Shown one piece after another: positions 1 through 64,000 of a DNA stretch of 64,000 nucleotides. Numbering within the stretch: position 1 is the stretch's first letter; each line of letters opens with the position of its first letter. The notes below the pieces were generated by a model, which saw nothing but the letters and a program-made list of their open reading frames with translations, was not told the DNA's origin and searched no databases. The translations under genes were made by a program, and so were the position numbers. Source of the stretch: an uncultured cyanobacterium (lineage in GTDB: Bacteria; Cyanobacteriota; Cyanobacteriia; Cyanobacteriales; CAWUOF01); the NCBI GenBank assembly GCA_963744145.1, contig CAVUSO010000001.1:3456001-3520000 (forward strand), given 5' to 3'.

Positions 1-153
1 TGCTTTCCGCATTTGCTGTAATACTAATAGATCAAACTGAGGTTCACGTTGATCTCCCCAAGCAAGACACCACGCAATAGCAATATTTATCGACTTTTCA
101 TCATTTTTCATGTCTGTCTTTTGGCATAAAATCGGACTTGGATGGGCTGTCAT
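1..153 (-). CDS. 5' end of a gene running off the window, possibly type III-B CRISPR Cas10/Cmr2
   Basis: Manual translation from ATG at 153 (or 111): MTAHPSPILCQKTDMKNDEKSINIAIAWCLAWGDQREPQFDLLVLQQMRKA, open to the edge. The AIAWCLAWG..REPQFDL..LQQMR motif resembles, from memory, the N-terminus of cyanobacterial Cas10/Cmr2. Only 51 codons visible. Confidence 0.45.
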   Translation of the reverse strand, partial: MTAHPSPILCQKTDMKNDEKSINIAIAWCLAWGDQREPQFDLLVLQQMRKA

Positions 154-457
154 ATTCACCAACTGTATTTATTCTGAGTGAACACTTAACTGAGCTATCG
201 GGATTAATTTCTTGGTTTTACGCAAATGCTGGCTTTTTGTAATAATTCTTTACATGGCCAATCTGGGTAATACCAAGATTCCCAAACTCTTTCCTGTATT
301 TTAACATCGCTATAGAAGACCCTTCTTCCAGCGTAACCACATCTTAAAGGATAATTTTACCGTTAAAAAAGAAAAATATCGCCGCCTCTGCAAAGCTGTT
401 CTCCTCAATGAATGGGTCGAAACACCGGACAATCCAACGTTCTGACATATTTTCCGA

Positions 458-1051
458 TCAAACTGGTAATCTTCCCAATATCTCATCAACGCTAACTACT
501 AAATCCGGAAATGCAAGGGGTGAGATACTTTCACCTCGTCTAAATCGCTGGATACTTTGATAACCATTAGCACTTGGATCTCGATAAACCTCAACTAATT
601 GTGCTTCTAAATTTATGATCCAAAGTTCAACAATCCCGGCTCTACTATAGATAAGTGCTTTTTCACGGTCTCTTCTAATTGTGGTATCTGCTACCTCAAT
701 TAGTAAAAGAACATCTTCAGACTCAGGGTGTCTGTCGTCATAACCATATTGGTCTGGTTTTGCTACCACTACATCAGGCTGCAAGTCAGAATAACCATCT
801 ATATGGACAGGATTTTGTACTGATAAGGAAATAATCTTTTTAGCAAAAAGTTCAGCGAAAATCATTGCTACACGATTAACACAGCTTGCATGACGAGTAC
901 CAATCGGTGCCATAAGAACAATATCCCCATCAATTAGCTCTACCCGATCATCTGGTCTAAGTATTCCCACCTCACCTAGTTGGTAATATTCCTCTACCGT
1001 AAATTTCTTTCTTAATTGTTTGGCTGTCACTACAGTCATAATTCTCACCAT
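458..1051 (-). CDS. Uma2 family (DUF820) PD-(D/E)XK endonuclease-like protein
   Basis: FTVEEYYQL...RVELIDGDIVLMAPIG..HA, QPDV, LLLIEVADTT...D...K...Y..AGI.E.WIINL motifs. Confidence 0.92.
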   Translation of the reverse strand: MVRIMTVVTAKQLRKKFTVEEYYQLGEVGILRPDDRVELIDGDIVLMAPIGTRHASCVNRVAMIFAELFAKKIISLSVQNPVHIDGYSDLQPDVVVAKPDQYGYDDRHPESEDVLLLIEVADTTIRRDREKALIYSRAGIVELWIINLEAQLVEVYRDPSANGYQSIQRFRRGESISPLAFPDLVVSVDEILGRLPV

Positions 1052-1139
1052 CCTATTACAGCTATAGCTTTTGACTTTAATTCTTAATTTACCTGATCAG
1101 GAAGCGACGCAAGTAAACCGGAAAATCAGTATTCTAAAT

Positions 1140-1575
1140 AGGTACTGGAAGTCCGTCGATCAGTAATATTGCTCCCATTTGGGTCATGATTTGGAAAAAA
1201 TACTGAGGGGAAACTTAGATGATTAAGTTGTCAATGTTCAGTCAATTCAATGCTTTCAGCTACCTTAACAGTTTCAACAGCACAAGTCAATTAATCTCCA
1301 ATCAAAGGCCCAATAAAAGACCAGCATCTATCGATACACCTTGAAGCGGAAATCAAAAGTCTGTTGATCCAGCTCAACTCTGTTTAGCTCTCGATCGCAC
1401 AGAGATTGGTAATAATCATGGGATCAGAAGAGAATACTGAATATTGGTATGATCAAACTAAACATCGATCGCCAACCAGAAGAGTTAGATAGAGAACAGC
1501 CCGAATTGAAGCTTAATAATAGGCACCGGAACTAGCTACACAATTAAGAGCATTGATCCAGATGATCTGTCAAAG
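1140..1575 (+). pseudogene. Highly degraded Uma2-like remnant
   Basis: Out-of-frame fragments (IAPIWV, YWYDQ, LATQLRAL, IDPDDL) resemble the C-terminal half of cyanobacterial Uma2 proteins; no continuous ORF. Confidence 0.3.
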
Positions 1576-1791
1576 AGGTAACATTGTTATTGAATAAGAC
1601 AAAAATAGGACAATTGGATATTGGGAGAATTTAGATGCTGAATTCCTTTCAAATAAGTAATTTTGGGCATCAATTTCCTCAAATCGGACAACAAGGTATT
1701 TTGCTGGGTGAAGTATCCTCATGAACTTGTGTAAAGTAAAAGTTGGCAAAAGAGAAGCTATTTTTGTGACTCGCTCCCAGAGCAATTAAGG

Positions 1792-2652
1792 TCAAAAACA
1801 GGAAAAATATTTTACGATTTTCCAGGATGCTTGCCAACTGCTTATTGTCCAAGATAGACCTAACATAAATATGATCATAAATAGGACTAAGTTGCTGGAT
1901 GAGGTGATTTTATCTCTAGAACTAAAATTAAACTTTTCATTCCCAATTATTATTCGGTCGAGCATGAGCCAACTAAGTTTAGTAATTAGCCATAAAGGTA
2001 TATAAATAATACTTAATGAAATTGTAATGATAATTAAATCAAATATAGGTTCACTGCTTCTGGTACTCATGAAAATCCAGTCGGTTAATAAAACTGTACC
2101 AAAAAGGGATAATAAAAAGGTTTTATCCTTGAGAATTGCATCAATTCTTTGACTAAAAGACATATGATCTTTGCGGACAAAATAAATACCAAATAATAGG
2201 GTAAAGGGAAACAAAAAATACAGGGAGTTTTTGACCACAAAGTAATCAGTATGATTGCTAGTTTTTATAAAATAAAGATTATCATTATAATTTAATCCTT
2301 GTTGTTTAATATTAGCACAAAGCTGTTGTTGATCAGCAAAATAAACTACTTTCTTTGTTTGTTCATTAAATAAGAAAAACCGATCTTGTGATGATCCAGC
2401 GATCGCACCATCATAAAATCCATATTGGTGGACATATTTCACATAAACCCAATCATCAATATCATCATAATTACCGTGATGGTCACTATAAATTGCTGTA
2501 CCAACATTTGAAGGTAAACTATCATTATGACCAATTTTATTACCTCCAGGGGTGGATTCTTGCCATTCAGCAATTCCTATTGATCCCCCAGATACCTGTA
2601 CACAAAGCAATAACATCAACAAAGATAATAGTAAATATTGCAAGATTTTCAT
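1792..2652 (-). CDS. Hypothetical membrane protein (signal peptide, extracytoplasmic domain, about 4 C-terminal TM helices)
   Basis: 286-aa ORF with hydrophobic N-terminus and several hydrophobic C-terminal segments; 8 bp from the upstream gene. Confidence 0.7.
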   Translation of the reverse strand: MKILQYLLLSLLMLLLCVQVSGGSIGIAEWQESTPGGNKIGHNDSLPSNVGTAIYSDHHGNYDDIDDWVYVKYVHQYGFYDGAIAGSSQDRFFLFNEQTKKVVYFADQQQLCANIKQQGLNYNDNLYFIKTSNHTDYFVVKNSLYFLFPFTLLFGIYFVRKDHMSFSQRIDAILKDKTFLLSLFGTVLLTDWIFMSTRSSEPIFDLIIITISLSIIYIPLWLITKLSWLMLDRIIIGNEKFNFSSRDKITSSSNLVLFMIIFMLGLSWTISSWQASWKIVKYFSCF

Positions 2653-2660
2653 GGTTTTAT

Positions 2661-3308
2661 TTAACTATTTGACCCAGAGATACGACATTGGTGATCTGTA
2701 AACTTCTGCATGATCTCGGTTGGGATATTTTTAGCTAATGAGGGAACTGTTTTAGCTGCATATAATCGGAGAGAATTACCTGTAATTATAGGATCTAAAA
2801 ACTCGATCGACTGATCCATTCCCTCAAACTGAGTTTTGATGAGCAAATCAGGATGTAGATGTAACCGATCCCCGACGAATTCCCCATTTACCATAGTCAC
2901 AGTAGAAAATATCGGTGGAGGATTGGGAGGTATAGTTTCTCCCGGAAAAGGACCGTAAGATTGATATTGATTATCTTGATATTCGATTATACAAAGTTTA
3001 TTCTTAATTGTGGAGGGAAAAATGGACAGGGAAAAAAAGGGTGGAAACATTTCCCATTCGTTAGTCCAGAGTCCTAAATAAGGAGTTATATCTGGGTTAG
3101 CATCCCTCCACTTAGCTCGATATAAAATTAATTCTTTGGAAGGAACAGGAGGGGACTGAATTTTATCTAGACCAACTAGATTTCTGATCGTATCGACATC
3201 CTGATCCATCATTTTGCGTAATTTTGTTACTTCCGTAATATTAAGGGGTTGTTGAACCAATAATGTTGTGACCAGTAGGTAGGTTAAAAACATAGACAAT
3301 TCACACAC
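2661..3308 (-). CDS. Hypothetical exported protein
   Basis: 215-aa ORF with N-terminal hydrophobic stretch; co-oriented with selO and the downstream membrane protein. Confidence 0.65.
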   Translation of the reverse strand: MCELSMFLTYLLVTTLLVQQPLNITEVTKLRKMMDQDVDTIRNLVGLDKIQSPPVPSKELILYRAKWRDANPDITPYLGLWTNEWEMFPPFFSLSIFPSTIKNKLCIIEYQDNQYQSYGPFPGETIPPNPPPIFSTVTMVNGEFVGDRLHLHPDLLIKTQFEGMDQSIEFLDPIITGNSLRLYAAKTVPSLAKNIPTEIMQKFTDHQCRISGSNS

Positions 3309-3331
3309 CCTAAATCATGGAAGATCGAGTC

Positions 3332-4783
3332 TTAATTACCAGACTGAATTTGGTTAATTAAATCATAAAAAGGTTGCCAATTATCCTCTTTCACGATCGG
3401 TTCCCAAATTGCTTCAATTTGCGGTCTGAGTAAGACAGTTTTGGGATTATGTGTTCGTAATCTTTTGGCTATTTCTGTCAATTCATCTGTAGATACAGTT
3501 TGTAAAAGATGATAATAAAATTCACACCAAGGAACAATTAATTCTCTTGGTTCAGCTTCACTCAATATTTTACTAGGATCATCACGCCAATGGTGATTAA
3601 ACTGTTCTCTAATCGCATAAAAGAAATCGTGATAACCGATTTGGGTATTACTTAATATTCTAATGGTTAAATTTAGTAATTTTTCCGCTTCCGCGATCGG
3701 TAAATCACCAAAACCTAATTTTTTCAGCATTTGTTGACGGTAAGCAGCATGATAATAATCGTCAAACCTATTGAGAGCATGATTCATCTCAGTTTGGTCA
3801 ATTATTCCGGCTAATGGACGCTGCAACATTTCTAAATTTAATTTACAGATTTCTGGTTGATTTCCGTAACAATAACGCCCATAATAATCAAAATAGGCGG
3901 CGGTAAATTGCAGATTATAGGTGGGAATAAAAGCATAAGGTCCATAATCAAAGCTTTCCCCAGTAATTGACATATTATCTGTATTTAATACAGCATGACA
4001 AAACCCTGCTGCCATCCACTGGGCAACTAATTCGGCGATTTTTTGCACTAATTCCGAGTAAAATTGGGCGTAGATTTCCCGATCGCCTTGAAAATTTTCT
4101 GGGGACTGATTTTTGGTTAAGGTCGGATAATAATAGGCGATGACATGATCTAAAAGTTTTTGAATTAAGTCTTGACGCTTAAAGTAGGATAACCGTTCAA
4201 AAGTGCCAAAACGAATGTGCGATCGACTAAACCGAACCATTACAGATGATCGGGTTGGTGAAGGTTCATCTCCCCTCCAAAGTGATTCTCCGGTTTCAAT
4301 CATACTTAAACAACTAGAAGTCCGGACACCCATTTGTTCTAATGCTTCTGCAGCTAAGACTTCCCGAACTCCGCCTTTCAGAGTTAGTCTACCATCAGCA
4401 CTACGGGAATAGGGGGTAGTACCAGATCCTTTAGTCCCGAAGTCGTAGAGTTCTCCATCTATACCTCTGACTTGACCATAAAGAAATCCTCTCCCGTCTC
4501 CTAGACGTGAATTATATTCTCCAAATTGATAGCCATGGTAACGTAATGCTAGGAATGGACGTACACCCTGAAATTGACCAAAAGCTGCAATGAAATGCTC
4601 ATCAGTAACAGTTTGGGGGTCTAGTCCTATTTTCAAGAGTAATCGATCATTGCGCCACCGCAAAATATGTTGGGGAAACTCAGCCGCAGCTACTAGATCA
4701 TAATAATCGTTTCCTAGTCTTTCTAACGCTGGCTCGTAGTTAATGGTCAAAAATGGGTTAGCAGTTTGAGTCATGGAGATCAT
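3332..4783 (-). CDS. selO: Protein adenylyltransferase SelO (YdiU/UPF0061)
   Basis: [54 protein letters not shown] motifs. Confidence 0.95.
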
Positions 4784-4855
4784 TGTAAACTAGTCCCAAT
4801 CTATCTTGCCAGTAGTTGTTCGCTTCTAGCCAACATTTTTTAAATAGACTTTTTG

Positions 4856-4931
4856 CAAAAATAACTAGGACAGGCAAGATGCCTGTCCCACAAGAGATTT
4901 TTTGGTTGTGGGACAGGCATCTTGCCTGTCC
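4856..4931. repeat. REP-like palindrome pair (GGACAGGCAAGATGCCTGTCC)
   Basis: Hairpins at 4868-4888 and 4911-4931 in inverted orientation; a related inverted copy lies at 11783-11819. Confidence 0.8.
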
Positions 4932-4982
4932 AGTAAATTGATCGACCACCACACTGGCCAGGATTTTAGATCAGGATAAGCA

Positions 4983-6776
4983 TCAAATCATATAATAAAG
5001 TGATGCTTGGCGAGCATTCTGCCTGTCGATCGCCGCACAATGTTCGCAATTGTTAGCATCGTCACCCAAAAGTTTATAAGCGTAGCGAACCGCTTTAAGG
5101 GTAGCAGAATCTGTATCATCATCTTCTTTTTCCCGGAAAATGCGGTCTTTTGGGAACCACTCGCTAAAACCGAGTTTATGGAACGCTCGAGCTAAATCTG
5201 GACGGATACCAGCTAGCAGTACCACGATCCCGTCTCTTTGGCTCTGACGCAGGAAGTGTTCAATTAGCTCTATACAAACGATATCTGGATCGCGTACCCG
5301 CTTGAGTCGCAACACAATTGAGCGAATATTTGAACTAATCGCCCGCTGATTGAGTTCGTGGAGATAATGATCTAATTCCGGTGCTGCACCAAAGAATATC
5401 TCACCTTCAAGATCAAAAATTATGACAGATGTGCAAGGTGGGTCGCTAGGTACTATTTCACGCACAATACCTTGCTCACTAACCACCAGTTCTGCTGATT
5501 TCAGTTTGGCTGCTCTTGGCACAAATAGGATAATAGACAACGCAACACCCGTCAAAATTGAGTATTCAATATCAATAAAGATCGCGGTAAATGTGGTGAT
5601 CAAGACCAGAACAGTATCAAACCCTGAACCCTGAAAGGTATAGCGCAACCGTTTGAGATCAATTAACCGAGCGGCAGTGATCATGAGCAAAGCAGCCAGT
5701 GATGCTTTTGGGATATATTTCGTCAAAGGAGCCAGTGCTAGCACCGCCAAAGCGATGAAAAATGCTGCTAAAATGCCTGAAAATCGAGTCTTTGCTCCTG
5801 ATTGGTAATTGATCGCCGATCGACTCAAGGAGCCAGAACCAGGTAAACATTGCAAGAATCCACCACTCAGATTAGCTAACCCTTCAGCCAAACATTGACG
5901 GTTGTAATCAAGGATTTGTCCACTTTGGTTCGCGATCGCTTTCCCGATCGCCAGTGCTTCGAGCAATCCCAGAAACGCGATCGCTAATGCACCACTCGAT
6001 AGTTGTGAAATCCAAGCAAATTTAATCTCCGGAATATGGGGTAATGGTAAACTCGCAGGTATAGAGTTAGATACGGCTACTGCGGTCTTCCCACCATCAC
6101 CAGGTATAGTCCAGCCTAACAAATAAGCACCTATGGAGACAATGATTAGAACACTAATCATATCCATTTGCGGCAGCTGGTACTTCCGCACCCATTTTCG
6201 TAAAGCCAGCGCCATCACAATTGTCACCAGAGTGATCAAAAGTGCTTTATAGTTGGGATAATCTCCAGTTATTGTTAACCAAAGACGATAGAAGACTGGA
6301 TCGTGAGCAGTACCACGATCGCGAATACCGAGTGCATTACCAATTTGACCGACTCCTAATAGTACCGCAGCACCAGTCATAAAGCCAAGAATCACTGACT
6401 CGGAAATGTAACGAGTCAAGTCTCCTAACTTGAAAACCGCGATCGCAATTTGGATACAACCGATCATAATTCCCAGAAGAAACATGGCTTCATAAGCATC
6501 AAGTCGAGCATCAGGTTCAAAGAACCCTAATGTACTAAAAACCACCAGGGAAATTGCACTAGTCGGTCCGTTAATCAGATGGGATGATGAACCAAAAATC
6601 GAGCCAACTGCGGTCACAAAAATTGCCGAATAGAGACCAAAACGGGGATCTACACCAGCGATGAGTGCATAAGCAATCCCTTGCGGTAATGCGATCGCTG
6701 CCACAGTTAGAGCTGCGAGCAAGTCGGCGCGACCCTTGCTCCAGCTATAGTTCAAATAATGCTTCAGATAATACAT
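4983..6776 (-). CDS. SulP/SLC26 family anion transporter with C-terminal STAS domain
   Basis: DLLAALTVAAIALPQGIAYALIAG..P..GLYSA, GSS..L..GPT, GSLSRSAIN..SGA.T, and STAS motif GEIFFGAA. Confidence 0.95.
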   Translation of the reverse strand: MYYLKHYLNYSWSKGRADLLAALTVAAIALPQGIAYALIAGVDPRFGLYSAIFVTAVGSIFGSSSHLINGPTSAISLVVFSTLGFFEPDARLDAYEAMFLLGIMIGCIQIAIAVFKLGDLTRYISESVILGFMTGAAVLLGVGQIGNALGIRDRGTAHDPVFYRLWLTITGDYPNYKALLITLVTIVMALALRKWVRKYQLPQMDMISVLIIVSIGAYLLGWTIPGDGGKTAVAVSNSIPASLPLPHIPEIKFAWISQLSSGALAIAFLGLLEALAIGKAIANQSGQILDYNRQCLAEGLANLSGGFLQCLPGSGSLSRSAINYQSGAKTRFSGILAAFFIALAVLALAPLTKYIPKASLAALLMITAARLIDLKRLRYTFQGSGFDTVLVLITTFTAIFIDIEYSILTGVALSIILFVPRAAKLKSAELVVSEQGIVREIVPSDPPCTSVIIFDLEGEIFFGAAPELDHYLHELNQRAISSNIRSIVLRLKRVRDPDIVCIELIEHFLRQSQRDGIVVLLAGIRPDLARAFHKLGFSEWFPKDRIFREKEDDDTDSATLKAVRYAYKLLGDDANNCEHCAAIDRQNARQASLYYMI

Positions 6777-6839
6777 TAGTGTTCCTTAGATGATCGTTGT
6801 TAATTGTTGGTAATTGAGTCAAACTCAGAACGGTTTACT

Positions 6840-7904
6840 TCACTTAGTTTTTGGTTTATACACCTGATCAATAATGCCGTTTTCAGCGAAAAATTTCTGT
6901 TTAGCATCGTCCCAATCTTGAGCGATGAGGGTGATCGGAAAAAGGTCAATTTTAGGAAACTGATTACTATATTTATTCAAAATATCTGGGTTAATTGGAC
7001 GATAGCCAAGTTGAGCGATGGTTTCCTGTGCTTGATCGGTAAACAGAAATTGCAAATAGGCTTTCGCTTCAGCATCAGTCTTGTGAGTAGTGGTATTAGC
7101 ATCTACCCATGCTACATAAGGTTGCGCCAGAATACTCACTGGTGGATAGACGATTTCCAGTTCACCCTTTGATTCAGAAACTTCCCGAATTGCTTCGTTT
7201 TCCCAAGTGAGATGCACATCACCAATTTTTTCGACAGCAAAGTTTATGGCTGAAGCGCGTGCGCCAGCAGCAAGAACTGTTGTATGTTCATAAAATGCCT
7301 TGAGAAACGTGATTGCATCAGATTCGCTACCACCACCTTTGATCACTGAACCCCAAGCAGCTAAAGCACTTAACTTACCGTTACCAGAGCTTTTCGGATC
7401 AGGTGTAATGATTTCCACACCAGAATTAATTAGATCAGACCAATCACGAATATTTTTCGGATTACCTTTACGCACAACAAAGACAATGGTCGAGAAATAA
7501 GGTTGGGAATCATTTGGTAGTCGCTTAGACCAACCTTCTGGGATGAGACCCTGTTTATGGAGCGCGTCCACGTCTGAATAGAGTCCTAATGTAACTACAT
7601 CTGCTGGTTCACTACCGTCTATTACCGAGCGACTCTGATGAGAAGACCCAGCATGGGACTGTTTAATTGTTAGATGTTTTCCAGTTTCTTTCTCGTATTT
7701 GGCGATAAATTGCTCATTTAAACTGAGATACAGTTCCCGGGTTGGATCGTAGGATACGTTCAGCAATTGATGTGACATCTTTGCTTGCACATTTTTGCCC
7801 ACGACTAGAATAATAGCCAGAAAAACCGCCGCGATCGCAGTCAGATCCAGCCAAGAAGTTCGTTTGATCAGCTTCAAAAAGTTGTTGCTCAAGGACATAG
7901 ACAC
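6840..7904 (-). CDS. sbp: Sulfate/thiosulfate-binding periplasmic protein (Sbp/CysP family)
   Basis: LLNVSYDPTRELY, QSHAGS, ADVVTL, STIVFVVRKGNPKNIRDW.DL, ITPDPKSSG, GDV.LTWENEA. Confidence 0.92.
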   Translation of the reverse strand: MSMSLSNNFLKLIKRTSWLDLTAIAAVFLAIILVVGKNVQAKMSHQLLNVSYDPTRELYLSLNEQFIAKYEKETGKHLTIKQSHAGSSHQSRSVIDGSEPADVVTLGLYSDVDALHKQGLIPEGWSKRLPNDSQPYFSTIVFVVRKGNPKNIRDWSDLINSGVEIITPDPKSSGNGKLSALAAWGSVIKGGGSESDAITFLKAFYEHTTVLAAGARASAINFAVEKIGDVHLTWENEAIREVSESKGELEIVYPPVSILAQPYVAWVDANTTTHKTDAEAKAYLQFLFTDQAQETIAQLGYRPINPDILNKYSNQFPKIDLFPITLIAQDWDDAKQKFFAENGIIDQVYKPKTK

Positions 7905-7962
7905 ATCATTGGGTTAAGGGCAGAATAAGACTTTACCTGTATATTATATGTAAATCTACTTT

Positions 7963-7985
7963 AAGTCTATCAACTTGCTGTACTT
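7963..7985. promoter_or_regulatory. Imperfect palindrome, candidate operator in the divergent sbp/metH region
   Basis: AAGTCTA-TCAACTTGC-TGTACTT about 60 bp upstream of sbp; regulator unknown. Confidence 0.35.
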
Positions 7986-8105
7986 TATTAAATCTGAATA
8001 AAAACCAGGAAGATAGGCGATCGAGCTATGATCAAGAGTTAAATATCGTTAATCTTGCAAAATAGATTAAATAGTAATAGAGTCGATAATGCCCCATCTG
8101 AGCCT

Positions 8106-11100
8106 ATGAAAAGCCCTTTCCTCGAACGACTCCACAGTCCCGATCGCCCTGTTATTGTCTTTGACGGAGCCATGGGAACTAATTTACAAGTCCAAAACTT
8201 GACAGCAGAGGACTTTGGTGGTAAAGAATACGAAGGTTGTAACGAATATCTGGTTCACACTAAACCAGTAGCAGTCGAACAAGTCCATCGCGGTTTTTTA
8301 GAAGTTGGTGCTGATGTTATTGAAACTGATACTTTTGGTGCTACTTCGATCGTCTTAGCTGAGTATGACTTAGCAGACCAAGCATATTACCTGAATAAAA
8401 CTGCGGCTGAACTTGCTAAACGAGTTGCTGGAGAATATTCTACTCCAGAAAAACCCCGATTTGTCGCTGGTTCTATTGGTCCGGGAACCAAGTTACCGAC
8501 TTTGGGACATATTGACTTTGATACTCTGCAATCAGCTTTTACCGAACAAGCATCAGGATTATATGATGGTGGTGTAGATTTATTTATTGTCGAAACTTGT
8601 CAAGATGTACTGCAAATTAAAGCAGCTCTAAATGCGATCGAACAAGTATTTGCCCAAAAAGGCGATCGCTTACCGATCATGGTATCTGTTACCATGGAAA
8701 CTACTGGCACTATGTTAGTCGGTAGTGATATCAGTGCTGTACTAGCAATTTTAGAACCTTATCCGATTGATATTTTAGGATTAAATTGTGCTACCGGACC
8801 TGATCGGATGGCGGATCATATTCGCTATTTATGTCAAAATTCACCTTTTGTAGTTTCCTGTGTTCCTAATGCTGGTTTACCAGAAAATGTTGGTGGTCAT
8901 GCTCATTATAAACTGACACCAATGGAATTACGCATGGCTCTATTGCATTTTGTGGAAGATTTAGGAGTACAGGTAATTGGAGGTTGTTGTGGAACTCGAC
9001 CAGATCATATTCAACAATTAGCAGAACTTGGTAAAACTTTAAAGCCCAAATCTCGACCTGTCCGAATTGAGAATACCCAAATTAAACGGGAAGCATTTAA
9101 CTATACTCCATCAGCAGCATCTATTTACAGCGCTCAACCTTATGATCAAGATAATTCTTTTTTAATTATTGGTGAACGATTAAATGCTAGTGGTTCCAAA
9201 AAATGTCGAGATTTGTTAAATGTAGAAGATTGGGATGGGTTAGTAGCGATCGCGCGTGAACAGGTGCGCGAAGGTGCCCATATTCTTGATGTTAACGTTG
9301 ATTATGTGGGACGAGATGGGATTCGGGATATGCGCGAATTAGTATCCCGAATTGTTAATCAAGTCACATTACCATTAATGCTAGACTCGACCGAATGGGA
9401 AAAAATGGAGGCTGGATTAAAAGTTGCTGGTGGTAAATGTTTGCTGAATTCTACTAACTATGAAGATGGGGAAGAACGTTTTTATAAAGTATTAGAATTA
9501 GCGAAAAAATACGGTGCTGGGATAGTAGTTGGTACAATTGATGAAGAAGGGATGGCGCGATCGGCTGATCGGAAATTTGCGATCGCATCTCGTGCTTATC
9601 ATGCGGCAATTGAGTATGGTATTCCGGCTCGAGAAATCTTTTTTGATCCACTTGCTTTACCGATTTCTACTGGAATTGAAGAAGATCGTAGCAATGGTAA
9701 AGCGACAATTACCGCGATCGGACAAATCCGTCAAGAATTACCAGAATGTCATATTATTTTAGGAGTTTCTAATATTTCATTTGGTTTAAATCCCGCAGCT
9801 AGACAAGTTTTAAATTCAACTTTTCTGCACGAAGCAATGCAAGTAGGAATGGATGCTGCAATTGTTAGTGCTAGTAAAATTTTACCCTTAGCAAAGATTG
9901 AACCAGAACATCAAGAAATTTGTCGGCAATTGATTTATGATGAACGGAAGTTTTCTGATAGTATTTGTGTTTATGATCCCTTAACGGAACTCACCAAACT
10001 ATTTGAGGGGAAAACTACTAAACGCGATCGCTCTGAAGATGTAAATCTGCCCGTCGAAGAACGTCTAAAACGTCATATTATTGATGGAGAACGGATCGGT
10101 TTAGAAGAGCAACTCACTAAAGCTTTAGAAAAACATCCTCCTCTAGAGATTATTAACACCTTTCTCCTCGATGGGATGAAAGTAGTAGGAGAATTATTCG
10201 GCTCCGGACAAATGCAATTACCTTTTGTGTTACAATCTGCTGAAACCATGAAAGCAGCAGTAGCTTATTTAGAGCCATTCATGGAAAAATCAGAATCTGG
10301 AAATAATGCGAAAGGAACAATGATCATTGCTACCGTTAAAGGTGATGTTCACGATATTGGTAAAAATTTGGTTGATATCATTCTTTCTAATAATGGTTAC
10401 CGAGTAATTAACCTGGGGATTAAGCAACCAGTTGATCAGATCATTGACGCTTACGAAAAACATCAAGCTGACTGTATTGCTATGAGTGGTTTGTTGGTTA
10501 AATCGACAGCGTTTATGAAAGAAAATCTGGAAACTTTTAATCACCGAGGGATTACAGTTCCAGTAATTTTAGGGGGTGCCGCATTAACACCTAAGTTTGT
10601 CTATGAAGATTGCCAAAATACTTATAATGGTAAAGTTATTTATGGCAAAGATGCTTTTTCTGACTTGCATTTTATGGATAAGTTAATGCCTGCTAAAATA
10701 GCTGGTAAATGGGATGATTTCCAAGGATTTTTGGATGAATTAGCAGTAGATAATAAAACCAAGAGTGAAACAGATAATGGTAAAACAGTACCATCATCGG
10801 TCACATCAAAGGAATCTCCCAAAGAAATTGATACCCGTCGCTCAGAAGCGATCGCGATCGATATAGATCGTCCTACTCCACCTTTTTGGGGTACTCAAAT
10901 ATTGCAACCAACTGATATTCCCTTAACTGAAGTATTTGAATATCTAGATTTGCAAGCATTAATTGTCGGTCAATGGCAATTTCGCAAACCAAAAGAGCAA
11001 TCACGGGAAGAATATGATGCTTTTCTTGCAGCAACAGTCCATCCCATTTTGGCAAATTGGAAACAGTTAATTATCCAAGAAAATTTGTTGCATCCCCAAG

Positions 11101-11696
11101 CAATTTATGGATATTTTCCCTGTCAATCTGAAGGAAATTCTCTCCTTATTTATGATCCGGAAATCGTCAAAAATGGACAAGATATTTCTGGAGTAAATCC
11201 GATCGCTACCTTTAATTTTCCTCGACAAAAGTCCCTGCGACGTTTGTGTATTGCTGATTTCTTTGCACCGAAAAAATCTGGTAAAATTGATGTGTTTCCG
11301 ATGCAAGCTGTGACAGTAGGAAATATAGCGACGGAATATGCACAAGGTCTATTTGCTAATGATCAGTACACTGATTATCTATACTTCCATGGATTAGCTG
11401 TACAAACTGCTGAAGCAATAGCTGAATGGTTGCACGCTCGTATCCGTCGGGAGTTAGGTTTTGCTCAGGAAGAACCGGATCAGATTCGGGATATATTAGC
11501 ACAACGGTATCGTGGTTCGCGTTATAGTTTTGGCTATCCAGCTTGTCCTAATATTGCCGATCAATATCAGCAGTTAGAATTATTAGGATGCGATCGGATT
11601 AATCTATATATGGATGAAAGTGAACAACTTTATCCAGAACAGTCTACTACTGCGATTATTACCTATCACCCAGAAGCCAAATATTTCAGTGCTTAA
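8106..11696 (+). CDS. metH: Cobalamin-dependent methionine synthase
   Basis: [21 protein letters not shown]12-binding [10 protein letters not shown]...L..NG, C-terminal [13 protein letters not shown] at 8106 (MKSPFL) preferred over TTG at 8055. Confidence 0.97.
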
Positions 11697-12061
11697 AGAT
11701 TTTTGACTGATCCGACTGATCATCTCAGTTCAGTTAGAAAAAGCTCAACGGTTATATTGAGCAATTTATGGGACAGATCAGATGTGGGACAGACATCTTG
11801 TCTGTCCTAGTTATTTTTGTCATACCTACAGAAACCGCTTGGGTTGAAGTTGAGACTACATATTTAGTATTTCTTTACAATTAGCCCGATCGCTGATCAA
11901 CCCTAGTTTTTACCCCTGAGAGCAATTCCTCTCTACCTGTTTCGGCACCTCCAAAGATTAAAATTAAGTTAAAATTCAGTAAAATAAGCCATAATGCTTG
12001 TATCTAATTAGTGAAATTTGCGATAGCATAGATTTAAAACAAAAAAAGAAGGAGAAATGAA

Positions 12062-12277
12062 ATGACCAATTACACAATTTCTAACTATGATCGATCTAGC
12101 TACAATACTCTAGCCCAGATATTTACTAACGCAATTCTATCTGGATTTTTAACAACCACAGAACGGCTGCAATTAAAAGACACTCTCTTAGATGATTCAC
12201 TCCTAGATGATGATCTCGCGATCGTCAACCGATTGCTGTATGCTATCCGTCGCAATATGCTGAAATTATCCGCGTAA
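12062..12277 (+). CDS. Small cyanobacterial hypothetical protein, paralog 1
   Basis: 71 aa, AAGGAG RBS, 53/71 identical to the 12773 ORF; NRLLYAIRR tail. Confidence 0.8.
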   Translation: MTNYTISNYDRSSYNTLAQIFTNAILSGFLTTTERLQLKDTLLDDSLLDDDLAIVNRLLYAIRRNMLKLSA

Positions 12278-12772
12278 GGCTTGGACTGTCCGTTCCCGAG
12301 ACATTTGGTTTGGCTATTAATTCGTAATTACGATCGCGATTAATCCGGAAAGAATGCTGTGTACACAGTTTTGAACAACTTGATATTAGACTATCTGAGT
12401 TGATTCTAGTAAATCTTTAAGATCACCTTGAATTTCTCTACCAGATTAAGACTTAGGCACAAGATTCAATAAGTTTTAACCATTTATCAGCAAAGATAGT
12501 GACCTTGAGATCAGTGGCCACAATTTGGGATTGTCCAAAAATTGGCCATTGCTGTTTAATGCTAATTGGTGGACAAAGTTGATTATAAAGTTTACTTAAA
12601 CTTAATGGTACTCGACTAGGTTTTATGGTTGTCGCGATCGCGTTTGATCAGCTTTAATCCCAAAGATTATTAAGATTAAGTAAACTTTAAGGAAAACCGT
12701 ACTAATACTTGTAGCTAATTAGTGAAAGTGATGATAAGATGGAATTAAAGTTAAAAAAGAAGGATAAATGAA

Positions 12773-12988
12773 ATGACTAATTACACAGCCTGTAACTATG
12801 ATCGCTCGATTTATAATACTCTTACCGAGCTATTCAGTGACGCGATTCTATCTGGTTTTTTAACTACAACAGGACGGAAACAATTACAAGAAACGCTACT
12901 TGATGATGAGCTGATTCAAGACGATTTAATCATCGTGAATCGATTACTGTATGCGATCCGTCATAATCTGTTGAAGTTATCCGCTTAA
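12773..12988 (+). CDS. Small cyanobacterial hypothetical protein, paralog 2
   Basis: 71 aa, AAGGA RBS; tandem paralog of the 12062 ORF with a similar upstream region. Confidence 0.8.
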   Translation: MTNYTACNYDRSIYNTLTELFSDAILSGFLTTTGRKQLQETLLDDELIQDDLIIVNRLLYAIRHNLLKLSA

Positions 12989-13629
12989 TCTTTTGCTGGT
13001 AATTATAGTTTGATGCTAGCAATGCCAACGAAGGTAATTCTAACAGAGAAAAGGTAAGCGATCGTCTCCATGTTATGTTCGGAGCGATCGCTAACCAGTA
13101 AATCCATTTATAGCTATACGGGGATATCTTCCCATTTACGCACAGAATGACGGGAAGAGTATAGTTGTTTTAACAAATGATGGACATCCCGATAGGTATC
13201 TGTTTGCTTAATCGCGTTAAGATAGATAATCTGTTGGGCTACCTGGGGAAGTTGAAAACACCAATACAAACTCATTAATGGATTGATCCAAAGCTTGCTT
13301 CCTCGAGTTCTAGGGGTGACATGATAATCTCCGTAATGACCAGCTAATGCGGAAAGAATAGAGCTATTAACAATACTAATATCTTCTGGCATTGTCTGAA
13401 AAACATACTCACTTGCTTGTCGATATTGCTCGACCTCAGACATCTCCTGAAGTAAAGAGAATGTGCCTAGAAATCCACCACTTGTAATTAGTCCTGCGAT
13501 ATTTTCTAGGACATGGGCATGACAAACACCATGATAACGATCAATTCCAAATCCCAGACAAACCAGAAGCTTTTTTTTAACTGAAAGTTCATCAACTACG
13601 GCAATACTGGTAACATCTTCATGTGGTGT

Positions 13630-15102
13630 CAATACGGTTCGGTTAAGCTAAAAATCAGGTAAAATGAAAGTGTCACCTAAATGGAATGAGTAGGAATGCA
13701 GCTCAAAGAATTCACTGTAATATCACCTGTGGTCGAATCAGGGATGATCCTCAAAGCGTTAGAAACAGCGATTCCATCGACAGCAATTGAAAAAGCCATT
13801 GAAGATACCAATAGAAAAGAGGAACGACAAAGAGCATTACCAACGCATCTGGTTATCTGTCTAATCATTGGGATGAGTCTATGGTCTAGGGGGTCAATGA
13901 GGACAGTGTTGAAAAATCTGGTTGATGGCTTAAATGAAGCATGGGTCAGAGTTAGTTATTATTGGCGAATACCATGTAAATCATCAATTACAGAAGCTAG
14001 ACAGCGAGTAGGTGCAGGGGTAATGCGGCATCTGTTTCACATAGTAGTTAGACCACAGGCTACTAGGGAAACCCCAGGGGCTTTTTTAGGTGAAAAGCGA
14101 ATTATGGCTGTAGATGGAACAGTGTTTGATGTGCCAGATAGCGACACAAATGCCAGAGTATTTGGATATCCAGCTAGTCGTCCTGGAACTAGAGCCGCGT
14201 TTCCCAAGGTGCGTTTGGTTCTATTGATTGAAGCAGGAACACATTTAATTGTAGATGCCTTGATCTGCCCTTACCGAATCGGTGAGCGAGTCAGAGTGAA
14301 AAGGTTACTACGGTCAGTCACCACTGGAATGTTATTAATGTGGGATCGTGGATTGCATTCTTATGCAATGGTGCAAGCCACCTTGTCCCAAAAATGTGAT
14401 TATTTGGGACGCATCCCCAAAAATGTTAAATTTCCTGTGGAGCAGGTATTGGATGATGGTTCCTATCTCTCCTGGATTGCTCCCGACGGCAAGTCGAAAA
14501 AACAGGGCATGACCAAAATTATGGTTCGAGTCATTGAATACACTATTGATAATGGCGAAGCACAAACTTACCGTCTGATTACCAGTTTGACGGACATCGC
14601 TTTATTTCCAGCTTTATTATTAGCCACAGAATATCATCGTCGTTGGGAAGTTGAAAATACTATCGATGAATTGAAGGTTCATCAATTGGGACGTAAAACT
14701 CTGATTCGTTCTCTTCATCCCCGTGAAGTGGTTCAGGAAATTTATGGTTGGCTCCTCGGACATTGGGCGGTTCGTTCTCTCATGTTGACCGACGGCCACC
14801 TCTGCTCACATCTCCCCTTTACGATTGAGTTTTACTGGTACTCTCAATGTTGTCCGTCGTGCTATTCCCAAATTTCAGCGCCTTCAACCAGAAGAATTTC
14901 CCCTTTTTTTTAGTTGGTTGATCAGGGAAATTTTGGATGAACCAATTCCCAAACGTGAAGGTAGAAGTAACCCTCGTGTTATTAAAAAAACTCGCGCCAA
15001 ATTTCCATCCAAGAAACCAATTCATAGAGGTCAGGGAGTTAAACATGAAACCCTCAATTTTTCTATCCTCAATACTGCTTAAAGCTTAACCGAACCGTAT
15101 TG
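13630..15102 (+). mobile_element. IS4-family insertion sequence, 1473 bp
   Basis: Perfect 20-bp TIRs CAATACGGTTCGGTTAAGCT (13630-13649; 15083-15102) and 10-bp TSD CATGTGGTGT (13620-13629; 15103-15112). Confidence 0.95.
13696..15082 (+). pseudogene. IS4-family DDE transposase, frameshifted near 14790
   Basis: AVDGT, WDRG, Y..RWEVENTIDELK (YREK) motifs; the C-terminus (ISPLRLSFTGTLNVVRRA...NPRVIK) continues in another frame to 15082. Confidence 0.88.
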
Positions 15103-15724
15103 CATGTGGTGTTCCCAGTCCAATTTCATTACCACACATTAAGCTATCTGTGCCACCATCGATGAGAATAACGGTATCGAGTAATAACGCTTCTACCAAA
15201 GCTTGGTAACTGACTAGCAGTGGCTTAAACCCAGTCCGCTCAAAACAATAAATGGGAGTTTCTTGTCCCTTTTGCCGAAACCAAGTTGCTAGATATTGTT
15301 CAGGAAAGTAACGATTAAAACATGGCGTATCTGCGGTTACTTTTAGGAGATGAGGAGATAGTTTTTCCTGCTGACTAGGAGGAAGAAATGAAAATGATAA
15401 ATTAGCGAGATAGACTGTCTTACCCTGAGATTTCAAACTGAAATACAGCGGTAATCCACAAAAAATGTCAAATCCTCCTCCTGCACCAGCTAACAGGATC
15501 GTTTCTGACTGTTCTAATTCTGTAAACAAGGGCAAATTTTGTAATTGCATATTAATAGTAAGGATTGTCTAGGCTGTGTTAAAATATATATTGACAAGAG
15601 TGCTGTTAATTCGGCTATTGGCGAATAGCTAAACAACTTTTTGATTTTTCACAGGAATTTGGGCGATCGCCTTGTTCAGCACAATCAATTTTCTCGCACA
15701 TAAACTAAATTGAGAATAATTAAT

Positions 15725-15738
15725 GTATCTCAAGATAC
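15725..15738. promoter_or_regulatory. NtcA-binding site upstream of cnfR/patB
   Basis: GTA-TCTCAAGA-TAC within the palindrome TGTATCT-CA-AGATACA, about 130 bp upstream of the ATG at 15870. Confidence 0.75.
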
Positions 15739-15869
15739 AAAAATTTGATCAATATTTTTGAAAAATAAAGAAAATATTAAGTAATGTTTAATTGTTTAGC
15801 GTGAACAAAATAACATCCATCTCTAATTGAGAATACTGCCAATAAGTTATTATGTGATTGGTATCCATC

Positions 15870-17468
15870 ATGTCTTATTCTATCACCAATCGTTGTTTGC
15901 AGTGTGATACTTGTGAACCTCTTTGTCCAACAGGAGCAATCAAGCCAAAAGACGATTCCTATTGGATCGATCCTGATTTATGTGATAACTGTGAAAGTCA
16001 TCCTGTCCCTCAATGTGTAATTTCTTGTCCAGTGAACGCTCCAGTTCCGGTTCAAGCAAAAAAAGGGAGGTATAAAACTGATACAACTCGAACTATTCCG
16101 AGTGCAAATATTTTTACTAATGGTAAAACCAATCCTTTTGCTTCAGCTATAGCGATCTGGGAATTATCTAATATTCTCGTCCAGGGAGAATCTCTATCTT
16201 GGGACATAGAAGATACTGGAGAACTATGCTATCAACGGCAAATTTTAAATGGAAAAGGTAAGATTGTCTATCGAATTACCAATTCTTTAGGAGTTGATCT
16301 ACCTGTAGCACTGCAACATTCCGAAGCATTTTTAGTAATTAAATCCTTTGATATTAAAGCTGCTTGTCTGAATTTAATCTATGCTGCCCAGATTACAGCC
16401 CTGGCGCGTCCTTGGGAACAAGAATTCATGATCAATGATCTGCAAATCGAAGAATACTTAGGATTAGATAAACGTAAAGACTTAAGTAAATCTGCTAAAT
16501 TAGCTTTGATCAAAGAATTAGCCCAACAACCCTGTAGACTAATTGCTAGTATTGATTTGCCATCTCAAGGAAAGATCAAAGGAGTTTCGCTCAAAAATAG
16601 TCCGCTCTGGCACCTATTAGAAATTCAACATCATTTTCAAGAAGATGAGCATGGATGTAAACATTTAGTAGGATTAACTTTCCGGATCAAAGCAGGAGAA
16701 TGGACGAAAATTTTTCTCAATCGACAAGGTTGTAAAGAACGAAATAGCTTTTATCAATATGGCACCCTACCAAAAGCATTATTAAATGCAGTAATGAGTA
16801 TTTGGCAACAACATCCAGGTGCAGCCAGGATGTTACTTTGGTTATTATTTAAAACCAAAATGGGTAAAGAACAGCGCATCACCGTACCCACCTTAATGCG
16901 AGTTGCTTATGGTGAAAAGAAAGTCAATAGTGCATCAGCCCAAAAAGATGAACGTAAACGATTAATAAAAATCTTTGAGAATGATTTAGAAGTGATTAGT
17001 AGCTATGGATTAAACCCAGTATTCGATCCCGTTACTTATCCATTAGAAATTCAACCCCTGTGGGTGAAATTGAGAAATATTCCCGAAGACGCAGAAGCAG
17101 CTTTAGATTTTTGGATTGCTGACGGTAGTAAAAATCATCGCTTGACTGATGTGGCACCTCGTGGTAAGTGGAACCGTCTGATCAATGCAAGAATATTATA
17201 TTTTGAAATTCCTCCTGAATGGGAATCTCCCACAAAAACGAAAGCAACTCAGTCTGAGAAAACTAAAAAGAAAACAAAAGTTAAATCATCCATTGAAATT
17301 TCACCACAACAAATTATTGAGGCTAGAAAAATAAAACTTTTGAGCCAAAGAGAATTAGCATCATTAACCGGAAAAAGCCAAAGTTGGATTAGAGATATTG
17401 AAAATGGTCGTTTCCGACTTAAGGAAGAAGATCAAATGTTATTGCGAAATGTCTTAGGGATGATGTAG
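15870..17468 (+). CDS. cnfR: CnfR/PatB transcriptional activator of nif genes (N-terminal 2x[4Fe-4S] ferredoxin domain, C-terminal XRE-type HTH)
   Basis: CLQCDTCEPLCP and CDNC......QCVISCP at the N-terminus; LSQRELASLTGKSQSWIRDIENGR HTH at the C-terminus; about 530 aa. ATG at 15870 preferred. Confidence 0.88.
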   Translation: MSYSITNRCLQCDTCEPLCPTGAIKPKDDSYWIDPDLCDNCESHPVPQCVISCPVNAPVPVQAKKGRYKTDTTRTIPSANIFTNGKTNPFASAIAIWELSNILVQGESLSWDIEDTGELCYQRQILNGKGKIVYRITNSLGVDLPVALQHSEAFLVIKSFDIKAACLNLIYAAQITALARPWEQEFMINDLQIEEYLGLDKRKDLSKSAKLALIKELAQQPCRLIASIDLPSQGKIKGVSLKNSPLWHLLEIQHHFQEDEHGCKHLVGLTFRIKAGEWTKIFLNRQGCKERNSFYQYGTLPKALLNAVMSIWQQHPGAARMLLWLLFKTKMGKEQRITVPTLMRVAYGEKKVNSASAQKDERKRLIKIFENDLEVISSYGLNPVFDPVTYPLEIQPLWVKLRNIPEDAEAALDFWIADGSKNHRLTDVAPRGKWNRLINARILYFEIPPEWESPTKTKATQSEKTKKKTKVKSSIEISPQQIIEARKIKLLSQRELASLTGKSQSWIRDIENGRFRLKEEDQMLLRNVLGMM

Positions 17469-17523
17469 TTAGCGATCGCTAATTACATTAGCAGGTTTAA
17501 ACCAGTGCGATCGCTGGTAAATC

Positions 17524-18255
17524 TTAAAAATTTGGCAAATTATCAGGATCAATACCCTGAGCTTTTAAATAAGCGATCAACTTTTCTTTTTCCTGATGTT
17601 CCTGTGCAATTTTTTCTACTGCCCAAAGTAATAAGTTCCCCTCGTAATCCCACCATCTTAACCAATATCCATCTCTACCTTCTTTTAGACCTTGCCAAAC
17701 CCCCAAAAACAAGTCTATTCCGGGAATCCAATAACGACCATTTTCATCAGGTTGTTTTGAGATATAACGCCCATTTTCTAGGTCACGATATTCGATGAAA
17801 CCTTTATAAGGGTTAAATGTCACATAAATAGGAATTTTCAATAAACATTCATAAAAAAAATATTTTCCTTGGGGATAGGTCTGTTTACCAGAAAATTTGT
17901 CACCGTTTTTATTTGATAAGAATTCTATTACTATAATAGGAAGTTCTCCGTCTAAATAGGGCGTATAAGCTGGTCTTTCTGCTAATATTTCTTTCACTGA
18001 TGGTACATAAAACCAATCTGGTGCCTTGGCTAGAAATTGACCGTTAATCGTAGCACATAGACCGATATGAGAGCCAATTAATATCTGGGGCTGAATTAAT
18101 CCAGCGATTTCTAGACTTTCACATAATGCTCCAGATAAAAGGGTTTGTGCTGTATTTTCGATGAATTCATTTTCTAATTTAAAATCCTTTGGTAAGGGTT
18201 CCCAGGTCATAATAAATTCTACGAATCTTGAAGTTGGAATTGGTTTGTCTGTCAT
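17524..18255 (-). CDS. Uma2 family endonuclease-like protein
   Basis: KAPDWFYV, P.IVIEFLS, WLRWWD..GNLL, LKAQGIDPD tail; diverged paralog of the next gene. Confidence 0.88.
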   Translation of the reverse strand: MTDKPIPTSRFVEFIMTWEPLPKDFKLENEFIENTAQTLLSGALCESLEIAGLIQPQILIGSHIGLCATINGQFLAKAPDWFYVPSVKEILAERPAYTPYLDGELPIIVIEFLSNKNGDKFSGKQTYPQGKYFFYECLLKIPIYVTFNPYKGFIEYRDLENGRYISKQPDENGRYWIPGIDLFLGVWQGLKEGRDGYWLRWWDYEGNLLLWAVEKIAQEHQEKEKLIAYLKAQGIDPDNLPNF

Positions 18256-18348
18256 AAATATGCTCTGGTTTAATTAAAGTGTAGCGATCGCTAACTTTAT
18301 TCTATTATAAAGAGAACAATTTAAAGAAACTGCGATCGCTGGTAAATC

Positions 18349-19215
18349 TTAAAAATTTGGCAAATTATCAGGATCAATACCCTGAGCTTTTAAATAAGCA
18401 ATCAACCTTTCTTTTTCCTGTCGCTCCTGTTCAGCCCGTTGACGTTCCTGTTCAGCCCGTTGTTGTTCCTGTTCAGCCCGTTGACGTTCCTGTTCGGCCC
18501 GTTGGTACTCTTGTTCAGCCCGTTGTCGTTCTAGTTGAATCCGTTGTCGTTCTAATTCCAGCTTTTCTACTCCCCAGGGTAATAAGTTCCCTTCTTGATC
18601 CCACCATCTTAACCAATATCCAGTTGTTGTGGCTTTTTGACCGCGCCAAGTTCCTAAAAATAATCCCATTTCGGGAATCCAATGACGGCCATTTTCATCG
18701 GGTAGTTTTAATTCGTATCGTTCATGTTCTAGTTGATAATATTCTAATAAACCGCCATCCGGGTCAAAGATCACATAGATGGGCACTTGCAATATTTGTT
18801 CATAAAAAAACCATTTTCCCGGTGGATAGGTCTTTTCCTCGTTATATTCCTCACCGTCTTGGTTTGAGATGAATTCCATCACGATCAAAGGAATATCTCC
18901 TTCTAAATGAGGAGTATAACTGGGACGTTTCATGATGATGTCTTTGACGGAGGGAATGTAGACCCAATCCGGAGCTTTGGCGATAAATTCCCCATTGATC
19001 GTTGCACACAAACCAAAGTTAGAAGCAATTAACATTTGGGGTTGAATGAATCCAGCGATTTCTAAACTTTCCCATAAAGCTCCAGCTAACAGGGGTTGTC
19101 CGGTATTGTCCACTGGTTCATCCTCTAAGTGAAAATTATCAGGTAATGGTTCCCATGCGATCGCCATTCCTGTGGGTAATTTAGTTGGATTGAGTACAGT
19201 TACCATCAATACCAC
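18349..19215 (-). CDS. Uma2 family endonuclease-like protein with RAEQERQ coiled-coil repeats
   Basis: KAPDWVY, IVMEFIS, GKWFFYEQIL, WLRWWD; 21-bp tandem repeats at about 18416-18552. Confidence 0.92.
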   Translation of the reverse strand: MVLMVTVLNPTKLPTGMAIAWEPLPDNFHLEDEPVDNTGQPLLAGALWESLEIAGFIQPQMLIASNFGLCATINGEFIAKAPDWVYIPSVKDIIMKRPSYTPHLEGDIPLIVMEFISNQDGEEYNEEKTYPPGKWFFYEQILQVPIYVIFDPDGGLLEYYQLEHERYELKLPDENGRHWIPEMGLFLGTWRGQKATTTGYWLRWWDQEGNLLPWGVEKLELERQRIQLERQRAEQEYQRAEQERQRAEQEQQRAEQERQRAEQERQEKERLIAYLKAQGIDPDNLPNF

Positions 19216-19328
19216 CTTGAGTTTATTTGTTAACTAATTATAACCCAATTAATTTGCTAAAAAAATTGAGTCGCCAAAGAGCAAAGTAAAGAAGTGTAAA
19301 GAGCTATCATAGCTATTATAGCCAAGGG

Positions 19329-19475
19329 CTAAGAAGTCCATCCAACCGAGCAGACAACCCGAAAGCCGATGACGATGACGAGGTTGCTGTCATCCGGCCA
19401 ATAATAGAAGCGATACGCAGAACGACAATCCTGCGGGTTATTGCCCCACGACCCACCGCGCCCCAGTCGCCTGTA
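19329..19475 (-). other. Candidate DGR variable region plus IMH-like tail
   Basis: GC-rich 3' end of an AT-rich gene; codons GGC AAT AAC...TTC TAT TAT...GAC AGC AAC CTC GTC ATC GTC keep C/T at position 3, as expected from mutated AAC/AAT codons. Confidence 0.65.
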
Positions 19476-21041
19476 AGAATTATTCTCATTATCATTTTGC
19501 TCTTCATTGATCCGGGCACTTCCATCATTAGGTGCCCCTTCATAATTATAGTGCCAATGGTCTAGACACAATTCCCAGACGTTCCCGTGCATATCATATA
19601 AGCCAAATCTATTTGCTGCCTTAAAACTTCCTACTGAGCTTGTTTCTTTTCGATAAATCCCTGTTGAACCAAAACCATAGATATAATTACCATCATAGTT
19701 AGCTAAATCTGTCGTGATTGTTTCCCCAAAATGAAATGGTGTAGTCGTTCCCGCTCGACAAGCATATTCCCATTCTGCTTCACTTGGTAATCTATATTCT
19801 CTTCCTGTCTTCCTTGACAACCGATCGCAAAATTCTACTGCTTCATTCCAGGTAACCCTTTCTACTGGGCGATCGCTTCCTTTAAATCTAGATGGATCTA
19901 ACTTAAGCTCTCGATTAACTTGAGGTAAACTTGCTATCTCCTTCCACTGTGCTTGGGTTATAGGATATTTACCCATAAAAAATGGTTTAACTGATACTTC
20001 ATGTAAAGGACTTTCATTGTATTCATGTCCTTCTTCATCTTCTGGTGAACCCATCATAAAGACACCTTCAGGAATATAAACCATTTCTAGATGAACATTA
20101 TTTCCTAAGTCTTCCCTATAACCTCTAGCTTGGTCTAAATAACGTTCAATTTTATAGGATTCACTAGATGGATCAAATTTTATTTCTGCAACTTCAAATT
20201 CAAAAGATTGTAGGTCAATAGTTGAATCTATACCCTGACTTTCAACACCAACAGCTACTTCTTCTTGAAAAGTTTGGGAAGTCTGAATACCTTCATCCTC
20301 AAAAATAGTACCCGGAAATTCTCTCAAATTCTCTGGCAAAACTTCATCTGATAATTTTAGTTCTAGATTACCTACCGGATAGGAGCGGGTTAAATCACTC
20401 GGATCTACTTCTTCTGATCTTTTCAATAATCTTTGCACCAATTGAGCAAATTCTAATAAACTAGGTTCCCCTTGCAATTGAGGTGATAAATCTTTAGTAA
20501 TTTGTGCTAACCGTTCAAATTCTACCCTAATTTCTGATTCCGTCAGTTGAGCATTAGCTTCTAGGAAACGTCTTGCTATTTCTTCAGCAACTTGGTTACA
20601 GTAATCATCCCCTAAAAATACCATTGCTGCCCAACGTTGTACTTCTAATTCTTTTTCCCTTCTCCCTGGATTAATCCTACTCAAATAATTAACATAGCTA
20701 ATTAAATCCTGGGCAACTTCTCTCATGCGTTTTGGGCCATAATGTTCCTTCATTTCTTGAATCAGATAGGATCTGATATGAGTGTCCATTGCATATAATT
20801 CATAACCTACTTGACTACATAATTCTGATAGCAATAAATCTACTTCTGCTACCCAAGGAACATTGTCACTTTTTAAAAATTGATTACGCAAATAGTTAAC
20901 TAATTCCGGTGTCAATACTAAAGGTAGTGCTGCATGATATGCTAACAATAGATAGGAGGGCTGAAAACGTCCTACAAATCGGTTAACTGTTGCAACTGCG
21001 GTTTCTTGCTCCCATTCTGCTAAATCTATTTCTTGTGTCAT
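19329..21041 (-). CDS. FGE-sulfatase (SUMF1 / C-type-lectin fold) protein with N-terminal domain typical of MoxR-vWA system partners; probable DGR target
   Basis: FMMGSPE, KYPITQAQW, RLPSEAEWEYACRAGT, FGLYDMHGNVWE, RGGSW..GFRVV; N-terminal LAYHAALPLVLTPELVNYLR...EVDLLLS.LC..VGYELY.MD..IR. Confidence 0.9.
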   Translation of the reverse strand: MTQEIDLAEWEQETAVATVNRFVGRFQPSYLLLAYHAALPLVLTPELVNYLRNQFLKSDNVPWVAEVDLLLSELCSQVGYELYAMDTHIRSYLIQEMKEHYGPKRMREVAQDLISYVNYLSRINPGRREKELEVQRWAAMVFLGDDYCNQVAEEIARRFLEANAQLTESEIRVEFERLAQITKDLSPQLQGEPSLLEFAQLVQRLLKRSEEVDPSDLTRSYPVGNLELKLSDEVLPENLREFPGTIFEDEGIQTSQTFQEEVAVGVESQGIDSTIDLQSFEFEVAEIKFDPSSESYKIERYLDQARGYREDLGNNVHLEMVYIPEGVFMMGSPEDEEGHEYNESPLHEVSVKPFFMGKYPITQAQWKEIASLPQVNRELKLDPSRFKGSDRPVERVTWNEAVEFCDRLSRKTGREYRLPSEAEWEYACRAGTTTPFHFGETITTDLANYDGNYIYGFGSTGIYRKETSSVGSFKAANRFGLYDMHGNVWELCLDHWHYNYEGAPNDGSARINEEQNDNENNSYRRLGRGGSWGNNPQDCRSAYRFYYWPDDSNLVIVIGFRVVCSVGWTS

Positions 21042-21250
21042 ATTATATTTTTAATGAAACCAAAATCTGGGCAGGGCTGTTTCATGCTCTATTCTCGCAC
21101 AATCAACCTAACCCTACCCAATTTTCCATAGTCCAAACACCATAATTAGCGATCGCCAAACCCCAATATCCCCAATAAAAATGCCCCACCATTACAGTAG
21201 GGCAATCAATCAGGGTTCTTTAAAGGTCGGAGACGTTAGATTTGATAGGT

Positions 21251-21700
21251 TTAGTTAGATTGATTGGAGTTATCATCAAAATGATGTTGATGAGATTCAG
21301 CGTGATTTTTAAGTTGTTGTAGTTGGTCTGGCGTTAAGATCGCCTCAAATTGGCTTCTTACACTTTCGTGAATTTGTTTAAGTTGTGCTTTTTGGTCAGC
21401 ACTAAGAGTTATATTAGGTCTAGTATGGTTGGCTCTGGCTGCCGCTAATTGAGCTTGTTGATCAGCCGTGAAAACAGCAGATTCTTGTTGACGACTAGAT
21501 TCAAAAATTTGTTTCATTTGTGTTTTTTGGGCATCAGTTAAGTTTAAATTTTCAAATCTATCTTCCATTCCATGTCTTCCACCATATCCACCTGTTTGAG
21601 CAGAATCAGCAAGAGCTGGACTGAAGGAAGCGATTACAGGAGATACAGCAAGAGTTAGAGCGATTAGACCAGGTAATAAGAAAGATGCTTTGAGTTTCAT
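21251..21700 (-). CDS. Spy/CpxP family periplasmic chaperone-like protein
   Basis: Signal peptide; repeated LTxxQ motifs (LNLTDAQKTQM, FTADQ, LSADQK, ILTPDQ). Confidence 0.85.
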   Translation of the reverse strand: MKLKASFLLPGLIALTLAVSPVIASFSPALADSAQTGGYGGRHGMEDRFENLNLTDAQKTQMKQIFESSRQQESAVFTADQQAQLAAARANHTRPNITLSADQKAQLKQIHESVRSQFEAILTPDQLQQLKNHAESHQHHFDDNSNQSN

Positions 21701-21907
21701 AGTTGAGAAAGTTTTGATAGTGTTTTTTTGAGTAAGAGTTGTAACCTTTTTGAGTTAGCTCTTTTTCTTCATGTTTACAGAATAGCTATTTAAAACTTGT
21801 TCTAATAGTCTCTAAAGTAATGAGTTAACAGATGATAAAAGTTATAGTTATATCAATTTCATTTATTCTAGCTACAGTTCAATCCCCCCTAACCCCCCTT
21901 AAAAAGG

Positions 21908-23335
21908 CTACGGTGTACACACAACCATACCTAGAGCGAGTTTCCAGCCATCAAAAAAGGATTGAAATTGGCTTAGTCCGCGCACTAAAGTAGTAATTCC
22001 TGGCGGTTTTTGAGACCGATAGCCAGACCAACCACCCAGTCGAGCAATAATCCAAGTTGCCCAAGGTAAAGAATGAGGTGGATAAGGATTTTGTTGTGCT
22101 AAAGTTGGTCCGGAAACAGTGGGAGCAATCTGGGATAAACATTGCTGTTGTTCATCATTGAATGCGTAGGTTGCAGGTAATTCAGGCTGGTCACGCCCGA
22201 CAATTAACTGCAAAATTCTGACAGCTACCGATAAAGCTAAAACACACAATTTTTGAATAGATTTAATTGACTCTAATTGAGTTGCTTCGAGATCTAAGCC
22301 AACGGATTTGAGGGTAGCAAACAGTTGTTCAATCCGCCAGCGCCATTTGTACCATTCAATTACTTGTAATGCTTGTTCAATACAAACTACTCTATGTGTA
22401 GTGAGTAATCGCCAGTGAATCGGTTGTTGACCTTTTGGTGGATTGACTTCTACAGCTTCCACTGCGTAAAGATTGACACTTTCTGGATAATCTGCGGCAG
22501 ATAAATGCTCAGGACGCTGAATTTGAACGAGGGCACAACGTACTAACATGAATGCTTCTCTCGCTGTTCGTCCAACCCGTGAGTCAGCCTGGACTTCAAT
22601 GGCATAAGTTCCTTCACAATGTTGCTGACTTAAATAGGTATACAGAGACTCAGACTGCTCTTTGAGCCGACGGTTCTGTCCGACTCTAATTAAGAGATGA
22701 TGCTGTTGATTAGGTACTCTGACAAATTCTTCAAATATATCGCTTTCCCGATCGCCTATATGAGTCACCATTTTCACATTAGACCAGCTGAAACAGGTGC
22801 GGGTTTGAGCGGCTGACTTGAGCCATTTATAGGATTCTTTTTCTTCAATCGGTAAGTTTTTATATTTTCTTTCATGCTGATCCTGATGGTCAGGTTCTCT
22901 TGTCCACAATTGCACTGTACTTAATCCAAGTGGGAATCCATTTTCTGCATCTAATACCAGTGTGGGATGAATATAAAATCCGATATCTTGATTGTTTCCT
23001 ACTACTCCAATTCCCTCGGATTTCAATCTCCCTTTGTGAGACTCTAAGTTAATTTCACTACTATCACTTATCGCTAAGACGTGGTGTTTTCCATCTACCT
23101 GTAAGGCGCAATGCTCTCCTAAACTTACGACTAATTCTCCAGTTTTTACATTCTCATTCCCTAAAAATCGGTAATATCCAACTTGCTCGGCTCGATTTTT
23201 ACTGATTTTCCGAATATTTACTGATTGATGTTGTGCCATTGCTGCATACAATGAAGCCCCTCTTTTTCCCAGTCTTGGATCTCCGAATGCTGTTCTCTCA
23301 CATTGTTGCACATGAATTAAAATTGGATTTTCCAC
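21908..23335 (-). CDS. IS50/Tn5-like DDE transposase, apparently intact
   Basis: FGDPRL, EEKESYKWL, GDRESDIFE, WRLLTT, Y..RW.IEQLF..LK, IARLGGW...PG motifs. Confidence 0.93.
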   Translation of the reverse strand: MENPILIHVQQCERTAFGDPRLGKRGASLYAAMAQHQSVNIRKISKNRAEQVGYYRFLGNENVKTGELVVSLGEHCALQVDGKHHVLAISDSSEINLESHKGRLKSEGIGVVGNNQDIGFYIHPTLVLDAENGFPLGLSTVQLWTREPDHQDQHERKYKNLPIEEKESYKWLKSAAQTRTCFSWSNVKMVTHIGDRESDIFEEFVRVPNQQHHLLIRVGQNRRLKEQSESLYTYLSQQHCEGTYAIEVQADSRVGRTAREAFMLVRCALVQIQRPEHLSAADYPESVNLYAVEAVEVNPPKGQQPIHWRLLTTHRVVCIEQALQVIEWYKWRWRIEQLFATLKSVGLDLEATQLESIKSIQKLCVLALSVAVRILQLIVGRDQPELPATYAFNDEQQQCLSQIAPTVSGPTLAQQNPYPPHSLPWATWIIARLGGWSGYRSQKPPGITTLVRGLSQFQSFFDGWKLALGMVVCTP

Positions 23336-23397
23336 TACTTTTTTCTCCTTACTTCCCTTCTCTCCTTACTCTATCTCAACTTGTGTGTACACCGTAG
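21908..23397 (-). mobile_element. IS4-family (IS50/Tn5-like) insertion sequence, 1490 bp
   Basis: 17-bp TIRs CTACGGTGTACACACAA (21908-21924; 23381-23397) and 10-bp TSD CTTAAAAAGG (21898-21907; 23398-23407). An 18-bp TIR with 8-bp TSD is an equivalent reading. Confidence 0.93.
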
Positions 23398-23695
23398 CTT
23401 AAAAAGGGGGGAACCGGATTAATATTTCTTAAAGTCCCCCTTTTTAAGGGGGATTTAGGGGGATTCTGGATCTGTAGCAGTGCTTGGTGAGTCTGGTATT
23501 ATTTATCTCAATCTCTGTGATTAAATCTAGAGCATGATTGAATTCCAACAAAAAACCCCACCATTATGGTGAGGTATTTAATCAGGGTGCATGAGATTGA
23601 GTTAAAAAACCTAAGAGAAAAAGAGTTACTGCAAGTTGATTCTAGCCGTCTAATTGATGTTCGCGCATAATATTGTGATGTGCTTGTGAATAATA

Positions 23696-23950
23696 TTAGT
23701 AGCGGTTAGCTGCTTGACGTTGTGCTTCTATTCTGCGTTGTTCTGCTTGACGTTGTGCTTCTATTCTGCGTTGTTCTGCTTGACGTTGTGCTTCTATTCT
23801 GCGTTGTTCTGCTTGGCGTTCTGCTTGAATGCGTTGTTGAGTATAACTATTATTATTTGGATAGTAGCTATCGGCACGAGCGGGAATTGCAATTCCACCT
23901 AACATTAAACTAACGATTCCGACTAAAGCTAAAGATTTGTTGAGACGCAT
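23696..23950 (-). CDS. Small secreted protein with 11-aa tandem repeats
   Basis: Signal peptide ending PARA; three exact 33-bp repeats (QAEQRRIEAQR); AAGGAAG RBS. Confidence 0.75.
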   Translation of the reverse strand: MRLNKSLALVGIVSLMLGGIAIPARADSYYPNNNSYTQQRIQAERQAEQRRIEAQRQAEQRRIEAQRQAEQRRIEAQRQAANRY

Positions 23951-24412
23951 ATTTTTGACTTCCTTTTTTGCTGGTGTTTTGGTTTGCTGTTTTCTATCTG
24001 TTAACAGCTTATGTCTTTTATTTTCTCAGCAATAGTCTCGAAAGTAATGAGTTGCAGGATGCTGATAGTTACTGTCTCTACCATGACTAATTGCACAGAC
24101 CTGAGCCCAGATTGCCGTAATGCTTTAGTGGGGCGCGATCGCCTGTATATATGTCCTATCTTTGGATGGCCGGATGATGTTGATGGCTATTTAGTGCAGA
24201 GCCTAGTAGTGATTCCTGGTGGTGGCGATCACTAATTGATGTAGGTCAATTGGTAAGAGTGCGATCGCCATAGGGGGAGAGGTCATTCTGGTAGAATAAA
24301 ACAGCTCTGTAAATCTGGTTAGATGTTAATATTTTAATCGATTTAGCTATCCGCTAAACACCTAGACCGTAAATCTGCTAAAATTCCCTTACAATCTACC
24401 ATCGAACAACTC

Positions 24413-24832
24413 ATGTCTGACAACGATCAAAACTCCATTGGGTTAGCTGAATTCATTCAACAGGTTAAACAGGATCTTCTAACCGTAGCACCTGGTAAAG
24501 ATAAGGATGTTCCCATTTTGTTTGTTGAGTCTGTAGAATTAGAGTTACAAGTTACAGCGAAACGGACTGGTAAAGTGGGTACTAAGGGAAGTGTCAAGAT
24601 TAATGTCTTAGGAACTGGAGGTGAGTTTGGTGGTGAAGTTGGTGGTGATATCAGTAATGATCGAGTTCATAAGGTAACCGTGAAATTATCTCCCCTATTC
24701 GATCAATCTCGTTTACAAGAATTTTATGAGACCTTACATTCTGATCAGATTCCTACAGCTATTCGGAATAGTTTAACTGCATTATTCAAAGGTAATGAAG
24801 AAGGGAACTTAATCGAAGAACTGGGTGAGTAA
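24413..24832 (+). CDS. Trypco2-like (trypsin co-occurring) domain protein
   Basis: IGLAEFIQQVKQDL...LFVESVELELQVT...G.VKINVLG.G.E.GG...HKVTVKLSP pattern. Confidence 0.75.
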   Translation: MSDNDQNSIGLAEFIQQVKQDLLTVAPGKDKDVPILFVESVELELQVTAKRTGKVGTKGSVKINVLGTGGEFGGEVGGDISNDRVHKVTVKLSPLFDQSRLQEFYETLHSDQIPTAIRNSLTALFKGNEEGNLIEELGE

Positions 24833-24855
24833 TTTTCTAGCAAAAGAGGTAATCA

Positions 24856-26313
24856 ATGGAAACCTTGAAATTAATGTTCTATCCCATAGAAAATAGTCAA
24901 GACCGTTTTAAAGTAATTGCGGAAGGAGCAGCTCATCAAGAACCATTGTTACCTTTTCCAGAAAATGAGATCAATCCCCGCTCCACTCTAGTCAGAATCT
25001 TAGACTCAATCAAGTTTAATCGCAACAATTTTTCGGAAGCAGAAATAGCTTGGATGGTGAGGGAAAAACTCAGCAATAATGATGCTTTTCTCCCAGACTA
25101 TTTACAGCAAATTGGGAGTAAACTTTATGCAACATTAGGTCAAAATATCCAGCAAATAGTGGAAACTAAAATAGCTGTGACTAAACGCGATCGCAATTGG
25201 TTACATATTCAGTTAGAATTTCCAGTAGATGATCATAAATATGTCCATTTAACTGATTATCCTTGGGAATTATTCTGTAATAATTATGGATTTCTCGCTC
25301 ATCAAGGTGTAGCTTTTTCCCGTTATCTTGCTTATCCTCGTCTTTGTCCAAATTTACCTAGTCATGATCGTGTTGAGGTTTTATTGATTTCTGCTAAAGT
25401 TGGTGATCAAAGGATGGGATTTCCACCCTTATCTAGTTCAGAACAAGAAGCGATCGCATTAGGATTACAAAATGCTCAAGAATCAATTCAATTGAAAACT
25501 TTAGCTAATCCAACTTTTCTAGCACTACGTCAGCATTTATTAGCAAATCCACTTCCCCAAGTTTTGCACTTTGATTGTCATGGTTTTTTTGGAAAACGCT
25601 GTCATCAACAGGAATGTAGAACAGCTCACAAACAAAAGGCAAATCAGTGTGAAAAATGTGGTACTCTTTTAGGAGAACCTCAAGGTTATTTGTTACTAGA
25701 GAATAGTCATGGAGCTGCTGATTATATAAGTGCTAAGGAAATCGGAGAGTTAGTAGGTAATCAACCCATTGGATTAGTAGTGTTAAGTAGTTGTCGTAGT
25801 GGAATGTCCCGATTGAGTGAGTCGGTCTTTAATGGAGTAGCACAAAATTTAATTGGTCAAGGGATTCCCGCAGTAGTAGCAATGACATATACTATTGAAG
25901 TATCTGCTGCTCAAGCTTTTGTGGAGACTTTTTATCGATCACTAGGAAAAAAAGATCCACTTGCGATCGCTTTACGTCATGGACAAAGTGCAATGGGGAT
26001 TGAAGGAAATCAGTGGTATCGTCCGATTTTATATCTGAGATGGGAGGATAATCAAGGGGGACAGTTATTTAATTTACCTATAGCTGAACCAGTTAGAGAT
26101 AGAATTGCATCCGATCGGAGTAAATTATCAAATATGAATCAATCAGCAAGTCGAAAACTTGATCTTGAAGAAGAACTGACAGATTTGTTAGAAGAAAAAG
26201 AAGCTTGTAAAAATCAAATTCGTTCCACTATAGATGATGCTCAAAAGACAGTATTGAAAAGGAAACTGGACAAATTAAATCGACAAATAGCTGAACTAGA
26301 AAGCCAATTATAA
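24856..26313 (+). CDS. CHAT (caspase-like) protease with Zn-ribbon insert and C-terminal effector-associated (EAD9-like) coiled coil
   Basis: YPWELF, VLHFDCHG (catalytic His), VVLSSCRS (catalytic Cys), GIPAVVAM, FYRSL, WYRPILY. Confidence 0.88.
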   Translation: METLKLMFYPIENSQDRFKVIAEGAAHQEPLLPFPENEINPRSTLVRILDSIKFNRNNFSEAEIAWMVREKLSNNDAFLPDYLQQIGSKLYATLGQNIQQIVETKIAVTKRDRNWLHIQLEFPVDDHKYVHLTDYPWELFCNNYGFLAHQGVAFSRYLAYPRLCPNLPSHDRVEVLLISAKVGDQRMGFPPLSSSEQEAIALGLQNAQESIQLKTLANPTFLALRQHLLANPLPQVLHFDCHGFFGKRCHQQECRTAHKQKANQCEKCGTLLGEPQGYLLLENSHGAADYISAKEIGELVGNQPIGLVVLSSCRSGMSRLSESVFNGVAQNLIGQGIPAVVAMTYTIEVSAAQAFVETFYRSLGKKDPLAIALRHGQSAMGIEGNQWYRPILYLRWEDNQGGQLFNLPIAEPVRDRIASDRSKLSNMNQSASRKLDLEEELTDLLEEKEACKNQIRSTIDDAQKTVLKRKLDKLNRQIAELESQL

Positions 26314-26339
26314 TTTTTAACCTGGGAAATTTGAGAGAT

Positions 26340-27344
26340 ATGGTAATTAACACTAACAATAAATACCTAGAATTAACATTGACAGATTTATTAGAGGAGG
26401 AAACTCAACTTTTAGCAAAAAAAGACACTTGTAAAAATCAAATTCGTGGCACTATTGATGATGCTCAGAAAATGGTTTTATCAAGAAATCTAGATAATTT
26501 GAATAAACAAATAGGAGAAATCCAAAAGCAAATAGAGGAAGTAAATAGTCAGCTTCACAAAAATGATATTAGCGGGGATGTTAATCGTCGTTTTCTTGCT
26601 TTAGAAGAAAAATTACCTAAAATTGACTTTAAAGAACCACTAAAGATAGTGCAAAATATTTTGAAGGACTTCGATGAATATGGAGCAGCTTTTTTTCTGG
26701 TTAATGATAGCTTAAGTATGGCTGGAGATTTATTTATTTTAGAGCTTAAAGATTTACTCAAACGTGAAACCACCGATTTAAAACATTATGAAATAGAATT
26801 TTCAGTAAGCGATCGGTTAGATGAGATTGGATTCTTGCAAGGAATAGCTAATTATTTAGGAATGGGACAAATAGAAACTCAAGCAAATGATGTCAATGTG
26901 ATTGACAAGATTATTGATTCTTTAGAAAATGGTACTATAGTTTTTGTGGAAACTAGAAAAGTTGATTTAATTAATGATAAAGGAGGGTTTTTATCTTGGC
27001 TCATTGAGGTTTTTTGGAAAAAAGTAGTTGAACAAATACCTTTAGTTTGTAAAGCAAAAGATATTGAACAAGTCAGATTTATTAATATTATCTTATCAGA
27101 TTGTGACCTAGAAGAAGAATGTTCAATCTTACCTTTTTTCTGTGAGGAAAATGACTTTGATATGTGTAAAGCTGTAAAAATTACTCTTCCAGACTGGAGC
27201 GAGCAAGAAATTAAAACTTGGTTAATCAAACATTCAGGATTATCTAAAGATAAAATCGAGCCAATGAGTAAGAGTATTTATAAATCAAGTCGTGGAGGTA
27301 TTCCTAAATTGATTTGTGAAGCTCTAAAAAATAAATTAAAGTAG
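26340..27344 (+). CDS. Inactive STAND (iSTAND)-like protein with N-terminal EAD9-like adaptor
   Basis: N-terminus repeats the CHAT tail; then LPKIDF, FW..., LPDWSEQEIKTWL, S.GGIP.LI with no Walker A; lies upstream of MoxR. ATG at 26340 (TTG at 26331 possible). Confidence 0.7.
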   Translation: MVINTNNKYLELTLTDLLEEETQLLAKKDTCKNQIRGTIDDAQKMVLSRNLDNLNKQIGEIQKQIEEVNSQLHKNDISGDVNRRFLALEEKLPKIDFKEPLKIVQNILKDFDEYGAAFFLVNDSLSMAGDLFILELKDLLKRETTDLKHYEIEFSVSDRLDEIGFLQGIANYLGMGQIETQANDVNVIDKIIDSLENGTIVFVETRKVDLINDKGGFLSWLIEVFWKKVVEQIPLVCKAKDIEQVRFINIILSDCDLEEECSILPFFCEENDFDMCKAVKITLPDWSEQEIKTWLIKHSGLSKDKIEPMSKSIYKSSRGGIPKLICEALKNKLK

Positions 27345-27415
27345 TTTTTTTGAGAATATATGAATATCAGATTTATATAATTACTTGAGAAAGTGATAAC
27401 TTACCTGATATAATC

Positions 27416-27705
27416 CAATCCAGTTCAGTTAACCGTAGGGGCAAAGCATTTCGGCGAATAAATCATTACTGAAGCGAAGGATAATATTACCGAAATGCTT
27501 TGCCCTCAATCTATGCAGCCAACCGATCAACTATATATTAAAATACATTCAGTTACCATCATTTTTTGGGAGAACTCGGCGCAGAAAAAAGAAGGGCGAA
27601 GCATTCGGATATAATATTGCTGCCCTTCGGCTACGCTCAGGGTAAACTTTGATTGCTAAATTGTCGCCCGAATGCTTCGCCCCTACATTTAACTGAACTG
27701 TATTG
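27416..27705. mobile_element. MITE (290 bp) with IS4-like ends carrying two REP-like hairpin pairs
   Basis: Ends CAATCCAGTTCAGTTAA / TTAACTGAACTGTATTG; flanks TGATATAATC / TGATATGAGC (8/10); internal GGGCAAAGCATTTCGG...CCGAAATGCTTTGCCC and GGGCGAAGCATTCGG...CCGAATGCTTCGCCC. Confidence 0.7.
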
Positions 27706-27744
27706 TGATATGAGCTATTCAAGATTACTAGAGGAAAATCATTT

Positions 27745-28722
27745 ATGTCCACTCCGGAAAGATTAGAATTTACGGGAAATCTAGAAAAACGACCCAAAGA
27801 ACCACATCGGGATTCTCCTAGTACACCAGAACCCTATATAGTTGATCCAGAACTTCAGAAAGCTGTAAATTTAGCTATCTATCTCCGTAGACCTTTACTA
27901 TTAGAAGGAGATCCAGGATGTGGTAAAACTCGTCTTGCTTCAGCAGTTGCTTATGAATTGGGACTTCCTCTCTATCGGTGGGATGTGCGATCGACTACTA
28001 AAGCTCAAGATGGACTTTATGAATATGATGCAATTCTCCGTTTACATGATGTTCAAATTCAGAAAATACCATCTGTTGATAAAATAGAAATTGAAGAAGA
28101 TGGTGAAATAGTTAATCGCAATCCCGCTAATCCTAAACATTATCGTCGATTCGGACCGTTAGGAAAAGCTTTTCGACTCCAGGATTGTCCAGGGATTGTT
28201 TTAATTGATGAAATTGATAAAGCTGATTTAGATTTCCCTAATGATTTGTTAACCGTTTTAGATGCTCCTTGGGAATTCAAAATTAAAGAAACAGGAGAAT
28301 TAATTAAAGCTACTACTACTCCAATTGATTGTAGACCGATTGTTTTTATTACCAGTAATAAGGAAAAAGGGAATTTGCCGATCGCCTTTCTCCGACGTTG
28401 TTTATATTATTATGTAGAATTTCCCAATGATTTGGAAAAGTTACAGGAAATAGTTGAAAAACATTATGAAATTGCTGAAATATCACCTCCACCAAATAAT
28501 TTAGTTGTTACTGCGATTAACCGCTTTTTAAATATCTGGAATGAAGGTGGACTATTTAAAAGACCTGGAACCAGTGAATTTCTGGATTGGTTAAAAGCAC
28601 TCCATACCTTTGAACCAAATCCTTATGATGCAGAACAATTAATAGCAGAACAATTACTTCCCTATCGAGAATTATTATTTAAGATCCAAGCAGATTGGAA
28701 AAAATATGCCAAGGTTTTATGA
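27745..28722 (+). CDS. MoxR family AAA+ ATPase
   Basis: RPLLLEGDPGCGKT (Walker A), GLYEYDAI.RL.D, VLIDEIDKAD.DFPNDLL (Walker B), AFLRRC, KRPGTSEFLDW. Confidence 0.93.
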   Translation: MSTPERLEFTGNLEKRPKEPHRDSPSTPEPYIVDPELQKAVNLAIYLRRPLLLEGDPGCGKTRLASAVAYELGLPLYRWDVRSTTKAQDGLYEYDAILRLHDVQIQKIPSVDKIEIEEDGEIVNRNPANPKHYRRFGPLGKAFRLQDCPGIVLIDEIDKADLDFPNDLLTVLDAPWEFKIKETGELIKATTTPIDCRPIVFITSNKEKGNLPIAFLRRCLYYYVEFPNDLEKLQEIVEKHYEIAEISPPPNNLVVTAINRFLNIWNEGGLFKRPGTSEFLDWLKALHTFEPNPYDAEQLIAEQLLPYRELLFKIQADWKKYAKVL

Positions 28723-29783
28723 ATTCCTTTAACTCCTACGAATTAATTACTCAAACTTTTGTGAATTTGCGCCAAAGTGGATTTAAACTAGGTGTAGAGG
28801 AACTTTTAGCAGCAAGAGCAGCAATTAAAGGAGGATTTGGTGATACTCCAGAAACATTAGCAGAAACATTAAAAATTTTATGGTGTCATTCTCTAGCAGA
28901 CCAAAGTCGGTTTGATCCGATTTTCAAATCTTTATCCGATCGCATAACTAAACCATCTGAAGAATCTTCATTACCAGAATCTCCCATTTCCTCTGATCGA
29001 GAGATAGTACCTGAACACCAAGAAGTATTATATCCCAAACCTTGGCAAGAAACGGTAACAGAAATACAACCCCAACCAGCATTAGCATCTTTAGCAGTTC
29101 GAGCACCTTCAATCCAGAAAGCAGATCAAGAAAAATTTCCCTTTGAAACCTATTATCCCATTACTCGCCGGAAAATGGCTTATCAATGGCGATATCTACG
29201 ATGTCCTATTGCTAATGGACTGCTAGATCTATTAGATATCGATGGGACAATAGAGCAAACTGCTCACCAGGGATTTTACTTAGCTCCTAATTATCAGAGA
29301 CGGGAACAAAACCATGTCCATTTATTAATGTTAGTAGATCAAAATGGTTCGATGACTCCTTTTCACCGCTTCAGTCGTGATTTAGTGGAAACTGCTAGTA
29401 ATGAAGGAGGTTTAAATCCGGAAAAAGTGGATGTTTTTTATTTTCAAAATATCCTTTCAGCTACTCTTTATCAAGATATTTACCTCACCGAACCAATCAA
29501 ACTTAAAACTGTGTTAAATAGCTGCGATCGGCAAACCAGTATTTTAATCGTTAGTGATGCAGGTGCAGCAAGAGGTTATCGTAAACTAGACCGAATTCGA
29601 GCAACTAATAGCTTTCTATTTCAACTAAAACAACATACAAAACTAATTGCTTGGTTAAATCCGATGCCCAAATCCCGCTGGATGGGCAGTTCAGCAGAAA
29701 TTATTGCTAATCTAGTACCGATGTCAGCAATGGATGAAGATGGTTTAAGTAATGCAATTGATATGATTCGGGGAGTTAAATAA
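28719..29783 (+). CDS. vWA (CoxE-like) domain protein, MoxR partner
   Basis: ATGA overlap with the moxR stop; LMLVDQNGSMTPF (MIDAS), IVSDAGAARG, WLNPMP..RW..S.A. Confidence 0.88.
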   Translation: MNSFNSYELITQTFVNLRQSGFKLGVEELLAARAAIKGGFGDTPETLAETLKILWCHSLADQSRFDPIFKSLSDRITKPSEESSLPESPISSDREIVPEHQEVLYPKPWQETVTEIQPQPALASLAVRAPSIQKADQEKFPFETYYPITRRKMAYQWRYLRCPIANGLLDLLDIDGTIEQTAHQGFYLAPNYQRREQNHVHLLMLVDQNGSMTPFHRFSRDLVETASNEGGLNPEKVDVFYFQNILSATLYQDIYLTEPIKLKTVLNSCDRQTSILIVSDAGAARGYRKLDRIRATNSFLFQLKQHTKLIAWLNPMPKSRWMGSSAEIIANLVPMSAMDEDGLSNAIDMIRGVK

Positions 29784-30843
29784 ATAGCGATCGGATTACT
29801 TGTTTAATTTCTTCCAGTTTACTAGCTACTTGTCCATTAGTTAACATAGTTTTGGCTTGAGTGAAACCAGAAGGAAGGTCAGCACAAACACCACAACACC
29901 ATAGATAAAACCCAGCATTCCAAATAGTTGCTGCTTGTAGTTCACCAGATTTACCTTGTAACACTGTCTGGATCTGTTCTACTAACTGATTAGTAGGCTC
30001 TAATGCTACTTCTTTACCATCAAAACCATATTCATGAGGATGAAGTAATAATCTTTCAAAGGTAATGTTTGCATCAGCATTTATTTCACCCATCCCAATA
30101 ATCGCAGTCCGATCGCGTGGTAAGTCACAACTTCCTTCTAATCCTTTGACAGTAGTAAAACGTTGGGGTTTTCCCCGCAGAGCAAAAGCTACTCGAAATA
30201 GATCTTCGGTTGGTGGATGGACAAAACCAGACACTAGATGAGCATTACCTGTATAAGGACACCAAATTAACTCTAAGGTTGATAGGGGTGGACGTTTACC
30301 AATTTGGGACCGATAAGGGACTAATCTATCAGCATCAGGAAAATGTTGGGGTAGATAGATAAACCCCAGCTTAGTTGTTTGGAAAACTTGCTGAACTTGT
30401 GCTAAAGATAAACCTCCCCAGCTAATTCCTAATCCTTGCCAAATTTCCATGAAGGGTATACCTTCTTTAGTAGGCATCCGATCGCCACCGTGCATAATGA
30501 CCGAATGTCCTGCTGCGGTTAGGATTAATGCAGTTAAGGGTGTAATTGGAGCTGTGCGCGATCGCCCATCATAGGGACAACTAAAAACTGTGACTGGTGA
30601 GGGAGGATCAAGAGGTGTTAATTTTTGCCCCAATTCCTCATAAGCATCTAACATTCCAGCTAATTCAGCCCCAGTCGGTCTTTTCATCCGGTGAGCAATC
30701 AGAAAAGCGCCAATTTGTGCTGGTGTTGCTTCTTGTCGCAACATCATTTTTGTAGCTTCATTTGCTTCTGCACGAGTTAAATCTGTACCTGTATGCGGAC
30801 CACTACCTATTTTCCGCAATAATTCCCGGAATTCATTACTCAT
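29776..30843 (-). CDS. cnaT: Anthranilate phosphoribosyltransferase-like protein CnaT (TrpD2/YbiB family)
   Basis: GSG.HT..DLTR, PAQIGAFLIAHR.KRP, PYDGRSRT, GFVHPPTE, KGLEGS; directly downstream of ntcB as in other cyanobacteria. Confidence 0.8.
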   Translation of the reverse strand: MSNEFRELLRKIGSGPHTGTDLTRAEANEATKMMLRQEATPAQIGAFLIAHRMKRPTGAELAGMLDAYEELGQKLTPLDPPSPVTVFSCPYDGRSRTAPITPLTALILTAAGHSVIMHGGDRMPTKEGIPFMEIWQGLGISWGGLSLAQVQQVFQTTKLGFIYLPQHFPDADRLVPYRSQIGKRPPLSTLELIWCPYTGNAHLVSGFVHPPTEDLFRVAFALRGKPQRFTTVKGLEGSCDLPRDRTAIIGMGEINADANITFERLLLHPHEYGFDGKEVALEPTNQLVEQIQTVLQGKSGELQAATIWNAGFYLWCCGVCADLPSGFTQAKTMLTNGQVASKLEEIKQVIRSLFI

Positions 30844-30952
30844 CGTTGTGGCTCCACAGCAATTCTAAAAAATGATGATTTGGTTCGTAGTAAGCGCAAA
30901 GAGCGCACTAAAACGCTTACTACAAGATAGTTATTTAATTTTTATCCCTTAG

Positions 30953-31939
30953 TCAAGCGACTTGATAGGAAATAGGTGAAATAGATTTTTGATGATTCTG
31001 AACTATTGGTGGCACTAATTCTTGCACAAGATGCCAAAAATATCCAATTGGTGGAATTGACAATCGATCGCGGGTGGTGACAAGTGCTACTTGACGGGTT
31101 AAAGCTGGTTCGGTCCAGGTATTCTTAGTCAGAACTGATGATGTTGAACCACTCGCGATCGGACGAATAGTGACAGTGGGATCGCAACGAGCATCTAATA
31201 AAGCTGACTGGGGTAACATTGCGATCATTTCTCCTTGTCGGACTACTCCGCGAAAAGCATCTGGACTATTTAGTTCTAAAGCTACTTGGAGATTTTGTCC
31301 ATGTCGCGAAAATTCTTCTTGGATCAGACGTTGCATTCCATAACCGTCTTTAAATACTATTTGAGAATAATGACTTAATTCTGACCAGGGTACTTGTTCA
31401 TATTGGGCTAGGGGATGATGAACAGCCATTAAGATTTCGATTGGTTCATCATAAAGGACTTCTACTACCATATCCTGACTAACCGTTAATTGTCGATTGT
31501 TCATCACGATCGCTAAATCTACTAGACCATCTTTCAAGACTTTTAACGCACGATCGCTCCCGAGGGAAGTAACTCGTAACTGTACCTCTGGGTAATTTTG
31601 ACAGAACTTCTGCAATACTGGGGGTAAATAATGAGCGCAGACCGAATGAATCGCAGCTACACATAATTCTGGCTGTTTCCCAGCTAATAAATCGGCTAAT
31701 TCCTGGGTAGCATTGTACCAGTGCTGACAAATTTTCCGAGCATTGGGTAAAAAACGCTCTCCTGCTAAGGTTAGTTTAGCCTGGACATTTCGATGAAACA
31801 GGGGTAACCCCAACGCAGCTTCTAATGCTTGCACCTGACGACTGATGGTTGATTGGGTAAAGCCACATTTTTTCGCTGCTTGTTGAAAACTACCTGTTTC
31901 CGCGACTGCTAGAAATGCTTGCAATTGCTCTAACCGCAT
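30953..31939 (-). CDS. ntcB: LysR-family nitrate-assimilation activator NtcB
   Basis: MRLEQLQAFLAVAETGSFQQAA..CG.TQSTISRQ; synteny with cnaT; NtcA promoter upstream. The TTG at 31978 lies inside the -10 box, so ATG 31939 is the likely start. Confidence 0.85.
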   Translation of the reverse strand: MRLEQLQAFLAVAETGSFQQAAKKCGFTQSTISRQVQALEAALGLPLFHRNVQAKLTLAGERFLPNARKICQHWYNATQELADLLAGKQPELCVAAIHSVCAHYLPPVLQKFCQNYPEVQLRVTSLGSDRALKVLKDGLVDLAIVMNNRQLTVSQDMVVEVLYDEPIEILMAVHHPLAQYEQVPWSELSHYSQIVFKDGYGMQRLIQEEFSRHGQNLQVALELNSPDAFRGVVRQGEMIAMLPQSALLDARCDPTVTIRPIASGSTSSVLTKNTWTEPALTRQVALVTTRDRLSIPPIGYFWHLVQELVPPIVQNHQKSISPISYQVA

Positions 31940-31976
31940 GATTATGTGGCCTAAATGACACTTTTGATTTAGTTTC

Positions 31977-32018
31977 AACCTAGCTGATCTACAAATTTGT
32001 TTTGGTACATTTTGATAC
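31977..32018 (-). promoter_or_regulatory. Class II NtcA-activated promoter of ntcB
   Basis: On the minus strand GTA-TCAAAATG-TAC (32018-32005), then exactly 22 nt, then TAGGTT (TAN3T, 31982-31977). Confidence 0.85.
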
Positions 32019-32066
32019 AGCCGATGCTCAATTAAGTCAAAAATCTATTGAATTTCCTCTGAAAAT

Positions 32067-33330
32067 ATGGAAGATTGGCATTTTACTCCCCCCCCTATTT
32101 CGGATTTGGGCGATCGCGAGGTTCCTCTAGTGGGTGAACATTTACGGGGAAAACGGGTTGCTCTGTTAATTACTGGTGGGATTGCAGCGATGAAAGTCCC
32201 ACTTTTAGCTCGCGCACTGCGTAAACAAGGTGCAGATGTAGTAGCTTTTACTTCTGAAGCAGCACTCCGTTATACGACGATTGATGCTTTAGAATGGAGT
32301 ACCACTAATCAAGTTGTCACTCAACTTACTGCTGCTGCTGAACATTTGAGCGATCGCGATCCTTTTCATGTTTATCTGCTAGCACCAGCAACTTATAATA
32401 CAATTAATAAAATGGCTTTGGGTATTGCTGATGGTGTAATTACTTCTACTCTAGCATCGGCAATCGGACGGATGGAACAAGGAAAAACCAAAATTATTAT
32501 TGCACCGACGATGCACGGTAGTTTACATAATTCAATTCTCACCGAGTCTTTGCAAAAATTACACCGCTTGGGAATTAAAATTATCCCCCCAAGGGAAGAT
32601 TATGGTAAACATAATCTTCCCAGTGAAGAAGTAATTGTAACTGAAGTTTGTCGATCTGTGAGTCTGTCTCTCCTCCGGGATGTTGCTATATTGGTGACGG
32701 GAGCGACCTACTCCTGTTCCGATTGATGGGATGCGTAGAATTACTAATCGCTTTACTGGGAAATTAGGGATGAATATAAGTTCTGAGCTGTTTTTAAGAG
32801 GTGCCCAGGTCAAACTAATTCAAGGTGATAGTGGTTATTCAGTCCCAGCTTATTTACCCGTTAAAATTGCTAGCACTTATGATGAATATCGCGCATTTGT
32901 TAAAGCAGAATTATCCCAAAAACCCTATCATTTTGGCATATTTTCCGCAGCCGTAGCTGACTATAAACCAGAAATAGTTTTTCCTGGCAAAATTCCTAGT
33001 GGTGGGGTACTCCAAACCATAAAATTGGTGCCAACTGTCAAGGTAATTGATGAGGTAAAGGATAATTTTCCTGACCTGTATATGGTAACATTTAAGTATG
33101 AAGAAGGAGTTAGTCACGATGAATTGTTAGCGATCGCTTTAGCCAAAATTCAACGTGGTTATCCGACAATTGTCGCTAATCGTGGTGAAGAAACTGGTGT
33201 AAATGGTGAACAGATTGCTTATTTAATTACGGCTGAGGAAATATCACAGCCATTGGTAGGTAAACAAAATATTGCGATCGCGATCGCTAATCATTTAGAA
33301 AAAATTTGGCATCTCAGACAAGCAAACTGA
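32067..33330 (+). pseudogene. coaBC: CoaBC-like phosphopantothenoylcysteine decarboxylase/ligase split by a +1 frameshift near 32704
   Basis: ITGGIAA.K, APAT.NTINK.A.GIAD, PTM; second ORF RITNRFTG.LG, FSAAVADY, IVANR. Removing one base restores VTGGPTPVPIDGMRRITN. Confidence 0.8.
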
Positions 33331-33465
33331 AAATTTTCCGGTTATAGAGGTACAAAAAAGCCAGAAATTCTGCTAAAATCATCAGATAGCGACTGGCAAA
33401 TTAATGTCCAAAAGCTGGTAGCAAAAACTTGTTCAATTGTCGAAAAAATCTCCTGAAAAAATCCA

Positions 33466-34278
33466 TTGAAAACTCAAACCTCTCCTCTCCTCCCAGCAGT
33501 TTATATCGTCGGTGCGGGTCCGGGTGATCCAGAATTACTCACGGTGAAAGCTCAGAAAATTTTAGCCCAAGCAGATCTAATTTTATTTGCTGACTCCTTA
33601 GTACCAAAAGAAATTTTACAGGAAGTTCGTGCTGATGTCGAAATTATTCCGACCGGGAATAAAACCCTCGAAGAGATTTTACCGATGATGATCGCTCAAG
33701 TGCGATCGGGTAAATCAGTTGTTCGTCTCCACTCGGGAGATCCCTGTCTGTATGGTGCTGTATATGAACAAATCCAAGCTCTAGTAACAGCGGAAATTCC
33801 TTTTGAAATTATTCCTGGGATTAGTGCTTTTCAAGCCGCAGCCGCTAAACTGAAAGTAGAATTGACTGTACCAGGATTAGTCCAAACTATTATCCTAACT
33901 CGGATTAGTGGTCGGGCTTCATCAGTTCCCGAAACTGAAGAATTAGCTAGTTTAGCAGCTCATCAAGCTAGTCTTTGTCTTTATCTGAGCGCTCGTCATA
34001 TTGAAGATGCACAAGCTAAATTACTCCAACATTACCCAGCTAATACCCCAGTAGCAATTTGTTTTCGACTTGGTTGGTCAGATGAAAGAATTTTAGTTGT
34101 CCCCCTTGACAAAATTGCCACGGTTACACAATCGGAAAATTTAATCAGAACTACCCTCTATGTCATTAGTCCCGCTTTAGCGACCATTGAGACAAACACC
34201 ACCGCGCGATCGCGTCTTTATGATCCAGAATATAGTCATCTATTTCGTCTAGCGAGGAAAACTGCATCAGAATCTTGA
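33466..34278 (+). CDS. cobM: Precorrin-4 C11-methyltransferase
   Basis: VGAGPGDPELLTVKA, RLHSGDP.LYGA, IPGISAFQAAAA.L..ELTVP.L.QTIILTR, SRLYD..YSH.FR. Confidence 0.93.
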   Translation: MKTQTSPLLPAVYIVGAGPGDPELLTVKAQKILAQADLILFADSLVPKEILQEVRADVEIIPTGNKTLEEILPMMIAQVRSGKSVVRLHSGDPCLYGAVYEQIQALVTAEIPFEIIPGISAFQAAAAKLKVELTVPGLVQTIILTRISGRASSVPETEELASLAAHQASLCLYLSARHIEDAQAKLLQHYPANTPVAICFRLGWSDERILVVPLDKIATVTQSENLIRTTLYVISPALATIETNTTARSRLYDPEYSHLFRLARKTASES

Positions 34279-34315
34279 TACACTAACCAAATCAAAGACA
34301 ACAGGAGGTAAATTA

Positions 34316-34795
34316 GTGCTAGACGAACAAGCGAAGAAAACCTTGCTCCGCAAAATTCCCCACGGAGTATATATTTGTGGTGTTAAGGAAGGTGATGAAG
34401 TCAATGGATTTACTGCGACTTGGGTCATGCAAGCTTCCTTTAAACCTCCCTTGGTCGTCAATTGTGTGAAACAAGACTCGCGATCGCATGGTATGATCAA
34501 AGCTAGTGGTTTATTTGCGATTAGCTTTTTGGATGATAGTCAAAAAGAATTAGCGCAAAAATTCTTCCAACCACGTCGTAGAGTTGGGAATAGATTTGAA
34601 GATGTAGAATTTTATCTGGGAGAAACAGGTTGTCCGATTATTTCAGAAGCGCTCGGATACATAGAATGTAAAGTAGTCGGAGTAGTTGAACAAGGTGATC
34701 ACACTGTTTATGTGGGTGAAGTAATTGCTGCTGGAGTTCATCGAGATGCTAATCCATTGATTCTAGAAAGCACTGGTTGGCAATATGGTGGTTAA
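34316..34795 (+). CDS. Flavin reductase-like protein
   Basis: LRKIPHGVY, NGFTATWV.QASF.PPLV, GDHTVYVGEV. Confidence 0.9.
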   Translation: MLDEQAKKTLLRKIPHGVYICGVKEGDEVNGFTATWVMQASFKPPLVVNCVKQDSRSHGMIKASGLFAISFLDDSQKELAQKFFQPRRRVGNRFEDVEFYLGETGCPIISEALGYIECKVVGVVEQGDHTVYVGEVIAAGVHRDANPLILESTGWQYGG

Positions 34796-34819
34796 TCAAC
34801 AATAATCAAGAACTAAATT

Positions 34820-35170
34820 ATGCCTCTAATCAAAATTCAAACTTCTATTACTGCACCGGAAAAATCCACGGTTGAAGCACTTTTGAAAAATCTTTCGGCG
34901 AAATTAGCTAAACATTTAGGAAAGCCAGAATCTTATGTGATGACTGCTTTTGACCCTGATGTAGCTATGACTTTTGCTGGTACATTAGACCCTGTTTGTT
35001 ACATAGAAATCAAAAGTATTGGCACTATGAGTCCGACTCAAACTAAGTCAATGAGTCAAGACTTTTGTGCAGAAATTACGGAAAAATTGGGCGTACCATC
35101 TAATCGTATTTATATCGAGTTTGCTGATGCAACAGGTGCGATGTGGGGTTGGAATGGAGGTACTTTTTAA
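34820..35170 (+). CDS. MIF-family tautomerase (phenylpyruvate tautomerase-like)
   Basis: N-terminal catalytic Pro (MPLIKIQT), GKPESYVM, RIYIEF.D...MWGWNG.TF. Confidence 0.92.
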   Translation: MPLIKIQTSITAPEKSTVEALLKNLSAKLAKHLGKPESYVMTAFDPDVAMTFAGTLDPVCYIEIKSIGTMSPTQTKSMSQDFCAEITEKLGVPSNRIYIEFADATGAMWGWNGGTF

Positions 35171-35814
35171 GGTTTAATAAATTCCCCCCTAGGTAAAAAG
35201 CAGGGTTTTTTCCTGTTCGATACTCGCATTATTAGACCTAACCCCCCAACCCCCTTCCCTACTAGGGAAGGGGGAGTAATTAAGATGGCTGTTTTGTGCT
35301 AGTAACGTGGTAAGAAGCTTTCAGGACATCACAGCTACCTTAAATAAGATAACAGCTCCACATCGATCATCGCGATATGCTATAATTTTGATCGGATCAC
35401 CTCTAATCGCCGAATATGTGGACAAATATGGACTAAACGACCTTAATCAAAAAAAAGAACACCTTTGCGCTTCAAAAGTGGTGATTCTCTCTGGCATATC
35501 TGCTGGCATTACAGATAGAAGCTACGATATTGTTCTTTTCAGACCCGCCTCGATATGGCGTTTAAAACTCTGATTACTCAGGTAATTTTTTCCTCGTCAA
35601 TGTTACTTAGGCTTGTTCGGCTCAACTCACTTCCTTAGCTAAATAGGGATGTTTAAAGTTGAACGGCAGAGCTACAAGCTGGAAAGCACAAGGCAGGTGC
35701 CATGACCTAAATAATGTAGTCCGGTTAAGAACTAAGACTGGCCATCTCTACACTTTATGTACTGGTTGTCCAGATATGTCCAGTGTTTAGCGGATAGCGA
35801 TCGAGGATATAAGA

Positions 35815-36417
35815 TTGAGTTACTACCGACAACAACATCAGGTTTTTCCTGCTTCCTACCTTGCTGATCTCCAAGGGGAAATACTGTCTTGTCCTTATTT
35901 TACGGTCAACAACCTTAATCGGGATTTTGTTGGTACAAAAGGTTTTTCTATTGTATTTCACCGTGGTGCTATCAGTCAAGTCGAACAACGCTTTCCTTTT
36001 TTTAAACCTTACCTAACAGTTGCACTACAACCAAACTGTAATGCTTTTTATCTCAATCCTTTGTGGTTAAAAACAGGTTCTCGTGTTGATCCTCACATCG
36101 ATCGCAGTTTGAGATCCTATTGCAAAAATATCGATCCACCCTTATGGGTTAGTGTCTTATATGTTCAAGTTCCCCCACAACTAGAAGGAGGAGAGTTAAT
36201 CTTAAAAAATGGTAAACGTCAAGTTGGACAAATTCGTCCAAAAATTAACACCCTAATTTGCTTTCAAGGTGATTTAACTCATTCCGTTAATCAAGTCACC
36301 AGTCAGGGAAATCGTCTTAGCTTGGTTTGCGAACAATATAGTCTTACTCCTGAAGAACTTGAGGAAATACCCGAATTCAGGATTGAATCTAGATCAGTTA
36401 AATCTGTTCGCTCTTAA
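35815..36417 (+). CDS. 2OG-Fe(II) oxygenase superfamily protein
   Basis: HxD (PHID), VSVLY, GGEL, distal H (LTHSV) and RxS (RLSLV). Confidence 0.85.
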   Translation: MSYYRQQHQVFPASYLADLQGEILSCPYFTVNNLNRDFVGTKGFSIVFHRGAISQVEQRFPFFKPYLTVALQPNCNAFYLNPLWLKTGSRVDPHIDRSLRSYCKNIDPPLWVSVLYVQVPPQLEGGELILKNGKRQVGQIRPKINTLICFQGDLTHSVNQVTSQGNRLSLVCEQYSLTPEELEEIPEFRIESRSVKSVRS

Positions 36418-36584
36418 TGTTAATCATAACCAAGATCAAATTGGGGTGGATCAAGTTAAAACCCCTAACTAAGAAATGCGATCGCACAAGTGATTTTAGT
36501 CAAATTTATACTCACACTCAGGACAATTTTTCGTCAAGCCAGGGTGAGGAGCAATAGCAATAATTTATTTTCAGTAGTCAATCC

Positions 36585-36908
36585 TTATGCAAATTGCAAG
36601 TTGAACCCACTATTTTGAAAATTTGTCCATTCATATTCCCAGGATGCTGTACAGAAATTGTCATCAGCATCGGAAAATTCTTCCACTACTTCATCAAAGT
36701 TTGCTAACAGCTCTGCATATTCAGGAGAAAAAATTTCCAAATCTTCAATACCCAGATCACTATAAGAATTACTAGATTGTGCCAGTTGCTCACTGGTTGT
36801 CACGAGGTTCGCTAATAGCTCCTCATAATCAGTATCAAAAACTTCTATATCGCAGATGGCAGTAAGGGGGTCGTTAACAATACCGGGGAAAAGATTAGCT
36901 AGAAGCAT
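36585..36908 (-). CDS. Small acidic hypothetical protein with an internal repeat
   Basis: 107 aa, no Lys or Arg; IEVFDTDYEELLANL / LEIFSPEYAELLANF. Confidence 0.55.
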   Translation of the reverse strand: MLLANLFPGIVNDPLTAICDIEVFDTDYEELLANLVTTSEQLAQSSNSYSDLGIEDLEIFSPEYAELLANFDEVVEEFSDADDNFCTASWEYEWTNFQNSGFNLQFA

Positions 36909-37165
36909 GGGAGGTTACCTGAACTCGATATTTTTATTATTACCTATTTTTCTCGATTTGGTACGTGAGAATACTGATGATTTTTTGTGATTTGCGTCAT
37001 ATAGCCCCGATTGTTGAGGCTGATTAGGGGACATAACCGAAAATACTCATGCGATCGCGCTTAATGTAAAGTTTTATGTAGTTTTGTCCCATTGAGAGTC
37101 GGGCGTTGCTTAATCAGGGTATAAAAATCAATCGGGGCGTATGGCCATACGCCCCTACAAATTAT

Positions 37166-38134
37166 TTATTCATACCGTAAATCAGCAACGCCGTAATTAG
37201 TAATTAACAGTTCCGTAATTTTTCCTCTTTTTTGTCCATCACAATTAATTGCTCTACTTGCCGAAACTTTGAAAATATTGTAACCTATATATGCCTTTTC
37301 AAAAAAAATATCATCAGAATTTTCATTAGTAGGGTCTGAATTAGAAAGCATTAACTTGGCTTTTTTTTCTCGATCTAATTTTTGAAAAAAAATAGCTAAT
37401 TGAAGTTGTTGTTTATCCGTAAATCCTGCTCCTATATAAGTTGTAAAACTTGCGGTTTGACTAATGGGTCTGTAAGGTGGGTCAAGATAGACAAAAGTAT
37501 TTTCTGAAACTTGATCAAAACAAGCAGAATAATCAGCATAAACAATCTCTGCCTTTTGTAAAACTCTGTGAACAGCTAAAATGTTAGCTTCATCAAAAAT
37601 CTTAGCTGTTTTATATTTGCCAAAAGGTACATTAAACTCACCTTTTGAGTTTAAACGGAATAACCCATTAAAACAAGTTTTATTCAGAAAAATAAATTGT
37701 GCAGCTCTAGTAACCCAATTATCCGATAATTTTTTATAATTTATTTCAAATCTTTGGAGATTAAAATGTTGCCGAACTGCTAAAAATAAATTATTGCGGT
37801 TTTCTGGTACTGTTTGGTTATATTCTTCTTGATATTGTTCTAAAAAATTCAGGAGATGATGAGGTTTTTTTTTAATTACCTGATAAGTCAAAATTAAATC
37901 TTTATTCAAATCTGATAAATAAGCAGTTTCAATTTTATCACTCAAAGCAAAAAATAAAGCACCTCCACCTAAAAAAGGTTCAACATAATTCTTAATTACT
38001 CCTTCCTGAAGTTCCTTTGGATAGTAATTTTCCAATTGTTCTAATAATTGGTTTTTTCCTCCTGCCCACTTGATAAAAGGTTTAGCTTTTATTTCGATCA
38101 TTTTTTTAATTTTTATTGACCTGGTTATTGACAT
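37166..38134 (-). CDS. Dam/DpnIIA-type N6-adenine DNA methyltransferase (D12 class)
   Basis: KPFIKWAGGK, YVEPFLGGGA, CFNGLFR.N..G.FNVPFG, FVYLDPPY, LSNSD, ELLITNY; no adjacent endonuclease gene seen. Confidence 0.93.
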   Translation of the reverse strand: MSITRSIKIKKMIEIKAKPFIKWAGGKNQLLEQLENYYPKELQEGVIKNYVEPFLGGGALFFALSDKIETAYLSDLNKDLILTYQVIKKKPHHLLNFLEQYQEEYNQTVPENRNNLFLAVRQHFNLQRFEINYKKLSDNWVTRAAQFIFLNKTCFNGLFRLNSKGEFNVPFGKYKTAKIFDEANILAVHRVLQKAEIVYADYSACFDQVSENTFVYLDPPYRPISQTASFTTYIGAGFTDKQQLQLAIFFQKLDREKKAKLMLSNSDPTNENSDDIFFEKAYIGYNIFKVSASRAINCDGQKRGKITELLITNYGVADLRYE

Positions 38135-38431
38135 GGTTATTGGATTAAAAAGGGATTTACATATTATAGCAATCTATAAGTATATCAGTTTTTTTTAAAT
38201 TTATACTAAGCTGTTGTGTATTTAGATTGAGATGATTCAATATAGGGCCACACATAGAGAAATGATCCAGAGAGTTACAGGAGTGAAGGCGATCGCCCCC
38301 CAAGACATCCAAATATTGGCTACAAGACACAAGTGCAGGGTTAAATGCGATCGCTCCCACTAAACAGCGAACTCTACCAAAATTACCCGTCATTGGGCTG
38401 TCAAGAGAATTTTGCAATGTTTCTATAATGT

Positions 38432-38855
38432 TGGGATAATGAAACGTAACATCTGAATGGTAAAAACTCCATAACTTGACAGGAGATGAATTATCTGCCC
38501 AGTATAAAGTAAACTTAGAAAGTTATTTTGAATATAAAAACAGGCCAAAAGACAGAAGAAATTATCAAAAATGTACGGTTGCGTTTAGCTTGGCTTTGCC
38601 AGCAATAATTGACCAATTCTTCAGAGAATGGCAAGAAAACCTCCCCGAACTCACGGACTTTCAAAAACAACAACTAGACCAGATCAAAGCGGGTTTTTTC
38701 AATTTATTAGAACATCCACCCCTGGTTGTCCTGTCAGGTTTAATACTTCACCATGTTTAGGATTAAGATTTGATAGCGATCACTACTCATTTAGACAGAG
38801 AAGACAGCGCGATCGCTATAAGCGGAGGTTGAGTATTGTTAAAAAACAGACATGA
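38432..38855 (+). pseudogene. Collapsed mosaic copy of the 41.3-47.8 kb locus
   Basis: 38432-38465 matches 41281-41314 (32/34); 38467-38611 is a diverged copy of 44776-44922; 38610-38720 is identical to 45076-45186; about 38789-38855 resembles about 47695-47765. Confidence 0.8.
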
Positions 38856-39127
38856 GCCAAGTAACAGGGTTGGCGATCGCAATGTTAAGATTATTAACAT
38901 CCCTAAGCTAACCCTTCGCAAGATTTGGGAATATTTGACTAAGTTGGTAAGAATTAGAAGGTTTTGGCTGATCGACCGGGACTGCTGTTTAAGTGGATGC
39001 TAGGTGATTTATTGGTGGCTACTTTGGATAGGATGGTGAGGGATAGAGATGCAGCGATCGCGTTTTTGGGTTTACGTTATCCGCGATCGCGATCGAAAAC
39101 AAAACCCACCTACGCGGGTTGAAATTT

Positions 39128-39769
39128 TTATGCCGATACATCCCTTCCTCGACCAATTTTTGCGGAACAGCAAATAGAGGGAACCTTGCAATAGCGACAT
39201 TCCCAATCGCTAGGTTTTGGGTTGGGAGGTTGAGAATTGCAAAGCATGGCAATTAACTGCTGCAAACGCTGTCTAAATTGCTCATTAACAGACCATTTGG
39301 GAATATCTAAAATGTGATTTGGATAAACTAAGCGGCCATGCGGAATGTGACCTTTAAACAAATGTTTGGTTTCGGGTGCAAAGGGCAATATTGACATATA
39401 GAGAAGCATTTGCATTTTATGGGAATCTTTGAGTTTCCCTGTTTTGATATCTTCGACAACGACCCAATCATCTTTGATCGCAATAATATCAGGTCTGCCA
39501 GCAACACAGATGTCAAAGGTTTGACCTTGATATTTGAAGGAGTTTTGATTTTCGACATAGACAGTGAAATCTTCATTTTGTAATTGTAATGCTCGTTGAA
39601 TCAGCATTTCCTCATGTTCTGAGGGGTCAAAGGTACTCGGTTGTTTTTCAAATTGATAGTGTGTTAGTTTCCATAATGCGTGTAGGCAATCTTTTTCGTT
39701 TGCTAGAAGTTGGGCAATCCCTGTTACAGTGGCGTAAAGATTTCGTCTTTTTTGCGCTTGTGTAGGCAT
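39128..39769 (-). CDS. Solo Cas4-like PD-(D/E)XK nuclease with probable Fe-S cluster
   Basis: GRPDII, VEDIKTG, QMLLY (RecB-like motifs); one N-terminal Cys (KDCLH) plus C-terminal CRYC.....C. Confidence 0.8.
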   Translation of the reverse strand: MPTQAQKRRNLYATVTGIAQLLANEKDCLHALWKLTHYQFEKQPSTFDPSEHEEMLIQRALQLQNEDFTVYVENQNSFKYQGQTFDICVAGRPDIIAIKDDWVVVEDIKTGKLKDSHKMQMLLYMSILPFAPETKHLFKGHIPHGRLVYPNHILDIPKWSVNEQFRQRLQQLIAMLCNSQPPNPKPSDWECRYCKVPSICCSAKIGRGRDVSA

Positions 39770-39858
39770 ATTTTTTAGAGATGTGTTTAGGATGTATTTA
39801 CCATGACACCCACTCCCAAATGATGTCTAGTTAATTTCATATAATTATTTGTAAAAAT

Positions 39859-39926
39859 AAATGATGATTTTGACTAATTAAATGATTTTAAATGATCCCA
39901 AATTATAGTAAATAATTTTAAATAAT
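39859..39926. promoter_or_regulatory. 10-bp phased AAAT(G/A/T)AT repeats in a divergent intergenic region
   Basis: Copies at 39880, 39890, 39900, 39910, 39920, plus AAATGAT at 39859 and 39818. Confidence 0.45.
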
Positions 39927-40005
39927 GACTTAGCATTAAGGAGTTGTCAGCTAGATATAAGCTTGCTAAGATAAGTATATAAAGCTAAGATTAGGTAGTT
40001 GATAG

Positions 40006-40965
40006 ATGAAGATCAAGCAAAATTTTCAAAACCAAATCGCTGAATTACTGTTTGGTAACAATCTGAGTGAGGAGAAAGTTTGTTTCCTTGAGCGATTTGC
40101 CCCGGAGAATCACCCGAATAACAGAAAACGCACTCATAAAGAAATTGCTAAACTGATGAAAAAAGTTTTAACAGTTTATTGTGAAGAGAAAATAAATCAA
40201 ACTATTCGGAAGGTGATTGAGGTAGTTCATAAAGCCTACGAAGAAGAAATGAAAGCGGATCGCGTAAATACTGAGGCGTTGTTAAATCTCCAACCAGGGG
40301 GGACACTTAAAGTAAAAGAGGATGAAGAAAGTCACAAAAAGTTTAGTCCTTGGCAAAAGGTTTATAGCTGGCTTTGGAATCACAAATATCTGCGGTGGCT
40401 TGAGGTGAATAGCTGGAAAATATTGCAGGAAAATGCTAAATCACCTCCCAATTGGCTACAATTTTTAACAAAAGAAGAAATGGCATCGGTACAAAGAGGC
40501 ACTAGAGCCTTAATTATCCCACCGCCACCACCTTCGGTACATAAAATCACGCCCAGTATTCCTGCAAATGAGTCGCTTTGGATAGTAATTAATTTGGCAT
40601 TCAAGAAGTATCAATTGCTGTTATTAAATTGCAGCCAACAGGGGCAAGCTTTGCTCTGTCCATCTGCCGCTTATGCGCCGAATTCTCTGATCGAAAAATC
40701 GCCGATTTTGTTACCTCAAAAAGATGCTTGGGCGGGTAAGACGGAGGAAAAATTTATCTTTGGAGAAGCAGGAAAGGAGGAATTTTTAGCAATTGCGTTG
40801 GAGAATCCTGTGAATTTAGCCTGGTTGACTCCCCGTGAAGAGGAAGCGTTACCAGAATGGAATGCGGAACGGATTAAGGAGTTATTTGAACAGTTGGAAA
40901 AACAGGAAAAATGGCACGTTTTTTATCAAAATTTTGAGGTTGTGGAACAAAAAAAAGAAGCCTAG
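40006..40965 (+). CDS. Hypothetical protein: N-terminal HTH-like region, Pro-rich linker, C-terminal DUF4384-like domain
   Basis: RTHKEIAKLM helix; YQLLLLN...LLCPS..YAP...LP...G.EEFLAI pattern. Confidence 0.65.
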   Translation: MKIKQNFQNQIAELLFGNNLSEEKVCFLERFAPENHPNNRKRTHKEIAKLMKKVLTVYCEEKINQTIRKVIEVVHKAYEEEMKADRVNTEALLNLQPGGTLKVKEDEESHKKFSPWQKVYSWLWNHKYLRWLEVNSWKILQENAKSPPNWLQFLTKEEMASVQRGTRALIIPPPPPSVHKITPSIPANESLWIVINLAFKKYQLLLLNCSQQGQALLCPSAAYAPNSLIEKSPILLPQKDAWAGKTEEKFIFGEAGKEEFLAIALENPVNLAWLTPREEEALPEWNAERIKELFEQLEKQEKWHVFYQNFEVVEQKKEA

Positions 40966-41155
40966 AAACCGGGTTTCTAAATCTGCTTTCAACTTGCTAT
41001 GATGATTTTATCTTCTCATTGTAATAGCGATCGCAATCGTTTGTAGTAAGGGCTGTCTTCCCCCTTAACCCATTGACGGCTTATTATAGCTAGTGAGTTG
41101 GGTTTAAGGACAGCATAGGTGTAGCCAATGAAAAGCCATAAACCTAGTTTCTCAC

Positions 41156-41356
41156 CTACTCAATGCTTTGAATTAACTTAATGTTATTTCTCAGCCATTC
41201 ATTGACCAAAACCTGAACCTCAATCTGTTTATGTTCAGCAATTTTTGTAATAAATTTCTCGACATCTGGTTCGAGATAAATGGGATAATGAAACGTAGCA
41301 TCTGGATGGTAAAACTTGCCTTGCTCTGCTTGGGAAAAGTCATACTCTGATTTCAT
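41156..41356 (-). CDS. Orphan BrnA/CopG-like antitoxin
   Basis: MKSEYDFSQAEQGKFY...PIYLEPDV...LVNEWLR; no toxin gene upstream. Confidence 0.7.
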   Translation of the reverse strand: MKSEYDFSQAEQGKFYHPDATFHYPIYLEPDVEKFITKIAEHKQIEVQVLVNEWLRNNIKLIQSIE

Positions 41357-41424
41357 AATTGCCTCTTTGGAGTTTACTCTGTTCTTCATTATAGATTGTT
41401 AAGTGATAAGAAAGAAAAACAACA

Positions 41425-44400
41425 ATGGACGAACAACGCATAGCCGCCTATTACCAACTCATCCAAAAACTACTCGAATGTCCCAATCGAGAAGAAGCGC
41501 AAATCTTAAACGACAACTTCGAGTTACTTGATCCCAGACTTTTACAAACCATAATTGCAGTCGCTAAACAATTCGATGATGATGGCAACCAAAAAGAGGT
41601 CAAATTTTTAACTAAGATTAGCTTACAACTGGGAGAATTTATCGGTAGTGACCAGCAAGCAACAGCAATCAGAAAACAGTCAGCCGATATTTTATTGGAT
41701 TGGGGACTTGAGCAATATTACGTTAGCCAGTTTCTCATCGCTTTTCAGTGTTTCCAACAGTGTATCATCATTTATCAAGCCATTCAAGATCGCCAAGGGG
41801 AAACGGCTGCTCTAGGCAATTTAGGTTTGGCTTACCTGTCTCTGGGAGAATATGAACAAGCGATCACTTGCCACAAAAAATCTTTAGCCATTTATCGAAA
41901 AGTCAAAGATATTCAAGGTAAAGCAATTTGTCTAGGAAACTTAGGTCTTGCTTATGCTACTCTGGGAGAATATAAACAAGCCATCTCGCTCTATAAAAAG
42001 TCTTTAAAGATTAGTCAGCAAATCAAAGACTGCGAAGGAGAAGAGAATTGTTTAAGAAATTTAGGGAATACTTACCTCTATCTAGGACAGGTTAAACAAG
42101 CAATTGATTGTTTTAAAAAATCTTTAACCATTAGCCAGAAAATTAAAGATTTCATGGGGGAAGCAATTTCTCTGGAAGGTTTAGGGAGTGCTTACTACTT
42201 CTTAGGAGCCTACAAACAAGCCATAACTTACCACAAACAGTCTTTAGCACTTAGTCAGAAAATCAAAAACTACCAAGGAGTAGCGATTTCTCTGAAAAGT
42301 CTAGCTGATGCTTACGACTCTCTGGGGCAAGTTGAACAAGGAATCTCTTTAATTAAAGATTCTTTAGCCATTGTTCAGGAAATTAAAGACCCCCGAGGGG
42401 AAGCTTCATGTCTGACAAGTTTAGGCAGTGCTTACTGTTCTATGGGACAATTTGAATTAGCGATCATTTTGCACAAAAAGTCTTTAGTTATTAGTCAGGA
42501 AATCAAAGATCCTAATGGGCAAGCTTCTGCTCTAGGAAATTTAGGCATTGCTTATTACTCTCTAGGACAATTTGAACTAGCTATCATTTTCCACGAACAG
42601 CAATTAGCTATTAGTCAAGAAATTAAAGATCCTAGAGATGAGGCTACAGCACTGGGAAATTTAGGCAGTGCTTACTACTCACTAAAAGAATACGGACGAG
42701 CGATCTCTTTCACCGAACAGCAATTAGCGATTAGTCAAGAAATTAAATATCGCCAAGGGGAAATAAATGCTCTGGGAAATTTAGGCAATTATTATTTAGT
42801 TCTGCAAGAATATCAAAAAGCGATAGATTTCAACGAAAAGTCTTTAGCCATTAGTCGAGAAATCAAATATTCTAAAGGAGAAGCAAATGCTCTGGGAAAT
42901 TTAGGCAATATCTACCTGTTGCTGGGACAAATTAAAGAAAAGATCATTTCTTTTAATAAGTATTGGGTCATATCGTCAGAAATAAAAGATATTCAAGGAG
43001 AAGAAATTTATTTTCCTCCAAATTTAATTACTGCTGCTAGTTTTTACAAGCAGCAATTAGCCATTTTTCATAAAATAAAAGACCGCCAAGGAGAAGCGGT
43101 TTCTCTGATAAATTTAGGCAATGCTTACTACCAATTGCAGCAACCAGAGAAAGCTATCAAAAATTATCGAGACAGCCTGAAAATTGCCACTCCCAAAACT
43201 ATGCCATCCGAATGCTTTCAAGCTGGTAAAAACTTTGGTCACGTTGCTTTTACCCAAGGTAACTGGAATCTCGCTTTAGAAGGATACGAACCTGCCATAC
43301 AAGCAATCGAACAACTGCGCCAAGGTTCAACTACCGACAAACATCGCCAAGAAATTATTAAAGAAGCCATCTCCGTTTACGCCAACGCTGTCCAATGCTA
43401 CATCAACCTCAAACAATACGATAAAGCCGTCGAAACCGCAGATCGTTCCCGATCGCGCCACCTCGCTGACTTATTCGCTAGCAAAGACCTCTACCCCCAA
43501 GGTGAAATTCCCCCCGAAGTCAAAGAATACTATCGCTTGCAACAACAAAGTAACCGTTTGCGTTTCTCTGAAAATGACGGCACAAAAGCACTTGGCACTA
43601 CTCGCCAACCAACCCCCAACAATGACGTAATCATCGAAAAGATTGAAGCAGAAAAACAAAAAGCTTGGCTGAAAATCCGCAGTAAAGATGAAGTTTTGGC
43701 GGGTCAATTGCAACCAGATCCCCTCAGTTTCGACCAGATGCAAGCCTTAATTCCTGATGCTGAAACCGCGATCCTCAATTTCTACACCACTAGCGAACAT
43801 ACCCACATTTTCGTCTTGCGGCAAAATCAACCAACCCAACTCTACACCTGCGAAGGTCAAGGAATTGAAACTTTGCAAATTTGGCTATTCAATAACTGGT
43901 TAAAACTTTATACAGAAAACCAACCCGCATGGCAAAATCAGATTGGTAAAGTTCTCTTAGAACTCGCTAACCGTTTGCAAATTAAAAACCTAATTTCCGA
44001 ACATCTTAACGGCATCAAAGAACTGATTATCATTCCTCACCTGTACCTGCATCAAATCCCCTTTGCTGCCTTACCTTTAAACAACATTTCTATTCTCCAC
44101 AGCGATCCAAATTCTGGCCAAACACGCGGCTTAAAGCCTCCCAGCAAACCCACCATTACCCCTACCAAAACCCCACCCCAACAACCCGAATACCTCGGCG
44201 ATAAATTCCGCCTCCGCATCATTCCCAGTTGCCAAATACTCAACTTTTGCCACCAGCGAGGCAACCTCAAACCTGCGACAATGGGAATCGTAGAAAATAC
44301 CACTGGTGACCTCATTTTCACTGGCTACGAGTGCGAAACTCTGGCAACTATGCACCAAGTTGATAAAAATTATCGCATCCAATACCAAGAAGCAACTATC

Positions 44401-44976
44401 GGCAACTATCAAAAATTACTGAACCAAGTGCAAGTTCTCCATTCTAGCCATCACGCGAGTTCCGATCTGAATAATTCCCTCGAATCAAAACTGTATTTAT
44501 TCGACGGTGAAATCAACGTCGGTCGTATTTTTACCTGGAGATTTAAGCACTTAGCTGAAGTGTTCCTCTCCTGCTGCGAAACAAATTTAACCTCTACCCA
44601 AATTACCGACGATCCCCTCAGTATTGCCAGTGGTTTTCTCTGTGCGGGGGCGAGAAATGTAGTTAGTACCTTGTGGGCAGTTGATGACTTAGCAACAGCT
44701 TTGTTTTGCATTTTGTACTATCAAGAAAAGCAAGATCATAGTCGTTCGGAAGCGCTGCGTCAAGCACAATTTAAGCTCCGTAACTTGACAGGAGATGAAT
44801 TATCTGCTAAGTATAAAGGACAATTAGAAGATTATTTTAAATATAAAAAAACGGGGAAAAATGCAGAAGAAATTATCAAAGATGCGCGGTTGCTTTTAGA
44901 TTTCCTTTGCCGGCAAGAATTGCCTTTTGTAAGTCCCTATCATTGGGCGGGATTTATATCACAGGGTTTAGCCTAA
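41425..44976 (+). CDS. TPR-repeat + CHAT (caspase-like) protease
   Basis: About 12 40-aa TPRs (LGNLG.AY..LG.Y..AI....SL.I.QEIKD..GEA); IIPH..LHQIPFAAL, VLHSSHHA (His), VFLSCCET (Cys), VVSTLWAVDD, SPYHWAGF. Confidence 0.93.
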   Translation: MDEQRIAAYYQLIQKLLECPNREEAQILNDNFELLDPRLLQTIIAVAKQFDDDGNQKEVKFLTKISLQLGEFIGSDQQATAIRKQSADILLDWGLEQYYVSQFLIAFQCFQQCIIIYQAIQDRQGETAALGNLGLAYLSLGEYEQAITCHKKSLAIYRKVKDIQGKAICLGNLGLAYATLGEYKQAISLYKKSLKISQQIKDCEGEENCLRNLGNTYLYLGQVKQAIDCFKKSLTISQKIKDFMGEAISLEGLGSAYYFLGAYKQAITYHKQSLALSQKIKNYQGVAISLKSLADAYDSLGQVEQGISLIKDSLAIVQEIKDPRGEASCLTSLGSAYCSMGQFELAIILHKKSLVISQEIKDPNGQASALGNLGIAYYSLGQFELAIIFHEQQLAISQEIKDPRDEATALGNLGSAYYSLKEYGRAISFTEQQLAISQEIKYRQGEINALGNLGNYYLVLQEYQKAIDFNEKSLAISREIKYSKGEANALGNLGNIYLLLGQIKEKIISFNKYWVISSEIKDIQGEEIYFPPNLITAASFYKQQLAIFHKIKDRQGEAVSLINLGNAYYQLQQPEKAIKNYRDSLKIATPKTMPSECFQAGKNFGHVAFTQGNWNLALEGYEPAIQAIEQLRQGSTTDKHRQEIIKEAISVYANAVQCYINLKQYDKAVETADRSRSRHLADLFASKDLYPQGEIPPEVKEYYRLQQQSNRLRFSENDGTKALGTTRQPTPNNDVIIEKIEAEKQKAWLKIRSKDEVLAGQLQPDPLSFDQMQALIPDAETAILNFYTTSEHTHIFVLRQNQPTQLYTCEGQGIETLQIWLFNNWLKLYTENQPAWQNQIGKVLLELANRLQIKNLISEHLNGIKELIIIPHLYLHQIPFAALPLNNISILHSDPNSGQTRGLKPPSKPTITPTKTPPQQPEYLGDKFRLRIIPSCQILNFCHQRGNLKPATMGIVENTTGDLIFTGYECETLATMHQVDKNYRIQYQEATIGNYQKLLNQVQVLHSSHHASSDLNNSLESKLYLFDGEINVGRIFTWRFKHLAEVFLSCCETNLTSTQITDDPLSIASGFLCAGARNVVSTLWAVDDLATALFCILYYQEKQDHSRSEALRQAQFKLRNLTGDELSAKYKGQLEDYFKYKKTGKNAEEIIKDARLLLDFLCRQELPFVSPYHWAGFISQGLA

Positions 44977-44998
44977 TACCACATAAATAAAGTGCGAT

Positions 44999-45495
44999 AT
45001 GGTACAAATAATCCAAGCCAAAGACATTACCCTAGAAGAATTAAAAAACCTTTTTAATCTTCAGTTAGTACAAGATGACCAATTCTTCAGAGAATGGCAA
45101 GAAAACCTCCCCGAACTCACGGACTTTCAAAAACAACAACTAGACCAGATCAAAGCGGGTTTTTTCAATTTATTAGAACATCCACCAATGCTGGAAAAAA
45201 CTGTCAATATGGCGATCGTCTCTCCACTTCTATTTATTGGGGAGTTTTACCTGCAACCTTTTTACATCAAGCCAGAAAAATCCATTGAAATTGTTGAGGA
45301 AGATGAAGGTGTTATTATTAAAGGTAGCCTCGACACTTTAGTATTAAAAGAGCAATTGTGGCTGATGGTGATTGAGTCTAAGCGAATTTCCTTTTCCATC
45401 GAAGCGGGACTGGCACAAATCTTAGCTTATATGTTAGCAAATCCCGACCCAAACCAACCCTGTTACGGCATGATTGCGACAGGGGGCAGTTTCAT
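44999..45495 (+). pseudogene. Small type I restriction HsdR-N-like nuclease, 3'-truncated by IS605
   Basis: FFREWQ..LPEL, G.LD.LVL....W.MVIESK, QILAYML, GMIATGGSF followed directly by the IS left end. Confidence 0.75.
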
Positions 45496-45582
45496 AGAAA
45501 TAACTCGGTAAGTGGGAAACTCAGTTCTTTAGAACTGGGAGGGAAACGGCTCGTGCGGTTTTAACCGCCAGTAAATATTTCT

Positions 45583-45990
45583 TCAATTAGCGGAGTGGTG
45601 TGGGTCTTCTATGTATTTCTTAACCACTTCACTACTAATATTACCTGCTGTGCTTACAAAATAACTGCTTGTCCAAAGACTAGGTAATTTTAATAATTGT
45701 GGAAACTCTTTTCTTAGATAATTACTTGACCTTCCTTTAAATGCTTTAACCACCAGTGCGGGGGTGTCTGTCGGTTTAACTGCCACAAATAGATGTACAT
45801 GATCTGGGGCAACTTCTAAGGCTAAAATATCCCAACCTTTCTCTATTGCCAAAGCTAAAAATATCTGACGGATTCTAGTTGCTATATCGCCGACTAGAAC
45901 TGGACGGCGACGCTTAGGGATAAATACAAAATGGTAGTTAAGCAGGAACTTGACGTGATTGTGGGTTTTGTATTCCGGTAAATTTAGCAT
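45583..45990 (-). CDS. tnpA: IS200/IS605 HUH (Y1) transposase
   Basis: YHFVFIPKRR, PDHVHLF (HUH), KG.SS..LR, LWTSSYFVST.G, catalytic Tyr in KKYIE. Start at 45990 or 46017. Confidence 0.93.
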   Translation of the reverse strand: MLNLPEYKTHNHVKFLLNYHFVFIPKRRRPVLVGDIATRIRQIFLALAIEKGWDILALEVAPDHVHLFVAVKPTDTPALVVKAFKGRSSNYLRKEFPQLLKLPSLWTSSYFVSTAGNISSEVVKKYIEDPHHSAN

Positions 45991-46068
45991 AAAAAGATTG
46001 TAGATATAAGTTGACAAATCAACTATACTACGTTATGCTGTTAATAACAAGATAGAAAAGGAAAGAAA

Positions 46069-47373
46069 GTGGCTAAAGCTAGAAGTAAGACGCCAAAAAA
46101 AACCAAAGTACCGTTAGGTGTTCAGCAAAATTTGATCAATGCTGAACCAGAGTTAAAAGCAATTCTTGAATTTATTTGCTCGGAGTCGAACAAACTCCAC
46201 AATTGTGCTACCTACTATGCGCGTCAAATGTGGTTTAAAGCTCACCAATACGTCACCAAGTTTGACATAGTAAGGAATCTTACGGAAAATGTGCATTTCT
46301 CTGCACTACCCTCAGATGCAGCAGTGCAAACTTGTATCTCAGTGGGAGAGTCAATTAGCTCTTTTGCCAAGTTACGGGGGTTGTGGCTAAGTGGTCAACT
46401 TGAAACTAGACCCAAACTACCCAATTATCGAAAACCGGGGTATCAATTAGTTGCCTATCCTAAACGGTCACTAAGGTTAATTGATGGAAAGATTAGATTC
46501 CCTTTAGGATTACAGGTCAATGCTTGGTTTGGCATCAAAGAATTTTTCCTACCAATGCCAACTAACCTAGATTTTGAGTCTCTTAGAGAGGTCAGGATAC
46601 TCCCTAGAAACGGTTGCTTTTATGCTGAGTTTATCTACCCAGTTCTAGTCGAAAAACCTGTCCTAGACCCAGCTAAATGTTTGGGGATAGACCACGGTTT
46701 GAATAACTGGTTGACAGCCGTTAGTAATGTAGGGACAAGTTTTATTATTGATGGCAAACACCTAAAGTCAGTCAATCAATGGTACAACAAACAGGTCGCC
46801 AAACTTAAAGCTAATAAACCCGAAGGTTTTTGGTCTAATCGTTTAGCTGCAATGACGGAGAAACGTAATAGACAAATGAGGGACGCTATCAACAAAGCGG
46901 CTCGGATAGTGATAAACCATTGTTTAAATAATGGGATAGGAACTTTAGTTTTTGGTTGGAATAAAAGTCAAAAAGATGGGATAGAGTTAGGCAAAAAGAA
47001 CAATCAAAACTTTGTCCAAATCCCTACGGCTAGGCTTAAAGCAAGAATTCAAGAACTTTGTGAGTTGTTTGGCATTAAGTTTGCCGAAACTGAAGAAAGT
47101 TATACCAGCAAGGCTAGTTTTTTAGATGCTGATCCCATCCCAACTTACGGTGAAAAACCCGCAGGATGGACAGCATCAGGAAAAAGAGTTAGCCGTGGTT
47201 CCTATCTCAGTTCCAAAGGCACTAAGATAAATGCCGATTGCAATGGTGCAGCCAACATTTTAAGAAAAGTAGCGGTGGAGCTTGGGCTAGTCCTAAGTGA
47301 AATCAGTAGAGGTGTCTTGTACGCGCCTTTGAAGTTCAGGATCTGGACTCTTCAAGAATCTCAGTGTCTTTAG
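46069..47373 (+). CDS. tnpB: RNA-guided endonuclease TnpB
   Basis: RuvC triad GIDHG, TEESYTSK, INADCNGAANI; the Zn-finger is replaced by an ASFLD-type segment. Confidence 0.93.
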   Translation: MAKARSKTPKKTKVPLGVQQNLINAEPELKAILEFICSESNKLHNCATYYARQMWFKAHQYVTKFDIVRNLTENVHFSALPSDAAVQTCISVGESISSFAKLRGLWLSGQLETRPKLPNYRKPGYQLVAYPKRSLRLIDGKIRFPLGLQVNAWFGIKEFFLPMPTNLDFESLREVRILPRNGCFYAEFIYPVLVEKPVLDPAKCLGIDHGLNNWLTAVSNVGTSFIIDGKHLKSVNQWYNKQVAKLKANKPEGFWSNRLAAMTEKRNRQMRDAINKAARIVINHCLNNGIGTLVFGWNKSQKDGIELGKKNNQNFVQIPTARLKARIQELCELFGIKFAETEESYTSKASFLDADPIPTYGEKPAGWTASGKRVSRGSYLSSKGTKINADCNGAANILRKVAVELGLVLSEISRGVLYAPLKFRIWTLQESQCL

Positions 47374-47388
47374 ACCTGAGAGTATCAA

Positions 47389-47575
47389 CTAACTTAAGTA
47401 AAAAAGTAACCCGACTCACACCAATCAAAGTCGCTGCCATCCCTGAAGATAGCTGATTCATTTCAAATAGCTTAACTGCCATTGCCCATTTCGCCTCTTG
47501 TTCAAATTCTGCTCTTGTCTTTCCTGTAGCATCAGGAAATGTATCTGGATAAGTAATCTTAAATTCTAAAGACAT
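47389..47575 (-). pseudogene. UPF0175 family protein, 3'-truncated by the IS605 right end
   Basis: EAKWAMAVKLFE...LSSGMAA.L.G.SRVTFLLKL, then the frame runs into IS sequence. Confidence 0.75.
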
Positions 47576-47780
47576 CTTGTTTTTTCTCCATATTTTTACC
47601 GTTCAGTTAATCAATATCGTAACGCAGTCAAGACCCGTCGAGGATTCTGGCGGGGCATGGCCGTACCCAACCAATAAGCAGTTTCTTCTTTACCCATTTA
47701 GACAGAAAAGAAACAAGAGCGATCGCTGTAAGTATAGGTTTAGTATTGTTGCAACAGATATGACCTTAATTTCCTCAACA

Positions 47781-47990
47781 TTACTTTTGATCTTGGCGGA
47801 GTTTTGCAATATTCGCCCAAAATTCCTCTCTGGTGACGGAATTTAAGATTTGCTGACGTTCTTGGGTGTATTGGGTGTAGTTCCCTGTTCCCCATCCCAT
47901 TTCTTTCAAAAATCGAATAGTAGCGACTTGACCTAAGTTGTCAAATAAGACTTGATAGCCTTTTTCCCGAAGTTCAAAGGGTGTCATCAT
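47781..47990 (-). CDS. Small hypothetical protein, antitoxin-like
   Basis: ELREKGYQVL...LG....IRFL...G.G.GNYT..ERQ pattern typical of PIN-toxin partners; GGAG RBS; 9-bp internal duplication (YTQYTQ). Confidence 0.55.
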   Translation of the reverse strand: MMTPFELREKGYQVLFDNLGQVATIRFLKEMGWGTGNYTQYTQERQQILNSVTREEFWANIAKLRQDQK

Positions 47991-48015
47991 GTTTAGTCTC
48001 CTTCAGATTGAGAGC

Positions 48016-48098
48016 CAAAAAGAGCCAGTTCATCAATTTGCCAGCGATCACACAATGCGGCAATCTCAGCAATGGGCAAGTCGATATTTTTCTTAACC
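48016..48098 (-). pseudogene. Fragment of a second MNT antitoxin gene
   Basis: Near-identical to 49401-49483 within the intact MNT gene. Confidence 0.7.
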
Positions 48099-48370
48099 AT
48101 CCCGTTTTTCGGCAGGGGGAGGGGGGCAGAGAGCAGGGGGAAAGCTGATGTAGTAAGCATCAGGAAATTCAATAATTTTTACTGATCACCACAAGTACGG
48201 GAAAACCATTTCGCGCTTCTTCGATCGCTTTGTGAATATGATCGATCAATGTTGTGATTATGGGTATAAGGCGAATTGCCAGAAAGTACCTACATGGGAA
48301 TTGAGCAAACGGCGAGTGTTCCGGCGATCAATATGGTACAATAAAATTATTGAGTTTAAAAAATTAAATC

Positions 48371-48607
48371 ATGAGTACGTCCAAAAATGAACCAACATTG
48401 GTTGATGTAATTGAAAAATTGGATAAACTATCGACAAATGTGGATCAGCTATCGATCGATGTGGATCAGCTATCGACTGATTCAGAGAAGTTTAACGATC
48501 GCTTTGCTAATTACCAGCAGGCAACTCAGTGGGTGGTACAACTTGCTTTTACTTTAATTGCTAGCGCCACCATTACGGTGATTATCACCTCAGTTTTACG
48601 CAAATAA
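48371..48607 (+). CDS. Small coiled-coil protein with C-terminal TM helix
   Basis: 78 aa; VDQLS repeats; YQQATQWVVQLAFTLIASAT hydrophobic tail. Confidence 0.7.
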   Translation: MSTSKNEPTLVDVIEKLDKLSTNVDQLSIDVDQLSTDSEKFNDRFANYQQATQWVVQLAFTLIASATITVIITSVLRK

Positions 48608-48841
48608 TGGCGATATGGCGATCTGATAGCCCCCCCATCTGAATTCTCTCTGGCGTTGCTTAATTAGGGTATCAAAATACAATACTTCGGACAGTTTTTG
48701 ATTGCCAACGGTAGAATAAAGGTTTCCTCAACCTATTACTCTCGCTCTGTCAATGAAAAATCAAGGGTTTCAGGCTATGACCTAAAAACTGTCCAGACTA
48801 TTGATATAATTGAATATCGGATATTGCGGAGGAGAAACTTT

Positions 48842-49181
48842 TTAATTTCTCTCAGCGATCGCGTTTTCAAGAACTGGAATAAGTCGCGGCAGTTCTACTT
48901 GAATAACTCGCCAAACTACTTCCAAATCAATATCATCGTACTTATGAGCGAGAACATTTCTCATCCCAATAATCTGATGCCAAGCAATATCAGTTATTTC
49001 TAAACCTGTGGGGTTGGATACTCGACGTGCTGCTTCACCCAAAACTTCCATCCGTCTAGTAACAGCGTCTTGGAAAAACACATCCTCAAAAAACTCCTCG
49101 ATCGTTCTTCCTGATACATAAGAAATCAGTAACTTAGCAGCATTAAGCATATCAAGTAGATAATGCGTGTCTTTAGTTCAT
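48842..49181 (-). CDS. HEPN (HepT/DUF86) RNase toxin; native start apparently frameshifted
   Basis: QDAV.RR.EV.GEA, GMRNVLAHKY (RX4HXY), DLEVVW. ATG at 49181 is one base out of frame; in-frame ATG at 49150. Confidence 0.85.
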
Positions 49182-49509
49182 AGATAGTGATAGCTGTAGA
49201 TAAAATTTCTTGTTTCCGCAAGTAATTGCGACTCCCTTCAATTCCTTTCCGACTAATTAGATCGACTTTACGCCTAAAAATCACCTCTAACTCATCTTTA
49301 ATATCGACCAAATCAAATAATGTACGACGAGCATCTTTAGCGAATAGGTAAAGAATGTCAATATCACTATCAGGACGAAATTCTTCCCGCAAAACAGAAC
49401 CAAAAAGAGCCAGTTCATCAATTTGCCAGCGATCGCACAATAGGGCAATTTCAGCGATCGGCAAGTCGATATTTTTCTTAACCTGGTTGGGGAGTTGAGC
49501 AAGAGGCAT
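49126..49509 (-). CDS. Minimal nucleotidyltransferase (MNT/MntA) antitoxin
   Basis: LFGSVLREEFRPDSDIDIL (GSX10DXD), RKVDL; upstream of HEPN. Confidence 0.9.
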   Translation of the reverse strand: MPLAQLPNQVKKNIDLPIAEIALLCDRWQIDELALFGSVLREEFRPDSDIDILYLFAKDARRTLFDLVDIKDELEVIFRRKVDLISRKGIEGSRNYLRKQEILSTAITIYELKTRIIYLICLMLLSY

Positions 49510-49685
49510 AAATATACTCCATATTTCCTGCGCGTTCTAAATTATTTGATGGTGATATTTGAGCTGGTACTTTTTTCTGTTCATTAGCGGATAGTTCCTT
49601 CGATTAATTTTATGATGCGATCGCTACCCATTTAGACAGAAAATAAACAGGGGCGATCGCGATCGGTGTATGGCAAAATAAACTG

Positions 49686-50141
49686 CTATATTTCTGACTT
49701 ATTTTCATCCAGGTTTTTAATTTCTTTAACCAGAGCGGAATATTTGTCCATAAGCTTTGATTCTTCAGCAGATAAAATTCCTTTCTGTTTGCGTAGTAGT
49801 AAACCAGCAATACGGATCAACTCTTCCTGTTGATTTTCTGGTAAGTTTTGGAGGATTTGGTTTCCCATATAAATAAATTCAAATTGAGTATTCACTTTGT
49901 CAATTCCTTGTTTAAATTCATTTTTTACTTTTGCAATAAATTGGTTCCAGTTCCAGGTATTGGAGTTGATGTTGGCGTCGGGGTCTTCAACCTTGTCCAT
50001 CAAGCGATCGCGATGTTGGGCCAAATTCTCCAGTGCGGAGTCCAGCGATATCAAATTTGTCTTCACCGATGCAATTTTTTTTGCTAACGGTTTGCGTTTA
50101 TCAATAATGCTATTGATTTGCTCGGTTCTAAGTACATTCAT
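49686..50141 (-). pseudogene. Coiled-coil ORF, possibly an internally deleted remnant of a larger (dynamin-like) gene
   Basis: RTEQINSIIDKRKPLA.KI..V..NL resembles, from memory, N-termini of cyanobacterial dynamin-like proteins; no GTPase motif present. Confidence 0.3.
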
Positions 50142-50279
50142 AGGATAGCTATTTTTAACCCGTATTTTTAAGTATAGGTTATTTGACCTGATCTAAATTA
50201 GATTTTACACATTCTTTATCTTTATGGCGGTAGACAAAATCACAAAAATAACTTATAACTAAGTTGAGTAACTCTTTTT

Positions 50280-50526
50280 ATACCAATAAACCCATGAAAT
50301 TGCACTTAATCTGACGTTAATCTGTTAGGCTCAGGGCAGGTTTATCATGGTGATCTGTTGGTGACAGAATTTATTGGTGAACCTGCCTCTACCAATTTTA
50401 TCCTCAATTTGCGGGTTTCTGTAGGGGTGGGTTCACCGAGATTTTTGCTATTTACCTACTAATCATAAAAACCCACCCCCACCCACAGATCAATCTGATC
50501 AATGTATCTTCATCGTCAATTGGTAT
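50280..50526. repeat. Degenerate MITE-like element containing REP-like hairpins
   Basis: Ends ATACCAAT / ATTGGTAT; internal GGGCAGGTTT...AACCTGCC and GGGGTGGGTT...AACCCACCCC pairs. Confidence 0.5.
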
Positions 50527-50671
50527 TAGTCTCACTATCTATACTTAGCGATCGCAGTTGATCCTCAAAATATCGCTTGATCCGATCGCTAAATTAATCA
50601 CACAATATCTCTAAAATCCTGGCTAATTTCCCTGTATAATACCTAATATTTGGAGCTGATCAAAAGAAAAA

Positions 50672-52417
50672 ATGTCTTGGTGTTTAAATCAATTTTCTCA
50701 ATTTTTTTCTGGTTATTCTCGGTACAAACAGCAAAAATGGGAGATATTTCCCGATTGGATTATTATTTGGCAAGGTAATGTACCTAATCATATAAATGTG
50801 ACTTGGCGAGAAGGAGAAATCGCGATCGCTGGTATTCAACCTAGCTTTAGTCCTCAAGAACGTTTTGTGATTGTTGGTGATATTTGGTTATCTAACCGTC
50901 TCCAACTGTTAGAGCAAGAAAAAATTAATCCTACTAAAAATGATGGGGAGATAATTGCTTGTTTGTGGGAACGTTGGGGTCTAGATACCCTCAAATATTT
51001 AGAAGGAATGTTTGCGATCGCGATTTGGGATCGGGAACAGGGAAAATTAATTCTGATCCGCGATTATGTTGGGAGTCGCACTTTATATTATAATATTAAT
51101 GGTTTTCCTCGCTATATTGCTCCTCGATTGCGATCGCTTGTACCACTATCTCCATCCTCTTTAAATTTAGTTGCTTTACGAGATTATCTCTGTTGTGCTT
51201 TTGTCCCAGGAGAACAAACTTTATGGGATAATATTCGGGAATTACGTCCAGGAACTTATCTAAAATTACCTGAAGTAAAAATAGAAACCTATTGGGAACC
51301 AAAAGAAAATATTCAAAATGCCGATCAAACGATGGAATGGTACTCCCAATTATTGCGATCGCGCTTAGAAAATATTATTCAAGAATATTTACCATCAAAT
51401 CAACCTGTAGGTGTTTTCCTATCCGGAGGAATTGACTCAAGTTGTATTACTGCTCTAGTTAAAAAATTCCATAATTATCCAGTCCATACTTTCTCAATTC
51501 ATTTTGGTTCCCAATATCCTCATGAGTTAGAATTTGCTAATTTAGTTGCACAACACTGTCAAACTGAACATCATATCTTAGAAATTAAACCTGAGCAACT
51601 CTGGGAACAACTACCATCAGCAATAGCTCAATTAGATGATCCGATCGGGGAAGGATTAACTGTTCCTAATTTGCTAGTTGGACAATTTGCTAAACAATTT
51701 GTTGATATTGTGTTCAATGGTGAAGGAGGAGATCCTTGTTTTGGTGGACCCAAAAATCAACCTATGCTCTTAAATAGTTTATATAGTTCTGTGACTAATC
51801 GTCAGGATACAGATCAATTATCAGCTTATTTGACATCTTTCAAAAAATGCTATCCATATTTACCAACTTTATTAAAACCAGAAATTTGGGCAAAAGTCAA
51901 GGATGAACCTTGGCAATTTACTCAAGACTTAAATAATAGCAATATTGCTTATTTACATCGATTAATGTTAATCAATATCAAAATTAAAGGTGCTGATTAT
52001 ATCCTGACTAAAGTAAATAATTATACTCAAGCAGCAGGATTATCTGGGCGATCGCCATTATTCGATCGACGAATTGTAGAATTAAGCTTACAAATACCAC
52101 CAGAATATAAACTATCAGGAGCTGAAGAAAAAGCAGTGCTTAAACAAGCAGTTAGGGATTTATTACCAGAAATAATTCTTCAGCGACCTAAAAGCGGAAT
52201 GGTGATGAGTATGCAACAATGGTTTATGCAAAAATGGCACCAAGAAGCGAGACATTTACTATTAAATAAAAACGCTGCGATCGCACCGTACTTAAATCAA
52301 ACTCTGCTCAAGGAATGGCTAGAATATCGCGGTCAAATCTGGCAACGTTACGGTGTATTATTATGGCTATTAGTCACCTTAGAAATCTGGCTTCAAACCC
52401 AAAAATCTGCTGATTAG
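50672..52417 (+). CDS. Asparagine synthetase B-like (AsnB family) protein
   Basis: LEGMFAIAIWD...LIRD..G.R.LYY, FLSGGIDSS, NGEGGD..FGG, RSPLFD, EKAVLK.A..DLLP..I..RPK; no N-terminal catalytic Cys. Confidence 0.88.
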   Translation: MSWCLNQFSQFFSGYSRYKQQKWEIFPDWIIIWQGNVPNHINVTWREGEIAIAGIQPSFSPQERFVIVGDIWLSNRLQLLEQEKINPTKNDGEIIACLWERWGLDTLKYLEGMFAIAIWDREQGKLILIRDYVGSRTLYYNINGFPRYIAPRLRSLVPLSPSSLNLVALRDYLCCAFVPGEQTLWDNIRELRPGTYLKLPEVKIETYWEPKENIQNADQTMEWYSQLLRSRLENIIQEYLPSNQPVGVFLSGGIDSSCITALVKKFHNYPVHTFSIHFGSQYPHELEFANLVAQHCQTEHHILEIKPEQLWEQLPSAIAQLDDPIGEGLTVPNLLVGQFAKQFVDIVFNGEGGDPCFGGPKNQPMLLNSLYSSVTNRQDTDQLSAYLTSFKKCYPYLPTLLKPEIWAKVKDEPWQFTQDLNNSNIAYLHRLMLINIKIKGADYILTKVNNYTQAAGLSGRSPLFDRRIVELSLQIPPEYKLSGAEEKAVLKQAVRDLLPEIILQRPKSGMVMSMQQWFMQKWHQEARHLLLNKNAAIAPYLNQTLLKEWLEYRGQIWQRYGVLLWLLVTLEIWLQTQKSAD

Positions 52418-52473
52418 GATGTGAGAGCATTAGTGGTTAATTTAAAAAAAAATACTAAGGAAACATCAACAGA

Positions 52474-52771
52474 ACCCTTCGACTACGCTCAGGGCAAGTT
52501 TTGTCCAGATTTGTAGGGGCAAAGCATTTCGGCAGATCAATAATTGTTTAGAGCGAGAGAACTATAAACGAAATGCTTTGCCCAGCCATTGATGAATCAA
52601 ATCGATTGACTATATAGATGATCTGTAGTCAGAATTTCCCTAATTGCTATAAATTGGATTTTCATAGCTTTAGTTGATCTGTTGGCTGCATAGATGTGAG
52701 GGCAAAGCATTTCGGTAATATTATTCTTCGTTGAAGCAATCATTGATTTGCCGAAATGCTTTGCCCCTACA
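52474..52771. repeat. Cluster of REP-like palindromes (GGGCAAAGCATTTCGG...CCGAAATGCTTTGCCC)
   Basis: Pairs at 52513-52583 and 52698-52771; about 52670-52770 is an inverted homolog of about 27436-27533; CCCTTCG(A/G)CTACGCTCAGGG also occurs near 27623. Confidence 0.8.
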
Positions 52772-52855
52772 TACCCGGACAAAATTATTTTCACGTTTCA
52801 TTTAGGTTTGCTATATAATTGGTAGATTAGAGAGAGATAATAAAAAACTTCACAC

Positions 52856-54166
52856 TTAACCAAAACTTTCATAACCATACACATATCCTCCACCATAACC
52901 TTCTTCTACTACTACTAAACTATCACTTCCAGTTAATTGACTACGAGAAATTCCCTGACTCAGAACTTGCAAAATTCTTTGTGGACTAAAAGATTCTAAT
53001 TCGACAAAATTACCAGCTTCTAACCAATCTAATTCTGATTTTTCCAAACTTTGCCTGATTTCAACTGACAATTGTTTTGCTTCATTAGCAGAGGTAGCTG
53101 AATTACTAATCGATATATTTTTGCTAGCTAAAATTTGACGAGGTGTTAACCCTAAATCATAAATCATGATCTCTGTATTTTGAAACCATTGGGGTTGAGT
53201 TCGCAAATTATGAACTAAAGTTATCCCCTGGGGACTAGCATCATGTAAAGCATAAACTTTCAAATTAGAATTTCGCTTTAACATCTCTAAAACTGTCTCA
53301 AAAATACTTTGAGGATATCTATTAATGCTCAGAATTGCACAGTTGTTTTCAAAATGGAAATTATTCGCAATTAACATTTGAGCAATTGCTGCACTATCAC
53401 AAATAACTGCTCGATCGAAACTATAATTAGTTAGATCAGAATTAATATTTCTCGATAAACCTTCTTCACGGAGAGGAGGAAGCATTTTCTCGATCGGTTG
53501 ATTAATTTCTTCCCAACGATTTACCCATGTTTGAAATTGTGATTGATTAATTAATAAATCTTGGGGAATGTAATTTTGCCGTTCTAATTCTCTCCTACCC
53601 ATATAAATAGCTATTATCCCCAAAATCAAACTGCTCAAATAAATAAAAGGTAAATGAGCAATAATTCCCAACAGAATTCCACCAATTAAAATGATGAGAC
53701 CACTAGTTGATAGACGTTCAGCATTTTGACGACGAATTTTGGGAGTTAAACTCCCAGAAATGCTTTGAAAATAACTAATAGAAATCACTAAAGCTGGAAT
53801 CAAAACAAGTAGGAGTGTTAAAAAATTGATCGAACTTGATTTGAGAGATTTATCGATCAGAATAAAGCCGATCAAAATATATACTGGTAGGAGGATAATC
53901 CAAGGATTCCCAGCTATAGATTTTTTCCTATTTAATCGTTTACCCAGATAATAAAAAAACTGTTTCGGGGTAAAGTAGAGAGAATTATTATTAGAAAGAT
54001 CCGCGATCGCTTGAGCAAAAAATACATCAGTAAATTTTAATTTTGGATCAGTGACTGTTACCGGGTCAAACACAAAGGGATGTCCACAATTTTTACACCG
54101 TCCCTGATTGTTGGTGCGATCGCTCAAGTTATTATCAGTCTGACATCTAACACATTTAACACCCAT
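52856..54166 (-). CDS. Membrane protein with N-terminal Zn ribbon and C-terminal degenerate TOPRIM-like domain
   Basis: CVRC...CKNC; 4 TM segments; VYALHDASPQG...DLGLTP...VELES. Confidence 0.7.
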   Translation of the reverse strand: MGVKCVRCQTDNNLSDRTNNQGRCKNCGHPFVFDPVTVTDPKLKFTDVFFAQAIADLSNNNSLYFTPKQFFYYLGKRLNRKKSIAGNPWIILLPVYILIGFILIDKSLKSSSINFLTLLLVLIPALVISISYFQSISGSLTPKIRRQNAERLSTSGLIILIGGILLGIIAHLPFIYLSSLILGIIAIYMGRRELERQNYIPQDLLINQSQFQTWVNRWEEINQPIEKMLPPLREEGLSRNINSDLTNYSFDRAVICDSAAIAQMLIANNFHFENNCAILSINRYPQSIFETVLEMLKRNSNLKVYALHDASPQGITLVHNLRTQPQWFQNTEIMIYDLGLTPRQILASKNISISNSATSANEAKQLSVEIRQSLEKSELDWLEAGNFVELESFSPQRILQVLSQGISRSQLTGSDSLVVVEEGYGGGYVYGYESFG

Positions 54167-54175
54167 AACTTTTCA

Positions 54176-54385
54176 TTATTCCTGACTAGGTAAATCGGGA
54201 AAAACCCATTGAGGTGGTTGATTGCGCTTTTTTCTTAAAGCTTCTTCAGCTATAATCAGCATCTGATCCAAAGAAGTTTCCTCAATAAACTTTGATATTT
54301 CTGCTACATATTCTTTATTAGGACATTGATCACCTAAAATGCAGCCATTTTTACAAACTTCAGCACAATTAATCTGATTTTCCAT
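54176..54385 (-). CDS. Small Cys-containing hypothetical protein
   Basis: INCAEVC.NGCILGDQCPN; GGAG RBS; operonic between ychF and the next gene. Confidence 0.75.
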   Translation of the reverse strand: MENQINCAEVCKNGCILGDQCPNKEYVAEISKFIEETSLDQMLIIAEEALRKKRNQPPQWVFPDLPSQE

Positions 54386-54444
54386 TGGTAACTCCTTTTC
54401 CTACTTAACAATTAACACTCAATTCCGGACTAAACCTTACTAAC

Positions 54445-55536
54445 TTATACATTAAACCGGAACAACATGACATCACCTTCCTGAACAATATACTCTTTCC
54501 CTTCACTCCGAACTAACCCCTTTTCTTTAGCAGCATTCATCGAACCAGTTGCTACCAAATCATGATAAGCAACAGTTTCAGCACGAATAAAACCCCGTTC
54601 AAAATCAGAGTGAATAACTCCAGCAGCTTGAGGAGCAAACATTCCTGCTTTAATCGTCCAAGCACGAGTCTCTTTCGGACCAGTAGTTAAAAAAGTCCGT
54701 AACCCTAAAAGCTCGTAGGTAGCTTTCACCAAAGATTTTAAACCACCTTCTTGCACCCCTAGACTAGCTAGAAAATCATCTCGTTCCGTCGCTGATAACT
54801 CTACTAATTCTGACTCAACTTGAGCGGAAACAACCACTACCTGAGCATTTTCTACTGCTGCAAGTTTCCGGACTTGTTCTACCCAATCATTCCCTGTCGC
54901 TAAATCATCTTCAGATACATTTGCTGCATAAATAATCGGCTTATTAGTGAGCAAATCCAATTGTTGTACTGCGATCGCTTCTTCTTCATTTAAGCTGACC
55001 TGACGAACTGGTTTACCAGCATTCAAAGCTGTAATAATCTTTTCCAATGCTCCCACTTCGATCTGAGCTTCCTTACTCGTCCGAGCTTGTTTACGGGTGC
55101 GATCGCAGCGTTTTTCTACCTGAGCTAAATCTGCTAAAGCTAACTCTAAATTAATGACTTCAATATCCTGTAAGGGATCAACAACTCCAGCCACATGGAT
55201 AATATCATCATTTTCAAAACAGCGGACTACATGGACGATCGCATCAACTTCCCGAATATGGGACAAAAACTGATTACCTAACCCTTCCCCTTGACTAGCA
55301 CCTTTAACTAAACCAGCAATATCTACAAACTCAATCTGGGTAGGAATAATTTGCACGGATGACGAAATTTTGGCTAATACATCCAAACGCTCATCTGGGA
55401 CTGCGACCACACCCCGATTGGGTTCAATGGTACAAAAAGGAAAATTAGCAGCTTGGGCTTTAGCACTTGCCACTAAGGCATTAAATAGAGTAGACTTTCC
55501 GACATTAGGTAATCCGACAATCCCGGCTCTTAGCAT
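54445..55536 (-). CDS. ychF: Redox-regulated ATPase YchF
   Basis: GIVGLPNVGKST, NFPFCTIEPN, DIAGLV.GAS.GEGLGNQFL, C-terminal TGS domain. Confidence 0.97.
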   Translation of the reverse strand: MLRAGIVGLPNVGKSTLFNALVASAKAQAANFPFCTIEPNRGVVAVPDERLDVLAKISSSVQIIPTQIEFVDIAGLVKGASQGEGLGNQFLSHIREVDAIVHVVRCFENDDIIHVAGVVDPLQDIEVINLELALADLAQVEKRCDRTRKQARTSKEAQIEVGALEKIITALNAGKPVRQVSLNEEEAIAVQQLDLLTNKPIIYAANVSEDDLATGNDWVEQVRKLAAVENAQVVVVSAQVESELVELSATERDDFLASLGVQEGGLKSLVKATYELLGLRTFLTTGPKETRAWTIKAGMFAPQAAGVIHSDFERGFIRAETVAYHDLVATGSMNAAKEKGLVRSEGKEYIVQEGDVMLFRFNV

Positions 55537-55617
55537 AATCAGTAACAAACATCTTTTCTTAGTAATACTGTGACATTAAACTGAATCTTATTGATTTAGT
55601 GATCTAATTTTTCCAAA

Positions 55618-57057
55618 TTGCAAACCAACATCCCAATACTAAATGCGCTTTTAACTGTTACAGGTAAACCCCATGCGCCATTTTACACCCCCGGACATAA
55701 ACAGGGTAAAGGAATTTTGGCCCAAATGAGGGAATCTTTTGGTGCAAAGATATTTCAAGCAGATTTACCAGAATTACCCGAACTAGATAACCTATTTGCT
55801 CCAGAAGGTGTGATCCAAGAAGCTCAAGCACTAGCAGCTCAAGCATTTGGTGCATCACAAACTTGGTTTCTTGTCAATGGTTCGACTGTAGGCATAATTG
55901 CCTCAATTTTAACTGTATGTAATCCAGGTGAAAAAATTATTTTACCTCGTAATATCCATCAGTCAGTAATCTCTGGACTGATTTTATCTGGGGCTATACC
56001 AGTTTTTATTAATCCAGAATATGACCCAAACTGGGATTTAGCCCATAGTATCACACCCTCCGCCGTTGCTGCTGCCCTAGCGGCACATCCCCAAGCCAAA
56101 GCAGTAATGATGGTTTATCCTACCTATCAAGGAGTATGTGGAGATGTAAAAGCGATCGCAACTCTCACTCATAAATACGGAATACCTTTATTAGTAGATG
56201 AAGCTCACGGTGCCCATTTTACCTTTCATTCCCAATTACCAACTGCTGCTCTTGCGGCTGGGGCTGATTTAACCGTACAATCGATCCACAAAACCCTTAG
56301 TGCCATGACCCAATCCTCCATGTTGCAGGTCCAAGGTGAGCGGATCGATAGACAAAAACTGAGCCAAACCTTACAACTCTTACAATCTAGCAGTCCGAAC
56401 TATCTCCTCCTCGCTTCCTTAGATGCAGCTCGACACCAAATGGCGATCGCAGGTCCAGAATTAATCACTCAAACCTTACAATTAGCAGATCAAGCTAGAA
56501 ATCGACTTAAACAAATTCCTGGACTTTCCGTCCTAGAACCAACTACCCCAACTCCTGGTGTAATGGAATTCGATCGCACCAGATTAACTGTAAAAGTATC
56601 AGACCTAGGTATAAATGGATTTACCGCAGATGAAATTCTCACTCAACAAGGAGTAATCGCCGAATTACCCTCCTTACGTCAACTCACCTTTATAATTAGC
56701 TTAGGTAATACCCAAACAGACATCGATCGTCTAGTCCAAGCATTCACCTGGTTAGCCCAAACTAAAACCAACCCACCAAATTTCTTACCAATTCACCTCC
56801 TACCTTGTCCCAAAGCCCAACTTTCACCCCGGGCAGCTTTTTTTGCCCCAACTACCACCTTACCCATTGAAAATACTAGCGATCGCATTAGTGCAGAACT
56901 AATCTGTCCCTATCCACCAGGAATTCCGATCCTCGTACCGGGTGAAATCATTACTACTGTGGCTTGGGAATATTTACAACAAATTCGCGCTTTAGGTGGG
57001 AAAATCATTGGGTGTAGTAATCCTACCTTGGCCACTTTAAAGGTTGTGCAAAGTTAA
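55618..57057 (+). CDS. Orn/Lys/Arg decarboxylase family PLP enzyme
   Basis: TPGHKQG, LVNGST, PRN.HQS, VDEAHG, QSIHKTL (PLP Lys), PYPPGIP...PGE. Confidence 0.92.
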   Translation: MQTNIPILNALLTVTGKPHAPFYTPGHKQGKGILAQMRESFGAKIFQADLPELPELDNLFAPEGVIQEAQALAAQAFGASQTWFLVNGSTVGIIASILTVCNPGEKIILPRNIHQSVISGLILSGAIPVFINPEYDPNWDLAHSITPSAVAAALAAHPQAKAVMMVYPTYQGVCGDVKAIATLTHKYGIPLLVDEAHGAHFTFHSQLPTAALAAGADLTVQSIHKTLSAMTQSSMLQVQGERIDRQKLSQTLQLLQSSSPNYLLLASLDAARHQMAIAGPELITQTLQLADQARNRLKQIPGLSVLEPTTPTPGVMEFDRTRLTVKVSDLGINGFTADEILTQQGVIAELPSLRQLTFIISLGNTQTDIDRLVQAFTWLAQTKTNPPNFLPIHLLPCPKAQLSPRAAFFAPTTTLPIENTSDRISAELICPYPPGIPILVPGEIITTVAWEYLQQIRALGGKIIGCSNPTLATLKVVQS

Positions 57058-57074
57058 ACAATCTGCTTAAATTA

Positions 57075-57170
57075 GTTAGGAATAAGAATTAAATAACTGG
57101 CTTGTAGTAAGTGCTAAAGTGCTAAAGCGTTTACTACTAACCAGCGTAATTATTTAATTTCTACCTTAGT
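57075..57170. repeat. Short inverted-repeat element with a GTAGTAAG...TTACTAC core
   Basis: AATTAAATAA / TTATTTAATT arms; related partial copy at about 30886-30950. Confidence 0.5.
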
Positions 57171-57213
57171 TATAGATATTCAAAATCAACAGAAAAATTA
57201 TCAATTAACAATT

Positions 57214-57816
57214 ATGACTACCAAGCTTTGGCCCTATATTACCCCAGGTATTCCTGATGAACTATTTGAGCGTTTACCTGGTATTCCCCTCAGTAAACGA
57301 GAAGTACGATTGCTCCTAATTTCCATGCTGCGACTCAAACCTCATGATGTTTTGTGGGATATTGGTGCAGGAACAGGGACGATTCCGGTGGAAATTGGAC
57401 TATTATGTCCAACCTGTCGGATTATTGCGGTGGAAAGGGATGAAGAAGTCGCTAGTTTAATTCGTCGGAACTGCGATCGCTTTGAAATTAAAAATATCGA
57501 AGTGATTGAAGCTATTGCTCCGGAATGTTTTCCTAATCTTCCTGCTCCACCCCAAACTGTCTGTCTCGAAGGTGGACATCCGATTAAAGCGATTCTGAAA
57601 GAAGTTTGGCAATATCTACCCGATCAAGGTCGAATTGTTGCTACAGCTGCAAGTTTGGAAAGTCTTTATGCTATTTCTGAATGTTTTGCGGAATTACAAG
57701 TTCGCAATATCGAAATCGTCCAATCTGCCTTTAACCGTTTAGAAACCAGAGGTTTACATCAAGTTTTTGCCGCAGTTGATCCCTTTTTTCTGCTTAGTGG
57801 CGAAAAATTAACATAA
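57214..57816 (+). CDS. cbiT: Precorrin-6Y C5,15-methyltransferase subunit CbiT
   Basis: PGIPDELF, PLSKREVR, WDIGAGTG, IAVERD. Confidence 0.92.
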   Translation: MTTKLWPYITPGIPDELFERLPGIPLSKREVRLLLISMLRLKPHDVLWDIGAGTGTIPVEIGLLCPTCRIIAVERDEEVASLIRRNCDRFEIKNIEVIEAIAPECFPNLPAPPQTVCLEGGHPIKAILKEVWQYLPDQGRIVATAASLESLYAISECFAELQVRNIEIVQSAFNRLETRGLHQVFAAVDPFFLLSGEKLT

Positions 57817-58032
57817 ATCACATCTGGATATTCCCTCAATCTGTCACAATATATAAAAGTTACTTTTAAATCTTAGTTAACATTTAGTTAAACTTTTAAT
57901 TTATCTCCCTGTTTCTGCCTGGAACTGCCCCAGAAAAGTCATGTGTGACCCAAAAACTGAGGCTGTATACCCAATTGGCTATTGATCAAGTAGATCGAGA
58001 GGGAGAGCTATATATCTGGAGAAATTTGGGTT

Positions 58033-58899
58033 ATGTCTTGGTCTCGGATTGTGAGCGGAATTGTCGCGATCGCCCTAGCATTAGGGATGATTATTTTGGG
58101 AGGGTGGTATTTCACCCTGGGATTTAGCCTGATTGTCTATTTAGGTCAATTAGAACTTTTCAATTTAATCCACGCTAAAGGTATTCTACCCGCAGCCAAA
58201 ACTACTTTGGTGGCTAGTCAAATTCTCTTAATTACAGCCACAATTGATCCCAATTTAGCGGATGCGTTCTTTCCCATTGCGGGAACTTTTATCTGTTTCT
58301 ATTTAGTTTTTCAACCTAAATTTGCCACTATTGCTGATATTTCTGCTTCTCTGATGGTGCTATTTTATGGTGGATGGCTCCCAACTTACTGGGTCCGCTT
58401 GCGATCGCTTGGTTCGGTCAGTAGTAATTTACCTTTGGCTGGTTATTGGCCCAATTCTTGGCAACCAGATGCTTTTCCCTCCGGTTTGATGCTCACTCTC
58501 CTAGCATTTAGCTGTATTTGGGCTGCGGATATCGGTGCTTATTTTTTTGGGAAATATTTTGGTAAGACTCGTCTTTCTGATATCAGTCCGAAAAAAACTG
58601 TGGAAGGTGCCGCTTTTGGAATGGCTGGTAGTGTGAGTGTAGGGATATTGGGAGCTTGGTTGCTCCATTGGCCCAGTTGGACTTTTACGGGAATTGCGTT
58701 TGGTTTACTGATTGGGATTGCCAGTTTATTAGGAGACTTAACCGAGTCAATGATGAAACGTGATGCTGGGGTCAAAGATTCTGGTCAATTAATTCCAGGT
58801 CATGGGGGGATTTTAGATCGTACTGATAGTTATGTCTTTACTGCCCCCCTAGTTTACTATTTTATCACCCTTCTCTTGCCCCTATTATCACGCATTTAG
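58033..58899 (+). CDS. cdsA: Phosphatidate cytidylyltransferase
   Basis: DIGAYFFG..FG, ISPKKTVEG, GDLTES.MKRDAGVKDSG.LIPGHGGILDR.DS. Confidence 0.96.
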   Translation: MSWSRIVSGIVAIALALGMIILGGWYFTLGFSLIVYLGQLELFNLIHAKGILPAAKTTLVASQILLITATIDPNLADAFFPIAGTFICFYLVFQPKFATIADISASLMVLFYGGWLPTYWVRLRSLGSVSSNLPLAGYWPNSWQPDAFPSGLMLTLLAFSCIWAADIGAYFFGKYFGKTRLSDISPKKTVEGAAFGMAGSVSVGILGAWLLHWPSWTFTGIAFGLLIGIASLLGDLTESMMKRDAGVKDSGQLIPGHGGILDRTDSYVFTAPLVYYFITLLLPLLSRI

Positions 58900-59610
58900 T
58901 TAAGCATTAATCTCTGGGTCGGGTAAGACATTAATCCGACCGCGACAAACCAGTAGACCAGTTGTTAAGGTTAATTCTTCTAGATCTACTTCTGAACCTA
59001 AATCTACTTTGAAGCCATCTAATAAGTTACTGGTAATAGCTGAGGATGTTTTTATTTCCGGTTGCTCAAAACCTAATTCATGGTTACTGGTCAAACCTAG
59101 ACCGGTGTCCAGTTGCCAAGGATGTGGTTGACCATCCTCAGACACTAAAGTAGTGTTTAAAATCAGCCGATCGTCAGTAATTATTACCTGGAGATTTGCA
59201 AATCTAACAGGTCGTTGGTTTTCAATTTGGACTAAGGGAAGTAGAAATTCACTCACTGCGTTTGCAAATAAGGGTGCTTGGAGAGAAGCATTAAAATCTG
59301 TTTGGGTCATCCGTAGTTCTCCAAAAATTTGCACCGGATCTAGCAGACGTAAGGGTTTACCTTTAACTACTTGACCAATATTGATCCGTATCCCTGTCCC
59401 AGTAAGATTTACTTGGGTGAGATGTAATCCTTTATATATCGCACCAGTAGCAGAGAGGGAAATTGCCGGAATAGTCCCCGTGAGGATTTGTTGATCACTA
59501 CCTTCGAGTTTAAATTGGAGGTCGGCAATTTTTGATACTTGCGATCGCAACCATAATCTCACAGCAGGAGACAAAATTTTGCTGATAATGCGGCTTTGCT
59601 TGGTAGTCAA
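58900..59610 (-). CDS. DUF2993 (LmeA-like) protein
   Basis: ILSPAVRLWLRSQV, G.D.QIL.G.IP, Y.GL.L, IN.GQV.KGKPLRLL.P. Confidence 0.75.
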   Translation of the reverse strand: MTTKQSRIISKILSPAVRLWLRSQVSKIADLQFKLEGSDQQILTGTIPAISLSATGAIYKGLHLTQVNLTGTGIRINIGQVVKGKPLRLLDPVQIFGELRMTQTDFNASLQAPLFANAVSEFLLPLVQIENQRPVRFANLQVIITDDRLILNTTLVSEDGQPHPWQLDTGLGLTSNHELGFEQPEIKTSSAITSNLLDGFKVDLGSEVDLEELTLTTGLLVCRGRINVLPDPEINA

Positions 59611-59775
59611 GGTTTTTAATTTTTAATTTTCCAACAAGATGGGATTTTACGATGAAAGTTCAATCTGTTCAACTAAAATATTTCCAAAAATATTCTCTGA
59701 AGATATTTATTTAATCTTGACACTTGATAAATAAATTGACTATGGTCTATGCAAAGGTCAGTCCCATAAATAAAT

Positions 59776-60590
59776 ATGAATTGGAATTTAAAAATGATCG
59801 CACATCCTCTACCTGGAGATGGTGATTCTAGTGGTAAAATGATTATTGGATCTATTTTAAAATTTCTTAACCCAATTGAGACTTACCCTGATTTGGCTTC
59901 AGATTTAAGTCAAGAGTTTCAACTACAGGTTTTTCAGTTAGGCAATCCCTTATCTAATTATAGAGTACCAATCTTATCAAGTAATACTGTTCTGGATGAA
60001 CAAAATGTTGATAATCTTTACTTAATCTGCGAAGGGCGGGTGCGCTTACTAGGTTTTTCTGAAGAAAAACAACGAGAAGTGTCATTAGGAGTGCTAGAAA
60101 CTGGGGAAATATTTGGCTTAGATCAGCACTTTTCCAATCATAATTTGCCTGATCGAGCGATCGCGGCTAGTGCGGTCGCGATCGCCGAGATTTCTTATTG
60201 CAAATTGGAATATTACTTAAAACAATTACCGGCTCTAGCAGACCTAATAAAAACTATACTATCTGCCCTTTGGAGTTTAGGGTTAACGGCTAGTCGCCAA
60301 TATCTGCTAGGATATTTTTCCAATCGGCTAGTTCTAACTCTGATCAGCGGCTTTATTAGGCACGCTTTGTCATTGCCCTTAAAATTTTTTGAATCGCGAC
60401 GAGTAGGAGATATCACTACCCGTGTTCAGGAAAACCAAAAAATTCAGCGGTTTTTAGTCAGTCAAGTAATCCTGTCTTGGTTAGATATATTGATGGGAGT
60501 TATTTATTTGGGGTTAATGTTCTATTATAACGCCAAATTGACTTTTTTAGTCTTAGCATTAATTCCCCCCATGATTATTTTAACTTTGGC
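59776..60590 (+). pseudogene. Peptidase-containing type I secretion ABC transporter remnant
   Basis: cNMP-like domain (LYLICEGRVRL...GEIFG) fused directly to mid-TMD (LPLKFFESRRVGDITTRVQEN.KIQRFL); C39 domain and NBD missing. Confidence 0.8.
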
Positions 60591-61129
60591 CGGGTTCGCC
60601 AGCTATCATCAAAGATACGGGCAAACCACTGACTTAAGTTTACAGGATTTTTACCAAGTAATTCCATTTTCTTAAGAAAATCTTCCAGCGATCGTAATTC
60701 ACTGAGGGGTAATTCTTGTACTTCTACCTTTTCCACAAATCCCAACAGAGTTGCTTCCCGGAGAGATTCATCGAGTTGCACTATCACATAAGCAATTCGA
60801 TCTGACCAAACCTCTGGTGGTATTTGACATATATGGGAATTTGGTAGCACTACCCTACACTCGATTCTGCCATAATCTTTTACTTCTAAATCAGCCACAT
60901 CCATCAAAGTCTGCATCACCGGATTCCAACTATAACTAGCAGACAAATCCGTTTCAAACCCCATGCACTCTAAATAATAATTTACTGCATATACCGCCAA
61001 TGTATTCAAATAAACCTGCTTGGCTTTTTGGAGATTAGCTTGATGATGCCGAAATTTTTCAGCTAGAGAATGAGCTGCTAAAGCTAGGGAAACCGTAAAA
61101 TTAAAATCTTCGTTGTTGTCTCTCATCAT
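60575..61129 (-). pseudogene. DUF1822 family protein, C-terminally truncated
   Basis: KAKQVYLNTLAVYAV, G.IECR.V, DRIAYV.VQL...ATLLGF, VNLSQWF, then runs into the transporter remnant. Confidence 0.75.
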
Positions 61130-61147
61130 CCCAAATACCTCTTTTAT

Positions 61148-61777
61148 TTATTCGCACAAATGCTCTTTTAGTTCAGCTAAAAAATTTTGACAGCACCGCT
61201 GATAAAAACTACTTAACGTTGATACTTTAACTCCCAATTCCTGGGCAATACCTTCCCAGCGTTTACCAGAAAGTTTTGCTAAGGCAATAGCTTGGAAACT
61301 GGCTTGTGGGCATCCTCGAATATGCTTCTTTTTTAGCATATTTTTAGGATCTTTTTCAAGATATTCTCTCACTATTTCTGACCAAGTAGGCGCTTCAACT
61401 AGCTCTTTTAAAGCATATTGTCGAGCGGGACTACGATGACTATGTTGTTGAGCTTCTAGAGCCAAGTTTTTGAGATTATTGTCGTCAAGTACCTGTTGAA
61501 AAGCATGATTTCGCCACAATTTTGCCCATTCTCGGATGGAAATATTTTGGGAATTGTATTGGTCTATATGTAAATCAAGATCAGTTATGAGTTGTTCCCG
61601 TACTTGGTGATAAATCTGCTGACAAATATCAGATAAAGTTTGACCTTTAAATGGACGACAGAGAGAACGTGATCGCATTATTTCATCAGCTAAATAAGCG
61701 ATCGCTTCTTCTCGTTCTTTGGTCTGATTCGGATACTTTAGCACTGCTAGCGCTAATTCTTGTAGTCGTTGATCCAT
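61148..61777 (-). CDS. HetZ-related / sigma-70-like regulator, probably internally deleted
   Basis: LQELAL, LALEAQQH...RQYAL.ELVEA, DP.....HIRG.P.A.F, C-terminal HTH WEGIAQELGVKVSTLSSFYQRC. Confidence 0.65.
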   Translation of the reverse strand: MDQRLQELALAVLKYPNQTKEREEAIAYLADEIMRSRSLCRPFKGQTLSDICQQIYHQVREQLITDLDLHIDQYNSQNISIREWAKLWRNHAFQQVLDDNNLKNLALEAQQHSHRSPARQYALKELVEAPTWSEIVREYLEKDPKNMLKKKHIRGCPQASFQAIALAKLSGKRWEGIAQELGVKVSTLSSFYQRCCQNFLAELKEHLCE

Positions 61778-62127
61778 TATTTTAACTGGGTTCCTGCAAA
61801 AACTAAATTAGTCGAGCAAAATCCCTAAGGATTGGACGGATTTAATCCTTACTCAGGCTAAGTACCCAGAAATTATGCGGATTGTTACATAACTTAATAT
61901 TCAGTGATTTTGCATAAAACTAGAAGTTTTTGCGAGAGTTATGTTTGAATACCCAAGAGCGAGTGTGAATAGAATGGTCGTTAAATTTAACTGATTAGCT
62001 GTCACGTTATTGTGAGCGGTATTTCATTAGGTGCATGGCAACTTCCCGTAGCACCAGATCGGACTGGGGATGAGTAGCTTACTTATGAATGGCTAATTCT
62101 CACTAACCAGGGGCATAATCATTAGGG

Positions 62128-62842
62128 ATGCTTAAGATGCAAGCAAATTCTCAACGGACATTCAGCTCAACAACTTCACTTCCAAAAGTTCCAGATCAGT
62201 CTTCTGAGTCTAACCACAAATATCTAGGTTATGCTTCTACTCACGGTGAGGGAGAGATGATCGATACAGTTTCATCTGACCAAGCAGAGTTAATCTATGG
62301 GGGTACATCTACTTTACCGACTGATACCCCTAGAGTTAAACCGACAGGTCCTCATTATTGGTCTTCGCATCGAGAAGTTAAAACCTTTGGTAGCAGAAGG
62401 AGCACTTGCTGGAGACCAGGTTTTTCAAGCCGAGCAAAATTTGCGCGATCGCGAGCGTTCTATTACTCAAACTGAGTTGCAGGAAAATACCAATACTAAA
62501 GAACAAGTTTTTCAAGCGGAACAAAGTGGGCGCGATCGACAACGTGCTATTACTCAAACTCAAGGAGATCTTCAGCAAGCTAGAGCAGAGGTCCAACCCT
62601 TACAAGCTGGACTAGTGCAAAAAGAAGCTGAAAAACAAAAAATTCAGCTAGAATCTCAGCAGCAAATTAAACAGATAGAAACAGAAATAACTCAACTGAA
62701 AGCTAAACTAGCTGAAACTAAAAACCTGAATGATGGTGCTAATGCCAAACTTAAACATAAATCTATCTCTGCACCAATTGACGGAATAGTATCATCTTTA
62801 AAGGTTCACCATATCGGTGAAGTTGTTCAACCAAGCGGCTAG
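62128..62842 (+). pseudogene. HlyD-family membrane fusion protein remnant
   Basis: Frameshifted N-terminus; coiled coil with EGALA; ISAPIDGIV..L.V...GEVVQP then a stop. Confidence 0.8.
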
Positions 62843-63162
62843 AGTTGGTGCAGCCGTAACACTAAAACTGGCTAAAGGAGTGCCGATCGCGAGCCAACAC
62901 AAAACTAAACTTTGTTTTAACTTCATAACAGCCTGTAGTTTTTTATTACCAATTATAGATTGGCGTTTTTGCCAATCTAAACCAATTAATTATAGATTGG
63001 TTGCCAATTTGGCAGATTTATTTTCAAGTCTATGGTTAAAAATAAGTAAGCGGGCTTTTGACTAGATTATTTTCTGACAATTGAACGCCTTTAGCTCTAA
63101 CTAATAAATTGATTTTATGGGAAACTTATTGCTTTATAATAATTTCAATAATGGCGTAAGTA

Positions 63163-63849
63163 ATGAAAATGATGGATATTGCAAAAACATCTGTTCAGCC
63201 CGATGAAATTCTGGAATTTCTGAAAAGAGACATCCAATTTAAAGACCTATGTCAGAAAATCTTATCTAAAAAAGTTATTGAACGAGCAGCAATTGAAAGA
63301 GGGATAACCGTAACTCCAGATGAAATCCAGGCTGAGGGCGATGGCGGCGTCATACCCATCGCTTGGAAAAGTCTTCAGATACCATCGCTTGGCTGACCGA
63401 TCAGATGATTTCGGTGGAAGAGTGGGCAGATGGGATTCGCGATCGCCTATTAGCCCATCACTTAGCTGAGTTTTTGTTCGGTCAAGATATTGAAAAAATA
63501 TTTGCTCAAAATAAGCTGGATTTTGAACAAGTATTACTCTATCAAATTGTCGTTCCCTATGAAAAACTCGCTCAAGAACTATTTTATGAAATCGAAGAAG
63601 AGGAAATCAGTTTTTATGAAGCAGCACACCTTTATGATCTTGACGAAAGACGTAGACATCAATGTGGCTATGAAGGTAAACTATATCGCTGGGCTTTAAA
63701 ACCAGAAATAGCAGCAGTGGCTTTTAATACAGCGATCGGACAAATAAATAATCCGAGAAGAGTTAATCAATCAGCGGTTTAAAGAATGGCTGAATAGTGA
63801 AGTAAATTATCTACTACACCAGCCGAATAACTATAACAAAACTATCTAA
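63163..63849 (+). pseudogene. PpiC-type peptidylprolyl isomerase-like protein of bacteriocin/T1SS clusters, frameshifted
   Basis: VIERAA.ERGITVT.DEIQ.E; frameshift near 63340; VLLYQIVV..EKLAQELFY.IEE.EISF.EAA.LY; tail FKEWL.SE in a third frame. Confidence 0.8.
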
Positions 63850-64000
63850 AAATCTAAAATTACTGTCATTAACTGCGATTTTAAAATCCTTGTGATTTAT
63901 TGCCAAATAAACCAATAAAATCCGGAATTATTTTGGAACTACTTGACGCTAAGAGGGCAATACCAGTAAAATTCCTTTTATGGCTAACCATAATCACTAT

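Follow-up and report, generated by a model that had tools for sequence, protein, structure and literature searches.

At issue here is a gene of an uncultured cyanobacterium whose last codons look unlike the rest of it: are these codons a variable region (VR) written by a DGR and, if so, are they still rewritten, or have they been orphaned? The gene encodes a protein with an FGE-sulfatase/C-type-lectin (CLec) domain and lies in a stretch of 64 kb, referred to below as the window; all positions are those of the window.

The target gene and its protein

The gene, its protein and the VR are composed of the following features.

19329..21041, (-) strand: target (sensor) gene, an intact, full-length ORF of 570 aa
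N-terminal ~240 aa of the target protein: helical domain without a Pfam family
aa 245-272 of the target protein: disordered linker, followed by a beta extension
aa 319-563 of the target protein: FGE-sulfatase/CLec domain (Pfam FGE-sulfatase, E = 1e-48)
19332..19475, (-) strand: DGR-type VR, the last ~48 codons of the target gene

The ORF at 19329..21041 (-) terminates in ...RRLGRGGSWGNNPQDCRSAYRFYYWPDDSNLVIVIGFRVVCSVGWTS*, the same ending that the original prediction had read from it. Nothing beyond noise was detected in Pfam for aa 1-314 at E ≤ 1, and the look-alikes of the N-terminal domain in the atlas were unnamed cyanobacterial clusters at 0.80-0.87, which is under the meaningful level. 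The AF2 model of the protein (mean pLDDT 81.9) matches the folds of FGE, of PvdO (5hha; E = 1.7e-18, TM 0.78 on the target) and of the DGR variable protein TvpA, a solved structure (2y3c; E = 3.6e-13, TM 0.69 on the target). Both Pfam and the fold matches, including TvpA, place the VR at the 3' end of the ORF and within a CLec/FGE fold. The protein aligns end to end with orthologues of 63% identity, its nearest protein relatives. PADLOC has no model for the sensor protein. Five window proteins were found in the database, each of them as a singleton cluster.

Composition and codon usage of the variable region

The gene end had been described as GC-rich and unlike the rest of the gene, and this was confirmed. 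Codons 520-569 of the target have a GC content of 0.547, a GC3 of 0.62 and an A content of 0.167, against 0.371, 0.225 and 0.347 for codons 1-519; the background GC3 is 0.283 (12,115 codons in 32 window genes). For the last 141 nt of the VR, these values are 0.574 (GC), 0.64 (GC3) and 0.142 (A). The A-depleted positions 19332-19475 (GC 0.569) form the most GC-rich 144-nt stretch in the 64 kb: this GC content is reached by 16 of the 63,857 windows of 144 nt, all 16 of which overlap the VR. The compositional boundary at ~19475 is sharp.

The VR scaffold reads L-G-RGGSW..P..CRSA.R....P........IGFRVVC and includes 18-19 hypervariable codons. Hypervariable columns were taken from an alignment of 80 family proteins, independently of the target sequence. 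At these columns, 16 of the 18 target codons are NNY (background 0.522, binomial p = 0.0012) and 11 are NNC (background 0.144, p = 6.7e-6). The original prediction that the variable codons are nearly all NNC or NNT thus holds for 16 of 18, whereas CAG (Q537) and TGG (W548), which its list omitted, stand at hypervariable columns without being NNY or reachable from AAY. Apart from these two exceptions, the variable bases are located at positions 1 and 2 of AAY codons and the residues can be reached from AAC or AAT. Where more than two synonymous choices exist, the codons at hypervariable columns end in C in seven cases out of seven (GGC, AGC, CTC, GTC, ATC, GTC and ATC; product of genome frequencies 1.8e-6), compared with 16 of the 169 G/L/V/I/S codons in the remainder of the gene. 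The restriction extends to the family: among the 80 relatives, K, E, Q, M and W together make up 3.2% of the residues in 15 hypervariable VR columns and 27.1% in 75 other hypervariable columns.

The same signature was found in 10 VRs on cyanobacterial plasmids, four of which have their own template repeat (TR). Their GC content (0.546-0.61), A content (0.113-0.17) and GC3 (0.55-0.70) define ranges that each include the target VR. No such jump occurs in a Planktothrix FGE control that lacks the VR scaffold (GC 0.376, A 0.262, GC3 0.21). The fingerprint, i.e. the jump in GC and GC3, the depletion of A and the C-ending codons at hypervariable family columns, allows DGR-type VRs to be recognised without a template.

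Comparison with reference cassettes

Two plasmids carry complete cassettes. On both Nostoc UHCC 0926 pn2 and Fischerella NIES-4106 plasmid3, the gene order is MoxR - (vWA-)CLec - CLec - Avd - RT - TR. Mismatches between cognate TRs and VRs fall at TR adenines in 13 of 15, 13 of 16, 14 of 16 and 17 of 21 cases (81-88%). The target VR aligns codon for codon with the TR, VR1 and VR2 of the Nostoc plasmid, and the TR/VR homology of the reference cassettes begins at L-RGGSW, the same boundary at which the composition of the target jumps. Two heterologous TRs share 60-65% identity with the target VR, and their adenines account for 21 of 50 and 17 of 44 mismatches; this comparison shows no adenine bias and says nothing about the cognate TR.

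Position, fold, scaffold, AAY codons and composition jump all match those of bona fide cyanobacterial VRs, in line with the original reading of a DGR-type VR within an FGE/CLec domain.

A further CLec VR was found in a MAG of an uncultured cyanobacterium (L005); the 10 kb around it contain no TR. When the target is compared with L005, conservation at synonymous sites is no higher in the VR scaffold than in the CLec body (13/23 versus 58/112), and no excess over the CLec body was found against three plasmid genes either. A TR lineage shared by L005 and the target VR was considered and dropped because the synonymous sites show no excess conservation.

Searches for a template, RT, Avd and siblings

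The window had been predicted to contain no RT, Avd or template repeat, and three types of search bore this out. Short-word blastn found no second copy of the VR in the 64 kb (best other match 24 nt, 87.5%, E = 0.13), and the two reference TRs matched the VR alone. None of the 45 window ORFs of at least 150 aa has an RVT_1 or bAvd domain (Pfam). In tblastn of the window with two RT and three Avd proteins of plasmid cassettes, the best E-value was 0.80; as a positive control, the same queries recovered Avd in two control loci.

Outside the window, a 19-mer from the invariant tail of the VR was scanned against reference genome contigs, yielding nine loci, none of them of the source genome, whose presence in the collection is uncertain. 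Eight are chance matches in unrelated bacteria and one is the CLec VR of L005. The stretch corresponding to the 19-mer is identical between the TR and the VRs of the aligned reference cassette. The scan did not return the target VR's own copy, so that the collection either lacks the source genome or contains it with the window masked.

In a search with the whole protein, the query was the only one from its contig among the best 120 of 8000 scored proteins, i.e. neither a sibling nor a TR-derived ORF of the same contig was found; in the Nostoc reference, the TR is annotated as an ORF. Searches with the VR alone yielded three candidates among proteins of 313-998 aa and one among those shorter than 313 aa, none from the contig of the target; these are weak negatives, as the searches were word-based, passed very few candidates and covered proteins up to 998 aa. 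On plasmids, blastn found no TR-like match to the VR among 72,556 PLSDB entries.

The 3' flank of the variable region

The VR is followed by a non-coding element.

19245..19328, (-) strand: diverged copy of a non-coding, VR-associated 3' flank (visual alignment, nhmmer)

On cyanobacterial plasmids, this flank is ~90 nt long and consists of TAGCCC, a pyrimidine-rich run, a short hairpin and a T-run. It occurs at eight places in five plasmid records, each directly after the end of an FGE/CLec gene, and the TAGCCC end is common to VR ends on Nostoc, Fischerella and Anabaena plasmids. The original prediction had noted an invariant-looking tail; the GC-rich, invariant GGCTTTCGGGTTGTCTGC...TAGCCC is indeed present at the VR end. 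An nhmmer profile built from nine plasmid flanks gave a single match in the window, directly after the stop codon (19306-19251, (-) strand), which is borderline (E = 0.012, with a high bias score).

Guo et al. (2011, PMC3240598) described DGR VRs as GC-rich at their 3' end (IMH), with an inverted repeat (hairpin/cruciform) further downstream. Such a GC hairpin follows three reference VRs and is absent from the target flank, in which the 5' arm of the hairpin, as it occurs in Nostoc VR2, is missing. The target flank folds into two AT-rich hairpins of 5 bp, compared with a GC hairpin of 6 bp (z = -3.7) in the Nostoc reference. A clear hairpin is also absent from some bona fide plasmid VRs. Folding of 19270-19400 revealed no significant structure (z = -1.53), i.e. 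no significant hairpin/cruciform after the target VR.

A non-coding 3' flank conserved at the VRs of several cyanobacterial plasmids may be a target-recognition element. A further reading, which we consider unlikely, is that the ~90-nt flank acts as a portable 'landing pad' by which a gene end is recognised as a target of DGRs, and that the sensor, which keeps part of the flank, is still rewritten in trans by a distant DGR despite its separation from both the retroelement and its own operon. In that case, a free-standing hypervariable receptor would serve a conflict system from a distance.

The conflict-system operon

Next to the target gene, the window contains an IS element and five genes on the (+) strand.

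21881..23465, (-) strand: IS element that separates the sensor gene from the operon (transposase at 21908-23335; Pfam Tnp_DNA_bind and DDE_Tnp_1)
24413..24832, (+) strand: Trypco2-domain protein, first gene of the operon (Pfam PF19631, E = 1.2e-16)
24856..26313, (+) strand: caspase-like CHAT peptidase with TCAD3 (N-terminal) and EAD9 (C-terminal) adaptors, the predicted effector
26331..27344, (+) strand: iSTAND (inactive STAND NTPase) component (Pfam PF19995, 3.3e-09)
27745..28722, (+) strand: MoxR-like AAA+ ATPase (Pfam AAA_5/AAA_2/AAA)
28695..29783, (+) strand: CoxE-type vWA protein of 362 aa (Pfam VWA_CoxE, 6.8e-08)

The IS element has terminal inverted repeats at 21894-21924/23381-23411 and 21881-21907/23439-23465, and another IS splits a DUF1152 gene at 13630-15102. 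In the protein encoded at 24856..26313, the Pfam scores are 2.6e-27 for CHAT, 5e-09 for TCAD3 and 7.1e-07 for EAD9. This protein is 26% identical (E = 4e-25) to the CHAT protein of an Anabaena cylindrica plasmid, pANACY.03; the iSTAND component is 26% identical (E = 8e-29) to its positional counterpart in A. cylindrica, the ATPase is 60% identical to an annotated MoxR family ATPase of pANACY.03, and the vWA protein is 45% identical to the A. cylindrica gene that precedes the FGE gene.

MoxR, CoxE-type vWA and iSTAND are encoded together and contiguously on the (+) strand. An FGS domain at the C-terminus of the vWA protein was not found; it is located on the separate sensor gene, which is displaced to a site 7.6 kb upstream of the vWA gene; the two genes are on opposite strands, and the IS lies between them. 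In the relative P0081, aa 1-355 are 47% identical to the full-length vWA protein and aa 387-928 are 54% identical to the target protein, so that vWA and sensor are fused. As the two are fused in P0081 and adjacent in A. cylindrica, the tie between sensor and operon is one of homology, not of architecture at this locus. Judged by sequence, the 570-aa protein is the putative sensor of an iSTAND-type MoxR-vWA ternary conflict system, and the word 'sensor' in the original prediction fits this tie.

A probable DGR-written variable region

We conclude that the last ~48 codons of the target gene are likely a DGR-written VR. The gene end combines the fold, the codon and composition fingerprint, the AAY-restricted hypervariability of its family and the link to a conflict system, and a DGR would have written this particular copy. 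In such a process, the RT would copy an AAC/AAT-rich template repeat with random bases opposite template adenines, and the mutagenised cDNA would replace the last ~140 nt of the gene. The outcome would be 18-19 randomised surface codons in an intact fold scaffold (RGGSW, P, CRSA.R, P and GFRVVC). The variable surface may bind an invader-derived ligand, and binding would be relayed via vWA, MoxR and iSTAND to the CHAT peptidase.

Several observations point the other way. No cognate TR was seen, CAG and TGG occur at hypervariable columns, the GC hairpin is lacking and the flank match is borderline. In addition, the comparison with heterologous TRs gives no adenine bias, synonymous sites of the scaffold are no better conserved, and the sensor is not adjacent to the vWA gene.

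Orphaned or still rewritten

For the present state of the VR, we lean towards an orphaned (fossil) target. Its VR would have been written by a DGR whose RT, Avd and TR were later lost or diverged, probably via IS-driven rearrangement, and would now be a frozen allele. Every search for a TR, an RT or siblings was negative. The locus is rearranged and IS-rich, with one IS between sensor and operon and another in the DUF1152 gene, the hairpin of the flank is lost, and the TGG codon cannot be reached from AAY. The syntenic locus of A. cylindrica has decayed too: its Avd gene is split by an ISL3 transposase, and the plasmid has neither RT nor TR. According to PMC7517822, 98 of the 219 CLec paralogues encoded by 21 cyanobacterial genomes with DGRs have no homology to a TR. 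Against orphaning, the VR has not decayed (GC3 of 0.64 versus 0.28 for the genome, with all seven informative codons still ending in C), and the negative searches are mostly weak: DNA of the source genome was covered within the window, and the word-based protein searches passed very few candidates. Because GC3 is undecayed and the informative codons all end in C, any loss of the DGR would be recent.

Alternatively, as the original prediction proposed, the VR may still be diversified in trans from a cognate TR by a DGR located on a plasmid or at another site of the 7.6-Mb genome, a possibility that we regard as real though doubtful. The fingerprint is as sharp as in VRs with a neighbouring TR, the ORF is intact and of full length, and the VR-associated 3' flank is partly kept. 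Remote targets are documented in cyanobacteria: PMC7517822 reports 76 among 121 DGR-diversified CLec genes in 21 genomes, and Kaur et al. (PMC7159879) refer to TRs 'elsewhere in the genome'. On the other hand, the nine loci of the 19-mer scan include none of the source genome, which is a valid argument only if the collection includes that genome with the window masked. Neither the best 120 of 8000 proteins nor the VR-only searches revealed a sibling from the same contig, the 72,556 plasmids provided no TR-like match, and the hairpin arm is missing. The sharp fingerprint itself is no proof of current activity, because the VRs of A. cylindrica are equally pristine beside a decayed DGR and kept their fingerprint after RT and TR were lost from the replicon. 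Since it outlasts visible DGR decay at other loci, the fingerprint is unfit as a sign of current activity.

If the VR is still rewritten, this filamentous-type cyanobacterium would have a receptor with very many possible binding surfaces (18-19 codons, each open to up to ~15 residues), wired to a caspase-like cell-death or defence module. To our knowledge, the idea of a 'bacterial antigen sensor' has had no bench test by anyone yet. The target would match this idea (Kaur et al. 2020; Dore et al. 2023/2024), provided that rewriting continues.

Imported tail or ordinary enzyme

A very unlikely alternative to in-place writing by an RT is import of the GC-rich tail, in which recombination or gene conversion would have transferred it from a foreign cassette or from a different CLec gene. 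The sharp boundary at ~19475, the 3' flank in common with plasmid-borne VRs and the mobile elements nearby would agree with import, but neither the window nor the plasmids nor the protein searches revealed a donor copy, and the boundary falls where TR/VR homology begins in the reference cassettes (L-RGGSW). An imported piece would itself be a DGR VR; import therefore alters the route by which the segment arrived, not its nature.

Least tenable of all is an ordinary FGE-family enzyme (FGE, PvdO or EgtB-like) with a VR-like C-terminal motif and no DGR history: the Pfam domain is named FGE-sulfatase, PvdO is the best PDB sequence match (1.8e-35) and RGGSW...GFRV is a general superfamily motif, but the NCBIfam equivalog scores stay far under their cut-offs (PvdO 149.9 versus 500 bits, EgtB 60.6 versus 360 bits, GldK 97.1 versus 350 bits), the alignment of human FGE ends at query residue 187 of 256, short of the C-terminal segment, the codon and composition anomaly is limited to the last ~48 codons and absent from the Planktothrix control, and the orthologues of 63% overall identity are unrelated to the target at the variable columns. 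The protein thus neither reaches an equivalog cut-off nor has the alignable C-terminal segment of a catalytic FGE, PvdO or EgtB.

Comparison with known systems

The preferred reading, a probably DGR-written VR, can be set beside several described systems. TvpA of Treponema denticola (PDB 2Y3C), a solved DGR variable protein, has the FGE-type CLec fold in common with the target, and their sequence match (1.3e-15) spans the VR-bearing C-terminus. The two are 25% identical, and the target has an extra helical N-terminal domain of 240 aa. TvpA is a surface lipoprotein, whereas no signal sequence is evident in the target protein.

Vallota-Eastman et al. (2020, BMC Genomics, PMC7517822) described 76 remote targets in 21 cyanobacterial genomes; to count as a remote variable protein (RVP), a protein must share at least 50% nucleotide identity with a TR or DGR-VP from its own genome. 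Like the RVPs in that account, the target has a C-terminal CLec/FGE domain, a VR at the 3' end of its gene and a differing N-terminal domain, and its gene lies far from any RT and has transposases nearby. Unlike them, it has no paralogue on the same contig among the matches listed.

In the iSTAND ternary systems of Kaur, Burroughs, Iyer and Aravind (2020, eLife, PMC7159879), FGS is the commonest effector domain (~22%) and TRs are located nearby 'or elsewhere in the genome'. The window agrees with that description in its MoxR AAA+, CoxE-type vWA, iSTAND, CHAT with EAD/TCAD and Trypco2 components, and in relatives the FGS/CLec domain, hypervariable at its C-terminus, is part of the vWA component. 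It differs in that its FGS protein is encoded by a separate, displaced gene and no DGR lies within the window. Dore et al. (bioRxiv 10.1101/2023.09.22.558884) associated cyanobacterial DGRs of clade 5E with MoxR and vWA and made the 'antigen sensor' proposal.

Nostoc pn2 and Fischerella plasmid3 share with the target the VR scaffold and its length, the AAY positions, TAGCCC and the pyrimidine-rich flank; their CLec domains are 60-65% identical to that of the target, and a MoxR ATPase is encoded upstream. Unlike the window, they encode Avd and an RT, with a TR closely following the RT gene, and they are of the VMAP/trypsin type, whereas the window is of the iSTAND/CHAT type.

The same set of genes as in the window (CHAT, iSTAND-like, MoxR, vWA and X-CLec) is found on pANACY.03 of A. 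cylindrica PCC 7122 (NC_019773.1, 39042-45814), with identities to the window proteins of 26, 26, 60, 45 and 50%, respectively, and full-length homology of the sensor. Its VR has the same fingerprint as the target VR, and the plasmid has no RT or TR. There, the five genes are contiguous and co-directional, unlike in the window, and are accompanied by an Avd pseudogene, which ISL3 has split, and by another CLec gene, a short one, whereas the window has no Avd remnant. These two genes show that a DGR cassette was once present at the pANACY.03 locus. DGR-variable FGE/CLec sensors of conflict systems are an already described kind (Vallota-Eastman 2020; Kaur 2020; Dore 2023/2024), to which this locus brings little new in kind.

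The target gene and its C-terminal tail

The target gene encodes an FGE-sulfatase/C-type-lectin (CLec) protein and carries a variable region (VR) at its 3' end.

19329..21041, minus strand: target ORF, 570 aa, VR at the 3' end
aa 319-563 of the target: FGE-sulfatase domain (Pfam, E 1e-48)

Residues 1-314 matched no Pfam family. The ORF translation ends in ...RRLGRGGSWGNNPQDCRSAYRFYYWPDDSNLVIVIGFRVVCSVGWTS*, the same tail as in the original prediction. Among the matches listed in the protein search, the closest relative has 63% identity and all named relatives are cyanobacterial. Five of the eight window proteins that were looked up belong to singleton clusters. The HIP1 palindrome occurs 72 times in the window against 0.22 expected copies, which, with the named relatives, marks the DNA as cyanobacterial.

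An AlphaFold2 model of the target, built with an 80-sequence alignment as input, has a mean pLDDT of 81.9. Its fold matches include PvdO (5hha, E 1.7e-18), formylglycine-generating enzymes (FGE) and TvpA (2y3c, E 3.6e-13, TM 0.69 on target), a solved variable protein of a diversity-generating retroelement (DGR) whose fold the model resembles. The target does not belong to the catalytic members of the PvdO/FGE families: every NCBIfam equivalog scores far under its cut-off, and the sequence alignment with human FGE ends at residue 187 of 256, before the C-terminal segment.

Composition and codon usage of the variable region

The last codons had been described as GC-rich and unlike the rest of the gene, which the composition bears out: GC is 0.547, GC3 0.62 and A 0.167 in codons 520-569 versus 0.371, 0.225 and 0.347 in codons 1-519, against a genome background GC3 of 0.283. 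The 144-nt stretch 19332-19475 is the GC maximum of the window; its GC is reached by 16 of 63,857 windows, all 16 overlapping it.

To avoid a post hoc choice of 'variable' codons, hypervariable columns were defined from an 80-member family alignment. The predominance of NNC/NNT codons noted originally holds at these columns for 16 of 18 target codons (p 0.0012), but not for CAG at 537 and TGG at 548. C-ending codons account for 11/18 (background 14.4%, p 6.7e-6), among them every one of the seven whose amino acid has over two synonymous codons (their genome frequencies multiply to 1.8e-6); elsewhere in the gene, C is the last base in 16 of 169 G/L/V/I/S codons. Lys, Glu, Gln, Met and Trp cannot be obtained from AAC/AAT via adenine changes alone. 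Across the family alignment, these residues make up 3.2% in the 15 hypervariable VR columns versus 27.1% in the 75 hypervariable columns elsewhere. The original observation on the tail is thus confirmed.

Calibration on plasmid DGR cassettes

The CLec domain matched 74 plasmid records (tblastn), two of which hold complete DGR cassettes: Nostoc sp. UHCC 0926 pn2 (locus L011) and Fischerella sp. NIES-4106 plasmid3 (L012). The Nostoc cassette is ordered Trypco1, trypsin-VMAP, MoxR-like ATPase, long CLec, short CLec, Avd, reverse transcriptase (RT) and template repeat (TR). The Fischerella locus follows the same order from long CLec through short CLec, Avd-like and RT to TR, and the genes upstream of its long CLec are annotated only as hypothetical. 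In both, the TR lies just 3' of the RT gene; in Nostoc, the annotation lists it as a 'hypothetical protein' of 92 aa. Identity within the four cognate TR/VR pairs is 85-88%, and TR adenines account for 13/15, 13/16, 14/16 and 17/21 of the mismatches.

Codon for codon, the window VR can be aligned with the Nostoc TR/VR set, including TAGCCC at the stop. Its last 141 nt (GC 0.574, A 0.142, GC3 0.64) fall within the ranges of ten plasmid VRs (GC 0.546-0.61, A 0.113-0.17, GC3 0.55-0.70). A Planktothrix plasmid FGE gene lacking the VR scaffold shows no such jump (GC 0.376, A 0.262, GC3 0.21).

A conserved flank 3' of the VRs

A conserved non-coding flank follows the VRs on Nostoc, Fischerella, Anabaena and Aulosira plasmids and, more loosely, Microcystis. 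It spans ~90 nt directly 3' of the CLec VR stop codon and consists of TAGCCC, ~55 pyrimidine-rich nt, a short hairpin or AGCG repeats, and a T-run.

L011 10766-10880 and 11782-11880: flank element (also at L012, L013 of A. cylindrica and L014)
window 19245-19328: diverged flank element

By blastn the flank was found in eight places in five plasmid records, each directly after an FGE/CLec gene end. A profile of nine flanks gave one match in the window (19306-19251, E 0.012), directly 3' of the target stop codon; this copy lacks the hairpin 5' arm present after Nostoc VR2. Homing of phage BPP-1 requires a hairpin at most 24 bp 3' of the VR (PMC3240598). The cyanobacterial flank may have a similar role, or may be a mere shared 3' UTR and terminator. 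The portions of the DGR literature cited here contain no description of it that we found.

Directly downstream of the VR, two paralogues of the Uma2 family (putative restriction endonuclease-like) are arranged in tandem (17524-19215, minus strand). Six tandem repeats of 21 nt in the second (18398-18565) encode a coiled coil of QERQRAEQE type.

A live or an orphaned target

The window had been described as lacking RT, Avd and template repeat. No TR was found in it, none of its 45 ORFs has an RT or Avd domain, and tblastn detected no RT/Avd remnants (best E 0.80); run on two control loci, these queries did recover Avd. A verbatim 19-mer of the invariant tail, from a stretch identical in the TR and VRs of the aligned reference cassette, was used to scan one-genome-per-species contigs. 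The nine loci retrieved comprise eight chance matches and one unrelated cyanobacterial VR; as the window's own copy is not among them, this negative is informative only if the source genome is in the collection with the window masked, not if the genome is absent. No siblings from the target's contig were among the matches listed in the whole-protein search or the VR-only searches (3 and 1 candidates), and PLSDB plasmids yielded no matching TR. DGR RTs occur in only 6 cyanobacterial plasmids among 18 RT-positive records.

Plasmid pANACY.03 of Anabaena cylindrica PCC 7122 carries two VRs with the full fingerprint and, beside a short CLec gene, an Avd pseudogene (L013 11214-12895) whose two parts flank an ISL3 transposase gene (11510-12733). 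This is a decaying DGR cassette, and neither RT nor TR was found on the plasmid, so the fingerprint outlasts the loss of the writer from a replicon. Weighing this case with the indirect negatives, we lean slightly towards an orphaned target, whose writer would have been lost or have diverged. That the VR is still rewritten by a distant DGR is rather doubtful: dispersed CLec targets, as originally invoked, are indeed described, with 76 remote genes among 121 diversified CLec genes in the cited data on 21 cyanobacterial genomes (PMC7517822), but all indirect tests were negative and the A. cylindrica fingerprint persists with no RT or TR on its plasmid. The original interpretation, an antibody-like sensor diversified in trans, is partly supported.

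Link to a conflict system

A five-gene set lies on the opposite strand.

24413-29783, plus strand: Trypco2; TCAD3-CHAT-EAD9 caspase-like peptidase; iSTAND; MoxR-like AAA+ ATPase; CoxE-type vWA

There is a 28-nt overlap between the MoxR and vWA ORFs. Together the five genes make up a MoxR-vWA ternary conflict system of the iSTAND class, complete in its parts, as defined by Kaur et al., who give FGS as the commonest effector domain of this class (PMC7159879). Two relatives tie the target to it. P0081, a 929-aa fusion protein, has 47% identity to the entire window vWA protein over residues 1-355 and 54% identity to target residues 11-569 over residues 387-928. On A. cylindrica pANACY.03, CHAT, iSTAND-like, MoxR, vWA and X-CLec genes are contiguous and co-directional, with 26, 26, 60, 45 and 50% identity to the window proteins. 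The window's sensor gene occupies a displaced position on the opposite strand, 7.6 kb upstream of the vWA gene, and is separated from the operon by two small genes and an IS (21881-23465) that has terminal inverted repeats. A small protein of 84 aa, encoded between the IS and the operon (23696-23950, minus strand), is hydrophobic at its N-terminus, and its gene contains perfect tandem repeats of 33 nt (QRQAEQRRIEA x3-4).

Other features were observed in the window.

13114-13632 and 15086-15550 (within 13114-15550), minus strand: DUF1152 gene in two pieces, interrupted by an element of the IS4 family whose 20-nt terminal inverted repeats are perfect (13630-13649/15083-15102)
15858-17468, plus strand: unusual protein of 536 aa that combines a 4Fe-4S dicluster ferredoxin module at the N-terminus with an antitoxin-like HTH_3 domain at the C-terminus
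37166-39769, minus strand: D12-class N6-adenine DNA methyltransferase (PADLOC orphan/type II MTase, E 6e-94) near a Cas4-like PD-(D/E)XK nuclease
41425-44976, plus strand: another CHAT peptidase (1183 aa) fused with a long TPR array, a second conflict-type protein
52856-54166, minus strand: protein of 436 aa in which a Toprim domain of Topo6A/Spo11 type is weakly recognised (E 3.4e-05), matching no NCBIfam or PADLOC entry

Window 6840-21041 was also compared with L005 4545-13900, a locus from an uncultured cyanobacterium that shares the 19-mer. There, MetH (81% identity) and SBP_bac_11 genes adjoin a kinase-CLec gene, which may represent loose synteny with a CLec protein bearing a different N-terminal domain.

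Comparison with known systems

That FGS/CLec sensors are associated with MoxR-vWA ternary systems has been described before (PMC7159879). The cited sections of a preprint (bioRxiv 10.1101/2023.09.22.558884) view such proteins as hypervariable antigen sensors and place cyanobacterial clade 5E DGRs with MoxR and vWA genes. The target gene is one more case of these DGR/FGS-CLec sensors and not new in kind; its only unusual feature is the separation of the sensor from its operon and from any DGR.

Follow-up and report, generated by a model that had tools for sequence, protein, structure and literature searches.

A cyanobacterial iSTAND-type MoxR-vWA conflict locus with a CHAT protease-gated, pore-forming Trypco2 protein as its predicted output

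The stretch of DNA analysed here (the window, 64,000 nt) contains a genuine cyanobacterial immune-type locus, in which five co-oriented genes encode a small Trypco2 protein, a CHAT protease, an iSTAND protein, a MoxR-like ATPase, and a vWA protein; judging from orthology, the system comprises six genes rather than five, the sixth encoding an FGE-sulfatase-domain protein. We consider it probable (about 0.6) that the locus is an iSTAND-type MoxR-vWA ternary conflict system of the abortive-infection type, with a protease-gated pore toxin as its output. It is a further example of system kinds already described, not a novel kind. The iSTAND MoxR-vWA ternary systems were described by Kaur, Burroughs, Iyer and Aravind (2020, eLife 9:e52696, PMC7159879), and a Pepco (Trypco1/2)-protease module by Evans et al. 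(bioRxiv 10.1101/2025.11.14.688446).

The Trypco2 gene (24413..24832, + strand, 139 aa) is followed after a gap of 23 nt (24833-24855) by the TCAD3-CHAT-EAD9 gene (24856..26313, + strand, 485 aa), and this in turn after 26 nt by the EAD9-iSTAND gene (26340..27344, + strand, 334 aa), when its ATG at 26340 is taken as the start; an in-frame TTG at 26331 is a possible alternative. The MoxR-like AAA+ ATPase gene (27745..28722, + strand, 325 aa) lies beyond a gap of 400 nt (27345-27744) that contains a MITE-like dispersed repeat, and its stop overlaps the start of the CoxE-type vWA gene (28719..29783, + strand, 354 aa) through an ATGA (28719-28722). Reading frames, strand, gaps, and overlap were exactly as the first-pass annotation had given them. 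Its domain names were likewise borne out by Pfam profile searches with curated cut-offs, which every call in the five genes exceeded: Trypco2 (PF19631, 61.2 bits), CHAT (96.4 bits, 2.6e-27), TCAD3 (36.4 bits, 5e-9), EAD9 (29.3 bits, 7e-7), iSTAND (37.8 bits), AAA_5 (34.7 bits, together with AAA_2 and AAA) for MoxR, and VWA_CoxE (32.6 bits). The assignment to the iSTAND-type MoxR-vWA ternary conflict systems also holds.

The association between Trypco2 and CHAT was surveyed in 80 related cyanobacterial loci, 72 of which continued downstream of the Trypco2 match for 600 nt or more. The pairing is strict in this cyanobacterial subfamily: a CHAT homologue followed Trypco2 in 67 of the 72 loci, starting 3-400 nt (median 44) from the Trypco2 match, and the exceptions were two loci with deletion remnants of both genes and three without CHAT. 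No trypsin domain was found among 200 downstream ORFs scanned in the related loci. The earlier view that Trypco2 beside a CHAT is unusual was thus not sustained. Moreover, the gene set proved to be conserved together, as had been anticipated; iSTAND, MoxR, and vWA genes were found behind Trypco2 in seven other loci, with CHAT intact in six and deleted in the seventh (L028). Six loci (L007, on the Scytonema hyalinum MAG contig JAHHIB010000027.1, and L013, L021, L024, L033, and L055) share the order Trypco2, CHAT-EAD9, EAD9-iSTAND, MoxR, vWA with the window; unlike the window copy, the L007 CHAT protein has an extra TIR domain. The Trypco2-CHAT pair is a portable module that has been rewired to many sensors. 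Among CHAT proteins 55-64% identical to that of the window, five different C-terminal arrangements were observed, namely FGS (L002), EAD2 (L004), EAD1 leading to VMAP (L006 and L009), EAD9 leading to VMAP (L003), and TIR-EAD9 leading to iSTAND (L007). Farther relatives were fused to STAND NTPases in 11 loci (NB-ARC in 10, NACHT/nSTAND3-type in one), were fused to CHASE2 in four, and adjoined FtsH-type systems in three, and in other loci GUN4 or TPR was fused to CHAT.

The CHAT protein is a caspase-like (clan CD) cysteine protease with a C-terminal EAD9 adaptor. Its catalytic dyad, which the first-pass annotation had read as intact, consists of H242 and C313, both invariant in 34 of 34 aligned homologues. 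Between the two lies a Cys4 zinc-ribbon-like insert, in which C249, C254, and C268 are invariant in the same 34 sequences and C265 is conserved in at least 90%. The CHAT fold was borne out by an AF2 model (pLDDT 80) and by its Foldseek matches to SAVED-CHAT 8tl0 (E 1e-7), Csx29, separase, and gingipain. The CHAT fold is common to the window protein, Csx29, and SAVED-CHAT (E 1e-7 to 1e-5), with sequence likeness confined to the CHAT core at 11-15% identity. In bacterial gasdermin systems with a caspase-like protease, in Craspase (where the TPR-CHAT protein Csx29 cuts Csx30), and in SAVED-CHAT acting on PCaspase, an immune sensor switches on a clan-CD protease, which cuts a dedicated substrate and so kills or arrests the cell. 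The window locus has another substrate family and another sensor, with no CRISPR or cyclic-nucleotide input. CHAT had previously been entitled the effector; it is more likely the signalling protease, with Trypco2 as the effector.

By analogy with a characterized homologue, Trypco2 is predicted to be a latent pore-forming executioner. The protein is the sole copy of its family in the genome, and 185 homologues were found. A low-confidence AF2 model (monomer pLDDT 47) showed an N-terminal amphipathic helix, beta-hairpins, and two C-terminal helices, followed by K126-G127 and a 13-aa acidic tail. By their computed moments the beta-strands are amphipathic. Because the monomer model is poor, the putative barrel is derived from homology alone. 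In Streptomyces subrutilus, SsPepco forms SDS-stable 9-10-mer barrels, and its toxicity requires removal of the C-terminal tail by its partner protease SsAvs4 (10.1101/2025.11.14.688446). This experiment on a trypsin-linked homologue lends support to the earlier suggestion that Trypco2 is a substrate or executioner that oligomerises, and the notion of Pepco as a protease-armed pore is carried over from it. As with SsPepco-SsAvs4, a small Trypco2-family protein with an N-terminal amphipathic helix, beta-hairpins, and a charged C-terminal tail is encoded directly upstream of a protease that is coupled to a variable sensor. However, the protease in the window is a CHAT cysteine protease rather than a trypsin-like domain, and instead of being fused to the sensor it would be tethered via EAD9 to an iSTAND-MoxR-vWA machine; MoxR had 0 occurrences in that preprint. 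Also, Trypco2 has 139 aa compared with 117 in SsPepco, with a two-helix insert of about 28 residues following the residue (L95) that corresponds to the serine-protease cut position, and a near-invariant K-G replaces the serine-protease cut motif. In the searchable literature, no experiments were found on iSTAND systems or on a Pepco linked to a cysteine protease.

The likeliest CHAT cut in Trypco2 is at this K126/G127 pair, judging from the alignment, in which K126 is kept in 77 and G127 in 66 of 80 sequences. An R-G with an acidic run behind it is retained even in the distant, CHAT-SIR2-linked Trypco2 proteins of L109 and L110. For LcCaspase, R-then-G motifs are reported to be conserved across 161 homologues at the putative cleavage sites (10.1101/2025.11.14.688446). 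In that system (LcCaspase-LcHydrolase) a caspase-like protease similarly arms a neighbouring latent effector, and its putative cut sites likewise have Gly after a conserved basic residue, although the effector there is not a pore-former but the zymogen of an alpha/beta-hydrolase, which is cut twice. On the other hand, the P1 isoleucine of the serine-protease site aligns with L95 and not with K126, and the cut could therefore instead fall at L95 or at K/R98. Position 98 is K or R in 76 of 80 sequences, and Q is unique to the window copy; if position 98 were the true cut site, the window Trypco2 might be uncleavable.

The third gene product, to judge by its motifs, is an inactive STAND scaffold that carries an EAD9 adaptor at its N-terminus. 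In keeping with the first-pass reading, it has no P-loop, and no GK[ST] was present at the Walker A position in 8 of 8 iSTAND orthologues. Its N-terminus matches the C-terminus of the CHAT protein at 64% identity over 42 aa (E 1e-18), the two EAD9 copies being paralogous, and EAD9 did not score above the Pfam cut-off elsewhere in the genome. In a paralogous system encoded by the same genome, CHAT and iSTAND are directly joined in one protein, and covalent fusions of this type were an argument for EAD function in Kaur et al. (eLife 9:e52696, PMC7159879). As in their iSTAND systems, a P-loop-less STAND is accompanied by a MoxR without N- or C-terminal extensions and a CoxE-type vWA, and an EAD pair links the core to a peptidase; FGS is the commonest variable domain of those systems, which are concentrated in cyanobacteria, and both points fit here. 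Differences were also evident, in that those authors pair Trypco1/2 with trypsin rather than with CHAT, and caspase-like domains "always" with alpha/beta-hydrolase, none of which was found among the neighbouring ORFs scanned at the window locus. Moreover, FGS is located at the vWA C-terminus in their systems, whereas here it is on the product of a separate, displaced gene.

The MoxR protein, 75% identical to its L007 orthologue, contains an intact Walker A (GDPGCGKT) and Walker B (VLIDEID), as previously noted, and among PDB entries its sequence comes closest to midasin AAA modules. The vWA MIDAS had also been called intact; it is conserved in 8 of 8 orthologues, but as the variant D-Q-N-G-S (DxNxS) rather than the canonical DxSxS. 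Since DxNxS is invariant in the clade, we regard it as a conserved variant and not as decay; D207, N209, S211, T273, and D280 are all invariant in the orthologue alignment. The vWA C-terminus ends in GVK and is about 10 aa shorter than in the orthologues, five of seven of which carry a QPL-type tail. The repeat upstream of MoxR (27416..27705, no strand assigned, about 290 bp) has 42-nt terminal inverted repeats (27416-27457 and 27664-27705) and two perfect internal hairpins, and it is termed MITE-like because its sequence recurs about 150-320 times genome-wide (BLAST matches per position).

The five-gene operon had been taken as complete. However, the gene at 19329..21041 (- strand, 570 aa) is, on sequence comparison, the orthologue of a sixth component that has been displaced to the opposite strand. 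Its product has an FGE-sulfatase domain (FGS/C-type-lectin-fold) at residues 318-562 (Pfam, E 1e-48) and an unnamed N-terminal domain (residues ~1-300), for which no Pfam match at E<=1 and no Atlas match were found. It matches the gene after the L007 vWA over its full length at 57-64% identity, within the same range as the remaining five genes (58-75%), and it is collinear with its sixth-gene counterparts in L021, L024, L028, and L055. An FGE-sulfatase-domain gene follows vWA in five of six comparable loci, and each of the six related iSTAND loci with DNA at that position has a sixth gene overlapping the vWA stop. The protein is a candidate ligand sensor. Diversity-generating retroelement (DGR) parts (bAvd and RT) lie beside the FGS gene in L018 and L021, consistent with a receptor that is diversified to recognise foreign ligands. 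A terminator-like hairpin (21204-21182) precedes the window gene, and an IS4-type insertion sequence (21906..23398, - strand), with a transposase ORF at 21908-23335 (Tnp_DNA_bind and DDE_Tnp_1), separates it from the operon as intervening DNA and no functional part. Four further copies in the genome are 99.6-99.9% identical over about 1.49 kb; these near-identical sisters indicate that the element was recently active.

In the favoured mechanism, which we think somewhat better than even, the FGS-domain protein would bind an invader-derived ligand, and the vWA protein and the MoxR-like ATPase would remodel the P-loop-less iSTAND scaffold, or assemble it, at the expense of ATP. The EAD9 of the scaffold would then pair with the near-identical EAD9 of CHAT, concentrating and thereby activating the protease. 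Cleavage of Trypco2, likeliest at K126/G127, would release the 13-residue acidic tail, and a pre-assembled Trypco2 beta-barrel would form a membrane pore, leading to death of the infected cell. We infer that signalling runs in this direction and that the system is active in this genome.

Two other readings, both unlikely, concern the flow of the signal and the state of the copy. According to the ternary-system model of Kaur et al. (PMC7159879), in which a peptidase processes the vWA component and EAD9 recruits "signalling components", CHAT would be a signalling peptidase that cuts the vWA or FGS protein, releasing or activating it, and Trypco2, instead of killing, would regulate or chaperone the protease as an inhibitor or specificity factor. 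In CHAT-linked Trypco2 the C-terminal segment of two helices is long and conserved, and it could indeed bind the protease rather than be a disposable tail. However, the Trypco2-CHAT pair is also found without nearby vWA or MoxR (in the NB-ARC, NACHT/nSTAND3, CHASE2, GUN4, and TPR fusions), so the constant partner of CHAT is Trypco2 and not vWA, and experiments on a Trypco2 homologue showed it to be the toxin through which its protease acts. About equally improbable is a copy in decay or silenced, whose genes remain open but whose interrupted operon and uncoupled sensor gene would keep the system from firing. The MITE-like repeat occupies an iSTAND-MoxR junction of 400 nt, compared with at most 62 nt in the orthologues by locus coordinates; the sixth gene is inverted and separated behind its hairpin, next to a recently active IS; the vWA C-terminus is shortened; CHAT G241C (adjoining the catalytic His), CHAT H141C, and Trypco2 Q98 are unique to the window copy; and outright deletion remnants of the same module occur in related genomes (loci L028 and L032). 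Nevertheless, each of the six reading frames is intact and, relative to the orthologues, full-length. The window Trypco2 agrees with every column that at least 90% of 80 sequences conserve (0 deviations), and CHAT (joint second of 34) and vWA (second of 8) have high numbers of deviations but are not outliers. A strong promoter-like match (11/12 with TG, 27385-27414), just upstream of the left end of the MITE-like repeat, could drive MoxR-vWA, as far as a consensus match indicates.

A still less probable reading is that the locus serves developmental or stress-induced cell death or differentiation in a filamentous cyanobacterium and not anti-phage defence. The iSTAND systems are statistically tied to a multicellular habit (77 of 103 organisms; Kaur et al., Table 1, PMC7159879), and NCBIfam gives the CHAT protein a weak hit on HetF, a cell-division protein, far under the cut-off (E 2e-5). 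The distribution is nonetheless patchy and defence-like: 3 of 40 relatives have the iSTAND orthologue, and 14 of the 401 genomes sampled from the phylum have Trypco2. The DGR parts beside the FGS gene in L018 and L021 likewise count against this reading. The same applies to the low regional GC, which is 0.30-0.31 across the iSTAND gene compared with about 0.40 in the surroundings.

The locus is a module of Pepco (the Trypco1/2 family) and its protease set on an iSTAND ternary system, both of kinds already known, and the first-pass annotation, which had assigned it to the iSTAND-type ternary systems, was right in class. Five co-oriented reading frames were found on the forward strand exactly where they had been reported: Trypco2 (24413-24832), TCAD3-CHAT-EAD9 (24856-26313), EAD9-iSTAND (26340-27344), a MoxR-like AAA+ ATPase (27745-28722) and a CoxE-type vWA protein (28719-29783). 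The reported spacings were also reproduced, with 23 nt between the first two genes, 26 nt between the second and third when counted from the ATG at 26340 (an alternative in-frame TTG start for the third gene lies at 26331), and an ATGA overlap of the last two at 28719-28722. The third and fourth genes are separated by 400 nt, and the MITE described in this gap was seen as a repeat element whose 42-nt ends, at 27416-27457 and 27664-27705, form an inverted repeat and enclose two perfect hairpins. When the gap was compared by BLAST with the window's genome, about 150-320 matches per position were obtained over 27405-27705; the element is thus a MITE-like dispersed repeat. The best sigma-70-like match of the region precedes the MoxR-vWA genes, immediately upstream of the element's left end (27385-27414; TTGAGA, 18 nt, TATAAT, with TG upstream; 11/12, a match to consensus only), and promoter-like sites in the region were not in excess of the shuffled expectation. 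In window 26000-27500, where the CHAT gene ends and the iSTAND gene follows, the GC content is 0.30-0.31 with a strong positive GC skew of 0.25, compared with about 0.40 in the flanks. HIP1 octamers (GCGATCGC) occur in the flanks of the operon and, with the source names of the homologues, mark the host as a cyanobacterium. A convergent trpD-like gene abuts the vWA gene.

Domain assignments were examined by profile searches, in which the Pfam calls on all five genes passed their curated cut-offs, the EAD9 of the third gene excepted. The CHAT call on the second gene was borne out by Pfam PF12770 at 96.4 bits (cut-off 24), and TCAD3 was found on the same protein at 36.4 bits. The catalytic dyad that had been read as intact, H242 and C313, is invariant in 34/34 homologues, as are H238, F239, D240 and G243. 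Between the catalytic His and Cys lies a cluster of four cysteines (C249, C254, C265 and C268), three of which are invariant among the 34 homologues while C265 is at least 90% conserved; the cluster is a zinc-ribbon-like insert. The confident AF2 model of CHAT residues 1-425 (pLDDT 80, pTM 0.80) was compared with solved folds by using Foldseek, which placed it nearest to SAVED-CHAT (8tl0, E 1.1e-7), the CHAT anti-sigma factor DdvA, the Craspase protein Csx29, separase, gingipain R and caspase-9.

EAD9 was detected on the CHAT protein at 29.3 bits (cut-off 25) and, below threshold, on the iSTAND protein at 17.3 bits; the two segments share 64% identity over 42 aa (E 1e-18). The same EAD is thereby carried by the core component and by the peptidase, as expected of an iSTAND ternary system, and no other locus of the window's genome has an EAD9 match above the Pfam cut-off. 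The iSTAND domain scored 37.8 bits (cut-off 24), and the third gene does lack a P-loop, no GK[ST] or other Walker A equivalent being present in the window protein or its seven orthologues (8/8). For the fourth gene, described earlier as a MoxR ATPase with Walker A and B, both motifs were found in an AAA+ protein (Pfam AAA_5 on top, followed by AAA_2/AAA; best PDB match, midasin), but no MoxR-specific model passed its cut-off (NCBIfam MadB, 80 bits vs 475), and the label MoxR therefore rests on context and synteny. The fifth gene, translationally coupled to the fourth through the ATGA overlap, encodes a vWA protein (VWA_CoxE, 32.6 bits; cut-off 26.4) that stops about 10 residues early relative to its orthologues. 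Its MIDAS, which had been called intact, is conserved, with D207-M212, T273 and D280 invariant in 8/8 orthologues, but it is the DxNxS variant (D207-Q-N209-G-S211) rather than the canonical DxSxS. NCBIfam gave only sub-threshold matches for the operon proteins, and PADLOC named no system at the locus, its output being limited to a weak match to SAVED_CHAT and to IetA matches confined to the P-loop.

EADs and the iSTAND type of ternary system were defined by Kaur et al. 2020 (PMC7159879), who associated such systems with multicellular hosts, named Trypco1/2 as trypsin-co-occurring domains and reported caspase-like domains to be always paired with an alpha/beta-hydrolase. The placement of Trypco2 beside a CHAT had been regarded as exceptional, a premise that proved wrong. 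A search with the Trypco2 protein yielded 185 homologues (all source names shown were cyanobacterial), and their alignment was scanned against one genome per species; 94 loci were confirmed, and the 80 best of them were retained. In 72 of these best 80, at least 600 nt follow the Trypco2 match, and a CHAT homologue starts 3-400 nt (median 44) after it in 67 of the 72. Two further loci (L028 and L032) are deletion remnants in which a truncated Trypco2 runs into a CHAT fragment, and three (L008, L010 and L017) have no CHAT after Trypco2. The remnant junction, in which the 5' part of Trypco2 is joined directly to a 3' fragment of CHAT, was seen at L028:8001-9257, at L032:8001-8383 and in protein P0096. 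When 200 of the 235 downstream ORFs of the related loci were scanned with Pfam (the other 35 being distal), neither a trypsin domain nor an alpha/beta-hydrolase was found; likewise, no alpha/beta-hydrolase was found among 22 window ORFs (8055-34278), where the partner of CHAT is Trypco2 instead. The available text of Doré et al. (bioRxiv 10.1101/2023.09.22.558884) also noted Trypco2 beside a CHAT-TIR protein.

The first scan had been seeded with the window's own subfamily and, as a control for this circularity, the Pfam Trypco2 model was run on 401 genomes of the phylum. Trypco2 was found in 14 of the 401, the window's genome (which has a single Trypco2 gene) included. At the 13 other loci, Trypco2 is followed by a CHAT in 6, by a trypsin-NB-ARC protein in 5 and by no peptidase in 2, the last two having a short Trypco2 frame (87 aa) and then a COP23 gene. 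With 6 CHAT-linked and 5 trypsin-linked loci among these 13, both kinds of Trypco2 exist in cyanobacteria. These results show that the rule pairing Trypco with trypsin and caspase with alpha/beta-hydrolase fails in this phylum.

The order Trypco2, CHAT-EAD9, EAD9-iSTAND, MoxR, vWA was found in six related loci (L007, L013, L021, L024, L033 and L055), so the proposed set is indeed conserved together, and an iSTAND orthologue was present in 3 of 40 relatives searched, a patchy distribution. Across the related loci the CHAT core (residues ~1-405) is constant and the part after it varies. In about 20 loci it is EAD9 or EAD1 followed by a VMAP-type ternary system, one of them, L019, carrying a direct CHAT-EAD9-VMAP fusion; FtsH-type systems with ubiquitin-like parts occur at L031, L042 and L050. 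Other CHATs are fused directly to NB-ARC/NACHT STAND NTPases (11 loci), CHASE2 (4), FGS, GUN4, TPR, EAD2 or bDLD3, and five C-terminal arrangements were counted among CHATs 55-64% identical to that of the window. L028 keeps its iSTAND-MoxR-vWA genes, with a TIR-EAD9 protein in place of the deleted CHAT as the sole EAD9-bearing partner of iSTAND. Because the C-terminal arrangements vary in this way, Trypco2 and CHAT constitute a portable two-gene output module for which iSTAND is one of many inputs.

The operon had been described as five genes, which missed a sixth. In all six related iSTAND-type loci with DNA beyond vWA, a further gene overlaps the vWA stop codon. In five of them (L007, L021, L024, L028 and L055) it is X-FGS (560-665 aa), which joins an unnamed N-terminal domain to an FGE-sulfatase (FGS) domain; in L033 it is a caspase C14-TPR protein. 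When the sixth protein of L007, the orthologous locus of a Scytonema hyalinum MAG (contig JAHHIB010000027.1), was compared with the window's genome, its best match was the reverse-strand gene at 19329-21041 (57-64% identity, full length), a level in line with the 58-75% of the other five window genes. The window protein aligns collinearly with each of the five X-FGS proteins, and other genomic FGS paralogues match the X-FGS N-terminal domain at only 33-39%. In iSTAND ternary systems as described by Kaur et al., a variable effector or sensor domain, commonly FGS, is joined to the vWA component; in the window the FGS domain lies on a separate protein, as in 5 of the 6 related loci, its gene being displaced here. 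The N-terminal domain of about 300 aa (window 20100-21041, reverse strand; L007:13617-14534) shows good conservation, many of its positions being invariant; no match was found for it in Pfam at E<=1 or in the Atlas, and the region aligns to the middle of giant vWA-FGS proteins in VMAP-type loci. Elsewhere in the same genome, C1:1798000-1809000 holds a cluster of three or more FGS-domain paralogues, with frames of 605-671 aa and 62-66% identity to the FGS domain of L007.

The DNA that separates the X-FGS gene from Trypco2 contains an LTXXQ-family ORF, a terminator-like hairpin (21204-21182) and an IS4-type insertion sequence (21906-23398; transposase ORF 21908-23335, reverse strand). Four other genomic copies of this element match it at 99.6-99.9% identity along ~1.49 kb, and there are several fragments besides; the element was therefore recently active. 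A second IS4-type transposase was seen at window 13696-14913. A break at the former junction of vWA and FGS would fit the short end of the vWA protein. A simple inversion scar was sought and rejected, since the sequence ahead of the FGS start codon holds nothing left over from the 3' end of vWA; moreover, no fragments of L007-type genes were found elsewhere in the window, and no synteny was found between the window's flanks and those of the related loci. For these three reasons the rearrangement cannot be reconstructed, and with an IS on one side only, an IS-mediated inversion is not demonstrated. DGR parts (bAvd-like, reverse transcriptase) adjoin an FGS or CHAT-TPR gene at L021:7794-8877, L018:15408-15746 and L005:11197-12345. 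DGR targeting of the window FGS gene was considered and rejected: its 3' end is matched best, within the genome, by paralogues (71-76%) whose mismatches are not adenine-specific, and thus no DGR template repeat was found for it.

The Trypco2 call was upheld by Pfam PF19631 at 61.2 bits (cut-off 24.2), with residues 9-94 covering profile positions 1-78 of 78. An AF2 monomer, with a mean pLDDT of only 47, gave a helix (11-24), three strands (41-52, 60-66 and 82-92) and two further helices (98-108 and 115-125), a predicted order that matches the Pepco layout; the low confidence is unsurprising for one subunit of an obligate oligomer. The first two strands show strong alternating hydrophobicity (strand-periodicity moments of 0.55 and 0.71). 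A PDB sequence search with the Trypco2 alignment profile found nothing meaningful, and two runs of complex prediction for CHAT (1-425) with Trypco2 gave an ipSAE of 0.00, which is uninformative for or against binding. According to the available text of Evans et al. (bioRxiv 10.1101/2025.11.14.688446), SsPepco of Streptomyces subrutilus forms SDS-stable 9-10-mer beta-barrels, a trypsin-like partner cuts off its 2-kDa charged tail after I97, the protein truncated exactly after I97 kills E. coli, and the N-terminal amphipathic helix is required. The same text reports R-then-G motifs conserved at the putative cut sites of LcCaspase in its hydrolase substrate, and it makes no mention of MoxR.

Where a CHAT might cut Trypco2 was considered by alignment with trypsin-linked cyanobacterial proteins, in which P94 is invariant and the isoleucine of '...KPI' (P1 according to the preprint) aligns with window L95. 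Trypsin-linked Trypco2 proteins are ~100 aa long and CHAT-linked ones ~118-157 aa; the latter extend about 44 residues past the L95 region, a stretch absent from the trypsin-linked proteins. Within it, K126 is found in 77 and G127 in 66 of 80 Trypco2 sequences, the tail beyond K126 has 13 residues, five of them acidic and none basic, and R-G with an acidic run is retained in the distant CHAT-SIR2-linked loci L109 and L110. Because of this conservation and the R-then-G precedent of LcCaspase, K126/G127 is our first candidate for the CHAT cut site, to which we would give somewhat less than an even chance. L95/F96 is the second candidate; the CHAT of Craspase cleaves after Leu or Met. The third is K/R98, a position basic in 76 of 80 sequences, the window alone having Q there.

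The best-supported reading is a pathway in which the FGS protein would act as the sensor at its start, vWA and MoxR would drive a change in the iSTAND scaffold, and EAD9-EAD9 contact would recruit and activate CHAT; active CHAT would then cleave Trypco2, leading to a pore and cell death. The identities and motifs of the domains, their linkage and modularity, and the orthology of the locus are observed. We infer the direction of the signal, the pairing of the adaptors, the cut site and activity in the native strain. A lectin-fold/FGS protein had been proposed as a sensor in the text available from Doré et al. (bioRxiv 10.1101/2023.09.22.558884). Pore formation and proteolytic arming of Trypco2 are borrowed from experiment on the homologue, and by this analogy we judge that the earlier guess of Trypco2 as an oligomerising substrate or executioner of CHAT was probably right. 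Going further, CHAT-linked Pepcos may constitute a distinct activation class, held by an inserted two-helix latch and armed by a caspase-like cut at a near-invariant [K/R]-G that frees a short acidic plug, in contrast to serine-protease Pepcos, which are cut at an isoleucine right after the last barrel strand. Here the cut would be licensed by a receptor-gated, ATP-driven MoxR-vWA-iSTAND machine via a private EAD9-EAD9 handshake, with the constant N-terminal TCAD3 as the Pepco-docking domain. This reading is tentative, with a probability of about 0.35; if true, it would describe a bacterial counterpart, from unrelated parts, of the route from receptor through apoptosome or inflammasome and caspase to pore.

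Alternatively, signalling may follow the original flow of Kaur et al., with Trypco2 as a regulator, but the Trypco2-CHAT pair is also present in loci without any vWA, and we regard this as unlikely. We hold it similarly improbable that the window carries a decaying, uncoupled copy of the system. All six frames are intact and counts of deviations at conserved columns do not make the window an outlier, but CHAT G241C, Trypco2 Q98, the shortened vWA tail, the displacement of the sensor gene and the MITE would all fit such decay. A developmental role appears less probable still.

The iSTAND and VMAP ternary systems were predictions of 2020. In the literature searched, experimental data on ternary systems were limited to a beta-propeller relative (Esr); no experiments on an iSTAND system or a cysteine-protease-linked Pepco were found in that search, and no experimental paper on VMAP ternary systems was found. 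The locus joins an iSTAND ternary system to Pepco, the one protease-effector module with an understood output, and therefore Trypco2 cleavage and membrane permeabilisation would provide a read-out for the MoxR-vWA-iSTAND machine. The comparison also yields a cleavage prediction, K126/G127 vs L95, for the uncharacterised cysteine-protease-linked Pepcos.

Two other arrangements were observed among related genes. At L040, L047, L049 and L051, Trypco2 is accompanied by a CHAT-CHASE2 fusion (857-903 aa), with a DUF928 protein immediately 3' of it in the last three (the contig of L040 ends after the fusion); such a trio may be a form of the Trypco2-CHAT module with a membrane sensor. The window's genome contains two more iSTAND systems, at C1:3956657-3960109 (L082) and C1:1216434-1219892 (L083), with FGS-type genes nearby and a Trypco2 gene at neither. 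One of them consists of a 389-aa iSTAND protein and a MoxR-like ATPase; in the other, a MoxR-like ATPase comes after a CHAT-iSTAND fusion protein (629 aa), the fusion being a covalent version of the proposed EAD9 link.
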